From the NCBI GenBank assembly GCA_039182865.1, contig JBCDBX010000003.1, positions 1,343 to 65,342 on the forward strand: a stretch of DNA of 64,000 nt, written 5' to 3'. The DNA comes from Pseudomonadota bacterium. Its GTDB lineage: Bacteria; Pseudomonadota; Gammaproteobacteria; UBA4575. This document shows positions 1 through 64,000 of this stretch, piece after piece (position 1 is the stretch's first letter; the number at the start of each line of letters is the position of its first letter). A program made the translations under genes and the position numbers. The notes beneath the pieces were generated by a model. That model had not been told where the DNA came from. It was given only the letters and a program-made list of their open reading frames with translations, and did no database searches.

Positions 1-240
1 ATTGGTGTAGCACAACCTACCTCTGTCTCAATCGATACATTTGGCACAGGGAAAATTAGTGATCGTGAAATTGAAGAGTTAGTTCTGCAGCACTTTGACT
101 TACGCCCTTATGGAATTCTTAGTATGCTCAATTTAAAGCGCCCAATCTATAAGGCTTCTGCCAGCTACGGACACTTCGGTCGAGATGAGAAAGAATTTAG
201 TTGGGAAGCAACAGATAAAGTTGATCAGTTACGTTCATAA
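1..240 (+). CDS. metK: S-adenosylmethionine synthetase, C-terminal fragment (5' end lies outside the window)
   Basis: Frame-1 translation [18 protein letters not shown]...DLRPYGI...ASYGHFGR...SWE matches the conserved MetK C-terminus; stop TAA at 238-240. metK directly upstream of ahcY is a common arrangement. Confidence 0.75.
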
Positions 241-270
241 ATACATATACATTACTTAGGAGCACATTAA

Positions 271-1584
271 ATGAGTATCCAAGCAGCAGAAAAAGCGACA
301 GAAGATTATAAAGTTGCAGATATCAGCTTAGCCGATTGGGGACGCAAAGAAATTGCGATTGCCGAGACTGAAATGCCAGGTTTAATGGCTTTGCGTAAAA
401 AATATGATGGCCAAAAACCATTGCAAGGAGCGCGCATTACCGGTTGTTTACATATGACGATTCAAACAGCCGTTCTCATTGAGACGCTTACAGCGCTTGG
501 CGCTGAAGTGCGTTGGTCTTCCTGTAACATTTTTTCAACGCAAGATCATGCTGCTGCGGCAATTGCGGCTCGTGGTGTTCCAGTATTTGCATGGAAAGGT
601 GAAACCGAAGAAGAATATGATTGGTGCATCGAACAAACTATTACCGGGCCCAATAATTGGGCACCAAATATCTTGCTTGATGATGGCGGTGACTTAACTA
701 AAGTCATGCATGAAAATTATCCCGAGATGCTCAAAGATGTTAAAGGTGTCTCAGAAGAGACCACTACAGGTGTTAAGCGTCTTTATGACATGATGGAAAG
801 TGGCGATTTACTAATTCCTGCTATCAATGTCAATGACTCTGTAACCAAATCTAAATTTGATAATTTATACGGCTGTCGTGAATCTTTAGTTGACGGTATC
901 AAACGCGCAACAGATGTGATGGTTGCAGGCAAGATTGCGCTAGTCTGTGGATATGGTGATGTCGGCAAAGGAAGCGCACAGTCATTACGTGGATTAGGTG
1001 CAACTGTCTGGATTACAGAGATTGACCCAATCTGTGCATTGCAGGCCGCAATGGAAGGTTATCGAGTTGTCACCACAGAAGAAGCATGTTCACAAGCAGA
1101 CATATTTGTGACGGCAACAGGTAATTACAATGTCATAAATCATGACCACATGGCCGCAATGAAAGACCAAGCTATAGTTTGTAACATTGGTCACTTTGAT
1201 AATGAGATCGATGTTGCGAGTTTAGAAAACTACCAATGGGAAGAAATAAAGCCGCAAGTTGACCATGTTATTTTCCCTGATGGTAAGCGCATTATCCTGC
1301 TTGCTAAAGGTCGTCTAGTAAACTTAGGTTGTGCAACAGGGCATCCTAGTTTTGTTATGTCGAATTCTTTCACCAACCAAGTACTCGCCCAATTAGATTT
1401 GTGGAATGCAGAAGGTCAGTATGAAAATAAAGTTTATGTGTTACCTAAGAATCTAGATGAAGAAGTGGCGAGACTACACCTTGGCCAAATTGGCGCGAAC
1501 CTCACGACTCTAACAGATGAACAAGCTAAATATATCGGTGTAGGTGTCGGCGGTCCTTACAAACCAGATCATTATCGTTACTAG
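271..1584 (+). CDS. ahcY: S-adenosyl-L-homocysteine hydrolase (adenosylhomocysteinase)
   Basis: 437-aa ORF with the AhcY hallmark NAD-binding region ([40 protein letters not shown]) and a C-terminal KPDHYRY. The length is that of the long bacterial form. Confidence 0.9.
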
Positions 1585-1597
1585 AAGTATCACACTT

Positions 1598-1640
1598 GAT
1601 TAGGCTCAATTATTTTTTGAGCCTAATCAGCTCCTTTTTA
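1598..1640 (+). terminator. Putative intrinsic terminator / stem-loop after ahcY
   Basis: Inverted repeat GATTAGGCTCA(1598-1608) / TGAGCCTAATC(1618-1628) with a T-rich loop, followed by CTCCTTTTTA. It lies immediately 3' of the ahcY stop (1582-1584). Confidence 0.4.
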
Positions 1641-2377
1641 TGCGAATTCCCAGAATTTATACTCAAGCGAATTTGCATCATAATCAAAGCACTATAGTCA
1701 AAGCTCAAGCGCATAAACATATTAAAGATGTATTGCGCTTAAAAGTAAGCGATTCTATTATTTTATTTGACGGTAGTGGTTATGATTATCGCGGTAAAAT
1801 TACCGAGATAAATAAAGAATCTTTAAGCGTACTGTTAGAACAACAAATAAAAATAGAAAATGAGTCACCTCTAAAAATTCATTTACTACAGCCTCTTTGC
1901 CGCTCAGAAAAAATGGATTGGTGTATCCAAAAAGCTGTTGAACTAGGTGTTAGTAGGATTACACCCTACACTAGCTCGCGAACCAATATAAATATTCCAA
2001 ATAATCGCTTAAGCAAAAAATTAGAGCACTGGCACTCTGTTATTCAAAGTGCATGCGAGCAGAGCGGTCGAGCACTTTTACCTTCTCTTGAATCACCTAT
2101 TGATTTCAATACTGCTATTAATGAATTCTCTAGCGACTATCTAAAAGTCATTGCTTCACCTATAGCAAATCAAAATGAGATTAATTTAGTTGAAACCACA
2201 CCAGAGGAGTGTGTACTGGCTATTGGACCTGAAGGTGGATTTTCAGATCAAGAACTTAAACATGCAAGCAATGCAGAATTTATCGACTGCTTATTAGGCC
2301 CGAGAGTTCTACGTTTAGAAACAGCAGTAATTGCTGCACTTACCCTACTTCAAATAAAGCTAGGAGACTTGAATTAA
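1640..2377 (+). CDS. rsmE: 16S rRNA (uracil1498-N3)-methyltransferase, RsmE family
   Basis: 245 aa. The N-terminal MRIPRIY.. motif and C-terminal GPEGGFS..E motif are typical of RsmE/SPOUT methyltransferases. Confidence 0.7.
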   Translation: MRIPRIYTQANLHHNQSTIVKAQAHKHIKDVLRLKVSDSIILFDGSGYDYRGKITEINKESLSVLLEQQIKIENESPLKIHLLQPLCRSEKMDWCIQKAVELGVSRITPYTSSRTNINIPNNRLSKKLEHWHSVIQSACEQSGRALLPSLESPIDFNTAINEFSSDYLKVIASPIANQNEINLVETTPEECVLAIGPEGGFSDQELKHASNAEFIDCLLGPRVLRLETAVIAALTLLQIKLGDLN

Positions 2378-2871
2378 GCAGTATGGCTAATAAGTTCTTG
2401 CTCATCCCAGATAGCATTTTCTAATTGATTAAAATCAAGAATATCTAACACACGAGAACCAATAGAAATAGAGTAATTTACCCAGTCCTGATCCTGCTCA
2501 ACCGCCAAATTATTGAGTGATTGCTCACCTAAAATAAGTGGCCTTGGAAACCCATCACAACGTACTGCATAAAATTGATTTTCCGAGTTTTGTTGTAAAG
2601 ATTTAATGATTGCAACTTTGGGTTTATACATTTCATTACTTTGAGCTTCACCTTGTATCAAAGTATCAATACATACAAGAGGCACTTGATTCTCTTGCCA
2701 TAAATAAAGACCAATTTTCCATGCCTTGGGGTTGTTTCTTGCAGGCAAATATAGTTCTTCATCCCAAGAAAGAATATCGACTACCATGACTTTAGGAACG
2801 AGTATTTCTTTATTGAATAAGCTAATCAATAAAACGCTCACGCTCACTTCTTGTGCTTGATTAGAATCCAT
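2374..2871 (-). CDS. CheW-like coupling protein of the Chp cluster (ChpC-like)
   Basis: 165-aa protein with a CheW-like beta-rich pattern. It sits directly downstream of chpA on the same strand and overlaps the rsmE stop by 4 nt. Confidence 0.55.
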   Translation of the reverse strand: MDSNQAQEVSVSVLLISLFNKEILVPKVMVVDILSWDEELYLPARNNPKAWKIGLYLWQENQVPLVCIDTLIQGEAQSNEMYKPKVAIIKSLQQNSENQFYAVRCDGFPRPLILGEQSLNNLAVEQDQDWVNYSISIGSRVLDILDFNQLENAIWDEQELISHTA

Positions 2872-2883
2872 ACTTAATATTTA

Positions 2884-5800
2884 TCACATTGCATTGATAC
2901 GATCGAGCAACTGAGACTCATTATATGGTTTACCTAAATATCCATTGACACCGATATCTAATGCGCGATTACGATGTTTATTCCCAGTGCGTGACGTTAT
3001 CATCACTATAGGTACTTCAGACAATCTCTCATCTTTACGAATTTGCGTGGCTAACTCATAGCCATCCATACGTGGCATTTCAATATCTAACAACACAACT
3101 TTAGGAATAAAATTTTGTAGCTTTTGCAAAGCATCAACGCCATCCTTCGCAGTTACTACTTTAAAATTATTTCGTTCCAAGAATCTTGTAGTTACTTTTC
3201 TAATAGTAATTGAATCGTCAACCACCATAATGGTTGGCTCCTCATTACTCTGTCTTGAATCGGATAATGTCAAATTATTCTTGGATTGCACCTGTGTTAG
3301 TCGTGCTATCCAAGACATATCGATAATTAAGGCGACTTTTCCATCACCCATTACGGTTGCACCAGATACGCCCTGTGCATTTATTAAATGTGAAGCTAGC
3401 GGTTTAACAACAATCTCTTTATTACCAAGTGATGTATCAACTTGTAATGCTAATTGCTGTTCGCCCAGGCGTACTAATATTACCGGATAAGTTGAGATAG
3501 TATTGTCCAAGTAAACCTCGCCACCCTGCAACAAGCTTGCAAGATTGTGTAATTTATAATCTTGGCCTGCATAGACATAGCTTGCTTGTTCATTTGAATA
3601 AATTTCTTTTAATTCATTTGTAGGAATTTGTACGACACCCTCAATTCCAGAGAGTGTTAACGCATATGTTTCTTTAGCTGCCTTCACGAGCAAGACCTGA
3701 CTTACCGCTAAAGTGAAAGGTAGGTGTAAAATAAACTTCGCCCCTTTACCCTTATTAGACTGAATTTCTACATTCCCTCCCAAATGTCGCACATCTTTAT
3801 CAACGACATCCATACCAACTCCACGACCAGCCACTTTTGTCACTTTATCAGCTGTACTTAAGCCCGATTTGAATATTAGTTGTAAAATCTGACCTTCAGT
3901 TAATTCTTCATTCTTTTTAATTAAGTCATTTTCAACGGCTTTAGCTCTAATCTTATCTACATCAATGCCAGAGCCATCGTCTTCGATCACTAATTTAATT
4001 TCTGAGCCTTCACGACCAATTTGGATAACAATTTTGCCTTGTTCTGGTTTGTCACTTTGTTTTCTAATTTGTGGGGATTCAATTCCGTGACCAATACTGT
4101 TTCTCAAAATATGTTCAATTGAACTTAAAATGCCATTTAACACACGACGGTCTATTTCTATCTCTCCACCCTCGATTACCAATTCGACATTCTTGCTCAA
4201 TTCACTTGATGTTTGTCGCACAATTCTTTGCAGTCTCTGCTCAATAGTATTGAACTTGACCATACGAATTCTTAATAAATTATCTTGCAGATGGCTAGTA
4301 AGGACTTTCTGTCTGATTAGCACATCCTCACCTTCTTGCATTTGATTTAAAAAAGTATCTTTAATGTTCTGCAAATCATCCATACTCTCCGCTAAAGATC
4401 TAGATAGCTGTTGAATATTTGAGTATCGATCCATCTCTAGGGGATCAAATTCGGGTGTGTTTTGCTGTTCTTCTGAATGCTTAAATAAAATTTGCGCCTC
4501 AGTTTCCATTTCTAATTCACGCAGGCGCTCTCGTATACGGCCAATTGTTTGCTCAAACTCTGACGCATTTTGATTAAATGATTCAAATAACTGATCAAGA
4601 TGAGAGCGCTGGATACTTACTTCACCAGCATCATTCACTAATCCATCTAATACTTCTGCTTGAACACGAACAACTTCGCGCCTTGCCTTGTTTGTTATTT
4701 TATCTTCAGCTTTAAACTCAATAAGATTTTCACGCTCAGTTTCAGATGATGTCGTGTGCTTAGATACCTCATCATCATTGGCCAGGTTCGAAATTTCAAT
4801 TTCAACTGGAGGTACTGCATTTACTTCAAATTCGCTTTGTTTGGCAGTATTGTTTTCTACAAGCTTATTACTAACTTTTTCCTTATCAATGGTCTTCGAA
4901 ATAACTTCGTCATACTTGTTATCGCTAACTAGCAGAATCTTATTCACTAGAGCATCATCAAGAAATATATTCTGGCCTTTATGAGCTGCATCGATATTAG
5001 TATGAATGTTATCGATAACGTTCTGTAATATTGATAATGTCAAATCATTAAGCGCGACTTTGTTATCTACCATTGAGACTAATAGATTTTCTGATATATG
5101 ACTTAATTCACCAATGGTGAAGTAACCAGCCATTCTCGAACTACCCTTCAAAGTATGGAATTGTCTACGCAATTCAGACAAGGCTTCAATGTTTTGGTTA
5201 TTGCTCTTGAGTTTTTGAATCGCCGATTGGCATGAGCTCAGAGCATCTTCGGCTTCCTCAAAGAATATTTCACTCAGCTCCTGATCTACACTTGAATGAA
5301 CATCAACCATAGAAGGCTTTGAAATTTCATCATTCAGATTATCAGATTGCTTTTCATTGTCTGCCAAGTTTTCTAGTAGCTCTTTATTAAGCTTATCTAA
5401 AGAATCTAGAAGACTTTCATCTGGTTCACTTAGCGGAACAATATTTTCTAGTTTCTGCAAATCATCCTTCAACTGCTTGACAGTCTCTCGAATGAATTTT
5501 TCCTGATTGACTTCCAAGGCTACTTGATTTTTGACTACTGTAGAAACGACATTCTCTAAACCTCGACATAAATCTGAAACTTGTGTCACACCTGCCGTTT
5601 GTGCACTACCTGCTATCGTATGAAGTGTTCTTAACAAGTCCTGCTCAATCAAAGTATCAAATGAAATATTTTTTCCTTGATTAATGGCTTCTTGCATCAC
5701 CAAAACATGTTGTCCTGCTTCTTTAGCAAAGATACTGGTTAGTTCATCTTGCAAGGTATCTAGTGATTCTTCTTGAAGGTCAAGGTTAGCCGCATCTGAC

Positions 5801-8193
5801 TGTTGTTGTTCTATAATGTTATGACTAGTCTGTTGCACTTGATCAATTAGCTTATCAAGCTCAAATTCATAATCAGTAAAAGGGTTCTTGAGTTGTTTTA
5901 TTAATTTATAACCTGTTTTAATACCTTGCTGAATTATTAACTGTGTGTTTTTAGAAATAGGATCTTTTGTACCTAAACACTTATTACATAAGTTTTCGTA
6001 CTCCCAGGAGAATTCTGCAAGAATTTCCGCTCCCACAAGTCGTCCACTACCTTTGAGCGTATGGAACCCTCTACGCATATTAGTAAAGCTTTCCCAGTCG
6101 TCTTGGTTCATTCTCCAAGTTTGCCAATTCTTCTTCATCGAATGAATTGCTTCTTCTGCTTCTTCAATAAATGTCTGAACTAACGCCGATTCTGCATTTT
6201 CAGAGAGCATTACCAATTCTTTATCACTATCCTTATTTTGTGAAGATTCTTGGATACAAACTTCAACATGATTGTCTATCGACTCTATTTCACCACTATG
6301 CTTAACATCTACATTAATATCTGGTAATGAATCGATATCTTTCGTCAACTGGTCCATGCTGTATTCTTCATCCACCGAGAATTCTGCATGCGATGAACGT
6401 ACATCACTAGTTTCTTCCATCAGTGAACTACTGAAATCAATATCCACCTGAGAGTCCTTTTCACCTTGAGTAATAGGTTCTTGAAGAATCTCTTCACTGA
6501 CCTTATCTAATGCTTGCAAAGCAAAACTACCATATTCCAATATCTGGTTAGCATAAGGTACCTGGTCATGGATCTGTTCAAAGTAACATTGTAATGAAAC
6601 GACACAATCTGCAAGATTGCTAATGCGCCCATTGTTTTGTTTGATATCATCCTGGAATTGTTTTGATAACAGGTAATTCTCAATCCCTTTAAGCAATTGG
6701 CTTGGTATAGAATTTTCCGTGATATCTAATACGCCCGATATTTCTTTTATATTGTGAATTACTAAGTTGTACTGATTATCATCAAAAGAAACCTTGATCA
6801 TTTCAGAGAGCAATTCTTTTACTTGCTCTAGTTTTAGCAATATCTCACTCAGTGCAATTTTATAAGCGACTTCATGTTCACTTGAGACTGATTCTATATT
6901 CGAAGACGTTTGCAATTTATTAGAATCACTAAAATTGATCCTATATTCGATAAAGTTATTAATACATGTTTCTATTTCCAAAACAACTTCTGATATACCA
7001 AGTAATCCTAGGTCTATATCTTCATGCTGGCCTTGTAATATTAGGCTTGCTTCTTGTATTTGACTCTCGACCTTAGTGGTATACTCATCAATACCTATCA
7101 TCGCTAAAGTATCACTAATTTTTTTCAATCCAGAGAACAATTTTTCAATATACTGAGCTTCACTCTTATTGCTATGCAAATAGAGCTCGATACAATCTTT
7201 TGCTGCTGCTATATCTTCTATTAAAGCTTTAGAGACAGTAATTAATACTTCGCCAGAAGGGGCACTGATCAGCCTGTCTAAATCATCTAATTCATTTTGC
7301 TGTGGAACTTGCTCATTTAATGCAAAGGCTTCTTTAACCTGATTGACAATTCGACCTCGACTATCGGAGATTGCAACATAATATAGAATATTTCTTACCA
7401 AGCTTTCATCTATTTGATTGATGAAATTTTTCTCGCCATACTCAACTAACGTTTTAATCTGCTTATCTAGCGCACTGAATAATGATGCTATGCTTGCATT
7501 AAATTCTACTGCATTAATAGCTACAGCTTGTGCTAGCGCACTCCCAAGCCACCAAATCTTTTGTGCCTCTTGAGTATCACTGGCTCGTTGTAGCCTTATC
7601 AATAATTTGCATAGCTGTGCGGCTGGTGTAGATATATCTTTTTCGTTAACACATGCTAGCAATGTTTTTTGATAGTTAGAGCGAATAATACTTACCCAAA
7701 CACTGGTGGCTTCTTCTTTTTTATTGGATATAATCTCTGGCGATGGAACACCATCGATGTTTGGAAAGAATAGAACACTCTCCGAAATTAGCACATCTCC
7801 TCTTGATGCGCGCAGATCATTGAGTAATGGCATTAAAACTAGAGGAATATCTTTATGTCCTGCTTCAACATATTCCAAATAGCCATCGAGTCTTACTATA
7901 GCGCTTGAAATAACATCTTGAGCCTCTTCTAGAAGATCGATTTTACCCTCAAGCAAACTCTCTATGACTTTAATAATTTCATTACATAGCAAAACACCGC
8001 CATGTATTTGCATAATAAGCAATGTATTAGACGTCTGCCTTAATACTCTCACTGCCTTTTTGAGATTTAATAAACTAGCATTATCTTCAATATAAATTTG
8101 AATATTTTCGCGTGCTTCTGTGATTAGCGCATCGACTTCAACTTTTGAAGCGATGACCGCACGTTGTTCAAGAGCTTGTAGGACTCGACGCAT
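2884..8193 (-). CDS. chpA: ChpA-like hybrid histidine kinase (CheA homolog with multiple Hpt domains, CheW domain and C-terminal receiver)
   Basis: 1769 aa with at least three Hpt-like motifs (FHTLKGSGRLVGA, FHTLKGSSRMAGY, LHTIAGSAQTAGV). It has CheA HATPase_c motifs (GHGIE..., DDGSGID, GRGVGMDVV) and a CheW-like region. The C-terminal REC domain (MVVDDSITIRK...LLDIEMPRMDG...GKP) is present. It sits immediately downstream of pilJ, as in the Pseudomonas pilGHIJ-chpA locus. Confidence 0.85.
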   Translation of the reverse strand: MRRVLQALEQRAVIASKVEVDALITEARENIQIYIEDNASLLNLKKAVRVLRQTSNTLLIMQIHGGVLLCNEIIKVIESLLEGKIDLLEEAQDVISSAIVRLDGYLEYVEAGHKDIPLVLMPLLNDLRASRGDVLISESVLFFPNIDGVPSPEIISNKKEEATSVWVSIIRSNYQKTLLACVNEKDISTPAAQLCKLLIRLQRASDTQEAQKIWWLGSALAQAVAINAVEFNASIASLFSALDKQIKTLVEYGEKNFINQIDESLVRNILYYVAISDSRGRIVNQVKEAFALNEQVPQQNELDDLDRLISAPSGEVLITVSKALIEDIAAAKDCIELYLHSNKSEAQYIEKLFSGLKKISDTLAMIGIDEYTTKVESQIQEASLILQGQHEDIDLGLLGISEVVLEIETCINNFIEYRINFSDSNKLQTSSNIESVSSEHEVAYKIALSEILLKLEQVKELLSEMIKVSFDDNQYNLVIHNIKEISGVLDITENSIPSQLLKGIENYLLSKQFQDDIKQNNGRISNLADCVVSLQCYFEQIHDQVPYANQILEYGSFALQALDKVSEEILQEPITQGEKDSQVDIDFSSSLMEETSDVRSSHAEFSVDEEYSMDQLTKDIDSLPDINVDVKHSGEIESIDNHVEVCIQESSQNKDSDKELVMLSENAESALVQTFIEEAEEAIHSMKKNWQTWRMNQDDWESFTNMRRGFHTLKGSGRLVGAEILAEFSWEYENLCNKCLGTKDPISKNTQLIIQQGIKTGYKLIKQLKNPFTDYEFELDKLIDQVQQTSHNIIEQQQSDAANLDLQEESLDTLQDELTSIFAKEAGQHVLVMQEAINQGKNISFDTLIEQDLLRTLHTIAGSAQTAGVTQVSDLCRGLENVVSTVVKNQVALEVNQEKFIRETVKQLKDDLQKLENIVPLSEPDESLLDSLDKLNKELLENLADNEKQSDNLNDEISKPSMVDVHSSVDQELSEIFFEEAEDALSSCQSAIQKLKSNNQNIEALSELRRQFHTLKGSSRMAGYFTIGELSHISENLLVSMVDNKVALNDLTLSILQNVIDNIHTNIDAAHKGQNIFLDDALVNKILLVSDNKYDEVISKTIDKEKVSNKLVENNTAKQSEFEVNAVPPVEIEISNLANDDEVSKHTTSSETERENLIEFKAEDKITNKARREVVRVQAEVLDGLVNDAGEVSIQRSHLDQLFESFNQNASEFEQTIGRIRERLRELEMETEAQILFKHSEEQQNTPEFDPLEMDRYSNIQQLSRSLAESMDDLQNIKDTFLNQMQEGEDVLIRQKVLTSHLQDNLLRIRMVKFNTIEQRLQRIVRQTSSELSKNVELVIEGGEIEIDRRVLNGILSSIEHILRNSIGHGIESPQIRKQSDKPEQGKIVIQIGREGSEIKLVIEDDGSGIDVDKIRAKAVENDLIKKNEELTEGQILQLIFKSGLSTADKVTKVAGRGVGMDVVDKDVRHLGGNVEIQSNKGKGAKFILHLPFTLAVSQVLLVKAAKETYALTLSGIEGVVQIPTNELKEIYSNEQASYVYAGQDYKLHNLASLLQGGEVYLDNTISTYPVILVRLGEQQLALQVDTSLGNKEIVVKPLASHLINAQGVSGATVMGDGKVALIIDMSWIARLTQVQSKNNLTLSDSRQSNEEPTIMVVDDSITIRKVTTRFLERNNFKVVTAKDGVDALQKLQNFIPKVVLLDIEMPRMDGYELATQIRKDERLSEVPIVMITSRTGNKHRNRALDIGVNGYLGKPYNESQLLDRINAM

Positions 8194-8232
8194 AATTATT
8201 TCCAGTTATTACAATAATTCACGCATTCTTAC

Positions 8233-9555
8233 TTAAGAGGCCATTTGATGTTCGATTGATTCTACCTCTTCAATCGTCTGCTCATGGCTTGGAAGTTTGA
8301 ATCCTGACACGGATTTTTTAAGGCCATGAGATAAAACAGTTAATTCACTTACTGAACTAGCAGTCTTACTCGCACTATCTGATGATTGAGCAGTGATATC
8401 TTGAATAACATTCATTGTGGAGGTTATATTTGATGCTGCACTAGATTGTCGTGAAGAAGCCGTTGATATATTTTGAATCAATCCACTTAAATTGACAGAT
8501 ACTGATTCAATTTCCGAAAGTGCTTCACCTGCATCTTCTGCCAGTTTTGCTCCATTGACAACATTAGTTGTACTTTGCTCCATAGACGAAACCGCTTCAT
8601 TAATATCACTTTGAATTGTTTTAACTAATGCTTCAATTTGTTTGGTCGCATTACCCGCTCTCTCAGCAAGTCTCTGGACTTCATCAGCGACAACTGCAAA
8701 ACCACGACCCGCTTCACCAGCACTTGATGCTTGAATAGCTGCATTTAATGCAAGGATGTTTGTTTGATCTGCAATTTCATCAATTAGTCCAACGATATTC
8801 CCAATTTCCTGAGAACTTTCTCCTAGTCGTTTAATTCGTTTAGAGGTTTCTTGTATTTGTTCTCTAATATTATCCATACCATCGATAGTACGACTTACAG
8901 TTTGAGCACCTTTATGAGCAATATCTACCGACTTTTGAGCGACCTCTGCGGAGGTGTTAGCATTCTTAGAAACATGCTGAACCGATGATGCCATTTCATT
9001 TATAGCAGAGGTGACATTAGCAATTTCACGTGATTGTGACTCACTAGAATTAGTTAATTGACGAGTAATTTCCTGAGTCTGCACAGCAGCCTGGGATACT
9101 TTAACAGCAGTTTTATTGATAGTTGTAACTAGATTACGTAAAGCGTCAATTGAGAAGTTGACTGAATCTGCAATTGCACCTGTGATGTCTTCAGTCACAG
9201 TAGTATGTACAGTCAAATCACCTTCAGCTAGGTTTGTCATCTCGTCTAAGAGTAACAAAATTGCTTGTTGGTTTCTTTTATTTTGCTCATCAATAGCAAG
9301 TAGTTGTTTTTTTACTTTTTCACTCCAGCGTCTACTAAAAACGTAAAACGCTGTGATTGATAACACTCCAACTCCAAGCGCTACAGCAACAATCATATTT
9401 AATTGTTCAGGATTAAATAAAGAAGGCATCCATACTGCTGCTGATACTAGGCTTAACGAAATAACAACACCTGCAGATAGGCACAGCATGATGGTTATCG
9501 CAGCGCGATCTTTATCTCCAATTGTATTGCGTGGAATAATTTTTGGTACTGCCAT
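8233..9555 (-). CDS. pilJ: Methyl-accepting chemotaxis protein of the Pil-Chp system, short form without a periplasmic ligand-binding domain
   Basis: 440 aa with two closely spaced N-terminal TM helices, then a HAMP region and the MCP signalling domain ([34 protein letters not shown]). It sits between pilI and chpA. Confidence 0.8.
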
Positions 9556-9764
9556 CCTTAACCTCCAAAACCACTTTTAAATAGGCGGGCTCTCTTTGCT
9601 TCAAATATCCATTTGCTAAACATGCTAACCCATAGAATTTACTTACTTTTTTACAATAACTTTGTACTGTCTATTTTCACCTGAAGCGTAAAAAGACGTG
9701 AAGCCTCTCATCACTTGATCTAAGGCTTTGATCGGTTTGGGTAGAAAAATGTCATTAATGCAAA

Positions 9765-10301
9765 CTAATTCAGAGTTTTCTGAGCGTCATAAATACTTTT
9801 GTCTTGAAGAATTGCATGGATATCACATATGCCATAGTAAGTGTCATTTAGGTAATAAACTCCTGTCATAAACTCAGTAACCGCACTATCCCAATGCGCA
9901 GGATAACTATTCCTTTTCTCATGCTCACTTATATTTAAAATACCCATCACCTGATCGACAACCACCCCTAAATATAAGGACCGATTTTTATTGGTGATTA
10001 CACGATGATTACTTAACCTTTTTACTGGATCAGAATTAAAAAGAAAGTTTTTCAAATCAACCAAGGTTAATAGCTCACCACGATGACTAGCAACACCAAC
10101 TAACCAAGGACGAGAAATTGGTACTGAGGCATAATCAATTGTCATTAGCACTTCTGTTGAATTATCTAACGGCAAAAGAAAGTCATACTGGCCCACCTTA
10201 AAGTGTAATGTTTGAATTGATTGGCTAGCTTCAGATAATGGTGCACTAGGGTTGGATGTAAATTTTTGATCTAGCTCTTGTAAATAATTAAATGCAGACA
10301 T
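9765..10301 (-). CDS. pilI: CheW-like coupling protein
   Basis: 178-aa CheW-family protein located between pilH and pilJ. Confidence 0.7.
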   Translation of the reverse strand: MSAFNYLQELDQKFTSNPSAPLSEASQSIQTLHFKVGQYDFLLPLDNSTEVLMTIDYASVPISRPWLVGVASHRGELLTLVDLKNFLFNSDPVKRLSNHRVITNKNRSLYLGVVVDQVMGILNISEHEKRNSYPAHWDSAVTEFMTGVYYLNDTYYGICDIHAILQDKSIYDAQKTLN

Positions 10302-10312
10302 AGTTAATCAGA

Positions 10313-10678
10313 CTAGCAAACTATGAAGTTTTTAATTGACTCTAATAAACGCTTTCCATTTACAGGTTTAGTGATATAAGCCTTAGCACCTTGCCTACTC
10401 GCCCATACTTGATCGGTTTTTTCGCTTTTTTGACTGACCATTACTACTGGTATTGCCGAAGTCTCTGGCGTTCTGGACAGTGAACGCGTTGCTTGAAATC
10501 CATTCATGCCAGGCATGACTACATCCATAAGAATAAGATCTGGCTTGTTGGATTTAGCCATCTCTATCCCTTGCTCACCACTTTCAGCCAGACTTATGTC
10601 ATAGCCCACACCCACTAATAAGCTTTTCAAAAAGTGTCGCTCGGTTGGTGAATCATCAATGATTAATATATGTGCCAT
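10313..10678 (-). CDS. pilH: Twitching-motility response regulator (CheY-like receiver)
   Basis: Receiver domain beginning MAHILIIDDSPTERHFL with LILMDVVMPGMNG, and GAKAYITKP containing the conserved receiver Lys. Start trimmed to the ATG at 10678, which removes the overlap with pilG. The longer ORF (to 10741) has an implausible N-terminal extension. Confidence 0.8.
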   Translation of the reverse strand: MAHILIIDDSPTERHFLKSLLVGVGYDISLAESGEQGIEMAKSNKPDLILMDVVMPGMNGFQATRSLSRTPETSAIPVVMVSQKSEKTDQVWASRQGAKAYITKPVNGKRLLESIKNFIVC

Positions 10679-10703
10679 ATACTTTCCTGCTAAATTCTTT
10701 ATT

Positions 10704-11147
10704 CTAGTGGGCAGCTTTCTTATTGCTCTCTTCAGTACCATGACGATTTATTGCTTGCATCAAATCATCGCGAGTAAATGGTTTTGTTAAATATTCCTCG
10801 GAACCAACTATACGTCCGCGTGCCTTATCAAAAATGCTATCTTTACTTGTCAGCATGATGACAGGCGTATCTCTGAACTGACGATTATTTTTTATTAAGG
10901 TACAAGTTTGATAGCCGTCTAATCGAGGCATCATGATATCGACAAAAATAATATCTGGTTTTTGCTCTGCAATTATTGCTAAGGCTTCGAAACCATCTTC
11001 AGCAGTTATTACACTGCAGCCTTCTTTATTGAGCAATGTCTCTGCAGACTTCCTAATTGTCTTACTATCATCAATAATCATTACCTTAAGCGATGATGAG
11101 ACGCCTGAACCTTGTTCAGCTTGATTTGATGGTGATGGTAAACCCAT
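10704..11147 (-). CDS. pilG: Twitching-motility response regulator (CheY-like receiver)
   Basis: KVMIIDDSKTIRKSAETLL...PDIIFVDIMMPRLDGYQTC.LIKNN...TPVIMLTSKD..FDKA.GRIVGS..YLTKPF matches P. aeruginosa PilG almost residue for residue. It is divergent from gshB, as in Pseudomonas. Confidence 0.85.
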   Translation of the reverse strand: MGLPSPSNQAEQGSGVSSSLKVMIIDDSKTIRKSAETLLNKEGCSVITAEDGFEALAIIAEQKPDIIFVDIMMPRLDGYQTCTLIKNNRQFRDTPVIMLTSKDSIFDKARGRIVGSEEYLTKPFTRDDLMQAINRHGTEESNKKAAH

Positions 11148-11353
11148 TGCGATTATCTACTCCCATTTTTTCTATAGCTGCCACACTAGTCTCAAAATCG
11201 TTTATATTTGTGCGGCTTACGTTTAATTAATTTGCTGATATTCACAGTATTTGAACTTAACATACACACGTTACTCAACCCTGTAGCATCAAGGTAGGCC
11301 TAGAAGAAGTTAAGCCGACATAATGGCAAAATTGCCAGATGGAGGATCGAAGG

Positions 11354-12301
11354 ATGACAATAAAACTTGCTGTAATCATGGATCCGATTGAATCAATCAA
11401 AGCCCATAAAGACAGTACATTTGCGATGTTATTAGAAGCGCAGCGCAGAGATTGGGAGCTTTATTACATTACTCCCAATAGCCTCTATGTTATTGATGGC
11501 AACTCATATGGCCAGACATCCCGCCTATACGTTGAAGACAATGAATCTGCTTGGTTCAGAACTGAGGCAGCTATGAATATCATGCTTGCCAGCTTTGATG
11601 TCATCCTAATGCGTAAAGATCCACCCTTTGATATGGAGTATATATACACCACATATATTCTAGAACTCGCGAAAAACTCGGGATCACTTGTTATCAATGA
11701 TCCAGCAGCTTTAAGAAATTGTAATGAAAAATTCTCTATTATGAATTTCCCTCAATGCTGTGTGCCAACATTAGTTACATGCAATCAAAGTAAGATTTTA
11801 GAATTTATTGATGAGTATGAAGAAATTATTGTTAAGCCAATGGATGCAATGGGTGGCAAATCAATATTCAAAATCTTACGGCAGGATAAAGATAAAAAAA
11901 ATGTGGTTGATAAGATGACTCAACAAGGCAACACAACTATTATGACACAACGTTTCATCCCGGAAATTACACAGGGAGATAAGCGGATACTCATTATAAA
12001 TGGTGAGCCTGTCCCTTATGCTCTAGCAAGGATCCCAAAAGAAGGCGAACTATTAGGGAATTTGGCTGCAGGTGGGCGTGGCGAGGGCATAGCTCTAACT
12101 GAACGTGACTATTGGATTTGCTCAGAAATCAAAGATTCATTAGTTGATAATAGTATTTATTTTGCTGGGATAGATGTTATAGGCTCTTACTTAACCGAAA
12201 TTAACATTACGAGTCCCACATGTATTAGGGAGCTTGATAAACAATTCAATCTTAATATTAGCGCTCAGCTTTTTGATGAAATCGAAGCATCACTAACTTA
12301 A
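11354..12301 (+). CDS. gshB: Glutathione synthetase
   Basis: Matches E. coli GshB throughout: MTIKLAVIMDPIESI, KDSTFAMLLEAQRR, ILMRKDPPFD, YIYTTYILE, GDKRILIINGEPVPYALARIP, GNLAAGGRGE, TEINITSPTCIRE. Start chosen at the ATG at 11354, which has an AAGG Shine-Dalgarno, rather than 11339. Confidence 0.9.
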   Translation: MTIKLAVIMDPIESIKAHKDSTFAMLLEAQRRDWELYYITPNSLYVIDGNSYGQTSRLYVEDNESAWFRTEAAMNIMLASFDVILMRKDPPFDMEYIYTTYILELAKNSGSLVINDPAALRNCNEKFSIMNFPQCCVPTLVTCNQSKILEFIDEYEEIIVKPMDAMGGKSIFKILRQDKDKKNVVDKMTQQGNTTIMTQRFIPEITQGDKRILIINGEPVPYALARIPKEGELLGNLAAGGRGEGIALTERDYWICSEIKDSLVDNSIYFAGIDVIGSYLTEINITSPTCIRELDKQFNLNISAQLFDEIEASLT

Positions 12302-12312
12302 ATATTTAAAAA

Positions 12313-13173
12313 ATGAATCAATCCGTCAGCATATCTTCTAACGATAGAATGAGTTTCACCTTCATCTTTGCAATAGCAATTCATGCTCTTATTATTTTAG
12401 GTATTGGTTTTGAGTTCATTCGTAGCCAGCCTGCACCATCTTCAAGTATAGAGATCATTCTAACGAAAACTGAAAACATTGAAGAACCTGATGATGCTAA
12501 AGTCATTGCAGAGCATAATCAAAAACAAAGTGGGAGAATTGATCAAGATGCAAGGCCCACTTCACCTTCCATGACGCAAAATACTTTTTTAGATAAAAAC
12601 AAAATTAGCAACGATGCATCAAATCACAATACCGCTCAACTTGAGCAAAATGAAATGCTCATCAATAGCAGTAATTCTGACCTTATGAAAATTGACAACC
12701 AAGTTGTCGAAGATACCTTAAAACAGAACATCCAGCACTCTCGCAAATCTCCTCAAAATGTTGCGCAACTTGTGTCAGAACTTAATCGCGAAAAGCAGTT
12801 ATATGCTAAGCGTCCACGCATTAATCACATCGATACTCTAAGTGCAAAATCAGCTATTGAGGCAAAATATATCAAAGACTGGGTTGAAAAAGTTGAGATC
12901 ACAGGAAACCTGAATTATCCAAATCGAGCAAAACAAAATAGTTTATCAGGTACGCTGATTATGAGCGTGCTGATCAATCAAGATGGTAAAGTCATCTCCT
13001 CTACAATACAGAAAAGTTCAGGTCTTTCAATTTTAGATAACGCCGCAAAGAAAATTGTCTCTCTCGCGGCACCTTTTAAACAATTCCCAAATAACATGCG
13101 GGATCAATATGATCAGCTAATGATAACCAGGACCTGGATATACGATAGCAACAATACTTTTACTACTAAATAA
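12313..13173 (+). CDS. TonB-family protein (N-terminal TM anchor, C-terminal TonB domain)
   Basis: 286 aa with an N-terminal TM segment and a C-terminal region (YPNRAKQNSLSGTLIMSVLINQDGKV...) resembling the TonB_C fold. It sits where tonB3 lies next to gshB/algH in Pseudomonas. Confidence 0.55.
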   Translation: MNQSVSISSNDRMSFTFIFAIAIHALIILGIGFEFIRSQPAPSSSIEIILTKTENIEEPDDAKVIAEHNQKQSGRIDQDARPTSPSMTQNTFLDKNKISNDASNHNTAQLEQNEMLINSSNSDLMKIDNQVVEDTLKQNIQHSRKSPQNVAQLVSELNREKQLYAKRPRINHIDTLSAKSAIEAKYIKDWVEKVEITGNLNYPNRAKQNSLSGTLIMSVLINQDGKVISSTIQKSSGLSILDNAAKKIVSLAAPFKQFPNNMRDQYDQLMITRTWIYDSNNTFTTK

Positions 13174-13174
13174 T

Positions 13175-13744
13175 ATGATGGATTCGACTAACAACTTATG
13201 CTCACAAATACTTATCGCAATGCCATCATTAAACGATCCAAATTTTGCCAAGACTATCACGCTCATATGTGAACATTCTCCAGAGCAAGGGGCTATGGGT
13301 ATTGTCTTAAATTTACCGACCTCTTTACGCCTAAATGAGATGTTAGGTCAAATCAAATTAGAAGAGAATAACTCTTCAATCAATGAAACTTATGTTCACT
13401 TTGGTGGACCAGTAGGAATGGATCAAGCTTTTGTTTTGCATGCGGATGATGTTCAATACGAGTCAACCTTATCAATCACCAATAAATTATCATTAAGTGC
13501 TTCTAAAGACGCTTTCAGCTCTATTGCACAGTCAGCTGATCTTAATGACAAAATCATAACTCTTGGATATGCAGGCTGGACTGCTGGTCAACTGGAATCC
13601 GAAATTTCAGCTAACTCATGGTTAGTGATCAGTTATGAATATGAATTGGTTTTTAATACCGCGCCCTCAGAACAATGGATAGCAGCAGGAAATAGTATTG
13701 GAATTAATCTTAATCTTCTCAAATGTGATGCGGGACATGCATAG
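13175..13744 (+). CDS. YqgE/AlgH family protein (UPF0301)
   Basis: 189 aa containing LIAMPSL.DPNFAKTITLICEHS..GAMGIVLN, the UPF0301 signature. Conserved neighbour of ruvX. Confidence 0.75.
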   Translation: MMDSTNNLCSQILIAMPSLNDPNFAKTITLICEHSPEQGAMGIVLNLPTSLRLNEMLGQIKLEENNSSINETYVHFGGPVGMDQAFVLHADDVQYESTLSITNKLSLSASKDAFSSIAQSADLNDKIITLGYAGWTAGQLESEISANSWLVISYEYELVFNTAPSEQWIAAGNSIGINLNLLKCDAGHA

Positions 13745-13805
13745 CAATTCATTTATAAGATAAGTATATCTTTAGGTTTTCACTTGCTCGCTAACAACGC
13801 ATACT

Positions 13806-14237
13806 GTGACAATGGATAATCAGTTATTCCTCGCATTTGACTATGGTGAACGACGCACTGGTGTCGCGATAGGTCAAAGCCTAACGCTTAGCGCACAACC
13901 ACTGGAAACCATCAGCGCTATCCAGAACATGCCAGACTGGAAAAAGATTGAGTCGATAATCAGTGAATGGAAACCTGTCCAAATTGTTGTAGGTATTCCT
14001 GATAACTCATCACAGAACAAAGCACTTCGAAAAAAAATATATGATTTTTGTAACCAGCTAACAAGTAAATTTAATTTACCGGTTGTGACTCATGATGAAA
14101 CACTCAGCTCTGATGCAGCCTATCGTTATTTGAAATCTAAACGTCAGGTATCTAAAGGTAAAATCAATAAACAAGACATCGATAAAATTTCGGCCGCAGT
14201 ATTACTGGAATCATGGATGAATTCGAATATACCGTAA
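13806..14237 (+). CDS. ruvX: Putative pre-16S rRNA nuclease / Holliday junction resolvase-like YqgF
   Basis: LAFDYGERRTGVAIG N-terminal motif and ...SAAVLLESW C-terminus are typical of YqgF/RuvX. Confidence 0.8.
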   Translation: MTMDNQLFLAFDYGERRTGVAIGQSLTLSAQPLETISAIQNMPDWKKIESIISEWKPVQIVVGIPDNSSQNKALRKKIYDFCNQLTSKFNLPVVTHDETLSSDAAYRYLKSKRQVSKGKINKQDIDKISAAVLLESWMNSNIP

Positions 14238-14309
14238 ATCTAAATAGATGACGGACATATCTAATAATTATTATTCTGATCAGACAATTAAGATGATAAT
14301 CTTCATAAT

Positions 14310-14807
14310 ATGAATACGAATGTTTCGGAGTTGCTAGATCAACTCACCTCTCAGACTAGAGATCTTCTGAAAAATATCGAAGTTGACCAGCCACTAATTG
14401 TCGGTATTCACACCGGTGGAATTTGGGTTGCGGATCACCTACATCACGCACTTGATATAAATTGTGAAATGGGCGAGCTTGATATTTCTTTTTACCGTGA
14501 TGATTTTAGTCGTCTAGGCTTAAACCCACAGGTTAAACCTTCCAAACTTCCCTTAGACATTACAGATCAACATATCATTCTAGTGGATGATGTCTTACAT
14601 ACAGGTCGTACCATTCGTGCTGCTTTAAACGAACTTTTCGATTATGGTCGACCAGCAAGCGTTCATCTTGCAGTACTGATTGACCGTGGTGAGCGAGAAT
14701 TACCCATCGCCGCGCAAGCTGCTGGACAAGTAGTTGACCTAGCCCCTAATCAACATGTAAAACTAACTGGGCCAGATCCCCTAGCACTAGAACTAATCAC
14801 TACTTAG
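14310..14807 (+). CDS. pyrR: Bifunctional pyrimidine operon regulator / uracil phosphoribosyltransferase
   Basis: 165 aa containing the PRTase motif ILVDDVLHTGRTIRAAL. Positioned directly upstream of pyrB. Confidence 0.85.
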   Translation: MNTNVSELLDQLTSQTRDLLKNIEVDQPLIVGIHTGGIWVADHLHHALDINCEMGELDISFYRDDFSRLGLNPQVKPSKLPLDITDQHIILVDDVLHTGRTIRAALNELFDYGRPASVHLAVLIDRGERELPIAAQAAGQVVDLAPNQHVKLTGPDPLALELITT

Positions 14808-14817
14808 CTGACGAAGA

Positions 14818-15735
14818 ATGCAACATTTTTTAACAACTGAATCCTTATCCAAAGATCAGTTGATTGCTATTCTTGATACTGCAGAGTCATTCACCAACGT
14901 TGACGAGCGCACCGTTAAGAAGGTCCCATTACTTCGTGGCAAAACGATCGTTAACTTATTCTTTGAAGCCAGCACCCGAACTCGTACTACCTTTGAACTC
15001 GCGGCTAAGCGATTATCGGCCGATGTATTAAATATCAATATCGGCGCTTCAGCAACGGTTAAAGGTGAAAGCCTACTCGATACTTTGCGAAATCTTGAAG
15101 CAATGAATGTTGATATGTTTATTATCAGACATCAAGATAGTGGAGCTGCTGAGTTTATTTCAAAACACATATCTCCTGGCATCAGCGTAATAAATGCGGG
15201 CGATGGGCGTCATGCCCATCCAACTCAAGCGATGCTGGATATGTTTACCATTCGAAAAATTAAACAGGACTTTGAAACGCTTAAAATTGCGATTGTAGGA
15301 GATATCCTTCATTCGAGAGTTGCTCGATCTCAAATTCATGCACTGAAAACTTTAGGCGCAAAAGAGGTTAGAGTCATTGGACCACGCACTCTACTTCCAG
15401 CACGTGTAGACACGCTGGGCGTACAAGCTTTTCATAATATGGAGAATGGACTAAAAGATGTCGATGTCATCATGATGCTACGTCTTCAAAAAGAGCGCAT
15501 GCAAGGTGGTTTACTTCCCAGCGAACATGAATACTTCAAACTATTTGGTTTAACTCAGGAACGCCTAGCGCTCGCCGCCAACGATGCGACTGTAATGCAT
15601 CCTGGGCCAATTAATCGTAGCGTAGAAATCAGCTCCGATGTCGCTGATGGTCCTCAATCTGTGATTCTCGATCAAGTTTCATATGGTATTGCAGTACGCA
15701 TGGCTATTATGTCGATCTTAGCAGGTAGTGAATAA
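14818..15735 (+). CDS. pyrB: Aspartate carbamoyltransferase catalytic subunit
   Basis: Carbamoyl-phosphate binding STRTR, HPTQ and HPGP motifs; 305 aa. Confidence 0.9.
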
Positions 15736-17009
15736 TGAAGATTGAAATCAAGGATGCACATATTATCGATCCTAGCATTGGGATAAACGAAATATGCAAT
15801 CTCTATATTCAAGATCACAACATTGCAGCCATTAAAGATCCCCCGGAAGGTTGGAATGCTGATCACACGATTGATGCTCAAGCTCATTATCTCATTCCAG
15901 GTATTGTTGATATTGCGACACGTTTGCGTGAACCAGGACAAGAACACAAAGCCACGATTGAAAGTGAAACACGCGCCGCGGTGAGCGCAGGTATTACAAG
16001 TGTTGTATGTCAGCCTGATACGAACCCAGTCGTAAATACACCTGCTGAAGTTGAACTTATATTACAAAAAAATAATTCTGCAAATCATTGTCATGTTTAT
16101 GTCATTGGTGCCTTAACTCAAAATTTAAGCGGCAATATATTAACTGAAATGGCGGCACTCAAAGAAGCGGGCGTAGTCGGAGTGAGCAATTGTCATCAAC
16201 CGCTCGCAAACAACTTAGTGCTGCGTCGTGCAATGGAATACGCCTCGGGACAAGAATTAACACTATTCATTCACCCCATCGACCATGCTTTATCAGGACA
16301 AGGTTGTATACACGAAGGCATGACAGCGACTCGAATGGGGCTAACAGGCATTCCCAATGCCGCCGAAACAGCTGCGGTAGGTGCAATACTCGCATTAATC
16401 GAACAAACAAATGTACGTGTGCATTTTTGTCGTATATCTACTCAACGCTCGCTACAGTTACTTGAACGTGCAAAATTTGATGGTGCACCGATTAGTGCTG
16501 ATATGTGTGCTCATCAATTATTTTTTAGTGATCAGGATATCAAAAGCTTCGATAGCAACTATCACGTGATCCCACCTTTTCGAAGCCAAGTTGATGTCAT
16601 CGGTTTGCGCAAACGTCTAAGCAATGAATTAATCTCTAGCATTTGTTCAGACCATCAACCTCATGATGCAGATTCTAAACTAGCACCTTTCCCCTCCACC
16701 GAGCCCGGTATCTCATCTCTAGAAACCCTGCTTCCTCTGGTATTACGTTTAGTCCATGATGAAGTGATTACACTTTCAATGGCGATATCATTACTCACGT
16801 ACAAGCCAGCACAATTATTGAATATTAATGCCGGTAGTCTAGCTGCTGGCATGCCTGCAGACATTTGTATTTTTAATCCAGACTTGGAATGGGAACTCAC
16901 ACATGCAAATATCGTGAGCCATGGCAAAAATACACCTTTCTTGAATCAGACATTTAAAGGTAAAGTAACTCATACCTTGGTAAATGGAAAAATTGTCTAC
17001 CAAACATAA
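15735..17009 (+). CDS. pyrC: Dihydroorotase-like protein, probably the non-catalytic PyrC' type
   Basis: 424-aa amidohydrolase fold. The position of the metal-binding HxH motif reads DIATRLREPG, so both His are replaced. The start overlaps the pyrB stop, as for the PyrC' structural subunit of Pseudomonas-type ATCase. Confidence 0.75.
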   Translation: MKIEIKDAHIIDPSIGINEICNLYIQDHNIAAIKDPPEGWNADHTIDAQAHYLIPGIVDIATRLREPGQEHKATIESETRAAVSAGITSVVCQPDTNPVVNTPAEVELILQKNNSANHCHVYVIGALTQNLSGNILTEMAALKEAGVVGVSNCHQPLANNLVLRRAMEYASGQELTLFIHPIDHALSGQGCIHEGMTATRMGLTGIPNAAETAAVGAILALIEQTNVRVHFCRISTQRSLQLLERAKFDGAPISADMCAHQLFFSDQDIKSFDSNYHVIPPFRSQVDVIGLRKRLSNELISSICSDHQPHDADSKLAPFPSTEPGISSLETLLPLVLRLVHDEVITLSMAISLLTYKPAQLLNINAGSLAAGMPADICIFNPDLEWELTHANIVSHGKNTPFLNQTFKGKVTHTLVNGKIVYQT

Positions 17010-17011
17010 AT

Positions 17012-17875
17012 ATGACAACTGCGACAATACATGCCGAACATGCAAAGGTCCTGCTACATCAGTCATTGCCTGCCGAACAATACCTAATTCGACTTGAAGC
17101 ACCAAAATGTGCACAATCAATCTTGCCCGGTAATTTCATTCATTTAAGTTGTAGCAAAAGTCCTTTTGATTTGAAGCGTCCATTCTCTGTATTACGGGCC
17201 TCAAGAGAACAAGGATGGATAGAAATCTTATACAAAGTCGTGGGTAGAGGCACAGAAGATCTAAAGCAAGCAAAAGTTGATGACACGCTACACTGTCTAG
17301 GACCCATTGGGAATGCATTTGCACTCTCATCAATTGCTAAGCGTCCACTTTTATTAGGTGGCGGTGTCGGCATTCCACCTATTTTATTTTTCGCCGAAGA
17401 GCTTAAAAAAAATAAGACCAAACCATTCGTCATTATGGGCTCAGAAATCCCCTTTCCCTTCAAAGTTGAACCTTCAAAAATCCTCATTGATGGATTGCCA
17501 GCAGACTCTATTGCGGCCATGACCTTGCTGGAGGACTTATCTATTCCTTCACGCTTAACGAGCAAACAAGGTTTTTCAGGCTGTTTTAATGGTTATATTC
17601 ATGAACTAGCCGATATCTGGCTACAAACATTATCTTCTGAGGAAAAAGAAGAAGTAGAAATTTTTGCATGTGGGCCTACCGCAATGCTATCAGCAGTTGC
17701 AAAACTGAGTCAGCAATATGAAATTCCTTGCCAACTTTCACTCGAAGAGCACATGGCATGTGCTGTAGGGGGCTGTGCAGGCTGTACAGTGAAAATTACT
17801 GATGAGTCGGGGAAAGAAGCTATGAAACGTGTATGTGTCGATGGACCAGTGTTTAGTGCAAATCAGGTATATTGA
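17012..17875 (+). CDS. PyrK-like FAD/NAD(P)-binding oxidoreductase with a C-terminal [2Fe-2S] cysteine cluster
   Basis: 287 aa with ferredoxin-reductase-like motifs (RPFSV, GGGVGIPP) and C-terminal CAVGGCAGC...C, which matches the dihydroorotate dehydrogenase electron-transfer subunit cysteine pattern. Confidence 0.55.
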   Translation: MTTATIHAEHAKVLLHQSLPAEQYLIRLEAPKCAQSILPGNFIHLSCSKSPFDLKRPFSVLRASREQGWIEILYKVVGRGTEDLKQAKVDDTLHCLGPIGNAFALSSIAKRPLLLGGGVGIPPILFFAEELKKNKTKPFVIMGSEIPFPFKVEPSKILIDGLPADSIAAMTLLEDLSIPSRLTSKQGFSGCFNGYIHELADIWLQTLSSEEKEEVEIFACGPTAMLSAVAKLSQQYEIPCQLSLEEHMACAVGGCAGCTVKITDESGKEAMKRVCVDGPVFSANQVY

Positions 17876-17883
17876 TAAAGAAC

Positions 17884-19206
17884 TTACTTTTCGGCGAACA
17901 TAGATTTAGCATTATCAAAAAACTCATCTTCTTCGCTCTCTAAAATACTACCCATATCAATTCCTGGATCGATTTGAGAGTCTTCAAATGCCTTTAGCTC
18001 CTCACCTTCACTTAACCCATTTGAAGTTTTTTCTAGAGCCCGATCGTGATTTCCACTGACAGAATTTCTCAATGTAGGAGGCGCCTCTTCAGTCATCGTA
18101 TCGATGACGCTAGTTGTATCTTTATTCTGTTCACCCACGCTTTTAACTTGGCCACCAAAATTTAATTGCCATTCAAGATTACTACGTGAATCCGCAAAGT
18201 TAAGTGCATCTTCTACTGTAATTTTTTCATTCTTATATAAATCATGCAGACTTTGATCAAAAGTTTGCATACCTACTGCCGCACCTTTTTCCATCACCTC
18301 TTTAATACTTCCAAACTCACCTTTGCGAACTAATTCTGAGATATAAGGCGTATTAAGTAATACTTCAACGGCTGGAATGCGTCCACCATCAGATGCAGGA
18401 ACTAAACGCTGTGAAATAATTGCTGCAAGGTTAAGAGATAAATCCATCAAAACCTGATTTTTAGAATCTGATGGAAATAAATTCAACATGCGATCAAGCG
18501 CTTGGTTAGCATTCACCGCATGCAGTGTAGACAAACACAAGTGACCAGTATCCGCATATGACATTGCAGCTTCCATTGTAAGCTTGTCTCGAATCTCACC
18601 GATCATAATCACATCAGGGGCCTCACGCATGGCTTCTCTTAGCGCATTGTCGTAGGAGAGTGTATCTAGTCCAACCTCACGCTGTCCTATAATTGATTTT
18701 TTATGCGTAAAAACATATTCAATTGGATCTTCAATTGTCAGGATGTGCCCAGATTCTTGTTGATTTCGATACTCAATCATTGAAGCCAACGAAGTAGATT
18801 TACCAGAGCCAGTGGATCCAACCATCAAGATCAGACCATTCTTTCGCATGACTAGCTCGCGTAGAACCTCTGGCAGCCCTAATTTGTCAAGTGCAGGGAT
18901 ATCGCATTTTATATAACGAATCACCATCGATACTTCACCACGCTGATAATAGATATTTACGCGGTAACGTCCACCACCAGGTACTGATAGACCAAGGTTC
19001 ATTTCTTTAGTGAGTTCAAACTCTTTAATCTGTTGCTCACTCATAATTTCAAAAGCGAGCTGCTTGACAGTACCAGGCTTTAATTCAGATTTAGTTATAT
19101 GTTGAGTATTACCGTCAACCTTCATACTGACGAAAGCACCGGTTGTAAAGAAAAGATCTGAGGCAGATTTCTCGGCCATTAGATTTAGATATGGAGTAAT
19201 CTTCAT
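17884..19206 (-). CDS. PilT/PilU-family type IV pilus retraction ATPase, third paralog with an acidic C-terminal extension
   Basis: Walker A (GSTGSGKST), Walker B (DVIMIGEIRD) and His box (TLHAVNANQALDRM) are present. There is a roughly 80-aa Asp/Glu-rich tail beyond the ATPase core. Confidence 0.75.
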   Translation of the reverse strand: MKITPYLNLMAEKSASDLFFTTGAFVSMKVDGNTQHITKSELKPGTVKQLAFEIMSEQQIKEFELTKEMNLGLSVPGGGRYRVNIYYQRGEVSMVIRYIKCDIPALDKLGLPEVLRELVMRKNGLILMVGSTGSGKSTSLASMIEYRNQQESGHILTIEDPIEYVFTHKKSIIGQREVGLDTLSYDNALREAMREAPDVIMIGEIRDKLTMEAAMSYADTGHLCLSTLHAVNANQALDRMLNLFPSDSKNQVLMDLSLNLAAIISQRLVPASDGGRIPAVEVLLNTPYISELVRKGEFGSIKEVMEKGAAVGMQTFDQSLHDLYKNEKITVEDALNFADSRSNLEWQLNFGGQVKSVGEQNKDTTSVIDTMTEEAPPTLRNSVSGNHDRALEKTSNGLSEGEELKAFEDSQIDPGIDMGSILESEEDEFFDNAKSMFAEK

Positions 19207-19214
19207 TTTATGAT

Positions 19215-20399
19215 TTACCTGCTTTGAGCCATTGTCCCTATAACATTAGATCCGTTGTCATCCTCTTCGACCATAAAGTCTTCAGTGCCCTGGAGCAAAT
19301 CCTTATCTTGAGATGACTTACTTTCCAACTTCAATCGTAGTCGTAAATCATTTACTGAATCAGCATTACGCAAACCATCTTCAACGCTGATCATGCCTTC
19401 ATCTATTAATTCAAATAAGTGCTGATCGAATGTTTGCATGCCTAATTCTCTTGATTTTGATATTAATTCTTTCATCTTAGGGACATCGCCTTTAAAAATT
19501 AGATCTGCCATTAGAGGTGAATTAATCATGACTTCAATTGCTGGCACACGACCCTCCTTGCCTTTGATTGGCAATAGTCTCTGAGAGATGATCGATTTAA
19601 GATTCAACGAGAGATCCATTAAGAGTTGATCGCGTCTTTCTTCAGGGAAGAAGTTAATAATTCTATCCAATGCTTGGTTGGTACTATTAGCGTGTAATGT
19701 TGCAAGACATAAGTGCCCGGTTTCCGCAAATGCAACCGCGTATTCCATTGTTTCACGATCTCGAATCTCACCAATCAGAATTACGTCAGGCGCTTGTCTT
19801 AATGTGTTTTTCAGTGCGATTTCATAATTTTCGGTATCAACGCCCACTTCACGCTGCGTCACAATACAATTGCGATGTTTATGCACAAATTCGATAGGAT
19901 CTTCGATAGTAATAATGTGGCCTTGACTGTTTTCATTTCGATAACCAATCATAGAGGCTAGCGAAGTTGACTTACCACAGCCCGTTCCACCTACAAAAAT
20001 AACTAAGCCACGCTTTGCCATTGATATTTCTTTAATAACATTTGGCAAGCGCAGATCATCAATCACTGGGATCTCAGAATTAATAATACGCAACACCATG
20101 CCAGATGTATTTCTTTGCATGAATGCATTCACACGGAAGCGTGAGATATTAGGCAGGCTTATAGCAAAATTACATTCCTGCGTTTCTTCATATTCCCTGA
20201 TCTGACGATCATTCATGATTGATCGGACAATTACCTGTGTATGAGCTGCAGTGAGTGGCTGATTAGTAATCGGTACTAATTTGCCATCGACTTTCATCGA
20301 AGGTGGTGCTCCTACAGTGACGAATAAATCCGAACCTTCTTTTTGCAGCATGTTACGCAATAGGTCATGCATAAATGCTATGGCTTTATCTCTATCCAT
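19215..20399 (-). CDS. pilU: PilU-like type IV pilus retraction ATPase
   Basis: 394 aa with Walker A GGTGCGKST, Walker B DVILIGEIRD and His box TLHANSTNQALDRI. Located immediately downstream of pilT. Confidence 0.8.
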   Translation of the reverse strand: MDRDKAIAFMHDLLRNMLQKEGSDLFVTVGAPPSMKVDGKLVPITNQPLTAAHTQVIVRSIMNDRQIREYEETQECNFAISLPNISRFRVNAFMQRNTSGMVLRIINSEIPVIDDLRLPNVIKEISMAKRGLVIFVGGTGCGKSTSLASMIGYRNENSQGHIITIEDPIEFVHKHRNCIVTQREVGVDTENYEIALKNTLRQAPDVILIGEIRDRETMEYAVAFAETGHLCLATLHANSTNQALDRIINFFPEERRDQLLMDLSLNLKSIISQRLLPIKGKEGRVPAIEVMINSPLMADLIFKGDVPKMKELISKSRELGMQTFDQHLFELIDEGMISVEDGLRNADSVNDLRLRLKLESKSSQDKDLLQGTEDFMVEEDDNGSNVIGTMAQSR

Positions 20400-20432
20400 A
20401 TTGCCTAATCATCCTTTTTTGGTAATCCTTAA

Positions 20433-21467
20433 TTAGAAATCATCTTTATTCGCGGCCTTGCGTCGTGCTTCTTCTTTACCAATCAGGCCTTTTCCATGAA
20501 TGTCAGCTAAACATTGATCTAATGTCTGCATGCCAACATTTTGGCTGGTTTGGATCGCAGAATACATTTGTGCCACTTTATCTTCACGAATCAAGTTACG
20601 AATTGCAGGTGTTCCTAACATGATTTCATGAGCTGCGATTCTTCCACCACCTATCTTGCGACATAAGGTTTGCGAAATGACAGCACGTAATGATTCCGAT
20701 AACATAGAACGCACCATTGCCTTTTCTGTTGCGGGAAAAACATCGACAATACGATCGATCGTTTTTGCAGCTGAGCTCGTGTGTAATGTTCCAAATACTA
20801 AGTGGCCTGTCTCAGCCGCGGTCAACGCCAAACGAATGGTTTCCAAATCACGTAATTCACCAACGAGAATAGTATCTGGGTCCTCACGTAAGGCAGAGCG
20901 CAATGCTTCATTAAATCCCAAAGTGTCTCGATGTACTTCACGTTGGTTAATTAAGCTTTTTTTACTCTCGTGAATAAATTCAATTGGATCTTCAATTGTC
21001 AGGATATGACCATATTCATTTTCATTCTTATGATCGATCATTGCAGCCAATGTAGTAGACTTTCCCGATCCAGTAGGCCCGGTTACTAATACGATGCCAC
21101 GTGGATAAGTAGAAATCTCACTGAATATTCTTGGGCAGTCGAGTTCTTCTAGCGTGAGAATATTCGTTGGAATAGTTCTGAATACCGCACCAGCTCCACG
21201 ACTTTGGTTAAAAGCGTTAACACGAAATCTTGCTAGTCCAGGAATTTCAAAGGAAAAATCTGTCTCAAGAAATTCTTCATAATCTTTACGTTGCTTGTCA
21301 TTCATGATGTCATACACCATAGAATGCACTTGCTTATGTTCCATCACAGGAACATTGATTCGGCGCACATCCCCGTCAACACGAATCATGGGAGGAACAC
21401 CTGCTGAAAGGTGCAAATCAGATGCACCATTCTTAACTGAGAATGCCAGTAGCTGTGAAATATCCAC
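20433..21467 (-). CDS. pilT: Twitching motility protein PilT
   Basis: 344 aa with Walker A GPTGSGKST, Walker B DTILVGELRD and the PilT-specific AIRNLIRE motif. Confidence 0.85.
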   Translation of the reverse strand: MDISQLLAFSVKNGASDLHLSAGVPPMIRVDGDVRRINVPVMEHKQVHSMVYDIMNDKQRKDYEEFLETDFSFEIPGLARFRVNAFNQSRGAGAVFRTIPTNILTLEELDCPRIFSEISTYPRGIVLVTGPTGSGKSTTLAAMIDHKNENEYGHILTIEDPIEFIHESKKSLINQREVHRDTLGFNEALRSALREDPDTILVGELRDLETIRLALTAAETGHLVFGTLHTSSAAKTIDRIVDVFPATEKAMVRSMLSESLRAVISQTLCRKIGGGRIAAHEIMLGTPAIRNLIREDKVAQMYSAIQTSQNVGMQTLDQCLADIHGKGLIGKEEARRKAANKDDF

Positions 21468-21728
21468 TTAGACTCCTTTCAAATTAGGCTATACAATCCG
21501 ATGTATATCGATTGAGAACTACGCTACTCCTATCTAGGAATCCATTATGTTCTCTACCGTAAGTTAAATCTTTGTCTTACTATATATTGTCCTGAGTTCG
21601 AAGCGCACAGACTTAGGAGTAATATGCGATAAGCCCACTCATTGTAACGATAAACAGACAACCGCCAGAACGCACAAATGCTCATTTTTGACGAATTCAT
21701 CGTATTTTAAAAAAATCACCTCAAAACA

Positions 21729-22424
21729 GTGACATTAGTAGACACCCAACAAAATTTATTGACGATTTTAGATAAGATCAAAAAGCTTGAACTTGATCAC
21801 AATTATGCCCCTAATAAGGTCCGTTTAATTGCCGTTAGCAAAACTCGAAGCGCTAGCGAAATTCGGATGCTTGCGGGATCTGGTCAAGTTGATTTTGGAG
21901 AGAATTATGTTCAAGAAGCCATCGATAAAATATCAGAGTTAACGGATCAAAATATTACATGGCATTTTATTGGTCCTATTCAAAAGAATAAAACTAAGGC
22001 AATTTCGCAACATTTTCATTGGGTGCACACTATCGAGCGAGACATTATTGCAACGCGCTTAAGTGAGCAACGCCCACAAAATTTACCAGCCTTAAATGTT
22101 TGCATACAAATCAACATTGATAATGAAACATCAAAATCTGGAATAACCCCGCATGAGTTACACGCACTAGCTGGGCATATCGATCAACTCCCCAACTTGA
22201 CCTTGCGCGGTTTGATGGCTATTCCTAGTGTCAAAGACAATTACTCAGAACAATGCAAGACTTTTAATAAAATGCAGGATTTACTAGCAGATTTAAAAGA
22301 ACAAGGCTACGATGTGGATACACTCTCGATGGGCATGAGTAATGATTATGAAGCGGCTATTGTCTGTGGCTCAACTATGGTACGTCTAGGTACCGTCATT
22401 TTTGGACCTCGCGCATCGAAATAA
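21729..22424 (+). CDS. yggS: PLP-binding YggS family protein (PLP homeostasis)
   Basis: VRLIAVSKT..FGENYVQE...WHFIGPIQKNK motifs. Apparent GTG start. yggS-proC-yggT synteny. Confidence 0.8.
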   Translation: MTLVDTQQNLLTILDKIKKLELDHNYAPNKVRLIAVSKTRSASEIRMLAGSGQVDFGENYVQEAIDKISELTDQNITWHFIGPIQKNKTKAISQHFHWVHTIERDIIATRLSEQRPQNLPALNVCIQINIDNETSKSGITPHELHALAGHIDQLPNLTLRGLMAIPSVKDNYSEQCKTFNKMQDLLADLKEQGYDVDTLSMGMSNDYEAAIVCGSTMVRLGTVIFGPRASK

Positions 22425-22436
22425 ATACTAAATAAT

Positions 22437-23264
22437 ATGAGTGAAAAGACAATTTTAATAATGGGCGCTGGGAACATGGGCTGTAGCCTTGCAATAGGTT
22501 TAGTCAATAATGACTGGACGTCTTCTCAAATAATGTTTTGTGAATTGAACAATTCGAAACATGTAATATTAGCAGAACAGTTCTCTGAATCGATGATTGT
22601 TAATACACCTCAACAATTGGCAGTTAAACCAGATATCGTGATACTGGCAGTTAAACCACATGATCTGCCTGAAATTTGCAACGATTTAGTAGAATCTGGC
22701 TTAGGTCTAGATACACTATTCATTTCAATTGCTGCCGGCGCACCTATATCAGCATTAAAAAAATTGCTTGGTGAAGACACTGAGATCGTGCGTTGTATGC
22801 CTAATACACCAGCAGGAATTGGTTTGGGAATGACAGGGCTGTACACGTCGGACAAAACATCATTAGAAAATCAAGCATTAGCAGAGACAATCCTGCAAGC
22901 AGTTGGCAAGACTATTTGGGTTGACGAAGAAATAAAACTTGATGCTATCACCGCTTTATCCGGGAGTGGTCCTGCCTACTTATTCTATTTAATGGAAAGC
23001 TTACAAGAAGCAGGACAAACCCTCGGCTTAAATAAAGATGATTGTTACCAATTAGCTCTTCAAACAATGCTTGGAGCTGCTCAACTAGCATCTGAATCTA
23101 ATGAATCATTCGAAGCTTTACGTGCAAATGTCACCTCCAAGGGAGGTACCACTGAACACGCGTTAGATGTATTTGAAAAAAATAATTTTAAGGAAATTAT
23201 CGTGAATGCGCTTCAAGCAGCCTCTAATAGAGCAGCTGAGATTAGTAAGTCATTTGCTAAATAG
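22437..23264 (+). CDS. proC: Pyrroline-5-carboxylate reductase
   Basis: N-terminal Rossmann GAGNMG and the ProC dimerisation domain (LSGSGPAYLFYLMESL). Confidence 0.85.
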   Translation: MSEKTILIMGAGNMGCSLAIGLVNNDWTSSQIMFCELNNSKHVILAEQFSESMIVNTPQQLAVKPDIVILAVKPHDLPEICNDLVESGLGLDTLFISIAAGAPISALKKLLGEDTEIVRCMPNTPAGIGLGMTGLYTSDKTSLENQALAETILQAVGKTIWVDEEIKLDAITALSGSGPAYLFYLMESLQEAGQTLGLNKDDCYQLALQTMLGAAQLASESNESFEALRANVTSKGGTTEHALDVFEKNNFKEIIVNALQAASNRAAEISKSFAK

Positions 23265-23266
23265 TT

Positions 23267-23815
23267 ATGGACGCTGCCAGCAATATATTCACTTTTTTGA
23301 TTAGCACACTATTTTCGCTTTATATCGGTGCCGTATTGATACGCATTATACTCGCTGCAACACGTGCAGACTTTTATAACCCCATATCTCAGTTTATCGT
23401 CACAATAACTAATCCAACCTTAATACCTTTACGTAAAATCTTGCCTAGTATAGGAAAAATAGATACCGCTAGTTGGACTCTCGCATTCTTATTAAAAATC
23501 TTAGAACTGTTTATTTTACTTTCCATCAAAAGCATAAAAGTCAGCCCTGATGTGTTGATTATCTCTGCGATTTTACAAGTATTAATCATCCTCGTGACAA
23601 TATTTCTTTACGCAGTATTATTCCGAGCCATTCTTAGCTGGTTCCCTAGCCCACAAATGTATCAGAATCCTTTATTCATGATTTTAACCTCGATTACGGA
23701 GCCTCTTTTGCGACCAGCTCGGCGCATCATCCCGCCTGTAGGCGCATTTGATCTGTCAGCATTAGCCATTATTCTTGTTTTATATTCGATTTTAATTGCA
23801 CTGCGCTCTTTTTGA
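23267..23815 (+). CDS. yggT: YggT family membrane protein
   Basis: 182-aa polytopic membrane protein immediately after proC. Two YggT-like repeats. Confidence 0.65.
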   Translation: MDAASNIFTFLISTLFSLYIGAVLIRIILAATRADFYNPISQFIVTITNPTLIPLRKILPSIGKIDTASWTLAFLLKILELFILLSIKSIKVSPDVLIISAILQVLIILVTIFLYAVLFRAILSWFPSPQMYQNPLFMILTSITEPLLRPARRIIPPVGAFDLSALAIILVLYSILIALRSF

Positions 23816-24134
23816 TTAAAGACATTGCAACACTCTCTTAATGCAATTCATTAAGAACGCTGATATTTTTATATTAACGATTTTTTCTTATTCTTTTTTT
23901 GATTTTCTAAATTCTTTAAATGCTTTACAAATAAATCACTACTTGTTTAGAATATACTTAAATACAAGGATAAATTGGCATTCACTAAATCCTTGTGTAC
24001 AATCACACGCACTTAAATAATAATAAAGTTTCAGCACTATTAACTGACCCTTGTGATTGAGATTTGCTCTTAGTGAACATGAAACAAACGTCTTAAAACT
24101 AATTTACTTACCAACCTACTTTGAGGAAAAATTC

Positions 24135-24467
24135 ATGGCCGTAAAGAAAAAAGCTGCAGCCGCAAAAAAACCACCTACTAAATCTGAGATCCTAAATTCT
24201 ATTGCTCAAGATACTGGATTGACTCGCAAAGATGTTGCTTCGGTTTTCACTTCTTTAGAAGGAATCATTGCTAAAGAGATGAAACCAAGAGGTTCTGGAT
24301 TATTTAATCTGGTTGGACTTTGCAAAATGAAGGTTGTTAAAAAGCCGGCGACAAAAGCACGTAAAGGTATCAATCCATTTACTGGCGAAGAGACTATTTT
24401 CAAAGCAAAACCTGCACGCAAAGTTGTAAAAGTCTTGCCTCTTAAAGGCTTAAAGGACATGGTCTAA
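24135..24467 (+). CDS. HU/IHF-family DNA-binding protein with an N-terminal Lys/Ala-rich extension
   Basis: Core KSEILNSIAQDTGLTRKDVASVFTSLEGII...NPFTGEE...KPARK fits the HU/IHF (bacterial histone-like) fold. Start set at MAVKKKAAAAKK (24135) rather than the ORF-track start at 24057. Confidence 0.7.
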   Translation: MAVKKKAAAAKKPPTKSEILNSIAQDTGLTRKDVASVFTSLEGIIAKEMKPRGSGLFNLVGLCKMKVVKKPATKARKGINPFTGEETIFKAKPARKVVKVLPLKGLKDMV

Positions 24468-24480
24468 ACACATATATGTC

Positions 24481-24507
24481 TCGAGGCTTGTATTAAGCAA
24501 GCCTCGA
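24481..24507. terminator. Bidirectional stem-loop between convergent genes
   Basis: Perfect 10-bp inverted repeat TCGAGGCTTG / CAAGCCTCGA with a 7-nt loop, AT-rich flanks. Between the HU-like gene (+) and the TerB-like gene (-). Confidence 0.45.
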
Positions 24508-24561
24508 AATATTATGCTTGAATGGCTATTAACTTACTGAAATATCGAATATTTTCAGATT

Positions 24562-25026
24562 TTAGTCTTGTGACAGACCTAACTCATCCATAATTTTATA
24601 CTTCACACGAATAAACTCGGAGTGTGACAAATATAGCCAATCAGCAATCTTTCGTATCCGCTGCTCTTCATATTTATCTAAAACTTTATCGGTAAAAGCT
24701 ACTCTCCATAATCCGGCCAATAAATTTAATTTCTCGTCGGGCTTTAACTCTTCATTTAACAAACAAATAAACGGATGTGCTGAAGTGTAGTCTTCACGCT
24801 TTTCCATCCCATGTTGCAAAACACTTTTTGCTTCTTGTTCAGACAGAGAGAATTGCTCGACTAATATCCCAATTATGGTTTGCTGCTCAGCCTGAGATAT
24901 ATCGTAGTCGGCAAAACTTACTTCCAATAACAACATTGCAGCCGCCAACTGTGTCGTATGCTCGGATTCTTCTGATTGCTCAATATTTAGGCTTGATTCT
25001 AGCCATTGCTGAATTTTTGTAAACAT
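24562..25026 (-). CDS. TerB-family (tellurite-resistance TerB-like) protein
   Basis: 154-aa all-helical protein. The pattern resembles the TerB domain also seen at the DjlA N-terminus. Confidence 0.5.
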   Translation of the reverse strand: MFTKIQQWLESSLNIEQSEESEHTTQLAAAMLLLEVSFADYDISQAEQQTIIGILVEQFSLSEQEAKSVLQHGMEKREDYTSAHPFICLLNEELKPDEKLNLLAGLWRVAFTDKVLDKYEEQRIRKIADWLYLSHSEFIRVKYKIMDELGLSQD

Positions 25027-25027
25027 A

Positions 25028-25342
25028 CTATTGCTTCATTGCGAGAATGTAACGGCCATCATCATAATCAGTAAAGAAAACTTCAACTAATGGATGTTGG
25101 ATCATTGATGTGTTTTTTGATGACTCTAAATGGCGCTCTGCAACATAAGTAGTCTGATCTGAACCATCAACCAATATGTGATACCAAGGAGCTCTTTTCG
25201 GAGGACGTGATTTAGCAACTTGCTCATACCAGGCATCACTACCATTAAACTGTGCATCTGCATCGTATATAACACCACGATAACCAAATTTTTTATGATC
25301 AATAATTTGGCCAGGATGATACTTAAGAATATGTTCCGTCAT
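25028..25342 (-). CDS. hspQ: Heat shock protein HspQ (hemimethylated-DNA-binding YccV-like domain)
   Basis: MTEHILKYHPGQIIDHKKFGYRGVIYDAD...WYHILVDG...YVAE..L is the HspQ/YccV signature. Start trimmed to the ATG at 25342. Confidence 0.75.
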   Translation of the reverse strand: MTEHILKYHPGQIIDHKKFGYRGVIYDADAQFNGSDAWYEQVAKSRPPKRAPWYHILVDGSDQTTYVAERHLESSKNTSMIQHPLVEVFFTDYDDGRYILAMKQ

Positions 25343-25355
25343 GTAAACTCTTCCA

Positions 25356-25742
25356 TTGGGTTCTAATGGGTTATATCGCCTCAATTGTGAGCATGTTATG
25401 CTCATGCGAGATATTACTACGAATACAGACCAATCTGACAAATTTATGTCGTCCGATACACAAGCAAGCAAAGAACAACGCACCTTACTTGTGATGCGTA
25501 AACTACTCGCATCAATTGTACGCGAAAGTACTCCAAAGCCCGGTATGAGACATGTTCTGAGCGAAAATACACGTAATGATATCCGTATGGCTTTTGAGCT
25601 AATTTCAGCACGTGAACGTGAACTTGCTGAAGATGCAGGGATTGAAATTAAAGAGCGACCACGTTACCCAGATCAACCCAAGACGTCATCAGTGATCTCA
25701 ATTGACTCACTCAAAAATAAGCCACCCACTTCAGACACATAA
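25356..25742 (+). CDS. Hypothetical protein with uncertain start, co-operonic with the DUF2384 gene
   Basis: 128-aa ORF ending 3 nt before the next gene. No recognisable motif. Internal Met at residues 15 and 17 are possible starts. Confidence 0.4.
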   Translation: MGSNGLYRLNCEHVMLMRDITTNTDQSDKFMSSDTQASKEQRTLLVMRKLLASIVRESTPKPGMRHVLSENTRNDIRMAFELISARERELAEDAGIEIKERPRYPDQPKTSSVISIDSLKNKPPTSDT

Positions 25743-25745
25743 ACT

Positions 25746-26132
25746 ATGTCTAACGAGACTAATGAGGTCGTCATTACTAAAATGACCATGCAGTTGATGG
25801 ATGATTGGGGATTAGAACCTAGACAAATTATTACCTTACTTGCATTGCCCTCAAGTGTACGAACAAGACATTTAGAAAAGTTCAGAAATGGCGATGCTTT
25901 TCCAGCTAACAAAGCGACCATGATCAGAATAGAGCATATAGCTGGTATTGCTGATGCACTAAGAACAACCTACCCACGAAATATGCATATGGCCTCACGC
26001 TGGTTACGTACCCCTCATAGAAGATTCAAGAATCAAACCCCTATTGAAACAATGCTAGAAAGTGAAACAGGATTATTATCGGTGCGTTCAGAATTAGATT
26101 GCGCTTACGCATGGGACCGTTCAGGATCATAA
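25746..26132 (+). CDS. Xre/MbcA/ParS-like antitoxin-family protein (DUF2384 C-terminal domain)
   Basis: C-terminal RWLRTPHRRFKNQTPIETMLESETGLLSVRSELD fits the DUF2384 pattern (W-L.tP...l.g.tPlel..te.G...V...L). Confidence 0.55.
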   Translation: MSNETNEVVITKMTMQLMDDWGLEPRQIITLLALPSSVRTRHLEKFRNGDAFPANKATMIRIEHIAGIADALRTTYPRNMHMASRWLRTPHRRFKNQTPIETMLESETGLLSVRSELDCAYAWDRSGS

Positions 26133-26205
26133 ATACAACACTTGCATGGGCACATTAAAAGCTTTATAAAATTTCCTAGATATAAGACTTAAGCAGAGAA
26201 CGGAA

Positions 26206-26622
26206 ATGTTGAGACTCGAAGACATCAAAGTCACCTTAGACCCGAGTATTGAGATCACTCCGGAAAATAAATGTGGCTTTTGTACTAATACTATTTGTTG
26301 CACTTATGTGACACATCCAATTGATACTCCCAGAAGCAAAGAGGATTTTGAATACTTACTCTGGCAAGTCTCGCATGAAAACATTGAGATTTATCAAGAT
26401 GATGAGGGCTGGTGCATGCTAGTGACTGGGAAATGTGCCCATGTTCAACCAGATGGCATGTGTGGCATATATGAGGCACGACCACAGATCTGTCGTGACC
26501 ATACCAATGATTATTGCGAGTTTGATTCACCTTCAGAAGAAGGCTTCGAGTTGTATTTTAGAAACTACGAAGAACTACTGAACTACTGCAAAAAACGATT
26601 TAAGCACTGGAAACGTGGGTAA
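26206..26622 (+). CDS. YkgJ-family (UPF0153) putative zinc/iron-chelating Cys-cluster protein
   Basis: N-terminal CGFCTNTICC, and later C..C.H...C.IY..RP..C cysteine motifs. Confidence 0.55.
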   Translation: MLRLEDIKVTLDPSIEITPENKCGFCTNTICCTYVTHPIDTPRSKEDFEYLLWQVSHENIEIYQDDEGWCMLVTGKCAHVQPDGMCGIYEARPQICRDHTNDYCEFDSPSEEGFELYFRNYEELLNYCKKRFKHWKRG

Positions 26623-26633
26623 AAACTCAGGCG

Positions 26634-27329
26634 TTAATTAATTTTATTCATTAACTCATTTTTATCTACAATCTCATCGAAACCATTAATTCCCACGAAA
26701 TGTTGAGTATCTTGCTCTGGTAGACTCTTATCCGGTCGACCTACTGAGAGTAAATATTCGATACCATGACGGTCCGCGGCTTGTAATACAGCAATATTAT
26801 CGTCGATTAATAAGGAACTTTCTGGGGAATGATTTTCATCTTCAGACAATATCGGCCAAAAATCATCAGCTTCCTTAGCATGCCCATATGTATGTGAAGA
26901 TATAATTCTATCGAATAAATTTTCTATCCCTGTTTTATCCATTTTAATCTTCACACTATCTAAATGCGCATTAGTAAGCAGCACAGAGCGTTTATTATTA
27001 TTTCTTAACCATCGTAAAAACTCGGTGACTAGTGGAAATAGAACGATTCGATCTACAATATCCCGCTTTAATTCCACAATGTTTAAATCAAGCTGTTCCG
27101 ACCAATAATCCGTGCAATACCAATTTAAACTGCCTCTTTTACTTTTGTATTTAGCCAATAATTCGGATTTGGCTTGTAGAAAATTAATTTCACGGGATTT
27201 ACTGTATATTAATGGCACATATTCATGCCAAAAATAATTGTCGAAGGCCAAATCCATTAAGGTGCCATCCATATCTAAAAATACCGTTTCGATCCGTGCC
27301 CAATCCAGATCATTCATTTTATTTGCCAT
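26634..27329 (-). CDS. yrfG: HAD-family GMP/IMP nucleotidase
   Basis: VFLDMDGTLMDLAFDNYFW...LNWYCTDYWSEQL closely parallels E. coli YrfG. Confidence 0.75.
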   Translation of the reverse strand: MANKMNDLDWARIETVFLDMDGTLMDLAFDNYFWHEYVPLIYSKSREINFLQAKSELLAKYKSKRGSLNWYCTDYWSEQLDLNIVELKRDIVDRIVLFPLVTEFLRWLRNNNKRSVLLTNAHLDSVKIKMDKTGIENLFDRIISSHTYGHAKEADDFWPILSEDENHSPESSLLIDDNIAVLQAADRHGIEYLLSVGRPDKSLPEQDTQHFVGINGFDEIVDKNELMNKIN

Positions 27330-27374
27330 TAAACTTTCTTCGCGTTCTGTATTGAGTCCAATTAAACTATTGTT

Positions 27375-28178
27375 ATGTATAGCGATGACGAGTTAAAAAA
27401 ACTAGTCCATGATGTAAACGAAATTGCTCGTGGAGCAGGCACTATTATACGACGATATTTTAATTCAGATTTTGAAATCACTATAAAGGGAGATCGCTCA
27501 CCTGTAACTTCAGCAGATTTAGCTGCAAATGAATTTATTGAGCGCAAATTGGAGTCTCTCACGCCTGAAATACCGAGATTAACAGAGGAATCAACGATGA
27601 CTCCTTACGAATTTCGGAAAGACTGGCAACTACTTTGGTTAGTTGACCCGCTCGATGGAACACGACAGTTCATAAAAAATAAGCCGGATTTCACTGTCAA
27701 TATTTCACTGATCTACTTACAAAAGCCAGTGATTGGCAGTATATATTTACCTATTGCTGATGAACTCTATTTTGCTTCAAGAAATTCTGGTGCATTTACA
27801 CAAAAACAATCTGCGCAAATTAAAGCCATCAGCGTGAAAAATCAAATAGGAGAAATGGTCCGCATCTGTGGTAATCGTGATGGTCATGGTAAATCGACTA
27901 AGCATTTTATTAGCCATATTCCTAACTATGACTTTGTCAGCCGAGGAAGTTCTATCAAATCCTGTTTAATAGCGGAAGGCAGCGCAGATATTTATCCGCG
28001 CTTTGGCCCGACCTGGGAATGGGATACTGCAGCTGCACAATGCATTCTTGAAGAAGCCGAAGGCTTCCTGACAGACACTAATATGCAGCCACTGATTTAT
28101 AATAAAGAATCGCTGCTAAATCCATCATTCCTTGCATTCGGGGATAAAAACGTCAGCTGGCAAAAATTTTGTCCGTAA
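27375..28178 (+). CDS. cysQ: 3'(2'),5'-bisphosphate nucleotidase
   Basis: Inositol-monophosphatase family motifs WLVDPLDGT and GSS.K. Overall colinear with E. coli CysQ. Confidence 0.8.
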   Translation: MYSDDELKKLVHDVNEIARGAGTIIRRYFNSDFEITIKGDRSPVTSADLAANEFIERKLESLTPEIPRLTEESTMTPYEFRKDWQLLWLVDPLDGTRQFIKNKPDFTVNISLIYLQKPVIGSIYLPIADELYFASRNSGAFTQKQSAQIKAISVKNQIGEMVRICGNRDGHGKSTKHFISHIPNYDFVSRGSSIKSCLIAEGSADIYPRFGPTWEWDTAAAQCILEEAEGFLTDTNMQPLIYNKESLLNPSFLAFGDKNVSWQKFCP

Positions 28179-29029
28179 ATATGCTCTTTTTAAAAGTTAT
28201 ATCTAAGCTTGCACCTTCTGTTATTTATAGTATTTCTGACATTGCAGCGTTTATTTTATTTCATATAGTGCGTTACCGAAGAACCATCAGCTATCAAAAC
28301 ATCAGTCGTTCTTTTCCTAATAAATCTAAGTCTGAAATATTAGAAATTCAAAGAAATGCATACCGCTATCTTACTGATACGTTTCTAGAGATATGTAAAG
28401 AATATAGCCAAACCCAAGAAGATCTAGCTTCCAGAGTTACATTTGAAAATTTTTCAGAAATTAAAAAAGCAATTGATAATAACCAGAAACTAATATTTCT
28501 AACAGGTCATACAGGACCTATTGAATGGATTGGCCACGCAGCTTCTGTTTACCTTGGAATCCCCATTGACCCAGTCTACAAACCAAGTCATAACAAAGCA
28601 ATAGATAGATTTATTTTTGCGATTCGTTCACGCTACCAAGCAACACCAATTCCCTATAAAACATTAGCCAAAGATATTATCCTGCGTAAAAATGTGACTC
28701 GATGCATTGCTATTCTGGCGGATTTAGAACCACGCTCACGAGATCAAGCAGTCGAAATTGATTTTCTCAGCCAAAAAACACGATTTTTTCTCGGCCCTGA
28801 ACGTATGGCAAAAATTTCAAATATGCCGGTATATTTTGTCGCTATCAAAAACACTAAACGAGGAAAGTATTCTGCTACTGCTCATCTTATTAGCATGAAC
28901 CCAAAAGAACTAGAACCTGAAGTATTGACTCGCAAGTTTGCGATGTGCATGGAAGAACTTATTATTGAGAATCCTGCAGCATGGTTATGGACTCACAGAC
29001 GTTGGAAAAATAAGCGTACTAAAGCTTAG
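28169..29029 (+). CDS. Lipid A biosynthesis lauroyl/myristoyl acyltransferase family (LpxL/LpxM)
   Basis: 286 aa with an N-terminal membrane anchor and C-terminal AAWLWTHRRWK, matching the LpxL WLHRRFK end. Confidence 0.7.
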   Translation: MSVNMLFLKVISKLAPSVIYSISDIAAFILFHIVRYRRTISYQNISRSFPNKSKSEILEIQRNAYRYLTDTFLEICKEYSQTQEDLASRVTFENFSEIKKAIDNNQKLIFLTGHTGPIEWIGHAASVYLGIPIDPVYKPSHNKAIDRFIFAIRSRYQATPIPYKTLAKDIILRKNVTRCIAILADLEPRSRDQAVEIDFLSQKTRFFLGPERMAKISNMPVYFVAIKNTKRGKYSATAHLISMNPKELEPEVLTRKFAMCMEELIIENPAAWLWTHRRWKNKRTKA

Positions 29030-29035
29030 GATAAG

Positions 29036-29446
29036 TTAAGGTTCAAAATTTGGTAGGCCGCCATCGACATACCATCGTCCTGTCTCCTCGTCCTGCCACC
29101 ATAATTGCTGATCTTTTAAAGTTTTTACATCATTGATGCGTTCGTGATAATAAGTAATCTCAGCAACGACGACAGCCTCATCACCCTCTTCTGAAAGGAC
29201 TAAAGAATCAATTTCATACTTGGTCACTTTGATTTCAGAAAGAAATTTCATATCAGGCTCAGGCAAGTCTATTTCTCTTGGACGATTATACTCGGTGGCA
29301 TCATCAAACGCTCTCCAACGAATTAATTTTCCATATGACTTAGCATGTGTATTGAATTCATCGACTTCTTTAGCTTTACTATTCATGCAGCCGGATAGGC
29401 TAAAGTTAGCTAATAATACAATTAAGATTGATACAATTATTTTCAT
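29036..29446 (-). CDS. Lipoprotein of unknown function
   Basis: Signal peptide with lipobox LSGC (MKIIVSILIVLLANFSLSGC). Start set at the ATG at 29446, just after the upstream aas stop (29451), suggesting translational coupling. Confidence 0.5.
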   Translation of the reverse strand: MKIIVSILIVLLANFSLSGCMNSKAKEVDEFNTHAKSYGKLIRWRAFDDATEYNRPREIDLPEPDMKFLSEIKVTKYEIDSLVLSEEGDEAVVVAEITYYHERINDVKTLKDQQLWWQDEETGRWYVDGGLPNFEP

Positions 29447-29450
29447 CTTC

Positions 29451-32400
29451 TTAGCTCGCATAGTTTTCATCTGCTAAATTTTGAATTGCTGGATAGTTTA
29501 ACTTACCTGTGCCCAGCACGGGAATTTCTTTTAACACTAAAATCTCTCTTGGCACCATCAATTCACTGCCACCGCGTTGTGAAAAATATTCTTGTATAGA
29601 CTTCCTATCAGCATACTGTTGGGTCGTGACCAATATTAATTTTTCACCTTTTCGCTCATCTGACACTGCACATACACAGTGCTGTTCATGCGGCCACAAA
29701 GCACCAATCCAGCCTTCAACTTGCGTTAAAGAAATCATCTCACCGCCAATTTTCGCAAATCGTTTAGCTCGGCCCAGTATAGTAAGAAAGCCCTCATTAT
29801 CAATATCGACAATGTCACCCGTATCATGCCAACCTTCACTAGGGGGCTGAAGAATTCCTGGTTTATCCGCCTTTAGGTAACCCAACATGATATTGCAGCC
29901 ATTCACAAACAGTCGCCCTCCATGATCAATACCCGGTACACTTTCTAACTTTGCATTGATACCAGGAAATAAGCGCCCAACTGATCCCTCTTTATAATGG
30001 CTGTAGTTATTAATGCTAAGCGCAGGTGAGGTTTCGGTGACGCCGTAGCCCTCAAATATTCGTACGCCAAATTTTGCCATCCACTTTTCTCGAGTCGATT
30101 GCTTTAACTTTTCAGCACCTGCAATCACATAACGGGTAAATTGAAAGTCTTCGTTATCACCATGTTTAGCGTAACCGCTAAGAAAGGTATCCGTACCAAA
30201 TATCACCGTCGTTTGAGTGTCATAGACTAGCTCCGGCACTATTTTATAATGCAGTGGTGAAGGATATAAAAATGTTCTAATTCCACATGAGATAGGCAAC
30301 ACTAGCCCTACTCCAAGACCAAATGAATGAAATACGGGCAAAGCATTAAAAAAACGATCCCTAGATGAAAAGTCTAAGCATGCCCTGACTTGTGCTTGAT
30401 TCGATAACAAATTTTTATGACTTAATACTACACCTTTGGGAGTGCCCTCTGAGCCTGAAGTAAATAATACAACTGCTGCATCTTCCGGTCTGCGTTGCTT
30501 AGTAAATATCCCCCATTTAGTTTTAGCTTTAAATAAGCCGACAAGTTTATCTACAAGACCAATACTCTGTTTTACATCCTCAAGATAAACTAAATTGACT
30601 TTTTGCTTGAGACTTTCTTCTAAGACTTCAAGCTGTGCCAATTCAATAAACTTGCGCGAGGTTAATACGGTTTTTATTTCTGCTGTTTCTATCGCCGATA
30701 AAACACTATCTTTACCTGCAGTAAAATTAAGCATTGCTGGCACAGCACCAATATTTTGTAGCGCATAAAAAGTGACAGCTGTCGGAATTGCATTGGGCAA
30801 TAAGACCCCTGTATTTTCACCAGATTCTGCATATCGACTCAAGCTTCTACCTAATACAATAGATCCCAAAAGCAGCTTATTCAATGTAATAGGGTTACGC
30901 TGAATATCATCTAATATTTCAAAATTTCCACCCTTTAACTTAATAGAGTCTGTTAGTACACGAAATAAAGTGGTATCAGTATTTGTTGTCTGATATATAC
31001 AATCAGTCATCACATCATAAACGACTCTGCGTAATGCACGCTTCTTTGCCTCGCCATGTAAATCCCGGGAGATATTAATTTCTGCTGGCGGACAGATTGT
31101 TATAGTGATCTTTGGGAGTACTCTTTGCTTAACCAGACCTTTGAGTCTTCCAAATCCCGTGAGATGAGCACCATCGATTCTTACAGGGATAAATTTTGCT
31201 CTACCTAATTCGGCTATTTTTCCTGGGCCTTCGTAAATCTTCATTAGACTACCCGTATTAGTGATGCGACCTTCTGGAAAAATAACAACTCTCCTACCAT
31301 CGCGAAGCATCTTAATTAAGCTTTTGATTGCCATTGGCTGGGAAGAATCCAAAGGGAACATCTCAAAAAATTGAGTGAATATTTTAACCCACCATCTTTT
31401 ATTAACATCTGTGTTAATCGCAAACACAGGCATATCAGGCAAATAGCTCATCAACAAAGGTCCATCTAAAAAAGAAGTATGATTAGAGACAATCACATAA
31501 TGACCTTTATCATTGGGATAATTCTCTAATCCCCGAACATCTACCCTATATAAAAGTTTAAATAGTATTCGTCCAAAAGTTTTCATTGAATCACTAGGAA
31601 TAATTTTCATAATGAATAACGCTACCAAAAAATTAAGTATTGCCAACATCCAAAATAAATCTGGGATAGTAAATCCTTGTTTCAAAACTAAGATAACAAG
31701 AATAGAAGCCATCACCATAAACAAGGCATTTGAAATGTTATTCGCAGCGACAGTCCTTGAGCGACGTTTGTTTTCGACTCGTTTTTGTAAAAGCGTATAT
31801 AGAGGAACGATATAAAATCCCGCCGATACCGCCAACACCAACATGTCAATGAATGCACGCCAATGTTGTGGATGTTTTATGAATTCATTTAAAGTGTAAT
31901 GAGCATTAGGACTAGAATGCTGTGATATTTGCTCACTTGCCAAATACAAATCGAGACTAAATATTGACATCAGTATCGCTGCCAATGGTACATACCTAGC
32001 ACTGATATCACCTTTTAAAATTCGGCTACACAATAGCGAACCGATGCCTATACCTATAGTAAACATCACCAATGCAAAAACTGCCACATCCTCGTTGCCA
32101 TGATATACATCAGCAATAAGAGGATTAATCTGCGACTGCATCACATATCCCAAAAACCAGAACCAAGATATGCCGAAAATTAATCGTTTAATGTCCCAAC
32201 GATCAGTTCCTAATTTATAAATATCATAAGTTTGTTTAAAGACATTGGCACTTAGGTGTATAGAGGGATTAGCACTTACCAACTTTGGAATTAAAAAACT
32301 AATTGACCATCCTAATCCCGCGCACACAAGAAGGACAATTGCTATATTTTTTGAGCCTTCATTACCTAAGATTAATAAACCGCCAACAATAGTTCCCAAT

Positions 32401-32873
32401 AATATTGATAAGAAAGTACCCGCTTCAATTAAAGCATTACCCGATAGCAGTTCTTTATCTTTAAGCAATTCTGGAAGAATTCCGTATTTAGAAGGACCAA
32501 ATAACGCAGACTGCAAACCTGTTAACATTAAGCACATAAATAAAAGGACTACATCATCTTTCATAAATGCATATGCTGCAGTTAAAAGTACTAGCATTTC
32601 AAATGCTTTGATGTAACGAATTAGGCGATTCTTTTCATACTTATCAGCTAAAAGACCACCAAATGCAGAAAAAAGAAAGAAAGGCAGAATAAACAAGCCT
32701 GCAGCTGCCATGTTTAATATAGATGCTTGCATACCTAGCTCTGTTGCAAACTTATATGTGATCAAAATCAGCAGTGCTGATTTAAAAACATTATCAGTAA
32801 ATGCACCTAGAAATTGCACGCAAAACATTGGCGCAAATCGCTTGGTAAAAAGTAAAAAGAATAATTGACTCAC
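29451..32873 (-). CDS. aas: Tri-domain lysophospholipid transporter LplT / 2-acyl-GPE acyltransferase / acyl-ACP synthetase fusion (Aas)
   Basis: 1140 aa. The N-terminal MFS region is colinear with LplT (VQFLGAFTDN...). The middle is a PlsC-like acyltransferase (VIVSNHTSFLDGP). The C-terminus is an AMP-binding acyl-ACP synthetase (TSGSEGTPKGVVLSH...). Confidence 0.8.
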   Translation of the reverse strand: MSQLFFLLFTKRFAPMFCVQFLGAFTDNVFKSALLILITYKFATELGMQASILNMAAAGLFILPFFLFSAFGGLLADKYEKNRLIRYIKAFEMLVLLTAAYAFMKDDVVLLFMCLMLTGLQSALFGPSKYGILPELLKDKELLSGNALIEAGTFLSILLGTIVGGLLILGNEGSKNIAIVLLVCAGLGWSISFLIPKLVSANPSIHLSANVFKQTYDIYKLGTDRWDIKRLIFGISWFWFLGYVMQSQINPLIADVYHGNEDVAVFALVMFTIGIGIGSLLCSRILKGDISARYVPLAAILMSIFSLDLYLASEQISQHSSPNAHYTLNEFIKHPQHWRAFIDMLVLAVSAGFYIVPLYTLLQKRVENKRRSRTVAANNISNALFMVMASILVILVLKQGFTIPDLFWMLAILNFLVALFIMKIIPSDSMKTFGRILFKLLYRVDVRGLENYPNDKGHYVIVSNHTSFLDGPLLMSYLPDMPVFAINTDVNKRWWVKIFTQFFEMFPLDSSQPMAIKSLIKMLRDGRRVVIFPEGRITNTGSLMKIYEGPGKIAELGRAKFIPVRIDGAHLTGFGRLKGLVKQRVLPKITITICPPAEINISRDLHGEAKKRALRRVVYDVMTDCIYQTTNTDTTLFRVLTDSIKLKGGNFEILDDIQRNPITLNKLLLGSIVLGRSLSRYAESGENTGVLLPNAIPTAVTFYALQNIGAVPAMLNFTAGKDSVLSAIETAEIKTVLTSRKFIELAQLEVLEESLKQKVNLVYLEDVKQSIGLVDKLVGLFKAKTKWGIFTKQRRPEDAAVVLFTSGSEGTPKGVVLSHKNLLSNQAQVRACLDFSSRDRFFNALPVFHSFGLGVGLVLPISCGIRTFLYPSPLHYKIVPELVYDTQTTVIFGTDTFLSGYAKHGDNEDFQFTRYVIAGAEKLKQSTREKWMAKFGVRIFEGYGVTETSPALSINNYSHYKEGSVGRLFPGINAKLESVPGIDHGGRLFVNGCNIMLGYLKADKPGILQPPSEGWHDTGDIVDIDNEGFLTILGRAKRFAKIGGEMISLTQVEGWIGALWPHEQHCVCAVSDERKGEKLILVTTQQYADRKSIQEYFSQRGGSELMVPREILVLKEIPVLGTGKLNYPAIQNLADENYAS

Positions 32874-32985
32874 TACTTATAATCCTGTATTTCTACAACT
32901 CGTTATAAATATTTTCTAGTTAAAACTATTATGGCACGGATCAATCAAGCTTAATATATAAGTATACGATTTGTAGGAGAAAGCT

Positions 32986-33297
32986 ATGCATGCTGTAACT
33001 AACCGGGTATTTGTTCATCCTGATTGGCATAAAGAATTTGAACAACGCTTTCAGAAGCGTGCAGGACAAATTGATAAACAAAATGGCTTTAAGCGTATGC
33101 AAATTTTACGGCCATGCTCAGATGATGCGCCATATCTAGTTTATACAGAGTGGGAAAATGAAGATGCTTTTAAGTCATGGGTAGGAAGCGAAGACTTTAA
33201 GATTGCTCATCAGAATCCTATGCCTGAGGAAGCCTTTTCAGGGAAAGGTGGACTTGAGCAACATACTGTAATTATTTCTACTGAGAAGGCCAATTAA
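32986..33297 (+). CDS. Antibiotic-biosynthesis-monooxygenase (ABM) domain protein
   Basis: 103-aa ferredoxin-like fold pattern typical of small ABM proteins. Confidence 0.5.
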   Translation: MHAVTNRVFVHPDWHKEFEQRFQKRAGQIDKQNGFKRMQILRPCSDDAPYLVYTEWENEDAFKSWVGSEDFKIAHQNPMPEEAFSGKGGLEQHTVIISTEKAN

Positions 33298-33363
33298 TAA
33301 GACTTTAACTACAACTTATTCATTAAGATTATAAATTTAATTCATTGAAATATTTGCTGGATT

Positions 33364-36300
33364 TTACTTATAGCTATTCAGAAGACTACGCATTGTATTG
33401 GTATCAAATTTAATACGTAATTTTGCAAATGGTCCATCAGCTGTATATTCGGCACCACTGAAGTCATCGTCCTCAAACCCATCAAAATTATATCCAAGAC
33501 TCACCCAAACATTTTGATAAACATTGACACCTACCGATGGGCCAAATGAATATCTAAAGTTCTCAGAGTTGCTTGAATTCAAAATAGAGGTTTGGAAAGA
33601 AAGGTCAACACGACGATGAATATCATAACGATATCTAAAACCAAGTAATTGAGTAAAACCATCAAACTCATCACCATCGATATCATCAAGCACATATTTG
33701 GCACCCCAATGTATGCCTAATTGATGCAGATCATCAACAGTATAATTTAAGTTAAGATTATTAATTAGTGATCTTGAACGAATATCTAATGAATCACTTA
33801 CATCTTCACTAAATGAAAATTCTAAACGATTTAATATCGTATATGGACTATGGTCAGGTCTAAACGCAAGTGCATATGTCGCATCAGCAGTAACATTATT
33901 GCCACCGCCTTTTGTATCTGTTTCAAATATCTGAGTATCAAACGACATGCCTAAGCCTGTAAACTCTTCGCTATAGAGACCAAACAAGACACCGCGTTGT
34001 ATATCTGTGTCACTGGTACGATACTCCATCCTAGACGCTGCCGACCAATTTGTTTGCACATAATTCGCACCAAGAGAAAGCGCAGTAAAATCACCTGACA
34101 CACTTCCTGATGATAATGGAACGTTGTCATTAAATGGTGTTACACCCTCATCATTCAATGTATCCAATCTGTCAACACTGACATCTAATGACAAATGATC
34201 GTTGTATTGCCAGCCTTGCGTCAAACCCAAATTACTAAACAAGCGTTTTCCATTCTCACCTGATTGCTGTTCTACACTGGTATTAATTTCAGCCTGACTC
34301 CAAGGAATTAAACGTGTTCCAATCCGTGTTGTATTGGTATCCTGATCTTCACCTTGGGTATACTCATGTTCAGTAAATAATTCAGAAATTTCATTTAATT
34401 TATAATCCGCACCTGCAATATAACGTGTAGGATAATCAACAGAGTTGTCTGAGTTTACATCTATCTCGGCATTGGCACGCAAATTAAGTCTATTATCCAT
34501 TAACCTCTTTGCAGCTCCTGCGGTAACGAGTACAGATTCTCTATCTTCCTGTTGTGATAATTCATCTTTTGCATATGCCAAACCGGCAGCAAGACCATAT
34601 CCATTTTTATTATAGTTGAGCTCAACGTCTGCAACCGTACGTTTATTATTGTCAGATAAAACCTCATCACGAAATGCCTGACCATTGACTTCTACTGATT
34701 CATTAACACGATATCTCAGATCTGCACCATATCGTTCAGCACCATCATTGTTCTGACTTTGTTGATCTAAACCAAACCCTTCATCTTGCCTGCGGTAATA
34801 CACCAATGTATTGATTTTTTCTGTGCGGTGTTCTACTTCGGCCAATAACGCATCATTATTTTCATCACCATCTCCTGTATCAACACTACTGCGTGCTGCC
34901 TCTAAACGTACTTGAGTCTGCTCAGAAACGTTATATTCAAAATCTGCGCCAATAAGATCACCATCGGCATCTTCATCGCCCTGAGTAATAGCACTGATTC
35001 CGACTTCTATGCCGCGCTCTTTATCATATAAAGCAGCACGAATTCCGGCAGTTAATTCCTTATCTCCAGAGTTCTCTACTTCATAATCTGCAACAATAAA
35101 AACTGGATTAAAGTTTTGGTCGCGACTTGGGATCGGCTGTTTAAAGAATATCGTGCCATTATTAGTATCAATCGTGTAATCAACAAATTGTGTCAGTTGC
35201 ACATCACTGATAATTATATTGGGCTGAAATCTATCGCGTGTCACAATTGATACCTGCTCACTATTAATCACAATATCATTGTTCGATAACTGATATAGCC
35301 CCGAGGTACCATTCCCTTGAATTTCATCTTGCACAAATCTTTGATCGGTTTCAGACGCAAATGCATTAAAGCCAAATCGATTCCCCTCATATTCTGCTTT
35401 AGCGCCCGTTAAACTTCGTGTATATCTAGAGAGTTCTGTCACATCCATGTCTGTATTAAAATCACCAAATAAAGTATAAAACTGATTCTTCTCAAGTCTT
35501 ACATATAGCTTATCAGAGCTTGCGGCATCAAATTGTTGTTCAGTCGCATCTCCATAAAGCGTGTAATATTCATCTGGTGCGATTGTTTGGAATAACCTGT
35601 CATCTCTCTCGTCATCTCCACGTTCAGAGTCATAAGCCAGTGTCAACAACCATTCACCTTTAACCTGACCTTTGGCATAAAAGGCTAGGCGACCATCCTC
35701 ATAAAAATCTTCTTCAATATTATTATCACTTAAAGCACGCGCATTGCCAGAGACATTGTTATAACCTGTAGACCCCTCTGCAAGTCCAACTAAGATCCAT
35801 TCTTTTTGGACAGCTTGAATCCATGCATCTATAGATTCTTCTCGATCGTCAATAAATAAAAAATCTAGCGTTAGCTTACCGCCTAAAGTTGAAGGTTCAA
35901 TATCGATAAATGCGATACCATCTTGCTCAACTTTATATGTCAATCTACTAGAAGTAAGGCCATTCAAAGGTTGTTTGTCTAGCTCTCTTGTCTCTTGAAG
36001 CGACGTATAACCTTGAGAAAGTCCGTATTCGCCAATGATTTCTGGGCGTGCAGGGTAACCCCATTTGTCGAAAAACTTGACGGCAAGAACAATGGGGTTC
36101 TTACCATCTGCGATCAACCTTGAATATTCCGGAACTAACTGTGCTTTAATAGGCTGTCCAGAATAATGTATTGTTTGAGTAACCTGCTCCAACTGAATAT
36201 CATCTTCGCTATACGTGGTAGCAACAAAAACATTATCACCCTCTACAAGATCAACACCCTTCCAGCGATCAATTAATTTCTTCTTATCAGAACTAGTCGT

Positions 36301-39300
36301 TCTAGAATCAAAATTAAGTGCACTGACTTCTTTACCATTAAGCTCTAATTTTAGTTTTGTATTTACAGCACGCTTAATCTCAATCTGTATCGCGTTGATA
36401 AAAGGATTATAATTATCTCTGGGTGATAACCATTGCAATGAGTCATCCTGCTGATTCAACCATGTGACTGTAAACTCTGCTTCTTCAGCAACTGGCAAAC
36501 TCTCCCTTGGATGTACATAGTCACCAATCAACTCGTGTTTATTTAATAACTCTTGCTCACTCTTGTTGTTAGTGTTTCTGACAAATTTATCATCACCATC
36601 GATGATTATAGTATTCTCGATCACAGGAGATTGTGAGTTCAAGTTGCCCTCATGGTCATAAGTTAGCAAAAACTCTGTTTTATATTCACCATTAGCAAGA
36701 GATGGCATTTTTGCACTCAGTTCTAACACATACGTCCAATCACTGGTTTGTGGCACTCCAAGACTTATATTCAATGTCCCAAATAAGTTTCTCGCTTCAT
36801 AACCACTTTTACCATTCACCTTTATACTATCTTGAATAAATTTAAACTCACTAGGCAATATCACACTCGCATTAATATTACCTAAAGGCTGTTGTATACC
36901 TTGTAGCGTCATCGTATATCTAACTAGATCATTAAGTACTACACTATCAATCTGGGTATGTAATTTTCCTTTTTCTGGTGGTTTTTCTTTTAAGTAAAAA
37001 TTTGAACGCCATAACAATCCTGCATCGATATCCGCAAACTGTGACATCTTTGAACCGGCAGTACGCGTATTTTGCACACATTCTTGTATTTCTAGATGAT
37101 TAGGTATACTACTAGGATCAATTTGAATAACATGTGTCCCTGGCTCTAGCCCTTCAAAGTGGTACATCCCTCTTTGGTCTGTTAATACATATCGGCCATC
37201 TTCTAAAACCAAGCGTATCCCCTCAACGCCTTTCATTGTTGGTATGCCAACGAACTTAACTCTACCCTTGGCTTTTGATTTTTTAACAAATAGTTTTTTA
37301 CTTTCGCTATCTGATGAAGAATTAAATGTGTATATCGTATTAATAATATCGTAATGACTCTCAAATTTAGCTTCTGATTCACTTACTTTTAAATAGGCTT
37401 CAATAACGTACTGACCAGTTTTCTCGTTGCTCACTTTAGTACTAAATGTGAGTCTTATAGAATCTAGCTGTGTATCACTTCCTAAAATATATTTAAGGCT
37501 ACCTGATTGTATAATTGGCTCTGATATTTTCTTGTTATTCAATTCTGAGGAATCTGGAACATAGCTAAGGCCATCTGGTAAGTTGAAATTAACCTCAATT
37601 GGATAATCTAGGTTCGGTAACTTTGAGATGCTTAATTCATTAAGTAATTTATCGCCAACTTTTTCAGTCAACATGTGATAAGTAGCACTCCCATAATCAA
37701 TTTTATTTTCATTTTTACATGTCCCCTCAGTGACGGTACCAATCAAGAAACTCTTTGAAGAAATCAAATCATCTTGTACATCAACGACGGCTTGCGCATC
37801 TCTAGATCTGAACCCAACAGAATCTGTAGCAAATACAGTATTTATAGCATTACCAAACGGAGTACCTGAAGAAACTTCTACAACATATTTAACTGTAACG
37901 GTCTCACCCGATGGGATATCGCCCAATGCAATAGTAATCGAAGTGCCATTATTGGCAATATTAGGATCTGCTTGCTTAACGCTATCGAATTGCAAAGAGT
38001 CTTTTTGATATCTAAAGCCAGTAGGTAGAGAATCTAAAAGATTTACGTCAATAGCTGAATTACTTGAATTGTTGTTAGTGACTGTGATCTGGTACTGCAA
38101 AAAGTCTCCAATGCCGACAACGTCTTTTGAAGCTTGTTTACTAACAAAAAGTACATCACTGATTGGGTCAATAGGAATATCAACATGTAGTGGCGGACCA
38201 ACGACTAATGGAAAATCCAATCCAAATGATGCATTAGCATCTAGAGAAAACGGAGCATTTGGTAATGTTTGTAAGGTTGCGATGCTGACGGTAGATGGAA
38301 TAACAAAATCATCGGCCGTGACTTCAAGTCTATATGTACCCGCTGCAACGAATGGAAACCGATATTCACCCGCAGCAAATGTAAAAGTTGCACCCGAACC
38401 ATCTGTCACATCATTACCGGTGACCATGGTTGAAGGATATGAAATTGTTCCAGCAGGATCTGAAAATACTGTTGCGGGTAAACCTGTTATCGCATCAATC
38501 AATGTGATAGTAAGTCCACTTACAGGCGCACCATTGTCACTGCTGAAGACAATACCGAATGGATCAATAAGTACTCTTTCTGATGCAGCATCAGTTACAT
38601 CAAAAGCATCTATATAATCTATTGTAATCGTATCACCCGATTCAACCGCAAACTGGCAGTCAAATATAGCAATTGGTGTTTCTACTGTTTGGATAAAGCC
38701 AACAAATTCGCCTGTATTATTCCCTGTTTCCATCAACTCAATGACTTCACGGTCATTAGTTGCATCTGAGCTGATGTTAATTACAAGCAGATCTGGAATA
38801 TTTATATCAAAGTTTCTGTTGGCGTCAGTGACCTTGATAAAAATAGGATTGCCGCTGCTAATCGAAGGAGCCGGCAATAAATTAACTGGGTTTGAAATAT
38901 CTATCGTACCTACTAATGGATAAGTTGGATTTGGCAATGGTGTGAATGTGCCTGTGTTTCCAACACTACAACCTGTTGGCGAAACATCACCATTAAGACC
39001 ATCCCCATTTGGTGAAAATTGTAATATCTCAAGAGTGGCGTCACTAAATATTATTGATGTTGTAACATCAACCGTATTGGAATTTCGAGTTTGCGGCGTA
39101 GCAGATACATCATAATTTGCAACCGCAGTGTTAGAAATGACGGTACCAGGTGGTACCGCAAAGAGAGTGTTTGAAGAAGAAATAAACAAAAAAACAGCAC
39201 ACAATAAAAGCAGTAAAGCCTGTTGTACTTTAAAGTATTCAACAGGCTTGATGGCTTTTTTATTTGCCTTCCGCGCACACTCATGACACGGATATTGTCT

Positions 39301-39318
39301 AGTTGCAGTCCTTTGCAT
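33364..39318 (-). CDS. Giant secreted DUF11-domain protein with Ig-like/carboxypeptidase-regulatory-like repeats and a roughly 700-aa C-terminal predicted outer-membrane beta-barrel
   Basis: 1984 aa. Long N-region then hydrophobic core ...ALLLLLCAVFLFISSSNTLFA|VPPGTVISNTA. DUF11-like segment GDFLQYQITVTNNNSSNSAIDVNLLDSLPTGFRY. CarbopepD_reg-like GVEGIRLVLEDGRYVLTDQRGMYHFEGLEPGTH. The C-terminal third is Y/G/D/N-rich with alternating amphipathic strands ending ...FAKLRIKF. Confidence 0.65.
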   Translation of the reverse strand: MQRTATRQYPCHECARKANKKAIKPVEYFKVQQALLLLLCAVFLFISSSNTLFAVPPGTVISNTAVANYDVSATPQTRNSNTVDVTTSIIFSDATLEILQFSPNGDGLNGDVSPTGCSVGNTGTFTPLPNPTYPLVGTIDISNPVNLLPAPSISSGNPIFIKVTDANRNFDINIPDLLVINISSDATNDREVIELMETGNNTGEFVGFIQTVETPIAIFDCQFAVESGDTITIDYIDAFDVTDAASERVLIDPFGIVFSSDNGAPVSGLTITLIDAITGLPATVFSDPAGTISYPSTMVTGNDVTDGSGATFTFAAGEYRFPFVAAGTYRLEVTADDFVIPSTVSIATLQTLPNAPFSLDANASFGLDFPLVVGPPLHVDIPIDPISDVLFVSKQASKDVVGIGDFLQYQITVTNNNSSNSAIDVNLLDSLPTGFRYQKDSLQFDSVKQADPNIANNGTSITIALGDIPSGETVTVKYVVEVSSGTPFGNAINTVFATDSVGFRSRDAQAVVDVQDDLISSKSFLIGTVTEGTCKNENKIDYGSATYHMLTEKVGDKLLNELSISKLPNLDYPIEVNFNLPDGLSYVPDSSELNNKKISEPIIQSGSLKYILGSDTQLDSIRLTFSTKVSNEKTGQYVIEAYLKVSESEAKFESHYDIINTIYTFNSSSDSESKKLFVKKSKAKGRVKFVGIPTMKGVEGIRLVLEDGRYVLTDQRGMYHFEGLEPGTHVIQIDPSSIPNHLEIQECVQNTRTAGSKMSQFADIDAGLLWRSNFYLKEKPPEKGKLHTQIDSVVLNDLVRYTMTLQGIQQPLGNINASVILPSEFKFIQDSIKVNGKSGYEARNLFGTLNISLGVPQTSDWTYVLELSAKMPSLANGEYKTEFLLTYDHEGNLNSQSPVIENTIIIDGDDKFVRNTNNKSEQELLNKHELIGDYVHPRESLPVAEEAEFTVTWLNQQDDSLQWLSPRDNYNPFINAIQIEIKRAVNTKLKLELNGKEVSALNFDSRTTSSDKKKLIDRWKGVDLVEGDNVFVATTYSEDDIQLEQVTQTIHYSGQPIKAQLVPEYSRLIADGKNPIVLAVKFFDKWGYPARPEIIGEYGLSQGYTSLQETRELDKQPLNGLTSSRLTYKVEQDGIAFIDIEPSTLGGKLTLDFLFIDDREESIDAWIQAVQKEWILVGLAEGSTGYNNVSGNARALSDNNIEEDFYEDGRLAFYAKGQVKGEWLLTLAYDSERGDDERDDRLFQTIAPDEYYTLYGDATEQQFDAASSDKLYVRLEKNQFYTLFGDFNTDMDVTELSRYTRSLTGAKAEYEGNRFGFNAFASETDQRFVQDEIQGNGTSGLYQLSNNDIVINSEQVSIVTRDRFQPNIIISDVQLTQFVDYTIDTNNGTIFFKQPIPSRDQNFNPVFIVADYEVENSGDKELTAGIRAALYDKERGIEVGISAITQGDEDADGDLIGADFEYNVSEQTQVRLEAARSSVDTGDGDENNDALLAEVEHRTEKINTLVYYRRQDEGFGLDQQSQNNDGAERYGADLRYRVNESVEVNGQAFRDEVLSDNNKRTVADVELNYNKNGYGLAAGLAYAKDELSQQEDRESVLVTAGAAKRLMDNRLNLRANAEIDVNSDNSVDYPTRYIAGADYKLNEISELFTEHEYTQGEDQDTNTTRIGTRLIPWSQAEINTSVEQQSGENGKRLFSNLGLTQGWQYNDHLSLDVSVDRLDTLNDEGVTPFNDNVPLSSGSVSGDFTALSLGANYVQTNWSAASRMEYRTSDTDIQRGVLFGLYSEEFTGLGMSFDTQIFETDTKGGGNNVTADATYALAFRPDHSPYTILNRLEFSFSEDVSDSLDIRSRSLINNLNLNYTVDDLHQLGIHWGAKYVLDDIDGDEFDGFTQLLGFRYRYDIHRRVDLSFQTSILNSSNSENFRYSFGPSVGVNVYQNVWVSLGYNFDGFEDDDFSGAEYTADGPFAKLRIKFDTNTMRSLLNSYK

Positions 39319-39325
39319 TAATGAG

Positions 39326-39350
39326 ATGCGCGGACTTCATGTCCGCGCAT
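39326..39350 (-). promoter_or_regulatory. GC-rich perfect hairpin in the 5' leader of the giant gene (intercistronic between genes C and D)
   Basis: ATGCGCGGAC-TTCAT-GTCCGCGCAT: 10-bp stem, 5-nt loop, 8 nt upstream of the annotated ATG at 39318. Anomalously GC-rich for this genome. Confidence 0.4.
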
Positions 39351-39380
39351 TCCTAAACTTAGGAGTTGTTACATTATTTA

Positions 39381-40439
39381 CTACTGAATGACTGCATCAA
39401 ATGTAACAGTACACGTGGCACTAGCAGCGATAGTAATAGAATTTACTGTCACTGTATTACCTGCAGATGCATCCACAGCACCAGCACAGTTTGTATCAGT
39501 AATGTCAACACTTGGTAGGCTTAATACAAGTTCAGGATTCGGAACTGTGTCAGAAATACTAACATCTGTAACAGAGGATGAACCCTGATTTTCAATAGCG
39601 ATTGTATAGGTCACTGTTGCACCAGGAACAGCTTTATGATTAACACCATCATTTGTAACGCCTGGAGCACTCGCAGTTGTGGCTACTGTTTTCTGAACGA
39701 TCAGACCAGCAATTGTATATCGCACTTCTGAAGATGATACTAAGCCATCTTCAACCGCATCAGAACTAGCAGTATTAGTAGCTACATCAGTATTTTCACC
39801 ATCTGCAAATACAATCTCCACTGTAGTCGGATCATCAACGCTACCGCCATCATCTGAACCTAATGCAGAGCCTGCGCCATCTGATGCTTCCAGTGTCCAG
39901 TGAACTGCGGCTTCATCACTATTTGTTGAACCTGCTAAAATAGCAAGTGCAAATACTGTTTTTGTTTCATCTTCAAGCAAGTTTACTTCAGTAATGACTG
40001 TTTCAGTGCCCTCAAAAGTTCCATTGCCATCATCTTCATAAAATGTCACTGAAGATAAATCTAAATCGTCACCTGAGCTGAAATCAAGATAATTAAGCAA
40101 AAAATCCTGGGTACCGTTACCTGTATTAGTAACAGTTAAAATCACTAAATCGCCCACGGAGGCAGTCGCACCCGGCGCTGCGGGTGATGCAGTGATTGAC
40201 ATATCGATTAATTCATCGACGAGGAATCTTGTTGCATCATTATCTGCCGCAGTAGAGGGATCATCGGATAGAATTGGTGATTGTGCAGTTCCACCCACTG
40301 AGTAGCTGATGGTGGCCTGATTATCTACAGGTGTAGATTCATCTGTGCCCACCGCAAACGATTGTGTATTTAAGATTAATCCAGATAGGACGAATCCTAT
40401 ACATAGCTTAAATACATTCCTTGTATGTAAAATTTTCAT
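39381..40439 (-). CDS. Secreted two-domain DUF11-like beta-sandwich protein (C)
   Basis: 352 aa with a signal peptide and Thr/Ser/Asp/Gly-rich sequence. C-terminal DUF11-like PGATVTYTIAIENQGSSSVTDVSISDTVPNP. The N-terminus after the signal peptide is related to those of A and D. Confidence 0.6.
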   Translation of the reverse strand: MKILHTRNVFKLCIGFVLSGLILNTQSFAVGTDESTPVDNQATISYSVGGTAQSPILSDDPSTAADNDATRFLVDELIDMSITASPAAPGATASVGDLVILTVTNTGNGTQDFLLNYLDFSSGDDLDLSSVTFYEDDGNGTFEGTETVITEVNLLEDETKTVFALAILAGSTNSDEAAVHWTLEASDGAGSALGSDDGGSVDDPTTVEIVFADGENTDVATNTASSDAVEDGLVSSSEVRYTIAGLIVQKTVATTASAPGVTNDGVNHKAVPGATVTYTIAIENQGSSSVTDVSISDTVPNPELVLSLPSVDITDTNCAGAVDASAGNTVTVNSITIAASATCTVTFDAVIQ

Positions 40440-40474
40440 CTAATGTACTCCTTTACGTTTAAAAATATTCTTAA

Positions 40475-40990
40475 TTATTTAAGAACAACTCTATATTCAA
40501 CGGTCCCTTCATCACCTTTTTCTAATTGGCCACGATAAGTCCATCGTATATTTGTATAGTCCTCCGCTTCGATTGCTCTTTCCTTACCTTGATCATCTTT
40601 CACTTTTAAATTCGCTGTACCGTGAAAAGATTCTCCATTATCAACTGAATACTCAATCACTGTATTCTTACCAGCGGCACTGCCAACTTTAAATATTGTG
40701 AATTGCGGAATTGGATTACTTATCACAATATCTGTCGCTGGTTCTTCACCGCTATATTTGAATGTTGTCGTGTAAATAACTTCATCGCCGGGTACGACTT
40801 TGCCAGCTGGAACTCTTTTGATGACATCATTTCCATTTTTATCTTTAGCCAAGACTTCCATTTCAACAACATTAGTCAAAGCAATTGGCTGAATAGCATC
40901 AGCCATCACTGTATTGATTACGCTTGAAAACAAGCAAATGAGTATTACGTTAATTAATCTCTTACTTTCTAAAATCATATGAATCTCCAA
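40475..40990 (-). CDS. Secreted single-domain DUF11-like protein (B)
   Basis: 171 aa with a signal peptide (…SSVINTVMA|DA) and one DUF11-like domain (PGDEVIYTTTFKYSGEEPATDIVISNPIP). Confidence 0.55.
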   Translation of the reverse strand: MEIHMILESKRLINVILICLFSSVINTVMADAIQPIALTNVVEMEVLAKDKNGNDVIKRVPAGKVVPGDEVIYTTTFKYSGEEPATDIVISNPIPQFTIFKVGSAAGKNTVIEYSVDNGESFHGTANLKVKDDQGKERAIEAEDYTNIRWTYRGQLEKGDEGTVEYRVVLK

Positions 40991-40993
40991 TCT

Positions 40994-42019
40994 TTAGTTA
41001 ATAACGACATTGAATGTAATGGTGTGATTATCCGCATTAGTTAAATCTCCTAAATTTACTGTTATGACATTTGCAGCGATAAAGCCTGCATCAGCATCTA
41101 CACTTGAATCTGTCAATGGAATTCCATTCAAAGTGATACTGCTTGGTTCATAGGTTGTATCTGTAGGTATAGCATCGGTGATGACGACATTTGCAGCTGT
41201 GTCTATACCGCTTGCAACGACATCTAATGAATATTGAATTATTGCGCCCGGGATGGGGCTACATGGAGCTGTGGTACATGACCCTCCACCAGCTGTATCG
41301 TCAATGACTTGTGCGTTTTTAGTAATATTTACATCAATCAATGATGCGACTTCGTATGTCCCTGGGGTATCGACAGATGCTTCAGTTAAACCAACCAAGG
41401 CATCAACACCACCGTCACCCAACCCAACTAAGATAGTCCCAGGTGTTGAACCTGCTGCACCCGCAGTTGTTGCATTAGCAGTTATTTCTATCAGGCCCTC
41501 ATCACCGTCAATAAGCGCTGGAGGAATATCACCAACAATAAAAATTACTTGGCTATCTACACCATTTGCATCAAGTGATACATCATTGAGGGCGGGGATA
41601 TGCTCAACATCGATACCACCCGTATCAAATACGCCATTGTTATTACTATCAATGAAAATTCTTAAATTTGTAGGATCAAAATCATCAGTTCCTATTGGTG
41701 ATGCATCAAATGCAAAAGAAAATTCTTCTATACCATTTCCAATATTAGTAACCAGAAATGTAAGCACTTGATCTAAACTGGAAGTCAAGACAAGAACATT
41801 TGAGGCATCTTGTGAAACTAAGTTTACGTCAATAATTTCTTGCACAGAGAAGACGACTGTATCAGTCGAAGTTTGTGGTGACCCATTCTGGTTATATTCC
41901 ACCGTGACAGTATTACTTATCACTGTGCCGGCAGGAGTTCCTAAGGCATATGCAGCATTATTGATTGCTATTAAAAATAGACTAATATTTATTAGATTCT
42001 GAACTATTGAGTGACGCAT
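40994..42019 (-). CDS. Secreted two-domain DUF11-like beta-sandwich protein (A), first gene of the operon
   Basis: 341 aa. Signal peptide (…NNAAYA|LGTPAGTVISNTVTVEY) and C-terminal DUF11-like domain (PGAIIQYSLDVVASGIDTAANVVITDAIPTDTTY). Confidence 0.6.
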   Translation of the reverse strand: MRHSIVQNLINISLFLIAINNAAYALGTPAGTVISNTVTVEYNQNGSPQTSTDTVVFSVQEIIDVNLVSQDASNVLVLTSSLDQVLTFLVTNIGNGIEEFSFAFDASPIGTDDFDPTNLRIFIDSNNNGVFDTGGIDVEHIPALNDVSLDANGVDSQVIFIVGDIPPALIDGDEGLIEITANATTAGAAGSTPGTILVGLGDGGVDALVGLTEASVDTPGTYEVASLIDVNITKNAQVIDDTAGGGSCTTAPCSPIPGAIIQYSLDVVASGIDTAANVVITDAIPTDTTYEPSSITLNGIPLTDSSVDADAGFIAANVITVNLGDLTNADNHTITFNVVIN

Positions 42020-42462
42020 GTATGTCTTGATTAACTTAATCTTCGTTTAAAGTTATTTTTATAAATAATTAATCTCATTTCGTAGCTAATGAAAATCTTT
42101 GATGAAATGATGCCTCAAATTCTCAAAATCGCATTAGCGTATACTTCTTTATTTTTCAGTGCTTTAGTGCCATATTTACCGCCAAAGCATTTGAGCCGAG
42201 CATAGAGATGTGGACTAACATTTGTTACCGCAGAATGGTTGAGATGGGGAAATAAGACGATATGATGCACCGTCAAGATAATGGCGAGCTGTTTTCTGAT
42301 TATAATCACCTATTTGATTAAGCCATATAATCCATGATGATCTAACTATCTGCTTTAACTGAGAAACATTTCCTTTTACTTATAAAAAGAAAATATTGGC
42401 TATTTGGAGTAGATTTCCTCGCCTATATAAATTTCATTTATGATTGACTATCCCAAAACATA

Positions 42463-42852
42463 GTGAATACAAAACTGAAAAACTATTTACTGATATTTGC
42501 AGGTTGGCTATCAATCATCTTAGGTGTTATTGGCGTGGTCGTTCCATTATTACCAACGACACCCTTTATATTATTGGCGGCTGCCTGTTTTGCTAAATCA
42601 TCACCCAAATTTCATCATTGGCTGATAACACATAAATTTTTTGGGCCTATCATTAAAAATTTCCAAAACGGAGAGGGATTACCGAAAAAGACTAAAATCA
42701 AAATTATTATTTTTATCTGGGTTGCGTTAAGTATCTCTATGTTTGCGCTCTCTAATCTTTGGATAACTTTAATTTTGGTGATGATTGGATTATTTGGAAC
42801 GGCTCATATTTTAAGAACCCCTACATCTGAGAGAGAACTCACTAATTCATAA
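42463..42852 (+). CDS. DUF454 (YbaN-like) inner-membrane protein
   Basis: 129-aa membrane protein with GVVVPLLPTTPFILLAAACFAKSSP, typical of DUF454. Confidence 0.65.
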   Translation: MNTKLKNYLLIFAGWLSIILGVIGVVVPLLPTTPFILLAAACFAKSSPKFHHWLITHKFFGPIIKNFQNGEGLPKKTKIKIIIFIWVALSISMFALSNLWITLILVMIGLFGTAHILRTPTSERELTNS

Positions 42853-42970
42853 GTAAATTTCAGCATGAAAGATTAAATTGTCGCCGGCTAAACGGTAGCA
42901 AAGATGTGCTGCATGTGATTGTGAATAATCGCTCTTCAGAATAATCTATTGAGCATACAAGTAATCATGG

Positions 42971-43246
42971 ATGATGAACATGGAAGTTAAGCAATATCGT
43001 GCGCTTACTCATGAAGTGCTTAGTGCTTTAAGAAATTTTAATACATGTGTCAGTCAGCGCGAAAGAAATTATGCACTTTCTTTAATTTCTCAAGTTTCTT
43101 ATGAAGCTTCTATAGCCCAATGCCAAGAAGCAGATCAAACTGATCTAGAAAAAATGGACTTTGCTCTAAAGTTGGTACTGGAGCTTATTAAGGATCATCC
43201 AATTCCAAAAGTACCAATGCAAGAACTTCAAATCGCATTACATTAA
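42971..43246 (+). CDS. Hypothetical small protein
   Basis: 91-aa ORF with no recognisable motif. Coding-like composition. Confidence 0.3.
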   Translation: MMNMEVKQYRALTHEVLSALRNFNTCVSQRERNYALSLISQVSYEASIAQCQEADQTDLEKMDFALKLVLELIKDHPIPKVPMQELQIALH

Positions 43247-43249
43247 AGA

Positions 43250-44035
43250 TTAAGTAAATCCTCTTTTCTTTTTTATAAGATCGTAAGCTTTTTGGATATG
43301 CTTTGACTTCTCAGTAGCAACTTGTATCATCTCTTCAGGTAAACCTTTTGAAATTAATTTATCAGGATGATTTTGATGCATTAAGCGGCGGTAAGCTTTC
43401 TTAACTTCATCATTCGTGACATTCTCTTCAACACCTAATAGCTTATATGCATTAACTAAATCAGATTGTGTTGGCTGTTGATAGCTTGTATTTGAGTATT
43501 GGCGTTGCTGTGCAAACAATAAAGCTTCTAATTGTTCTAAAATTGCAACCGGATAACCTAACCGATTGCATATTCTAATAAGGATTTTCTCCTCAGCTGG
43601 ATCTTTTTTTCCATCGGCGTATGCAGCTTGTATTTGAATTTGCAAAAACATATTGATCAATGAAATTTTCCTGCCGCACTCACGACGGAACTGATCTAGA
43701 ACTTCGTCCAAGTTAAAATCATCTTTCTTACCTTCATTGAATAATTCAATGGCAGCTGAGCGTTGGCTGGGATCAAATTTCATTTGTCGAAAAACTTGTT
43801 CCGCCATTTGAATTTCTTGAGGTGATACCTGGCCATCGGCTTTGGCTAAGTGACCCATTACAGAGAATGTTGCAGTGAAGAATGCAACTTGTGTTCGTTC
43901 TTGTGACCCGGGGTCAAAATTATTTTTATTTGCTTTATCGACCTGGTGGCCGAGAACAGCACCTAGCATTGCGCCAAGGGGTCCACCAATTGCAAAACCA
44001 AGACCACCACCAGCTATTTTTCCCCACCAACTCAT
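43250..44035 (-). CDS. djlA: Co-chaperone DjlA (TM anchor, TerB-like domain, C-terminal J domain)
   Basis: N-terminal Gly-rich TM, central TerB-like region, C-terminal J domain (AYKLLGV...EVKKAYRRLMHQNHPDK). Confidence 0.75.
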   Translation of the reverse strand: MSWWGKIAGGGLGFAIGGPLGAMLGAVLGHQVDKANKNNFDPGSQERTQVAFFTATFSVMGHLAKADGQVSPQEIQMAEQVFRQMKFDPSQRSAAIELFNEGKKDDFNLDEVLDQFRRECGRKISLINMFLQIQIQAAYADGKKDPAEEKILIRICNRLGYPVAILEQLEALLFAQQRQYSNTSYQQPTQSDLVNAYKLLGVEENVTNDEVKKAYRRLMHQNHPDKLISKGLPEEMIQVATEKSKHIQKAYDLIKKKRGFT

Positions 44036-44509
44036 AACTTCATCCTTTAGTCCATTATTATATTTTTAATGTTAAGTCCTACGCATAATCATTTGTGCTT
44101 CAGATTGATTTAAAAATCTAAACGCTCCAATATATTAACTCGCTCAAATAGTAAACTTTTTGCACTATTATGGTCTAGCTCAATATTATAGGCCCAAAAT
44201 TATTTATCTATCTTCAGCATAAATAATCTTATGAGTATTAATATAAAGCTAAGCAATTAATCCAAGTAGCAAGACTTTTCTCCACATTATATTTCAGCAG
44301 TTTATATTTGAAATTTAAGCTTTGTTATAACCAATCAGTCCTGCTTTAAATATTTATAATAAATTTATATAGTGTGAATTAATCCTATTTCCACTCCTCG
44401 TGTATAGGTTTTCTTATATCTATTAATCAGACTGAGCGATCATTGCCTCTGAACTGAACTAACTATAGAATGTTACGTTAAAATCACCATTAAATGATAT
44501 ACAAATAAA

Positions 44510-44968
44510 ATGAGACAAGCCCACGCACATAAACAATGTATTACCAATGCGCTCGAGCGTGCTGATCGGATCTGTCTCCAAAATGGGAAAAGACTAACTC
44601 CTACGCGCAAGAGAGTATTAGAATTAATTTGGCAAAGTCATAAACCTATCAAAGCTTATGATTTATTGGCACAGTTAAGTACAGGCGATCATTTAGAAAA
44701 ACCTCCCACCGTATACCGTGCTTTAGATTTTTTATTAGATAACAATTTAATACATAAAATTGAAAGTACCAATAGTTACATTGGTTGTGAATATGAACAT
44801 ACAGAGAATGATAGTAAATTTTTTATTTGCGATATTTGTAATGAGGTCAAAGAGCTTGATGAACCCAAACTAAATAAGACATTAGAAGAAGCTAGCAGCA
44901 AACAGGGGTTTAAACCAAATCAAACAAAAGTTGAAATACATGGCACATGTGCCAAATGTTCTGACTAG
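44510..44968 (+). CDS. zur: Zinc uptake regulator (Fur family)
   Basis: KPPTVYRALDFLLDNNLIHKIESTNSY is near-identical to the E. coli Zur DNA-binding region. C-terminal CDIC...C..C metal site. Confidence 0.8.
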   Translation: MRQAHAHKQCITNALERADRICLQNGKRLTPTRKRVLELIWQSHKPIKAYDLLAQLSTGDHLEKPPTVYRALDFLLDNNLIHKIESTNSYIGCEYEHTENDSKFFICDICNEVKELDEPKLNKTLEEASSKQGFKPNQTKVEIHGTCAKCSD

Positions 44969-44970
44969 TC

Positions 44971-45390
44971 ATGCAGATTTTATTAGATCGTTTTGCGATT
45001 TTACTTTCTGGCTTGTGCGCAATTCATTGTATCGCATTACCTATAATGGCAGCTATCTTACCAATACTATCTACTACCTATCATCATGGAAACCAGTTAC
45101 ATGAATTTTGGTTCCACCAATTCATTCTGTATTTTATAGTTCCTGTAAGCATCATTGCTTTAGTATCTGGCTATCGTTCACATAAGAAATTGCTTCCCAT
45201 AGTGATTGCATCTATTGGCTTATTAATATTATCAGTAACTGCATTATTTATTGACCAATTACTCATGCGTCATGTTATTTCTCATGACGGTGAAATGCTC
45301 ATGACGCTTACAGGAGGAATAATTCATGCAACGGGTCATATTCTGAACTTACAAGCAACTAGGAAGTCACACCAACCATGCAAAGTATAA
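44971..45390 (+). CDS. MerC-like small membrane protein (putative metal transporter)
   Basis: 139 aa, 4 TM, N-terminal LSGLCAIHCIALP cysteine-containing helix. Translationally coupled to zur (3-nt gap). Confidence 0.45.
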   Translation: MQILLDRFAILLSGLCAIHCIALPIMAAILPILSTTYHHGNQLHEFWFHQFILYFIVPVSIIALVSGYRSHKKLLPIVIASIGLLILSVTALFIDQLLMRHVISHDGEMLMTLTGGIIHATGHILNLQATRKSHQPCKV

Positions 45391-45944
45391 AATCTTTTTT
45401 TACTATAGTACTCTTATTACTATCAACGATCCTTATTGCCAGTGAAGATCATCATGATCACGACCATGACCATGGATTTGAACAACATGCAGCCCATGTA
45501 CATGGTCAAGCAACAGCTAACATCTCTTATGAAAATAATATACTCAATATAGCATTTAGCTTTCCAGCTATCGATATTTATGGATTTGAACATGCCGCTA
45601 AAACAAATGAAGAAGTCCAGGCTATAGATAACGCACTTTCTTTGTTTCGTGATAGCAGTAATATATTAGTTATGACACCTGAGTGTGAACATGAATCACA
45701 TGATCACGATCACTCTACTAGTCATGACGATGAGGATGGACACCATGAGCATGAAGAGCTAGAACATAGTGATGTTGAAGTAAGCTACGAATTCAAGTGT
45801 GACACAAAATCACCCATTAAAATTAAATTTGTATTATTCAATAGCTTCACAAGTTTAGAAGAAATTAATGTACAATTTATCTCAGATAATATGCAACAGT
45901 TATTTAATGTAACCTCCAACAACCAGACTATTACAATCAATTAA
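45378..45944 (+). CDS. zrgA: ZrgA-like periplasmic His-rich zinc-binding protein (DUF2796)
   Basis: Signal peptide, then EDHHDHDHDHG... and ECEHESHDHDHSTSHDDEDGHHEHEE His/Asp runs. First gene of a zrgABCD-like unit. Confidence 0.6.
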   Translation: MQSIKSFFTIVLLLLSTILIASEDHHDHDHDHGFEQHAAHVHGQATANISYENNILNIAFSFPAIDIYGFEHAAKTNEEVQAIDNALSLFRDSSNILVMTPECEHESHDHDHSTSHDDEDGHHEHEELEHSDVEVSYEFKCDTKSPIKIKFVLFNSFTSLEEINVQFISDNMQQLFNVTSNNQTITIN

Positions 45945-46633
45945 TGATAGATTCTCAGAAATGTATACAAATTTCTGAACTTTCATTTCGTTGGCCTGAG
46001 AGCGCTTCAGCACTTTTGAATATTCCTAGCCTGTCTATTACTCAAGGCGAATCTATATTTATACAAGGTAGCAGTGGTAGTGGCAAATCCACATTACTTA
46101 ATTTAATTACGGGCGTACTTCTACCAAATAAAGGAAATATAACCATCCTAGGTTCAAACCTGAATGATCAAAATCATAATGATCAATTTCGCGTGGATCA
46201 TTTTGGCATCATTTTTCAACAATTTAACCTAATCCCATATCTTAATGTCTTTGAAAATATTACATTACCTCTTTCTTTTTCGATGCGACGAAAAACCAGA
46301 CTAGAAATAGCACATAAATCACTTAAAGCAGAAGCCACGCGGTTACTCGATTCCTTGAGCTTAGTAGGCGATAACATTCAACAACGTAATGTAACCGAAT
46401 TAAGTACTGGTCAGCAGCAGCGTGTTGCTGTTGCGCGAGCATTAATTGGCTCCCCAGAGATTATAATTGCAGATGAACCTACATCAGCTCTTGACGCAGA
46501 TGCTAAACAGGATTTTCTAGATTTATTGTTTCAAGAAAGTAAGCATTCTCATAGCACCCTTATTTTTGTCAGCCATGATCAAACCCTCTCTAATAAGTTT
46601 GACCGCATACTCTCTATGAGTGAATATAAATAA
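45944..46633 (+). CDS. ABC transporter ATP-binding protein (ZrgB-like)
   Basis: Walker A GSSGSGKST, signature LSTGQQQRVAVARAL, Walker B IIIADEPTSALD. Confidence 0.8.
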   Translation: MIDSQKCIQISELSFRWPESASALLNIPSLSITQGESIFIQGSSGSGKSTLLNLITGVLLPNKGNITILGSNLNDQNHNDQFRVDHFGIIFQQFNLIPYLNVFENITLPLSFSMRRKTRLEIAHKSLKAEATRLLDSLSLVGDNIQQRNVTELSTGQQQRVAVARALIGSPEIIIADEPTSALDADAKQDFLDLLFQESKHSHSTLIFVSHDQTLSNKFDRILSMSEYK

Positions 46634-47912
46634 TAATCTGATTATGCAATTAAAATTGCTCAGTCTCGCAATCAAAAGCTTAAGATTTAGGAAATTCTCA
46701 GTTGGCCTGACAATTTTTTCACTCGCGATCAGTATTATGCTGTTATTTGGGGTGGATACAATTCGTGTTCAGACAAAGTCTAATTTTGTTAATACTATCT
46801 CTGGTACAGACTTAATTGTCGGCTCTCGTAGCGGATCTGTGCAATTACTTCTATATACGGTTTTTCATATTGGTAATGCCACCAATAATGTCTCCTGGCA
46901 AAGTTATGAGAAGATCATTAAACATCCCCGTGTTGCATGGACCATTCCAATTTCACTAGGGGATTCACACAAAGGCTATCGTGTGGTTGGAACGACTCAA
47001 GATTATTTTACTCATTATCGCTACCATAGAAATAAGCAACTTGAGTTAAAAGATGGCCAACAATTCGAAAATTTGTTTGAGGCTGTTATTGGTGCAAATG
47101 TTGCCAAAGAACTCAGCTACATACTTGGAGATGAGATAATATTAGCTCATGGCATGGGTAATGTTAATCTAGCCCAACACAAAAACCTGCCATTCTCTAT
47201 CACAGGTATTTTAGAGCCCACTGCCTCTCCCGTTGATAATAGTATTTTTATCTCTTTACCTAGTTTAGAGGCGATCCATATTGGTTGGGAATTTGGTGTT
47301 GCAACTAATACAACGCTTACCGCCGATGATATTAAAGATGATGATCCACGCTTAGAGACCAAGTCCATTACCGCATTTTTCTTGGGCTTAAAAAGCAAGC
47401 ATGATGTATTCAGCATCCAGCGCGCGATAAATGATTATAAACAAGAACCACTGCTTGCGATCATACCTGGTGTCGCTTTGCTAGAACTATGGAAAGTCAT
47501 CGGCGTTGTAGAGACAATATTACTGCTTATAGCTGGACTAGTCGTCATCACAGGATTATTTGGCATGCTAGCAATTATACTGACCAATCTTAATTCGCGT
47601 AGAAGAGAAATTGCAATATTACGTTCAGTTGGTGCATCACCCCTAGCTATTTTATTTATGATGATTATTGAAACCGAATTATTAGTCATCATTGGGATAT
47701 TAATCGGTTTAGGCCTAATGTACTCCTCTTTAATTATCCTGAATTCAGTACTTCAGGACACCATTGGCCTTACGATTGAACTTATGCCTCCTTCACTTTT
47801 CCAATGGACATTATTAGGTAGTATTTTATTGGCTGGATTCATCATTTCATTCATTCCAGCATTTAGCGCTTATCGAAAAACATTACAAGATGGTTTATCT
47901 ATTCGCTCATGA
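46620..47912 (+). CDS. ABC transporter permease, FtsX/MacB-like (ZrgC-like)
   Basis: 430 aa with an N-terminal TM, a large periplasmic domain and C-terminal FtsX-type 3-TM bundle. Confidence 0.7.
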   Translation: MNINNNLIMQLKLLSLAIKSLRFRKFSVGLTIFSLAISIMLLFGVDTIRVQTKSNFVNTISGTDLIVGSRSGSVQLLLYTVFHIGNATNNVSWQSYEKIIKHPRVAWTIPISLGDSHKGYRVVGTTQDYFTHYRYHRNKQLELKDGQQFENLFEAVIGANVAKELSYILGDEIILAHGMGNVNLAQHKNLPFSITGILEPTASPVDNSIFISLPSLEAIHIGWEFGVATNTTLTADDIKDDDPRLETKSITAFFLGLKSKHDVFSIQRAINDYKQEPLLAIIPGVALLELWKVIGVVETILLLIAGLVVITGLFGMLAIILTNLNSRRREIAILRSVGASPLAILFMMIIETELLVIIGILIGLGLMYSSLIILNSVLQDTIGLTIELMPPSLFQWTLLGSILLAGFIISFIPAFSAYRKTLQDGLSIRS

Positions 47913-48454
47913 TCAATCTATTAAGATCTTTATTGCTTATATTATTACTCACTAGCGTAGGGCTAGCCTCACAGCCTCGCATTGTCGAATGGGATGAACT
48001 GATGCCGCCTGGCTACCTCGACTCTCTGATTGAACTCATGTCAGAAAGTAGTTTTAGCATTACCAATATTTTTAGTTTTGATGACGATACTGAAGAAGCA
48101 CAGAATGCTTATGAACAAATGCAAGACTTACTTAATTCGGCTCCCATAGTGCCAGAGTTAAATAATCAAGATGTCAAAATTGCCGGGTTTGTTGTACCTC
48201 TAGACTTCGACTTTGATACAGAAACTTTTCAGAGTTTTTTGCTCGTCCCTTACTTTGGTGCATGTATTCACACACCACCGCCACCTTCAAATCAAATTGT
48301 TTATGTCACCTCTGATAAAAGACTAAATCAAGAGTTATTAGATTATGCAGTATGGGCATCAGGCAAACTCAGCACCGAAAGCAAAGAAAATCTATATGGT
48401 GTTGCCGGTTACTCGATGGAGAATGCAACATTAGAAGAATATATAGAAGACTAA
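47909..48454 (+). CDS. DUF3299-like periplasmic protein (ZrgD-like)
   Basis: 181 aa with a signal peptide, overlapping the permease stop. Last gene of the zinc cluster. Confidence 0.45.
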   Translation: MINLLRSLLLILLLTSVGLASQPRIVEWDELMPPGYLDSLIELMSESSFSITNIFSFDDDTEEAQNAYEQMQDLLNSAPIVPELNNQDVKIAGFVVPLDFDFDTETFQSFLLVPYFGACIHTPPPPSNQIVYVTSDKRLNQELLDYAVWASGKLSTESKENLYGVAGYSMENATLEEYIED

Positions 48455-48486
48455 CTACTTCGCGCTTCAATAAACAGGAGCAGACT

Positions 48487-48906
48487 TCAATCTGCCTTAT
48501 CTAGAGCTTCTGCGATACCTGGTGACATATCTCCGTGGTGGTGGATGATTTTCCACGCTCCATTTATACAATAAAAGATATTTGTAACCCTTGAATTTAC
48601 TGTGAGAGGAGTTCCTGCCACCTCAAATTCCGCATGTTCTATCCCCACCTCATATGCGGTATCACCATGAATACGTATTAATCGATCTGTCATTTCCACA
48701 TATCCACCAGCACTTGATCGTGCAACACGCTCAAAAGACGCTTTTATATTTTCCCAGCCCACCTCACGTCCTCCAATAGGATGCATCGTTGTAGCATCTG
48801 GTGTATGTGCCCAAAGTTCTATCAATGCGTTAGCATCTCCACCTAGCATTTGGTTAAGTGCTGCGTAAAATTGCTTTGATACTTCTCGAACTTCTTCTTC
48901 TACCAT
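48487..48906 (-). CDS. SnoaL-like / NTF2-fold protein (DUF4440-like)
   Basis: 139 aa. KQFYAALN...GDA..L.ELW.......HP N-terminal pattern typical of SnoaL-like ketosteroid-isomerase-fold proteins. Confidence 0.5.
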   Translation of the reverse strand: MVEEEVREVSKQFYAALNQMLGGDANALIELWAHTPDATTMHPIGGREVGWENIKASFERVARSSAGGYVEMTDRLIRIHGDTAYEVGIEHAEFEVAGTPLTVNSRVTNIFYCINGAWKIIHHHGDMSPGIAEALDKAD

Positions 48907-49035
48907 AGATAGCCTCGTGTTTAAAAAAATCTATTAAATCAAGTAATTTACAATAACTACTGTAGACTAATGCATCAATATATCCAGGATTAATATTCAT
49001 ATGGTATTAATCGATTTAGTTGATTAAATTCATGA

Positions 49036-49311
49036 TTAAGAAATTTTGATTCGAACAACATTCATGATTTCCATCTGAATGCCTGCTATATTTTCTGTAG
49101 AAGGATAATAAGTCAAATTAACACGCTGACCTTTTAAGTTCTTATATTTTTGTTTTCGTTTATATCGAAAAGCTACATCATATCCTTCTAGCATCAATGT
49201 ATTGATAATCCATTCTCCCGCTTCTCTTTGGACATGGGACGTTACTTTCATCATATCCGAGTGCGTCAACTTCTCATGTTTTTTTAATAATTTCTCTGGC
49301 TCAGATTTCAT
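49036..49311 (-). CDS. Hypothetical small basic protein
   Basis: 91-aa ORF, no recognisable motif. Confidence 0.3.
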   Translation of the reverse strand: MKSEPEKLLKKHEKLTHSDMMKVTSHVQREAGEWIINTLMLEGYDVAFRYKRKQKYKNLKGQRVNLTYYPSTENIAGIQMEIMNVVRIKIS

Positions 49312-49376
49312 AGTATGTACAACTAATAGGATTGTTCTATAGAATTAGCATTTACTCTAAATAAGGAGTCCATTTT

Positions 49377-49802
49377 TTGTTGACTCATTTGCTATTTGGC
49401 ACATTAATAATTGGCCTGATTGTAATATTCCATATTGCATGTCTCATAGTACTTGCCAATTTGTTAAAAAAACTTGATACAAGCTACGTTATTTTTCACA
49501 CTAATATTGGTCATTTCTACTTATTAGTTCTTTCCGTATTTTTCATCATTGGTATTCATACCATAGAAGCTTGGGCATGGGCCTATGTCTACTATGCTCT
49601 TGGCGAATTTTCAAATATGGAAGAAGCATTATATTTTTCAGTCGTTACCTCAACAACGCTTGGCTATGGCGATATTACCTTATCACCTGAATGGCAACTA
49701 CTCAGCACGTTCGAAGCGATGGGAGGTTTATTATTATTTGGTGTGAGTACGGCTGCTTTGATTGCGATTACCCGCAAGCTATTTGATGATCTAAACAGAT
49801 GA
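49377..49802 (+). CDS. Minimal K+-selective ion channel (pore-only, no regulatory domain)
   Basis: 141 aa with a pore helix plus selectivity filter SVVTSTTLGYGDITL (canonical T-x-G-Y-G-D) flanked by TM helices. Confidence 0.7.
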   Translation: MLTHLLFGTLIIGLIVIFHIACLIVLANLLKKLDTSYVIFHTNIGHFYLLVLSVFFIIGIHTIEAWAWAYVYYALGEFSNMEEALYFSVVTSTTLGYGDITLSPEWQLLSTFEAMGGLLLFGVSTAALIAITRKLFDDLNR

Positions 49803-49818
49803 TATGCGCTCAAAATAA

Positions 49819-52176
49819 CTAGCGATTCTCTAAGCGGCTGTAATCAAACAAGCTGTAATTAATTGGATCTTTCTGCTCAAAATTTGAATGCAATTGGTCA
49901 CTGTGTTGCCAAAAGTTCTCGGCTGTGCGACGAATTCCATATATCGCCATAAAGTCAGAATATTTCTGATTAGAATTAATTTTTAACACACGATCCACAA
50001 GCATATCTAGTTGGTCTTCATAAACATGCCAAAATGTATTGGGATAGGCACCTATAAAACCATTGACTACTGTCACTGTATCTTTAACTGGACTACGGCT
50101 GTCTTTCTCATCGAATAATGTCGTAACATTTTTATGTGCATCGTTTCTGATTAAAGTGAATACACTTAACTTACCTTCACTATTCTCTATACTTAAAAAA
50201 GTAACATCTGACAACTCCTGAACAGCTCTATTTGGTATTGCATTTAATGCCTCTAATGCATCAAGGTAATTTTGAGGCGTGTTATCTTTATTAATATTAA
50301 AGCCTTGATCCTTGATATCGGATACACGCTGACTCAACAATCCAAGCAGTTCCTCTCTAGGCTCATTGGTTTTGTATGAAATGTTTGTCTCATGAAAAAA
50401 TTGCTCATTCACAGCATCAAAGTAATCATTGACATGTTTATCCGCATCCTCATACCACTCCTGCCACACTTGTTGCCGAGCATCACGAGGAAGCATTTCA
50501 ATAAAATTTATTTCAGACTCCATACGTAAAAAGTCCATATAAAGACGTGTAAGCAATTGATGTCCGACATTCCCAAATACATTGTAGCCAGCGACTAGTA
50601 AATAATGAATTCGCTCAAAAATTGAGTAGTCAATTACCCATGCGGTCTCAGGTTTCTTGCCCACGAGACCTCGCACAACCGAGGCACTATCAAAATGTCT
50701 AAACACGGTTAAAGCAGCATTCGGATTTTTACCTTCACCATTCCAAATAAGATCTAAATTTATTTTTTCGCTCTGCTCAAATAATTGTTCTTCGTATTGA
50801 TATTTATTCTTGAGATAGGTTTTTTGCTGCGTGGCATATGAGCGCCAATCAGTAATGGTAAGTAATACAGGATTACCCTTACCCGCCGGTAACTGCAAAT
50901 TACTGCTATTAATGGCTAAAAACTCTGCATTATCCGCGGGTAGTGATACGTTAGGGTTAGAAAAGAATACCCAGAAACGATCTCGAATCACATCTAGCGC
51001 AATCTGCCCACGACAAACAGGGCCCTTCATGAATGCCATAATAATTTTTTCGGCATCATCCAACATAAAGCGATAACGCGAATCTACTGGTAACTGTTGA
51101 AAAGCCACAAACGGATTACTTGCTACCTCAGCTTGATAAGAAACCTTATCTTTAACTCCATATTCAGGCTGAAAAAACAATTGTTTCCAACGTTCTAATC
51201 GAGCATCGCTCAACTCATAGGGCATATGTGTTTTTGAGACCAAGGTTGCATCTACGACTTTTAAGCGGTAATAAAAATTGTTCACCCCAGGATCATCATA
51301 GGGTCTGACAGTATCAATAAGCTCAATCGCTTCTCCTGTCGGAGTATACGAACGCACTAACTGAAAATAATTTAACTCTGCATCATCTTGATAATACAAA
51401 TGAAATAAATATAGATGCTCAAAAATATAACGGCTAACTAATTGTGACTTCAATGATGCTTGATTAAAAAACGCCTCCCATCGTTCTACTTCTTTTTGTA
51501 AATTATCATTTAAAGGAGCAGGACTAGCCATCGGTGCATTCGCATCTATCCATTCAACCAAAGTTGATTGCTCCTGTTGTGATAATGCGGGCAAACCATA
51601 TGGCATTCCCCATAAAGGGAAACGTTTAGAGAATTCGTCAAATTGATAAATATTGGGACACGCTTGGCTTCGATTTAAGTCTAAGGTGATATCTTTAGGT
51701 AACAAGGCTAGACCCGGTAATGGATGCTGATTTTTTAATTCTAAATATCGATATATAAGACTCGCTTTACGATTGGTGTCTTCACTTGCTTCACCTTCAT
51801 TTAAGACTGGATAAAAACCTTTTTTTCGCCATTCCTTTGTAGTGTATGCATCTGCAGAAGGACTGACATGCTCAGCAGCAAGTATGCGAGCACCATCATA
51901 AACGCGTTCTTTATTAGCGCCACGATCAATACCTGCAGGACTGGTTAGCTTCAATTGACAAGGAGCATCATAACAACCATGACAAACTACGCAGCGTTTA
52001 TCAAAAATGGGCTTGATATCTGTTTGATATTTTTGACCCCATTCAGAATCAAATGCTACATATCTTTCTTGGAATGAAGATGAATCATATTCATTGGCTG
52101 CAAACAGTGCACAACCCGTTATCGATATGATAAGTAGGGTAAATAAAATAAGTTTAGAATCCTGACGCCTTTTCAT
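49819..52176 (-). CDS. cti: Periplasmic fatty-acid cis/trans isomerase (Cti), heme c-type
   Basis: Lipoprotein-like signal (LLIISITGC) followed by the Cti heme-binding motif CVVCHGCYDAPCQLKL. Roughly 785 aa, which is the Cti size. Start set at the ATG at 52176; the ORF track extends to 52236. Confidence 0.75.
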   Translation of the reverse strand: MKRRQDSKLILFTLLIISITGCALFAANEYDSSSFQERYVAFDSEWGQKYQTDIKPIFDKRCVVCHGCYDAPCQLKLTSPAGIDRGANKERVYDGARILAAEHVSPSADAYTTKEWRKKGFYPVLNEGEASEDTNRKASLIYRYLELKNQHPLPGLALLPKDITLDLNRSQACPNIYQFDEFSKRFPLWGMPYGLPALSQQEQSTLVEWIDANAPMASPAPLNDNLQKEVERWEAFFNQASLKSQLVSRYIFEHLYLFHLYYQDDAELNYFQLVRSYTPTGEAIELIDTVRPYDDPGVNNFYYRLKVVDATLVSKTHMPYELSDARLERWKQLFFQPEYGVKDKVSYQAEVASNPFVAFQQLPVDSRYRFMLDDAEKIIMAFMKGPVCRGQIALDVIRDRFWVFFSNPNVSLPADNAEFLAINSSNLQLPAGKGNPVLLTITDWRSYATQQKTYLKNKYQYEEQLFEQSEKINLDLIWNGEGKNPNAALTVFRHFDSASVVRGLVGKKPETAWVIDYSIFERIHYLLVAGYNVFGNVGHQLLTRLYMDFLRMESEINFIEMLPRDARQQVWQEWYEDADKHVNDYFDAVNEQFFHETNISYKTNEPREELLGLLSQRVSDIKDQGFNINKDNTPQNYLDALEALNAIPNRAVQELSDVTFLSIENSEGKLSVFTLIRNDAHKNVTTLFDEKDSRSPVKDTVTVVNGFIGAYPNTFWHVYEDQLDMLVDRVLKINSNQKYSDFMAIYGIRRTAENFWQHSDQLHSNFEQKDPINYSLFDYSRLENR

Positions 52177-52266
52177 TTTAAACTCTTTTGAAATCATTCT
52201 GACAAAAATACTGACTTTGATCATCTTATAAGACAAAGAAAGTACACTAAATTATATATTCTCGAA

Positions 52267-52659
52267 TTATTCTTCTCTTGGCCTTTTCTGATAAGTCCTA
52301 TTTTTTGGGATTACGCTTCTAACTCCACCTCTTGGGTCTTCAACATCACCGAAATATCGAGGGATTAAATGAATATGCGTATGGGGAACGGACTGACCTG
52401 CTGCCTTACTTACATTGATACCAATATTATATGAATCTGGCTGGTGCTCTTTTTCAACTAATTCCTTCGCTATCTTTACAGATTCCCAAAGCTCACGCAC
52501 TTCTTCATCTGTGCAATCGAAATAATTAGGCACATGACGATTCGGCACTATCAGCATATGACCAGGCGAGGCAGGATATCGATCTTTACTTATAAACGTG
52601 AGTTCACCTTGATAGACCAAGTCAAGTCTTTTACAAAAAATACAATCTTCTATAGACAT
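52267..52659 (-). CDS. HIT-family hydrolase
   Basis: Histidine triad HTHIHLIP and upstream HMLIVPNRH. Confidence 0.75.
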   Translation of the reverse strand: MSIEDCIFCKRLDLVYQGELTFISKDRYPASPGHMLIVPNRHVPNYFDCTDEEVRELWESVKIAKELVEKEHQPDSYNIGINVSKAAGQSVPHTHIHLIPRYFGDVEDPRGGVRSVIPKNRTYQKRPREE

Positions 52660-52782
52660 AGCTTCTAATTCTAAAAGTTAGGTTGATTTTTATATTGCGG
52701 GATCAGTTCTAGTAACATTGCTTGAAATGTTGTAGAAATATACCATAGTGCTGCTTATAGCCTGACTACAAAATAGTTATAT

Positions 52783-54177
52783 ATGTATCAACATTACTTT
52801 ATTGCTGCTTTATTAATTGTGATGGCAGCAAGCTCCGCGACTCATGCACTTCTCAATAAAACAGACTCGCGTTCGGCACTGGGCTGGATAGCCGTTTCAA
52901 TTGTATTTCCATTCTTTGGTCCCATCTTTTATTTTTTATTTGGCATCAACCGTGTTCAAAATCGTGCGGTCAAACTCAATTATTACTTGAGAAAACGGCA
53001 TTTTGAAAGCAAGCATCATCAAACTTATGTTTTCAACCCACTCAAGAATATTCAAATAGTCTCTCATCAACTGACTGAACTACCTTTACTAGGCGGCAAT
53101 TCGGTAGAGATCTTATATTCTGGTAAACAAGCTTACCCTTCAATGATTCAAGCGATAAATTCTGCTAAAGATTACATTTATCTTTCTACTTACATTTTCA
53201 AGCCCGATGAAACAGGAACAGCATTTATCAACGCACTCGCGGAAGCGAAGGACCGTGGCGTTAAAGTATTTGTATTAATCGATGGTGTAGGCGAATTTTA
53301 TTCGATCAGAAAAGCAAGCAAACTGTTAGCTAAAAATAATGTTGATGTTGCACGTTTTCTCCCACCCAAACTAGTTCCATTCAACATCTATATCAACTTG
53401 CGAAATCACCGCAAGTTATTAATCATTGATGACTACATTGGTTTTGCTGGAGGCATGAATATCAGTCACCAATATGCCTCTAACGGCAAAAATAATCCGA
53501 AAGATACTCACTTTAAGTTATCTGGGAGTATTACTTTACAGCTAAAACATTTATTTGAAGCAGATTGGAGATTTGCTACACAGGAGGAAACTAATATTCC
53601 AACTCCCAGCTGCCAAGATCAAGAAACTTCATCTTGGTGTCGCACGATTTGCGATGGGCCTGGTGAGAATCTTGGACATCTTTCCATTGTCATATTTAGT
53701 GCGATTAACGCAGCAACAAAATCAATCACTATCATGACACCTTATTTTTTACCAAATAAAGATTTAATTCGCGCTTTAGAAGTCGCTGCCCTGCGTGGTA
53801 TCGATGTGTCCCTTATTCTTCCTAAAAATAATAATCTTTTCTATGTAGATTGGGCCTGCCGACATATGCTTTGGCAACTAGTTGGATCTGGTATCAATAT
53901 TTATTACCAACCAGGACCATTTGAACATTCCAAATTATTTATTGTGGATAGTTTTTATACTCTAATCGGGTCTGCTAACTTCGATCCACGCAGCTTACGA
54001 CTTAACTATGAAGTAGGCGTTGAAATTTATGATAAAAATGTCGCGACAGAATTAACTGAATATACGCATACCGTTATTATGCATAGCCGAAAATTGACAC
54101 TAGATGAACTAAGGAGTAGATCTTTGGCGGTTAAATTAAGAGATGGTGTTGCCTGGCTGTTTTCACCTTACTTATAA
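52783..54177 (+). CDS. cls: Cardiolipin synthase (PLD superfamily, two HKD motifs)
   Basis: N-terminal TM helices and two HKD motifs (HRKLLIIDD..GG.N and HSKLFIVD..IGSANFD). Confidence 0.8.
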   Translation: MYQHYFIAALLIVMAASSATHALLNKTDSRSALGWIAVSIVFPFFGPIFYFLFGINRVQNRAVKLNYYLRKRHFESKHHQTYVFNPLKNIQIVSHQLTELPLLGGNSVEILYSGKQAYPSMIQAINSAKDYIYLSTYIFKPDETGTAFINALAEAKDRGVKVFVLIDGVGEFYSIRKASKLLAKNNVDVARFLPPKLVPFNIYINLRNHRKLLIIDDYIGFAGGMNISHQYASNGKNNPKDTHFKLSGSITLQLKHLFEADWRFATQEETNIPTPSCQDQETSSWCRTICDGPGENLGHLSIVIFSAINAATKSITIMTPYFLPNKDLIRALEVAALRGIDVSLILPKNNNLFYVDWACRHMLWQLVGSGINIYYQPGPFEHSKLFIVDSFYTLIGSANFDPRSLRLNYEVGVEIYDKNVATELTEYTHTVIMHSRKLTLDELRSRSLAVKLRDGVAWLFSPYL

Positions 54178-54181
54178 ACCT

Positions 54182-54493
54182 CTAAAACTTATCTAGCCTA
54201 AATACTTGAGAATCACTGATATAAATAACAATCGCATAGTTTTCAAAATATTTATCTTTCACAAAAGTTGAGATTTTTTTTGCCTGATCCGCATCACAAA
54301 TGATTTCAATACGAATATTACTATTAGACTCCCAACCTCCCATTCTAGAACCGCGTCGCCCCTTTCCGCGCGCATCGATGATTGTAAATCCATTAACACC
54401 TAGCGACTCAAAGTCATCGATCAATGATGACTCAATACTGGCTTCAGTAATAATCGTTAATACTTTTATATTATGTATTTTATCTTCCATCAT
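54182..54493 (-). CDS. sbtB: SbtB-like PII-family signalling protein
   Basis: NGFTIIDARGKGRRGSRMGG...IRIEIICDADQAKKISTFVKDKYFENYAIVIYISDSQV aligns closely with cyanobacterial SbtB (GYTVMNTGGKGSRNVRSSG...KYFNDYAGIIYICSAEV). Directly downstream of the sbtA-like gene. Confidence 0.7.
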   Translation of the reverse strand: MMEDKIHNIKVLTIITEASIESSLIDDFESLGVNGFTIIDARGKGRRGSRMGGWESNSNIRIEIICDADQAKKISTFVKDKYFENYAIVIYISDSQVFRLDKF

Positions 54494-54497
54494 GTAT

Positions 54498-55442
54498 TTA
54501 CCCAGTGATAGTGCTATGCATTAATTCGGCTATTTTTAAGTATATTGGAATACCAAATATGACGTTAAAAGAAAATGTAATCCCCAAGGATGCCGTCAAA
54601 GATAATGTTGGATTTGCTTCTGGAATCGAAATACGCATGGCCGCAGGAACAGCAATATAAGACGCACTTGCAGCGAGTGTCGCTAGCATCCCCATGCCTC
54701 CTACTGACATACCCAACATGATGCCAAAAAGGCAACCAATAACTGCAGAAAATAATGGCATCAGAATTCCAAAGGCAATCAAAAACACACCATGGTTTTT
54801 TAATGAACCCACTTGCATCGCGGCGATTAAGCCCATCTCAAGTAAGAAAATTGCTAGCACACCTTTGAATAAATCAAAAAATAGAGGCTCAATAGATGCG
54901 ATACCTTCAGGACCTGCAATCCACCCAATCAATAAACCGCCAACCAATAAGACGATACCTTTTCCTAGAAATACTTCATGGAATACGATAGACCATTGGG
55001 TATTTTTAGTGATGCCTTTTGCAAGAATAATCCCAACAAGAATAGCAGGAATTTCTAGCAGCACTAAAAGAAGTGGCATATGCTCTTCATAGAAAACATT
55101 TTTGGTCCCGTAGTATGCGACTGCTACTGCAAACGTCCCCACACTGACCGAACCATAGTGAGCCGCAATAGAGGCTGCATCACCCACCTTGAATTTACCC
55201 AAATAAAGCAATACCGGATATGCAATCAAAGTTAAAAGTGAGCCCATAAAAATAACCGCCACCATATCTGGTAGAAGACTGACGAGAGACTGCTTAGCAA
55301 GCTCAACTCCACCTTTGAGACCGATGGCTATCAGCAATAGAAAGCTTATGAACTCATAAATTTGCCCCGGCAACCTTAAAGATGAACGCAGAATGCCCGC
55401 AACAAACCCTAATAGAAAAAATAAGATAATGGGGTCGATAAT
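54498..55442 (-). CDS. sbtA: SbtA-family sodium-dependent bicarbonate transporter-like permease (start uncertain, probably non-ATG)
   Basis: C-terminal AASASYIAVPAAMRISIPEANP... and N-terminal ...IAIGLKGG regions parallel SbtA. The annotated start is TTG at 55373. The in-frame upstream sequence to 55469 encodes a further SbtA-like TM helix with no ATG/GTG/TTG. Confidence 0.65.
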   Translation of the reverse strand: MIDPIILFFLLGFVAGILRSSLRLPGQIYEFISFLLLIAIGLKGGVELAKQSLVSLLPDMVAVIFMGSLLTLIAYPVLLYLGKFKVGDAASIAAHYGSVSVGTFAVAVAYYGTKNVFYEEHMPLLLVLLEIPAILVGIILAKGITKNTQWSIVFHEVFLGKGIVLLVGGLLIGWIAGPEGIASIEPLFFDLFKGVLAIFLLEMGLIAAMQVGSLKNHGVFLIAFGILMPLFSAVIGCLFGIMLGMSVGGMGMLATLAASASYIAVPAAMRISIPEANPTLSLTASLGITFSFNVIFGIPIYLKIAELMHSTITG

Positions 55443-55562
55443 AGCTACCTTTTTATAACAGCAATTGCGTTAACAACTTACTACAGACCGCAATAATTTA
55501 CAGCACTGTTATAGCATTTTATCATTCTCATAATCATATTATGACTAGCGACAAAGCTTGGT

Positions 55563-56432
55563 TTAATCCATCACTAGTTCATAACTACCTTTACTACGCA
55601 AATATATAATGCATCCTTCACTTTCATCGACAGCTAGATAATGTATCGATTTACCTTGAGAGCTAAAATAACTCCCCGGCATTAGAGTATTTTGGTCACC
55701 TTTCGCCTCAATTCCATGATTTACTTTTCCTTGAATAAGCACTCCTCGCATAATGGGCTGATCAACCAATATCTTGCCTGAAGATCCCGCCGGTAATTTT
55801 ACAAAGGTGCCATTTAGTTCTTTGCCTTGCGGCTCCCCCCAAAGAAATGCAATTTTAGCTGCGCTTTTTGATGATGTATTTTCTGCTTGCTTAATCCATT
55901 GTGTATTTGTTGCATCCAGCCATACGATATTGGATGCCTCTATGTTGACTGACTTATCACCTTCATCAAAAGCTTTACTCGTTGGAAGTACCAAGTATGG
56001 GCTTTGTTCAATTTCAATGTAAGCGATATTTTGCGAACCTTTAGCCGCAGTAATATGGATTTCACCTGCAGCTTGCGTCCAATAGGAACCGGATGACATC
56101 CATGCTTTATTAGCGGAAGGGTCATCATTATGGACTAAGCCACTAATGACGACACCGCGATACATAATATTATGAATATGTGGTGGTGAGGAAAAACCAT
56201 CAACAAACTTCACCAAAAACCCTGATGGGCCAACACCCGTTCGATCACCCCAAAGATTTCCCGCCTGAGGTCCTAACTTGCCTCGCGCTGGATTCAATGG
56301 CGTCCATTTCACATCCGATACCAACAGCACTTCATTCTTATCTTGTGCATTTGAAACAGAAGCATTTCCAAAGATGCTGATAACAAAGACGAGTAAAACT
56401 AACTTCTTTATTGTTATCTTCAATTTAGTCAT
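55563..56432 (-). CDS. Secreted hypothetical protein (possible cupin-like fold)
   Basis: 289 aa with an N-terminal signal peptide (…GNASVSNA|QD). No confident family assignment. Confidence 0.4.
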
Positions 56433-56454
56433 CTTAAAATGTAATAAAGAATAG

Positions 56455-57264
56455 TTATTGTAGTGTGGAGGTCAATACCGCTTCAATCACATTAATGACT
56501 TTTTGATTATTTTGCATATCAAGCGCGTGGGGATGTGGAGTAGATAACCTTCCCATATCATTATCAAAGTATTGACCAGAGGCATTTTTATATTCATCAC
56601 TCAAAGCCAAATCACATAGGATGTTTACTCCTATTTGAATGTCTTTACCATTCACACCATAGGCTTCCTTCACCATCTTGCTGCCAAGCATAGAACCTGG
56701 ATTTACGGCTATGACACTGATGTCTGAATCTTTAAGACTATTTGCTAGAGCCATTGACCACATTGTTAGCGCTAATTTACTTTGTGCATAAACCTTTCCA
56801 TCGGAGTGATGACTCGTTGTCGCTAATTCATTCGGGTCAAAACCGGCTTGCGCAGCTGATGATAAATTAATAATTCGCCCATGTTTACTTAATAGAGGCA
56901 ATAAAAGTTTAGTTAATAAATAAGGAGAAATTGTATTAACAACATAGCGTGTGTCTAAACCATCAACCGATACCCTCTCACCAACAACATAGACACCCGC
57001 ATTATTAATCAACACATCGATTTTTTTATGATGGCTGTTTATTTCATTTGCTAACACTCTGACCTCTTCCAAAACAGACAAATCTGCAACATAACACTCA
57101 ATAGACACATCGGTATTCAAAGCGGTCAATTTTTGTTTGGCACTCTCTAATTTAGTTTTATTACGCCCATGTAATAAAATATGATGACCCAATTTAACTA
57201 ATTGTGTAGCAGTAGCGAACCCAATCCCATCGGTTGCTCCCGTAATTAGAATCGTTTTAGCCAT
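56455..57264 (-). CDS. Short-chain dehydrogenase/reductase (SDR)
   Basis: [16 protein letters not shown] cofactor-binding motif and catalytic YAQSK. Start trimmed to 57264. Confidence 0.75.
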
Positions 57265-58246
57265 AGATAAACTCAGGTAGAACTTCTTCTGCAATACTCT
57301 TGAGTGTGGTTTCTATATTTGACTGATTGAATCTCAGATTTAAGGCCACATGATTAACTCCTATGTTCTCAAGTGATTTTAAATGCTCAAGCAAATATTG
57401 AGTACCAGAACTAAAACCCAAATGAAGCGGTTGTGGCTTGTCATTGGCAGATTCCAATAAATCAAAATACAAGGGTTGCATAATAGGTTGAGGGTTTCGC
57501 TCTATTTCTTTAAGTCGCTCATGCCAATCTTGAATAATGCGCTCTTGTAATTTTGGTTCGCGCGGATAAAGCATCCATCCATCAGCATTTTGCGTAATCC
57601 ACTCTGGGTTCTGCTGACTACCTCCTGTTACCAATAATGGAATTTTGTTTGCTGTTGGTTTGGGTAACATATCTATATCGCCGGAGAAGCGTCCAAATTT
57701 ATTTTCGAAACTAGGCTTACTAGCATGCATCTCACGTATATAGCTAAACCCTTCTCGAAAACGTGCTCCACGATCTTCATAATTAATATTCATCGCAGGA
57801 TACTCTTGAGGGCGATCACCTGATGCTACTCCTAAGATCAATCGACCGCTCGACAACACATCAATACTCGCGGAAGCTTTCGCGACATGAGCGGGATGAC
57901 GTAAAGGCAATACAATACTGGCGACACCTAATGCAATTTTTTTAGTTTGAGCTGCTAGAAAACCCAAATAAACAAATGGATCAAACATTTGCCCTGCATC
58001 ATCAAAGGTTGGGACATTAAATGGTACGTCTCGCAGCCAGATTGATGAAAAACCCAATTCCTCAGCCAGTTTTACCCGTTCTATATGATGTTGCATGGTT
58101 GGCACAGCGCTTGAACTATAATCTTCAATCGGCACCACTAATCCAACAGTCATTTTGCCTAACTTGAAGACCGAGTTATATCCATTATTTATCGTTTGAA
58201 ATTGATGTTCACCGATATATGAATTCAAAGAATGAATATTTTCCAT
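57257..58246 (-). CDS. LLM-class flavin-dependent oxidoreductase (luciferase-like monooxygenase)
   Basis: 329 aa with a TIM-barrel LLM pattern (SIWLRDVPF, LGVASGDRPQEY). Confidence 0.65.
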   Translation of the reverse strand: MENIHSLNSYIGEHQFQTINNGYNSVFKLGKMTVGLVVPIEDYSSSAVPTMQHHIERVKLAEELGFSSIWLRDVPFNVPTFDDAGQMFDPFVYLGFLAAQTKKIALGVASIVLPLRHPAHVAKASASIDVLSSGRLILGVASGDRPQEYPAMNINYEDRGARFREGFSYIREMHASKPSFENKFGRFSGDIDMLPKPTANKIPLLVTGGSQQNPEWITQNADGWMLYPREPKLQERIIQDWHERLKEIERNPQPIMQPLYFDLLESANDKPQPLHLGFSSGTQYLLEHLKSLENIGVNHVALNLRFNQSNIETTLKSIAEEVLPEFIYG

Positions 58247-58279
58247 TTAAATTCTCCATACATACAAAGCCAATTCATA

Positions 58280-59128
58280 TTAATCATTAATGCTTTGAAT
58301 ATCGACAAGCATATCTTCCCAGTGTCGTTGATTATTCATATCAAACTGCGCGCCTTGTTCATCCGCCCATTTGAATCGTTTAAGTCCTGCAGTTTTACTG
58401 GTCGCTTGATACAACCAATAAGCTTCTGCTTTTAGCGCCTGATCAATAGGCAAATCAATCGATTCATAGACGGCTTGTTTGGTGGCATTAATTGATTCCG
58501 CTGGCCAAAGTGCAATACGCTGCGCCAAGGCTTCAACAAATGATCCAATTTCATCTGCATCCAAGGCTCTGTTAACAGTACCTACCCGTTCCGCTTCATC
58601 CGCATCCCAATCACGAGCACCTAACACGATTTCAAGCGCGCGACCTAACCCGACTTGGCGCGCCATACGCGAGGCACCGCCACCGCATGGAAGAATTCCC
58701 ATGCCCACTTCCATTTGCATAAAGCGTGCTTTACCGCGTGCAGCGAATCGCATGTCACATGCCAATGCAAATTCATGTCCGCCACCACGCGCAAAGCCTT
58801 CAATCTTTGCAATTGTCGCCTGTGGAACCTTGCTGATCCTTTCACACACGGCCTGCAAATCTAGTAATTTCACTTCTTCCCGCGAGACTGCTTCTCCCGA
58901 CATATCTTTTAAAAGTTCCGTGTCATAGTGACAAACCCAAACTTCAGGATTCGCAGATTGAAAAACAACAACCTTAGTTTCACGATCACGTTCTAGTCGC
59001 ATCGCCAAGCTATTTAAATCCGCCAGCATTTCCTGGCCTTGAACATTCACTGGGGGAAAGTCGAATGTCACCCATGCAATTGCATTGTTTACTTTAAAGT
59101 TAAAGGTGGTGAAGTTTTTATATTCCAT
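58280..59128 (-). CDS. Enoyl-CoA hydratase/isomerase (crotonase) family protein
   Basis: Crotonase-fold motifs (KIEGFARGGGHEFALACDMRFAA). Confidence 0.75.
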   Translation of the reverse strand: MEYKNFTTFNFKVNNAIAWVTFDFPPVNVQGQEMLADLNSLAMRLERDRETKVVVFQSANPEVWVCHYDTELLKDMSGEAVSREEVKLLDLQAVCERISKVPQATIAKIEGFARGGGHEFALACDMRFAARGKARFMQMEVGMGILPCGGGASRMARQVGLGRALEIVLGARDWDADEAERVGTVNRALDADEIGSFVEALAQRIALWPAESINATKQAVYESIDLPIDQALKAEAYWLYQATSKTAGLKRFKWADEQGAQFDMNNQRHWEDMLVDIQSIND

Positions 59129-59183
59129 AACATGTCTCCTTAAATTTTGATTACAGTATTCTTTGATATTTATATATTGATTT

Positions 59184-59474
59184 TTAAGCGATTTGAGTCA
59201 TTTCATTTAATGTAAATTCTTCAATTGCCGTTTCTGTCGCAGACATATAATCTTTTAAATGTTGGTTATTCATATGTGTCTGCCAAAGATCACGAGACTC
59301 CCAATTCTCGTAAAACAAAAAGTGTGCAGGATCATCATTATTTTGGTGTAAGTCATAGTTTAAACATCCCTTTTCGGCGCGGGTGATATCAATTAATTTT
59401 TCGAGTTCAGCTTTTACATAATCAATTTTGTCTTTTTTTGCTTTGATATTTGCAACGATGGTTAATTTTTTCAT
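59184..59474 (-). CDS. Antibiotic-biosynthesis-monooxygenase (ABM) domain protein
   Basis: 96-aa ABM-like pattern (CLNYDLHQN..DP..F.FYE.W.S...). Confidence 0.5.
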   Translation of the reverse strand: MKKLTIVANIKAKKDKIDYVKAELEKLIDITRAEKGCLNYDLHQNNDDPAHFLFYENWESRDLWQTHMNNQHLKDYMSATETAIEEFTLNEMTQIA

Positions 59475-59491
59475 CTATTGATTTCCTATAT

Positions 59492-60520
59492 TTAAGTAAA
59501 TGTTTCCAAAACAATTTTTCCAATTGTTTTATGACTTTCTATTGACGTATGAGCTTTCTTCAGATTTTTAGCATTGATACAACCATGAGTTGACTTCAAA
59601 GTGGTCACAAGTTTGCCCGCATCAATCAATTCGGCTACTTTATTGAGTAATAGATGCTGCTCGATCATATCGAGAGTTTGAAACATCGAACGTGTAAACA
59701 TGAACTCCCAATGCAGAGAGATACTTTTCATTTTAAGTTTCATAATATCTAGCGATGTAGCAGGATCATCGATTAAAGCTAATTTTCCCTGAGGCGTGAT
59801 GCATTTAACTATTTCATCAAAATGTTGCTCTGTATGGGATAAACTAATTGCATGTGTAACATCAGTTACACCTATTCTTTTCAGCTCTTGGGATAATGAT
59901 TTGCGGTGATCAATCACATGGTTTGCACCACATTGCTTAACCCACTCTTGTGATTCTGGGCGAGAAGCAGTCCCAATAATTATTGCATTCGTTAAATTTG
60001 ATGCTAGTTGAGTCAGTATTGACCCAACCCCACCAGAAGCACCCACGATCATTAATCTCTGGTCATCCTGCTTAACAGAATTCAAAGATTGTGAGAATCC
60101 TAAGCGATCAAACAACAATTCCCATGCTGTAATCGTTGTGAGTGGCAAAGCTGCTGCTTGTACATCACTCAAAGATGCAGGCGCATGACCTACAATACGT
60201 TCATCAACCAGCTGATATTCCGCATTACATCCTGGGCGAGTTAAATCTCCCGCATACCAAACGCGATCTCCCTTACTAAATAACTCAACACCTTCTCCCA
60301 CATCAACAACTTCACCGACTGCATCCCAACCGATAACTTTATATTCATCATCACTAGAACCAACAGCAGCGCGTATTTTAGTATCTACCGGATTAACAGA
60401 TATTGCTTTAACTTTAACTAATAAGTCTTTGCCTGCAGCTTGAGGCACGGGCAGCTCTATATCTACCAATGAATCATCTTGTTCGATTGGTTGAGCTTTT
60501 TTGTAACCTACCGCTTTCAT
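59492..60520 (-). CDS. Zinc-type alcohol dehydrogenase-like / quinone oxidoreductase (MDR superfamily)
   Basis: 342 aa with GDRVWYAG and the Rossmann motif MIVGASGGVGS. Confidence 0.7.
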   Translation of the reverse strand: MKAVGYKKAQPIEQDDSLVDIELPVPQAAGKDLLVKVKAISVNPVDTKIRAAVGSSDDEYKVIGWDAVGEVVDVGEGVELFSKGDRVWYAGDLTRPGCNAEYQLVDERIVGHAPASLSDVQAAALPLTTITAWELLFDRLGFSQSLNSVKQDDQRLMIVGASGGVGSILTQLASNLTNAIIIGTASRPESQEWVKQCGANHVIDHRKSLSQELKRIGVTDVTHAISLSHTEQHFDEIVKCITPQGKLALIDDPATSLDIMKLKMKSISLHWEFMFTRSMFQTLDMIEQHLLLNKVAELIDAGKLVTTLKSTHGCINAKNLKKAHTSIESHKTIGKIVLETFT

Positions 60521-60614
60521 GGCACATCTCCAATATATTGCAAATTGAAGACATTTTGACCTTATTATATTAGTATATAAACATAGTAATCATGTAATTA
60601 TATTCAAAATATTT

Positions 60615-61514
60615 TTGATAATGAAATTAGACGATCTATCTCTGTTTGTAAGAATTGCCGATACCGGAAGCATCACAGAATCTGCTCTACAGCTTGAGAT
60701 GACAACCGCGACGGCAAGTGCTGCACTTAAACGCTTAGAAGATCAACTCGACACACAATTGTTTGTACGCTCGACACGACGACTGCGTATCACCACCGAA
60801 GGCGAGAGATTTTTACAGTATTGCAGGTTGGCATTGGAAACTATCGAGGATGGCATCTCAGCGATGAATACTTACCAAGGCAAAATTGCGGGTACTATTA
60901 GATTATCCATCTCATCCGATTTAGGACGCAATATTGTCATGCCGTGGTTAGATGAAATTGTGGATAAACATCCCAACCTCTCACTTAACATAAACATACA
61001 AGACAGTATTTCAGATTTCTATTCAGACAGTGTCGATGTTGCGATACGCTATGGCGAGCCCCGAGAATCTTCACTGGTAGCGTTTAAATTGGCAGATGCA
61101 GACACAATGATTTGTGCATCACCCAGTTACTTAAAAAAATTTAGTTCGCCGTCTAAACCAAATGAACTAGTGGGTCATAATTGTTTGTTTTACCAACTTG
61201 ATGAACGTGTCCATGATACCTGGACATTTCAACGTGGCAAAAACAAATACAAGGTACACGTCACAGGAAACCGCAAGTGTAATGATGGAGAACTTGTTAA
61301 GCGCTGGATTCTTGCTGGCAAAGGCATCGCACTAAAATCAAAAATAGACATGGCAAGTGAATTAAAGGCGGGAAAAGTTATTCAATTGCTTAAGGGCTAT
61401 AAAACACCACCTCTTGACCTCTGGATGATATGCCCAACTAGAAAGCAAGTCACTCCGGCTATATTATTACTACGTGATACCTTTCGAGAGAAATTTTCAC
61501 AAATACTGAATTAA
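60615..61514 (+). CDS. LysR-family transcriptional regulator
   Basis: N-terminal HTH (LSLFVRIADTGSITESALQLEMTTATASAALKRLEDQLDTQLFVRSTRRLRITTEGERF). Divergent from the oxidoreductase operon. Confidence 0.85.
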   Translation: MIMKLDDLSLFVRIADTGSITESALQLEMTTATASAALKRLEDQLDTQLFVRSTRRLRITTEGERFLQYCRLALETIEDGISAMNTYQGKIAGTIRLSISSDLGRNIVMPWLDEIVDKHPNLSLNINIQDSISDFYSDSVDVAIRYGEPRESSLVAFKLADADTMICASPSYLKKFSSPSKPNELVGHNCLFYQLDERVHDTWTFQRGKNKYKVHVTGNRKCNDGELVKRWILAGKGIALKSKIDMASELKAGKVIQLLKGYKTPPLDLWMICPTRKQVTPAILLLRDTFREKFSQILN

Positions 61515-61586
61515 ATTCTATCAGCAAAAATAACAGCCCATTTTTTAAGTCACATCATATTGACTAAATAGTATTTTTTAATGCCT

Positions 61587-62927
61587 TTAATGAAAGGGTA
61601 ATTCATAATTTATGATAAAACGATTATCTTGAATCGTTTGACCTCCATCAAAATCGGCACGTGCATATCGGTATCTGAGCCAAAAGCCTTTTAATAATCC
61701 TGCTTGAGGTTTGTAATCAATCGTGAAGTCCTGCTCATTCAAATCTGGCAAACTATTACCAGTTTCTGTATCTATCGCATTCTTTCCCCATGCAAAATTT
61801 GAAAAGGTGCTCAAGCCAGTAAGTCCCCATGAGCTAAAATCATAAGATAACCCTGCGAGCGCTCCTGTCTCATTTGCCCGATCAAAATCCTCCAATATCA
61901 AACTTAGAAACCCAGGACTTCCGCCAAAGGGACTTCGAATCGCTGAGCCCTTCCCAGTATTGGTTGCGGCAAGTGTTAAAATTGCATTGCGGTAATCCGT
62001 TTCTACCTGAATCCCATAATGGTTGGTATTAAAGTTACCAATCAGTTCATCTCCGATACTATTTTGATGAGTAAATTGGGCCGATATTCTTGTTGACACT
62101 TCGTTTGTTATTGGTCCTGTATATGTGAATTTCGAATAAAAAATATTAAACACATCATGAGTATAATAATTGATTGCCCCTAGTGAAAAATTATTATCAA
62201 AATCATAATTTGCACCTGCCATTGTGGTTCCTTTACCACTGTTCGCCGCGCCCGCGGCTTCGGCCATACTTATGAAGCCTTCTGCATTACGACGTTTTAA
62301 TTGTGTTATTTGACCCGCCATATAATTAAGCTTTTTACCCGTTTTATGGTAGATATATCCTTCATGTGTTACCGGAATCATTCGCACATCATGTTTATTT
62401 ACATAAGGTAAATCAAAGGTTTGTCGATATAACCGCAGATAGGCATCATCAAGATCAATATCCAGGTACAACTTACCCAGGGTGTTGATATCGCTGCCAT
62501 TCTCGCGAAGCAACAACGTTGATTCACCATTATCATTTCGAAGACGTTGAGACGTAAAATAACTTGCACCAATACTAAAGACATCCGCAATTTGTCCCGA
62601 AATAAATTGAAGTTCGCCTCCATAGACAATTGCAGCATTATCTGGACTTTCTTTATTATTTCTATCCAAGCTAAAAAGCCTGAACCGGGGCGTAAGAGAA
62701 GATTCACTTAAGAATGCAGGCAAGTTGTCAATCCAATTACCCAGGAAGATTCGATCCTCTGGCTTTTGCTTAAGTCCATAAGAAAGACTGGTATCTAATA
62801 CATCTACTGACTTTGCAGTAGGATTTTCCCCATCCAGATACTCACTGGCCCAGACAAGATTTGAAGTGCATAAGACAAACAACACGAAAATGACAAAGTT
62901 TGAATATGTAATGTTGTTGGATTTCAA
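61587..62927 (-). CDS. OprD-family outer-membrane porin
   Basis: 446 aa with a signal peptide, an 18-strand-like alternating pattern, and C-terminal ...YELPFH typical of the OprD/OccD family. Confidence 0.65.
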   Translation of the reverse strand: MKSNNITYSNFVIFVLFVLCTSNLVWASEYLDGENPTAKSVDVLDTSLSYGLKQKPEDRIFLGNWIDNLPAFLSESSLTPRFRLFSLDRNNKESPDNAAIVYGGELQFISGQIADVFSIGASYFTSQRLRNDNGESTLLLRENGSDINTLGKLYLDIDLDDAYLRLYRQTFDLPYVNKHDVRMIPVTHEGYIYHKTGKKLNYMAGQITQLKRRNAEGFISMAEAAGAANSGKGTTMAGANYDFDNNFSLGAINYYTHDVFNIFYSKFTYTGPITNEVSTRISAQFTHQNSIGDELIGNFNTNHYGIQVETDYRNAILTLAATNTGKGSAIRSPFGGSPGFLSLILEDFDRANETGALAGLSYDFSSWGLTGLSTFSNFAWGKNAIDTETGNSLPDLNEQDFTIDYKPQAGLLKGFWLRYRYARADFDGGQTIQDNRFIINYELPFH

Positions 62928-63197
62928 TGTCGGTATGTTCTTGTATATGTATTTATGACTTCTAACACCAGATTTATTCTGTCTATTAAATGTAAGCGCT
63001 TAAATAAGGCGCATGCTGTGGACTCTAAGCCCATTGCTATATGTACACATCAAATACTTGTAAGTCACGCTTAGAAAGTTTAGATTATATGTATCGTAAC
63101 GAATATTGAAGGAGGTGATCATGTCTAAATCTGCTCTGACTATCCTTCCTTTCGCGCTCGACTAAATCAGCTGAGACGCAAAGGAATAGCAAAGCAA

Positions 63198-63228
63198 GAA
63201 GGGGGCAATAGCCCCCTTCTCTTTCTGT
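63198..63228 (+). terminator. Rho-independent terminator after a micro-ORF
   Basis: GAAGGGGGC-AATA-GCCCCCTTC (63198-63219) followed by TCTTTCTGT. Confidence 0.5.
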
Positions 63229-63296
63229 AAGATCTAAATATAAATAACTAGAGATTCATTCGTAATTCAACGAATGAAGTTAGGATAATCTGTTCT

Positions 63297-63372
63297 TGGT
63301 GGCCAGGGGCAGAATCGAACTGCCGACACGAGGATTTTCAGTCCACTGCTCTACCAACTGAGCTACCTGGCC
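63297..63372 (-). tRNA. tRNA-Phe (anticodon GAA)
   Basis: Reverse complement reads GGCCAGGTAGCTCAGTTGGTAGAGCAGTGGACTGAAAATCCTCGTGTCGGCAGTTCGATTCTGCCCCTGGCCACCA. It has a 7-bp acceptor stem, D-loop AGCTCAGTTGGTAGAGC, anticodon loop CTGAAAA (GAA), T-arm GTTCGATTC and a 3' CCA. Confidence 0.9.
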
Positions 63373-63611
63373 ATTGTCTACAACCAATAGTTTTGCGCTA
63401 CCGACTCGATTACTGAAAATCGAGATTTTCAGCCACTACATACCTTGCTGCTTCGCAGCCCCGCTGCACTGACAATTAGATATGAGATATCACTAGATTC
63501 GCTTTGAAATCAGCTATTTAGCTAATTTCTTCGAAGAAAGGGCGACATTAAACCGACTTAATACGTTTTCGTCAACCGAAAACCGACCTGATGCGAATCA
63601 GACACTGATGA

Positions 63612-63881
63612 TTATTCAGGAGCTGTAAATTCCTTAGGCACTTCAGAGCCTTCGCCAAAAAAGAATTTTTCCATTTCTTCTTCGAGAAATTTGCGTGCTT
63701 TGGGATCGACCGGGGTTAAACGGTATTCATTGATCAACATGGTCTGGTGGTTAACCCATGACTCCCATGCTTGTTTTGATACATTTTCATAAATGCGTTT
63801 ACCTAGGTCTCCAGGATATGGCGCAAAGTCCAGTCCTTCGGCTTCGGTTCCAAGTTTTACACATTGCACCATTCTTGCCAT
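63612..63881 (-). CDS. yggX: Fe(II)-trafficking / oxidative-damage protection protein YggX
   Basis: 89 aa: [45 protein letters not shown]. is the YggX signature. Downstream of mutY, as in E. coli. Confidence 0.8.
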
Positions 63882-63889
63882 GGTGTCTC

Positions 63890-64000
63890 CTATAAAGCTA
63901 ATTGTTTAATAAGTTGATTAACAGGTGCCGCCAGGCCCGCCTGTGATGTGCCATGTTTATACCAGACCCAATCATCAGCTTCCATCACCCAGTGTATAGG
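63890..64000 (-). CDS. mutY: A/G-specific adenine glycosylase, C-terminal fragment (5' end outside the window)
   Basis: The minus-frame translation [36 protein letters not shown] has a MutY NUDIX-like C-terminal character. The mutY-yggX adjacency is conserved in gammaproteobacteria. Confidence 0.45.

Follow-up and report, generated by a model that had tools for sequence, protein, structure and literature searches.

The two genes studied here form an sbtA-sbtB-type module and belong to an uncultured gammaproteobacterium that looks heterotrophic; comparison with related loci indicates that the transporter gene most likely starts at the ATC codon 55439-55437, not at the ATT (55442) or the TTG (55373). 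The combination of an SbtA-family permease with a small regulator gene appears to be an ordinary pair; the unusual part appears to be the start codon of the transporter. Altogether, an AUC-initiated sbtA followed by sbtB is the best explanation of the whole locus, and we hold it with good confidence. All positions refer to the analyzed 64-kb stretch of DNA, called the window below.

Both genes are located on the minus strand. With ATC as the start, the permease coding sequence covers 54498..55439 (313 codons plus the TAA stop at 54500-54498) and its predicted N-terminus is fMet-Asp-Pro-Ile-Ile-Leu-Phe-Phe. The sbtB-like gene for a PII-family regulator (54182..54493; 103 aa, ATG start, TAG stop) follows on the same strand, with its ATG 4 nt past the permease stop. 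Upstream, an in-frame TAA read from the sequence (55470..55472, minus strand) limits any N-terminal extension, and the codons between this TAA and the TTG at 55373-55371 read RNCCYKKVAIIDPIILFFLLGFVAGILRSSLR, in which ATG, GTG and TTG are absent. The proposed initiation codon (55437..55439, minus strand) directly precedes GAY-CCN, and a Shine-Dalgarno (SD) core, AAGG (55448..55451, minus strand), lies 8 nt 5' of it. The ATT at 55440..55442 (minus strand), used as the start in the NCBI annotation (MEM8843634.1, our P0001, a 314-aa protein that opens MIDPIIL), is probably part of the 5'UTR and a minor alternative start at most. The TTG at 55371..55373 (minus strand), where the mechanical ORF call begins, is an internal Leu23 codon. 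An earlier sequence-only reading had described the ORFs, the AAGG, ATT, ATC and TTG and the 4-nt gap, and every one of these statements and coordinates was reproduced. It had also noted a first TM helix of the permease without a canonical start, and the conserved helix is indeed located upstream of the first ATG, GTG or TTG.

The permease matched the Pfam family Sbt_1 (PF05982; TC 2.A.83) with an E-value of 4.6e-112 and 374.8 bits (cut-off 27); among the NCBIfam models it matched none. The Pfam alignment spans positions 1-307 of the 308 profile positions, and position 1 is the Pro of 'DPIIL', upstream of the TTG. The alignment with SbtA chains from the PDB begins at the same Pro, with codons 3-16 aligned with SbtA residues 17 onward. 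In the AF2 model (pLDDT 86, pTM 0.87) codons 3-16 (55392..55433, minus strand) form a helix, the first half of TM1 of the gate domain; in SbtA, TM1 belongs to the gate domain and makes a trimer contact (PMC8352866). Compared with the SbtA structures 7egl, 7egk, 8zor and 7cyf the model reached TM scores of 0.87-0.90 (over 313-322 columns for 7egl, 7egk and 8zor), and the modelled permease has the 10-TM fold with two inverted 5-TM repeats that is seen in solved SbtA. At the Na+-site positions, where all ligands compared are main-chain ligands in SbtA, Phe110-Gly111-Ala112, Ala320 and Ser322 of the Synechocystis protein correspond to Tyr-Gly-Ser, Ala and Ser of the window permease, and these residues sit in the family-invariant HYGSVS and LAASAS motifs. 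From its sequence, the permease is a putative Na+-coupled SbtA-family transporter.

The SbtA-SbtB pair of Synechocystis sp. PCC 6803 (slr1512/slr1513; 7cye, 7cyf, 7egk, 7egl, 8zor) shares with the window pair the Pfam family, the 10-TM 5+5 fold, the Na+-site positions, the gene order and a PII-like partner a few nucleotides downstream, at an identity of 27-28% for SbtA and 32% for SbtB. The window pair differs from it in its host, a non-photosynthetic gammaproteobacterium, and in its probable AUC start. Moreover, the window permease has 313 aa as compared with 374 for slr1512, and the cytoplasmic TM5-TM6 loop of about 55 aa (approximately residues 157-211 of slr1512) is missing (query 144->152 versus chain 156->212). 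The protein is therefore a member of the SbtA family but not of the cyanobacterial SbtA1 subtype.

The PII-like protein matched PF00543 (1.2e-19), with only a weak, sub-threshold match in NCBIfam. Its best match among solved structures was the uncharacterized PII-like protein TTHA0516 of Thermus thermophilus (2cz4; E 4.7e-17, end-to-end alignment), which has an equally short T-loop and likewise a C-terminus of the form ...R..K[FY], followed by 3dfe (1.6e-10), slr1513 (4e-9) and Cyanobium SbtB (1.2e-8). Canonical PII proteins in the PDB gave E-values of about 0.4-0.5; thus, the protein is far closer to SbtB-type proteins than to GlnB/GlnK, and the sequence-only proposal of an SbtA-like and SbtB-like pair is borne out by Sbt_1, PF00543, the AF2 fold match to SbtA and the SbtB-type best PDB matches. 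The partner core and the KYF..YA..IY motif of Synechocystis SbtB resemble the window protein, and the GKG..R base of the T-loop is conserved, with a T-loop 4 residues shorter than that of Synechocystis SbtB; SbtB as a type is further characterized by binding of adenine nucleotides (ATP, ADP, AMP, cAMP, c-di-AMP) and by a T-loop that inserts into SbtA. The C-terminal CGPxGC redox R-loop is absent: the protein ends ...FRLDKF and has no Cys pair. This motif is conserved in some SbtB homologues only (PMC8352866) and the R-loop is therefore not strictly defining for SbtB. In at least 109 of 158 family loci the permease gene is followed directly by a PII-like ORF, 4 nt being the commonest gap, and sbtB is retained downstream in members of the clade described below. 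The clade permease genes close with GGG-TAA or GGA-TAA, and the ATG of sbtB comes 3-6 nt later. In the window, the last Gly codon and the T of the stop form an SD-like GGGT (54500..54503, minus strand) 6 nt (54499-54494) before this ATG, and it probably acts as the SD of sbtB.

Next, start codons were compared across the 157 family loci whose 5' ends could be read. A canonical ATG, GTG or TTG lies within 8 codons of Asp-Pro in 140 of them (GTG or TTG in 39 of these 140 assigned starts), and 50 loci carry such a codon directly before Asp-Pro, ATG in 31 cases. No canonical start was present in the remaining 17 loci, of which 16 have ATC immediately before Asp-Pro; L152 is an independent non-canonical case with ATT. 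Fifteen of the 16 ATC loci group as a single monophyletic clade (76-95% aa identity) in which no member has a canonical start, and L041 is an independent ATC case outside it. Two clade members fetched later also have ATC, resulting in 18 ATC loci, i.e. a 17-member clade including the window, and L041. Since the clade is monophyletic, its ATC may reflect a single origin. Clade members were sampled through exact-protein look-ups, a metagenome scan added one close relative (L081) and P0002 lies outside the DNA set; all members derive from uncultured MAGs or from metagenome contigs. The comparison of orthologous starts proposed in the sequence-only reading thus revealed a retained ATC together with N-terminal residues conserved upstream of the TTG, contrary to what a downstream start predicts.

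Conservation of this ATC goes beyond that of the encoded residue. Twenty alignment columns contain invariant Ile, and the start column alone is codon-invariant, whereas the other 19 range over ATT, ATC and ATA, with ATC accounting for only 25% of Ile codons. By parsimony, 0 changes occurred at the start column as compared with 2-7 (mean 4.2) in the other Ile columns; the probability of zero changes at this column, taken alone, is about 0.015. Of the 193 degenerate invariant columns, only 3 keep a single codon throughout. Low-GC relatives that have this Ile at an internal position mostly encode it by ATT (5 against 2). Amino-acid constraint begins exactly at the ATC codon, with pN/pS values of 0.13 for codons 2-22 and 0.17 for codons 23-140, whereas the ten codons upstream reach 0.78. 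In-frame stops interrupt these ten codons in 7 of 14 loci, and lie 3-5 codons before ATC in L041, L060, L081, L161 and L166. We regard ATC as the most likely start because it is codon-invariant, because constraint begins there and because canonical starts occupy the same position in 50 relatives.

These data also bear on two other readings of the 5' end. According to the first, the true start is an internal codon, either the TTG further downstream (55373) or some other one, the permease is N-terminally truncated and the upstream conservation is non-coding. Mechanical ORF calling, like the majority of public gene calls for the clade, does place the start at internal Leu, Val or Met codons, but synonymous sites in codons 2-22 are saturated (pS 0.78) while pN/pS is 0.13, a pattern not produced by non-coding constraint. 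Furthermore, no internal canonical codon is conserved (for Leu23, 8 of 15 clade members have TTG and the others CTG, TTA or CTA; Leu9 and Leu10 vary), and in the AF2 model a TTG start would delete TM1a (helix 3-16) and break the 5+5 fold, which makes this reading very improbable. The second, that the gene is a pseudogene or that its 5' end has been decaying since an ancestral ATG was lost, we consider to have hardly any chance of being correct. The ancestral state was probably ATG directly before Asp-Pro, as found in 31 relatives, and the clade member L170 has a frameshift near codon 21; its contig is a long-read one and the shift falls within a T-run, which makes a homopolymer error likely. 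Against decay, 16 of 17 clade members, which come from independent assemblies, have an undamaged ORF, the gene as a whole shows a pN/pS of 0.13-0.17 at saturated synonymous divergence, SD and ATC are kept in all 18 loci and sbtB is kept downstream. The 'decaying 5' end' offered in the sequence-only reading is accordingly not supported, since codons 2-22 evolve like the rest of the gene.

The ribosome-binding site likewise points to ATC. An AGG or GGG SD core precedes ATC by 6-9 nt in 18 of 18 ATC loci, and the SD/anti-SD duplex has a mean of -5.1 kcal/mol in the ATC loci versus -2.6 in 10 canonical-start low-GC relatives. Within 4-13 nt past the SD core, ATG, GTG and TTG in any frame were found 0 times in the 18 ATC loci versus about 9 expected. 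A change from ATC to ATT would generate an out-of-frame TTG (ATTGAY) in every ATC locus, and the creation of a TTG at the same ribosome-binding site may explain, at least partly, why the C of ATC is invariant. The absence of ATA is not accounted for by avoidance of TTG. What the sequence and its comparison show is the family membership and fold of the pair, the lack of any canonical start, and selection on ATC, SD and the N-terminal residues.

A start at the ATT (55442-55440), giving a 314-aa product M-I-D-P, or the use of both ATT and ATC, is improbable in the light of the same site. ATT is also a near-cognate codon; in the window it lies 5 nt past the AAGG core and could contribute, PGAP picked it for the window protein (P0001), and in several members of the clade two or three ATH codons follow one another in the start region. 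Yet at this position the orthologues have TCC, AAC, TTT, AGC, GTC, CCA or CTG, showing that the ATT is not conserved, the SD-to-ATC spacing is constant at 6-9 nt, and PGAP itself picked ATC in L166. Of the rare AUU/AUC initiation suggested from the sequence, the AUC part was thus upheld by 18 ATC loci with an SD at 6-9 nt, whereas the AUU part was not. In L171 an in-frame CTG immediately precedes the ATC.

When 160 nt upstream were aligned for 15 clade members, only the SD core and ATCGA were conserved; the sequences had no promoter, operator, uORF or slippery site in common. This argues against frameshift, read-through and uORF-coupling models. An Rfam scan of the whole window gave a tRNA-Phe as its sole match, and no riboswitch or leader was found near sbtA. 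A promoter and terminator scan of 54000-55800 returned no more sites than in shuffles, and zero minus-strand sites within 55440-55560. Other unusual starts were not hinted at in the window, where the Pfam alignments of about 25 other proteins open near their N-termini, although this is a weak test. The genes around the pair differ across the clade.

For expression of the module the following scheme can be proposed. Initiator tRNA would read AUC (55439-55437) as fMet, 8 nt after the AAGG core. Since AUC is a weak, near-cognate start against which IF3 discriminates, synthesis of the permease would be low and possibly dependent on IF3 or growth state. The regulator gene carries an ATG of its own preceded by an SD-like element, so that its product could be made in excess over the permease, and the T-loop of the trimeric SbtB-type protein would be expected to plug the cytoplasmic cleft of the permease. 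Inferred in this scheme are the actual use of AUC for initiation and how efficient it is, the connection to IF3, the stoichiometric rationale and the identity of the substrate as bicarbonate. AUC has been reported to initiate, with Met at the N-terminus, at 1-2% of the AUG level (10.1101/063800), an E. coli figure that may not transfer. In GlnK-AmtB, too, a PII trimer is encoded beside a trimeric transporter and plugs it with its T-loop, and the analogy with SbtB-SbtA has been drawn (PMC8352866; 10.1101/2023.08.10.552651), although transporter family and ligand logic differ. Given the 4-nt gap, sbtB is perhaps translationally coupled to sbtA, which would undercut the idea of a regulator in excess.

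Conserved near-cognate AUH starts with an SD and no canonical alternative are found in infC (AUU; AUC in some species) and pcnB (AUU) of E. coli and in ebpA (ATT) of Enterococcus faecalis. In these genes weak initiation limits or regulates expression and IF3 discriminates against such codons: infC AUU/AUC is the target of IF3 autoregulation (PMC5499595) and the ATT start attenuates ebpA expression (PMC4447247). The window gene differs from them in that it encodes a membrane transporter, would use specifically AUC and has comparative support only. A more far-reaching version, possible but tentative, takes AUC as a selected regulatory device. A low SbtA:SbtB ratio would keep every SbtA trimer capped by an SbtB 'valve plug', uptake of inorganic carbon would be tied to the translational state via IF3 (and possibly ppGpp), and the ribosome-binding site would have been purged of canonical triplets so that only ATC, never ATT, is tolerated; L041, L152 and the 39 GTG/TTG starts would then reflect family-wide selection for weak initiation.

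The substrate raises a further alternative, which we judge rather unlikely: the AUC-initiated module is real, but the short-loop proteobacterial subfamily moves a small anion or solute other than bicarbonate and the PII-like partner senses something other than carbon status. Consistent with this are the 27-28% identity to Synechocystis SbtA, the missing long cytoplasmic loop, the lack of the redox R-loop and the shorter T-loop of the SbtB-like protein, the absence of autotrophy genes from the 64-kb window and the non-conserved neighbouring genes across the clade. Of the four ligands of the docked HCO3- in Synechocystis SbtA two are replaced (Tyr140 by Leu, Ser327 by Ala), but Ser114 and Ser324 as well as the positions aligned with the Na+ site are retained, and this HCO3- reference site is itself a docking model. 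Heterotrophs also require bicarbonate for carboxylations. Moreover, SbtA-family members of autotrophic Proteobacteria are reported to be active on HCO3- (Scott et al. 2019, as cited in PMC10880623). The SbtA2 paper offered no detail at residue level that would help to decide on the substrate.

Those autotrophs (Thiomicrospira, Hydrogenovibrio and Thiomicrorhabdus; Scott et al. 2019, as given in PMC10880623) have non-cyanobacterial DIC transporters of the same family, whereas the 64-kb window offers no carboxysome or RubisCO context; the account of proteobacterial SbtA-family transporters in PMC10880623 contains nothing on non-canonical starts. An sbtAB module outside cyanobacteria had been considered noteworthy from the sequence. 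However, our search returned more than 8000 homologues over many phyla, and SbtA-family transporters are described as widespread in autotrophic and heterotrophic non-cyanobacteria (PMC10880623); such genes are well known and that part is therefore not novel. Overall, the permease gene adds a modest but clean new case to the known selected non-canonical starts.

To our knowledge, well-supported natural AUC starts beyond infC are scarce, and literature searches on bacterial AUC starts gave mostly mitochondrial genomes and eukaryotic work. For translation biology, the present case has an internal control in the 19 freely varying Ile columns and a concrete, testable candidate reason for the invariant third base in the avoidance of an out-of-frame TTG, without a major change to current understanding. 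Should the weak start determine the SbtA:SbtB ratio, it would be relevant to heterologous expression of SbtA-type transporters, where dosage and SbtB co-expression matter. In the public protein sets of the clade almost all permeases are N-terminally truncated, with TM1 or more lost, and the NCBI pipeline is inconsistent, choosing ATT in one MAG and ATC in another. The SD-N(6-9)-ATC-GAY-CCN signature provides a simple rule for correcting the clade annotations. In the NCBI annotation of L166 (MDW3094664.1) the protein already starts at ATC.

The permease ORF is located on the minus strand and ends with TAA at 54500-54498; its first canonical start codon (ATG, GTG or TTG) is the TTG at 55373. Upstream of this TTG the frame is open to TAA 55472-55470 and reads RNCCYKKVAIIDPIILFFLLGFVAGILRSSLR; no in-frame ATG, GTG or TTG was found between these two points, so that the region encoding the first transmembrane helix (TM1) indeed has no canonical start, as the sequence-only reading had noticed. 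Within this region, a Shine-Dalgarno (SD) core AAGG (55451-55448, minus) precedes an ATT (55442-55440, minus) and an ATC codon (55439-55437, minus), and a 103-aa ORF (54493-54182, minus) begins 4 nt past the permease stop. Re-reading of the window sequence confirmed the coordinates originally reported for all these elements and both ORFs.

The permease matched Pfam Sbt_1 (PF05982) with E 4.6e-112 over profile positions 1-307, and the alignment opens at the Pro of ‘DPIIL’, upstream of TTG 55373. Synechocystis SbtA (7cye) aligned by sequence in two blocks (E 6e-25), between which its ~55-residue cytoplasmic TM5-TM6 loop is skipped. An AlphaFold2 model of the 313-aa permease counted from ATC (pLDDT 86, pTM 0.87) superimposed over its whole length on the SbtA structures 7egl, 7egk, 8zor and 7cyf, the predicted structure giving TM-scores of 0.87-0.90; ASBT/NTCP-type symporters ranked next. 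The positions aligned with the Na+ site of SbtA are kept, as are two of its four docked HCO3- ligands (Ser114, Ser324), whereas the other two differ (Tyr140→Leu, Ser327→Ala). TM1 of SbtA is part of the gate domain and touches the adjacent subunit (PMC8352866). In the model, TM1a corresponds to helix 3-16 and would therefore be lost by a start at the TTG (residue 23).

The 103-aa protein matched PF00543 (1.2e-19), and its PDB matches were of the SbtB type (TTHA0516, 4.7e-17; 3dfe, 1.6e-10; slr1513, 4e-9; Cyanobium SbtB, 1.2e-8), while canonical PII proteins in the PDB reached E about 0.4 at best. This SbtB-like protein has a T-loop shorter by four residues and no CGPxGC R-loop. Family and structure matches of both proteins thus uphold the SbtA-like/SbtB-like pair proposed earlier and identify an sbtA-sbtB-type module other than the cyanobacterial subtype. 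Its occurrence outside cyanobacteria, initially considered noteworthy, is not unusual: the homologue search returned more than 8000 SbtA-family members from many phyla, genes of this family have been described in autotrophs and heterotrophs, and proteobacterial members are reported to act on HCO3- (PMC10880623, PMC12628692).

We gathered 171 related loci and surveyed start codons in the first 169 together with the window; the 5' end could be read in 157 of these. In 140 loci the conserved Asp/Glu-Pro is preceded by a canonical codon at a distance of at most 8 codons, and in 50 of these the start immediately precedes Asp-Pro (31 ATG, 9 GTG, 10 TTG). In the remaining 17 the ORF lacks a canonical start ahead of Asp-Pro; 16 of them carry ATC immediately before GAY-CCN, as do two clade members added after the survey (18 ATC loci in total). 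Fifteen of the 16 belong to one single clade with 76-95% amino-acid identity (the NJ tree includes 14 of them; the fifteenth, L060, is truncated at its 3' end), and the tree placed no canonical-start member inside it. Locus L041 (64% identity, 60% GC) falls outside the clade; its ATC directly precedes GAT-CCC (L041:2990-3003), three codons from an in-frame TAA, and appears to have arisen independently, or possibly by a recent mutation, since its nearest relatives start canonically. The one locus lacking this ATC, L152, is a third independent non-canonical case, with an ATT 7 nt after AGGAG and three codons before Glu-Pro, in a start region ~30 nt before the EPVVLFF codons; A follows this ATT, so no TTG is formed. 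Among the assigned canonical starts 19 of 140 were GTG and 20 TTG; together with the 17 non-canonical cases this hints at a family-wide tendency to weak initiation, which the nearest-canonical-codon assignment rule may inflate.

Codon invariance was analyzed in 14 full-length clade genes. Of 20 invariant Ile columns, 19 carry two or three synonymous codons and the start column alone is ATC throughout, ATC making up 25% of Ile codons; only 3 of 193 degenerate invariant columns were codon-invariant. Parsimony on the clade tree required 0 changes in the start column and 2-7 synonymous changes (mean 4.2) in the other Ile columns. The pN/pS ratio was 0.78 in the ten codons upstream of ATC, where 7 of 14 loci have in-frame stops, 0.13 (pS 0.78) in codons 2-22 upstream of the TTG, and 0.17 in codons 23-140; coding constraint therefore starts at the ATC codon. 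This, and the retention of SD and ATC in 18/18 loci, speaks against a decaying 5' end, the alternative raised in the sequence-only reading. In L170 (1460-1530; protein P0025, long-read contig) SD and ATC are likewise kept, and the frame is shifted close to codon 21, where a run of T contains one T too many; this reflects either an assembly error in the homopolymer or a gene that has recently become a pseudogene.

An AGG/GGG SD core is located 6-9 nt upstream of ATC in all 18 loci, and no other conserved signal was found in the 160 nt upstream of ATC in the clade. Mean SD pairing energy was -5.1 kcal/mol compared with -2.6 in ten low-GC canonical-start relatives, which hints that stronger pairing compensates for the weak start. 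Five loci have an in-frame stop just 3-5 codons upstream, leaving ATC as the sole shared near-cognate codon. Downstream no canonical codon is conserved; the Leu23 codon is TTG in just 8 of 15 members. Judged from these sequence comparisons, initiation of the permease is most likely non-canonical, specifically at ATC. The rare start suggested earlier, AUU or AUC, thus stands, conservation and SD spacing favouring the latter. NCBI annotation is inconsistent among clade MAGs: the window protein (MEM8843634.1, MIDPIIL...) starts at ATT 55442-55440, a codon that is not conserved, and that of L166 (MDW3094664.1, MDPIIL...) at the ATC.

In every locus, changing ATC to ATT would create ATTGAY and so give the same ribosome-binding site a canonical TTG shifted by one nt from the frame. 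ATG, GTG or TTG in any frame 4-13 nt after the SD core was observed 0 times in the 18 loci, against ~9 expected from upstream background. Where this Ile is internal, in low-GC relatives, its codon is mostly ATT (5 against 2). Avoidance of the out-of-frame TTG may account for the missing ATT, not for the missing ATA.

Non-canonical AUH starts as such are already known. The novelty here is modest and comprises a clade-wide AUC start of a transporter gene under selection and a sequence-context reason for the invariant third base. As a practical consequence, most public gene calls of the clade are too short (P0003-P0019, P0022-P0025, P0058, P0059, P0069, P0082): they span 267-305 aa, start at internal Leu, Val or Met and lose TM1 or more.

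AUC is read by initiator tRNA as Met, with ~1-2% of AUG efficiency in E. coli (10.1101/063800). IF3 autoregulation targets the AUU/AUC start of infC, nutrient limitation and ppGpp disproportionately affect non-AUG starts in vitro (PMC5499595), and in ebpA an ATT start lowers expression (PMC4447247). The permease might similarly be made at a low, possibly IF3-sensitive rate. As sbtB has its own ATG and an SD-like GGG/GGA from the last Gly codon of sbtA, the regulator could exceed the transporter, and excess SbtB would permanently cap it by the T-loop plug (PMC8352866; 10.1101/2023.08.10.552651). This stoichiometry argument would be weaker if sbtB were translationally coupled over the 4-nt gap.

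Genes flanking the module vary between clade members, thus sbtA-sbtB alone is conserved. A cardiolipin synthase gene (52783-54177, plus) converges with sbtB, with 4 nt and no terminator-like element between the stop codons. Its neighbourhood with genes for a HIT protein and a fatty-acid cis/trans isomerase (including 49819-52659, minus) is shared with the related locus L163 and not with other clade members. The mechanical isomerase ORF (49819-52236, minus) begins at a TTG, and its Pfam domain follows only after 127 residues; in this N-terminal part a later Met is followed by a lipobox-like ...ITGC, so the real start may be downstream. The window, which also encodes an OprD-type porin, GshB and AdoHcy hydrolase, resembles the chromosome of a heterotrophic gammaproteobacterium; no genes for autotrophy were detected in its 64 kb. 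Three tandem PilT/PilU-type ATPase genes (17884-21467, minus) and the gene of a ChpA-like hybrid kinase of 1769 aa that has several Hpt domains (2884-8193, minus) together resemble a region for the control of type IV pili and twitching. A probable surface adhesin locus (33364-40439, minus) encodes a protein of 1984 aa with DUF11/SdrD-like repeats and, after it, a DUF11 protein of 352 aa.
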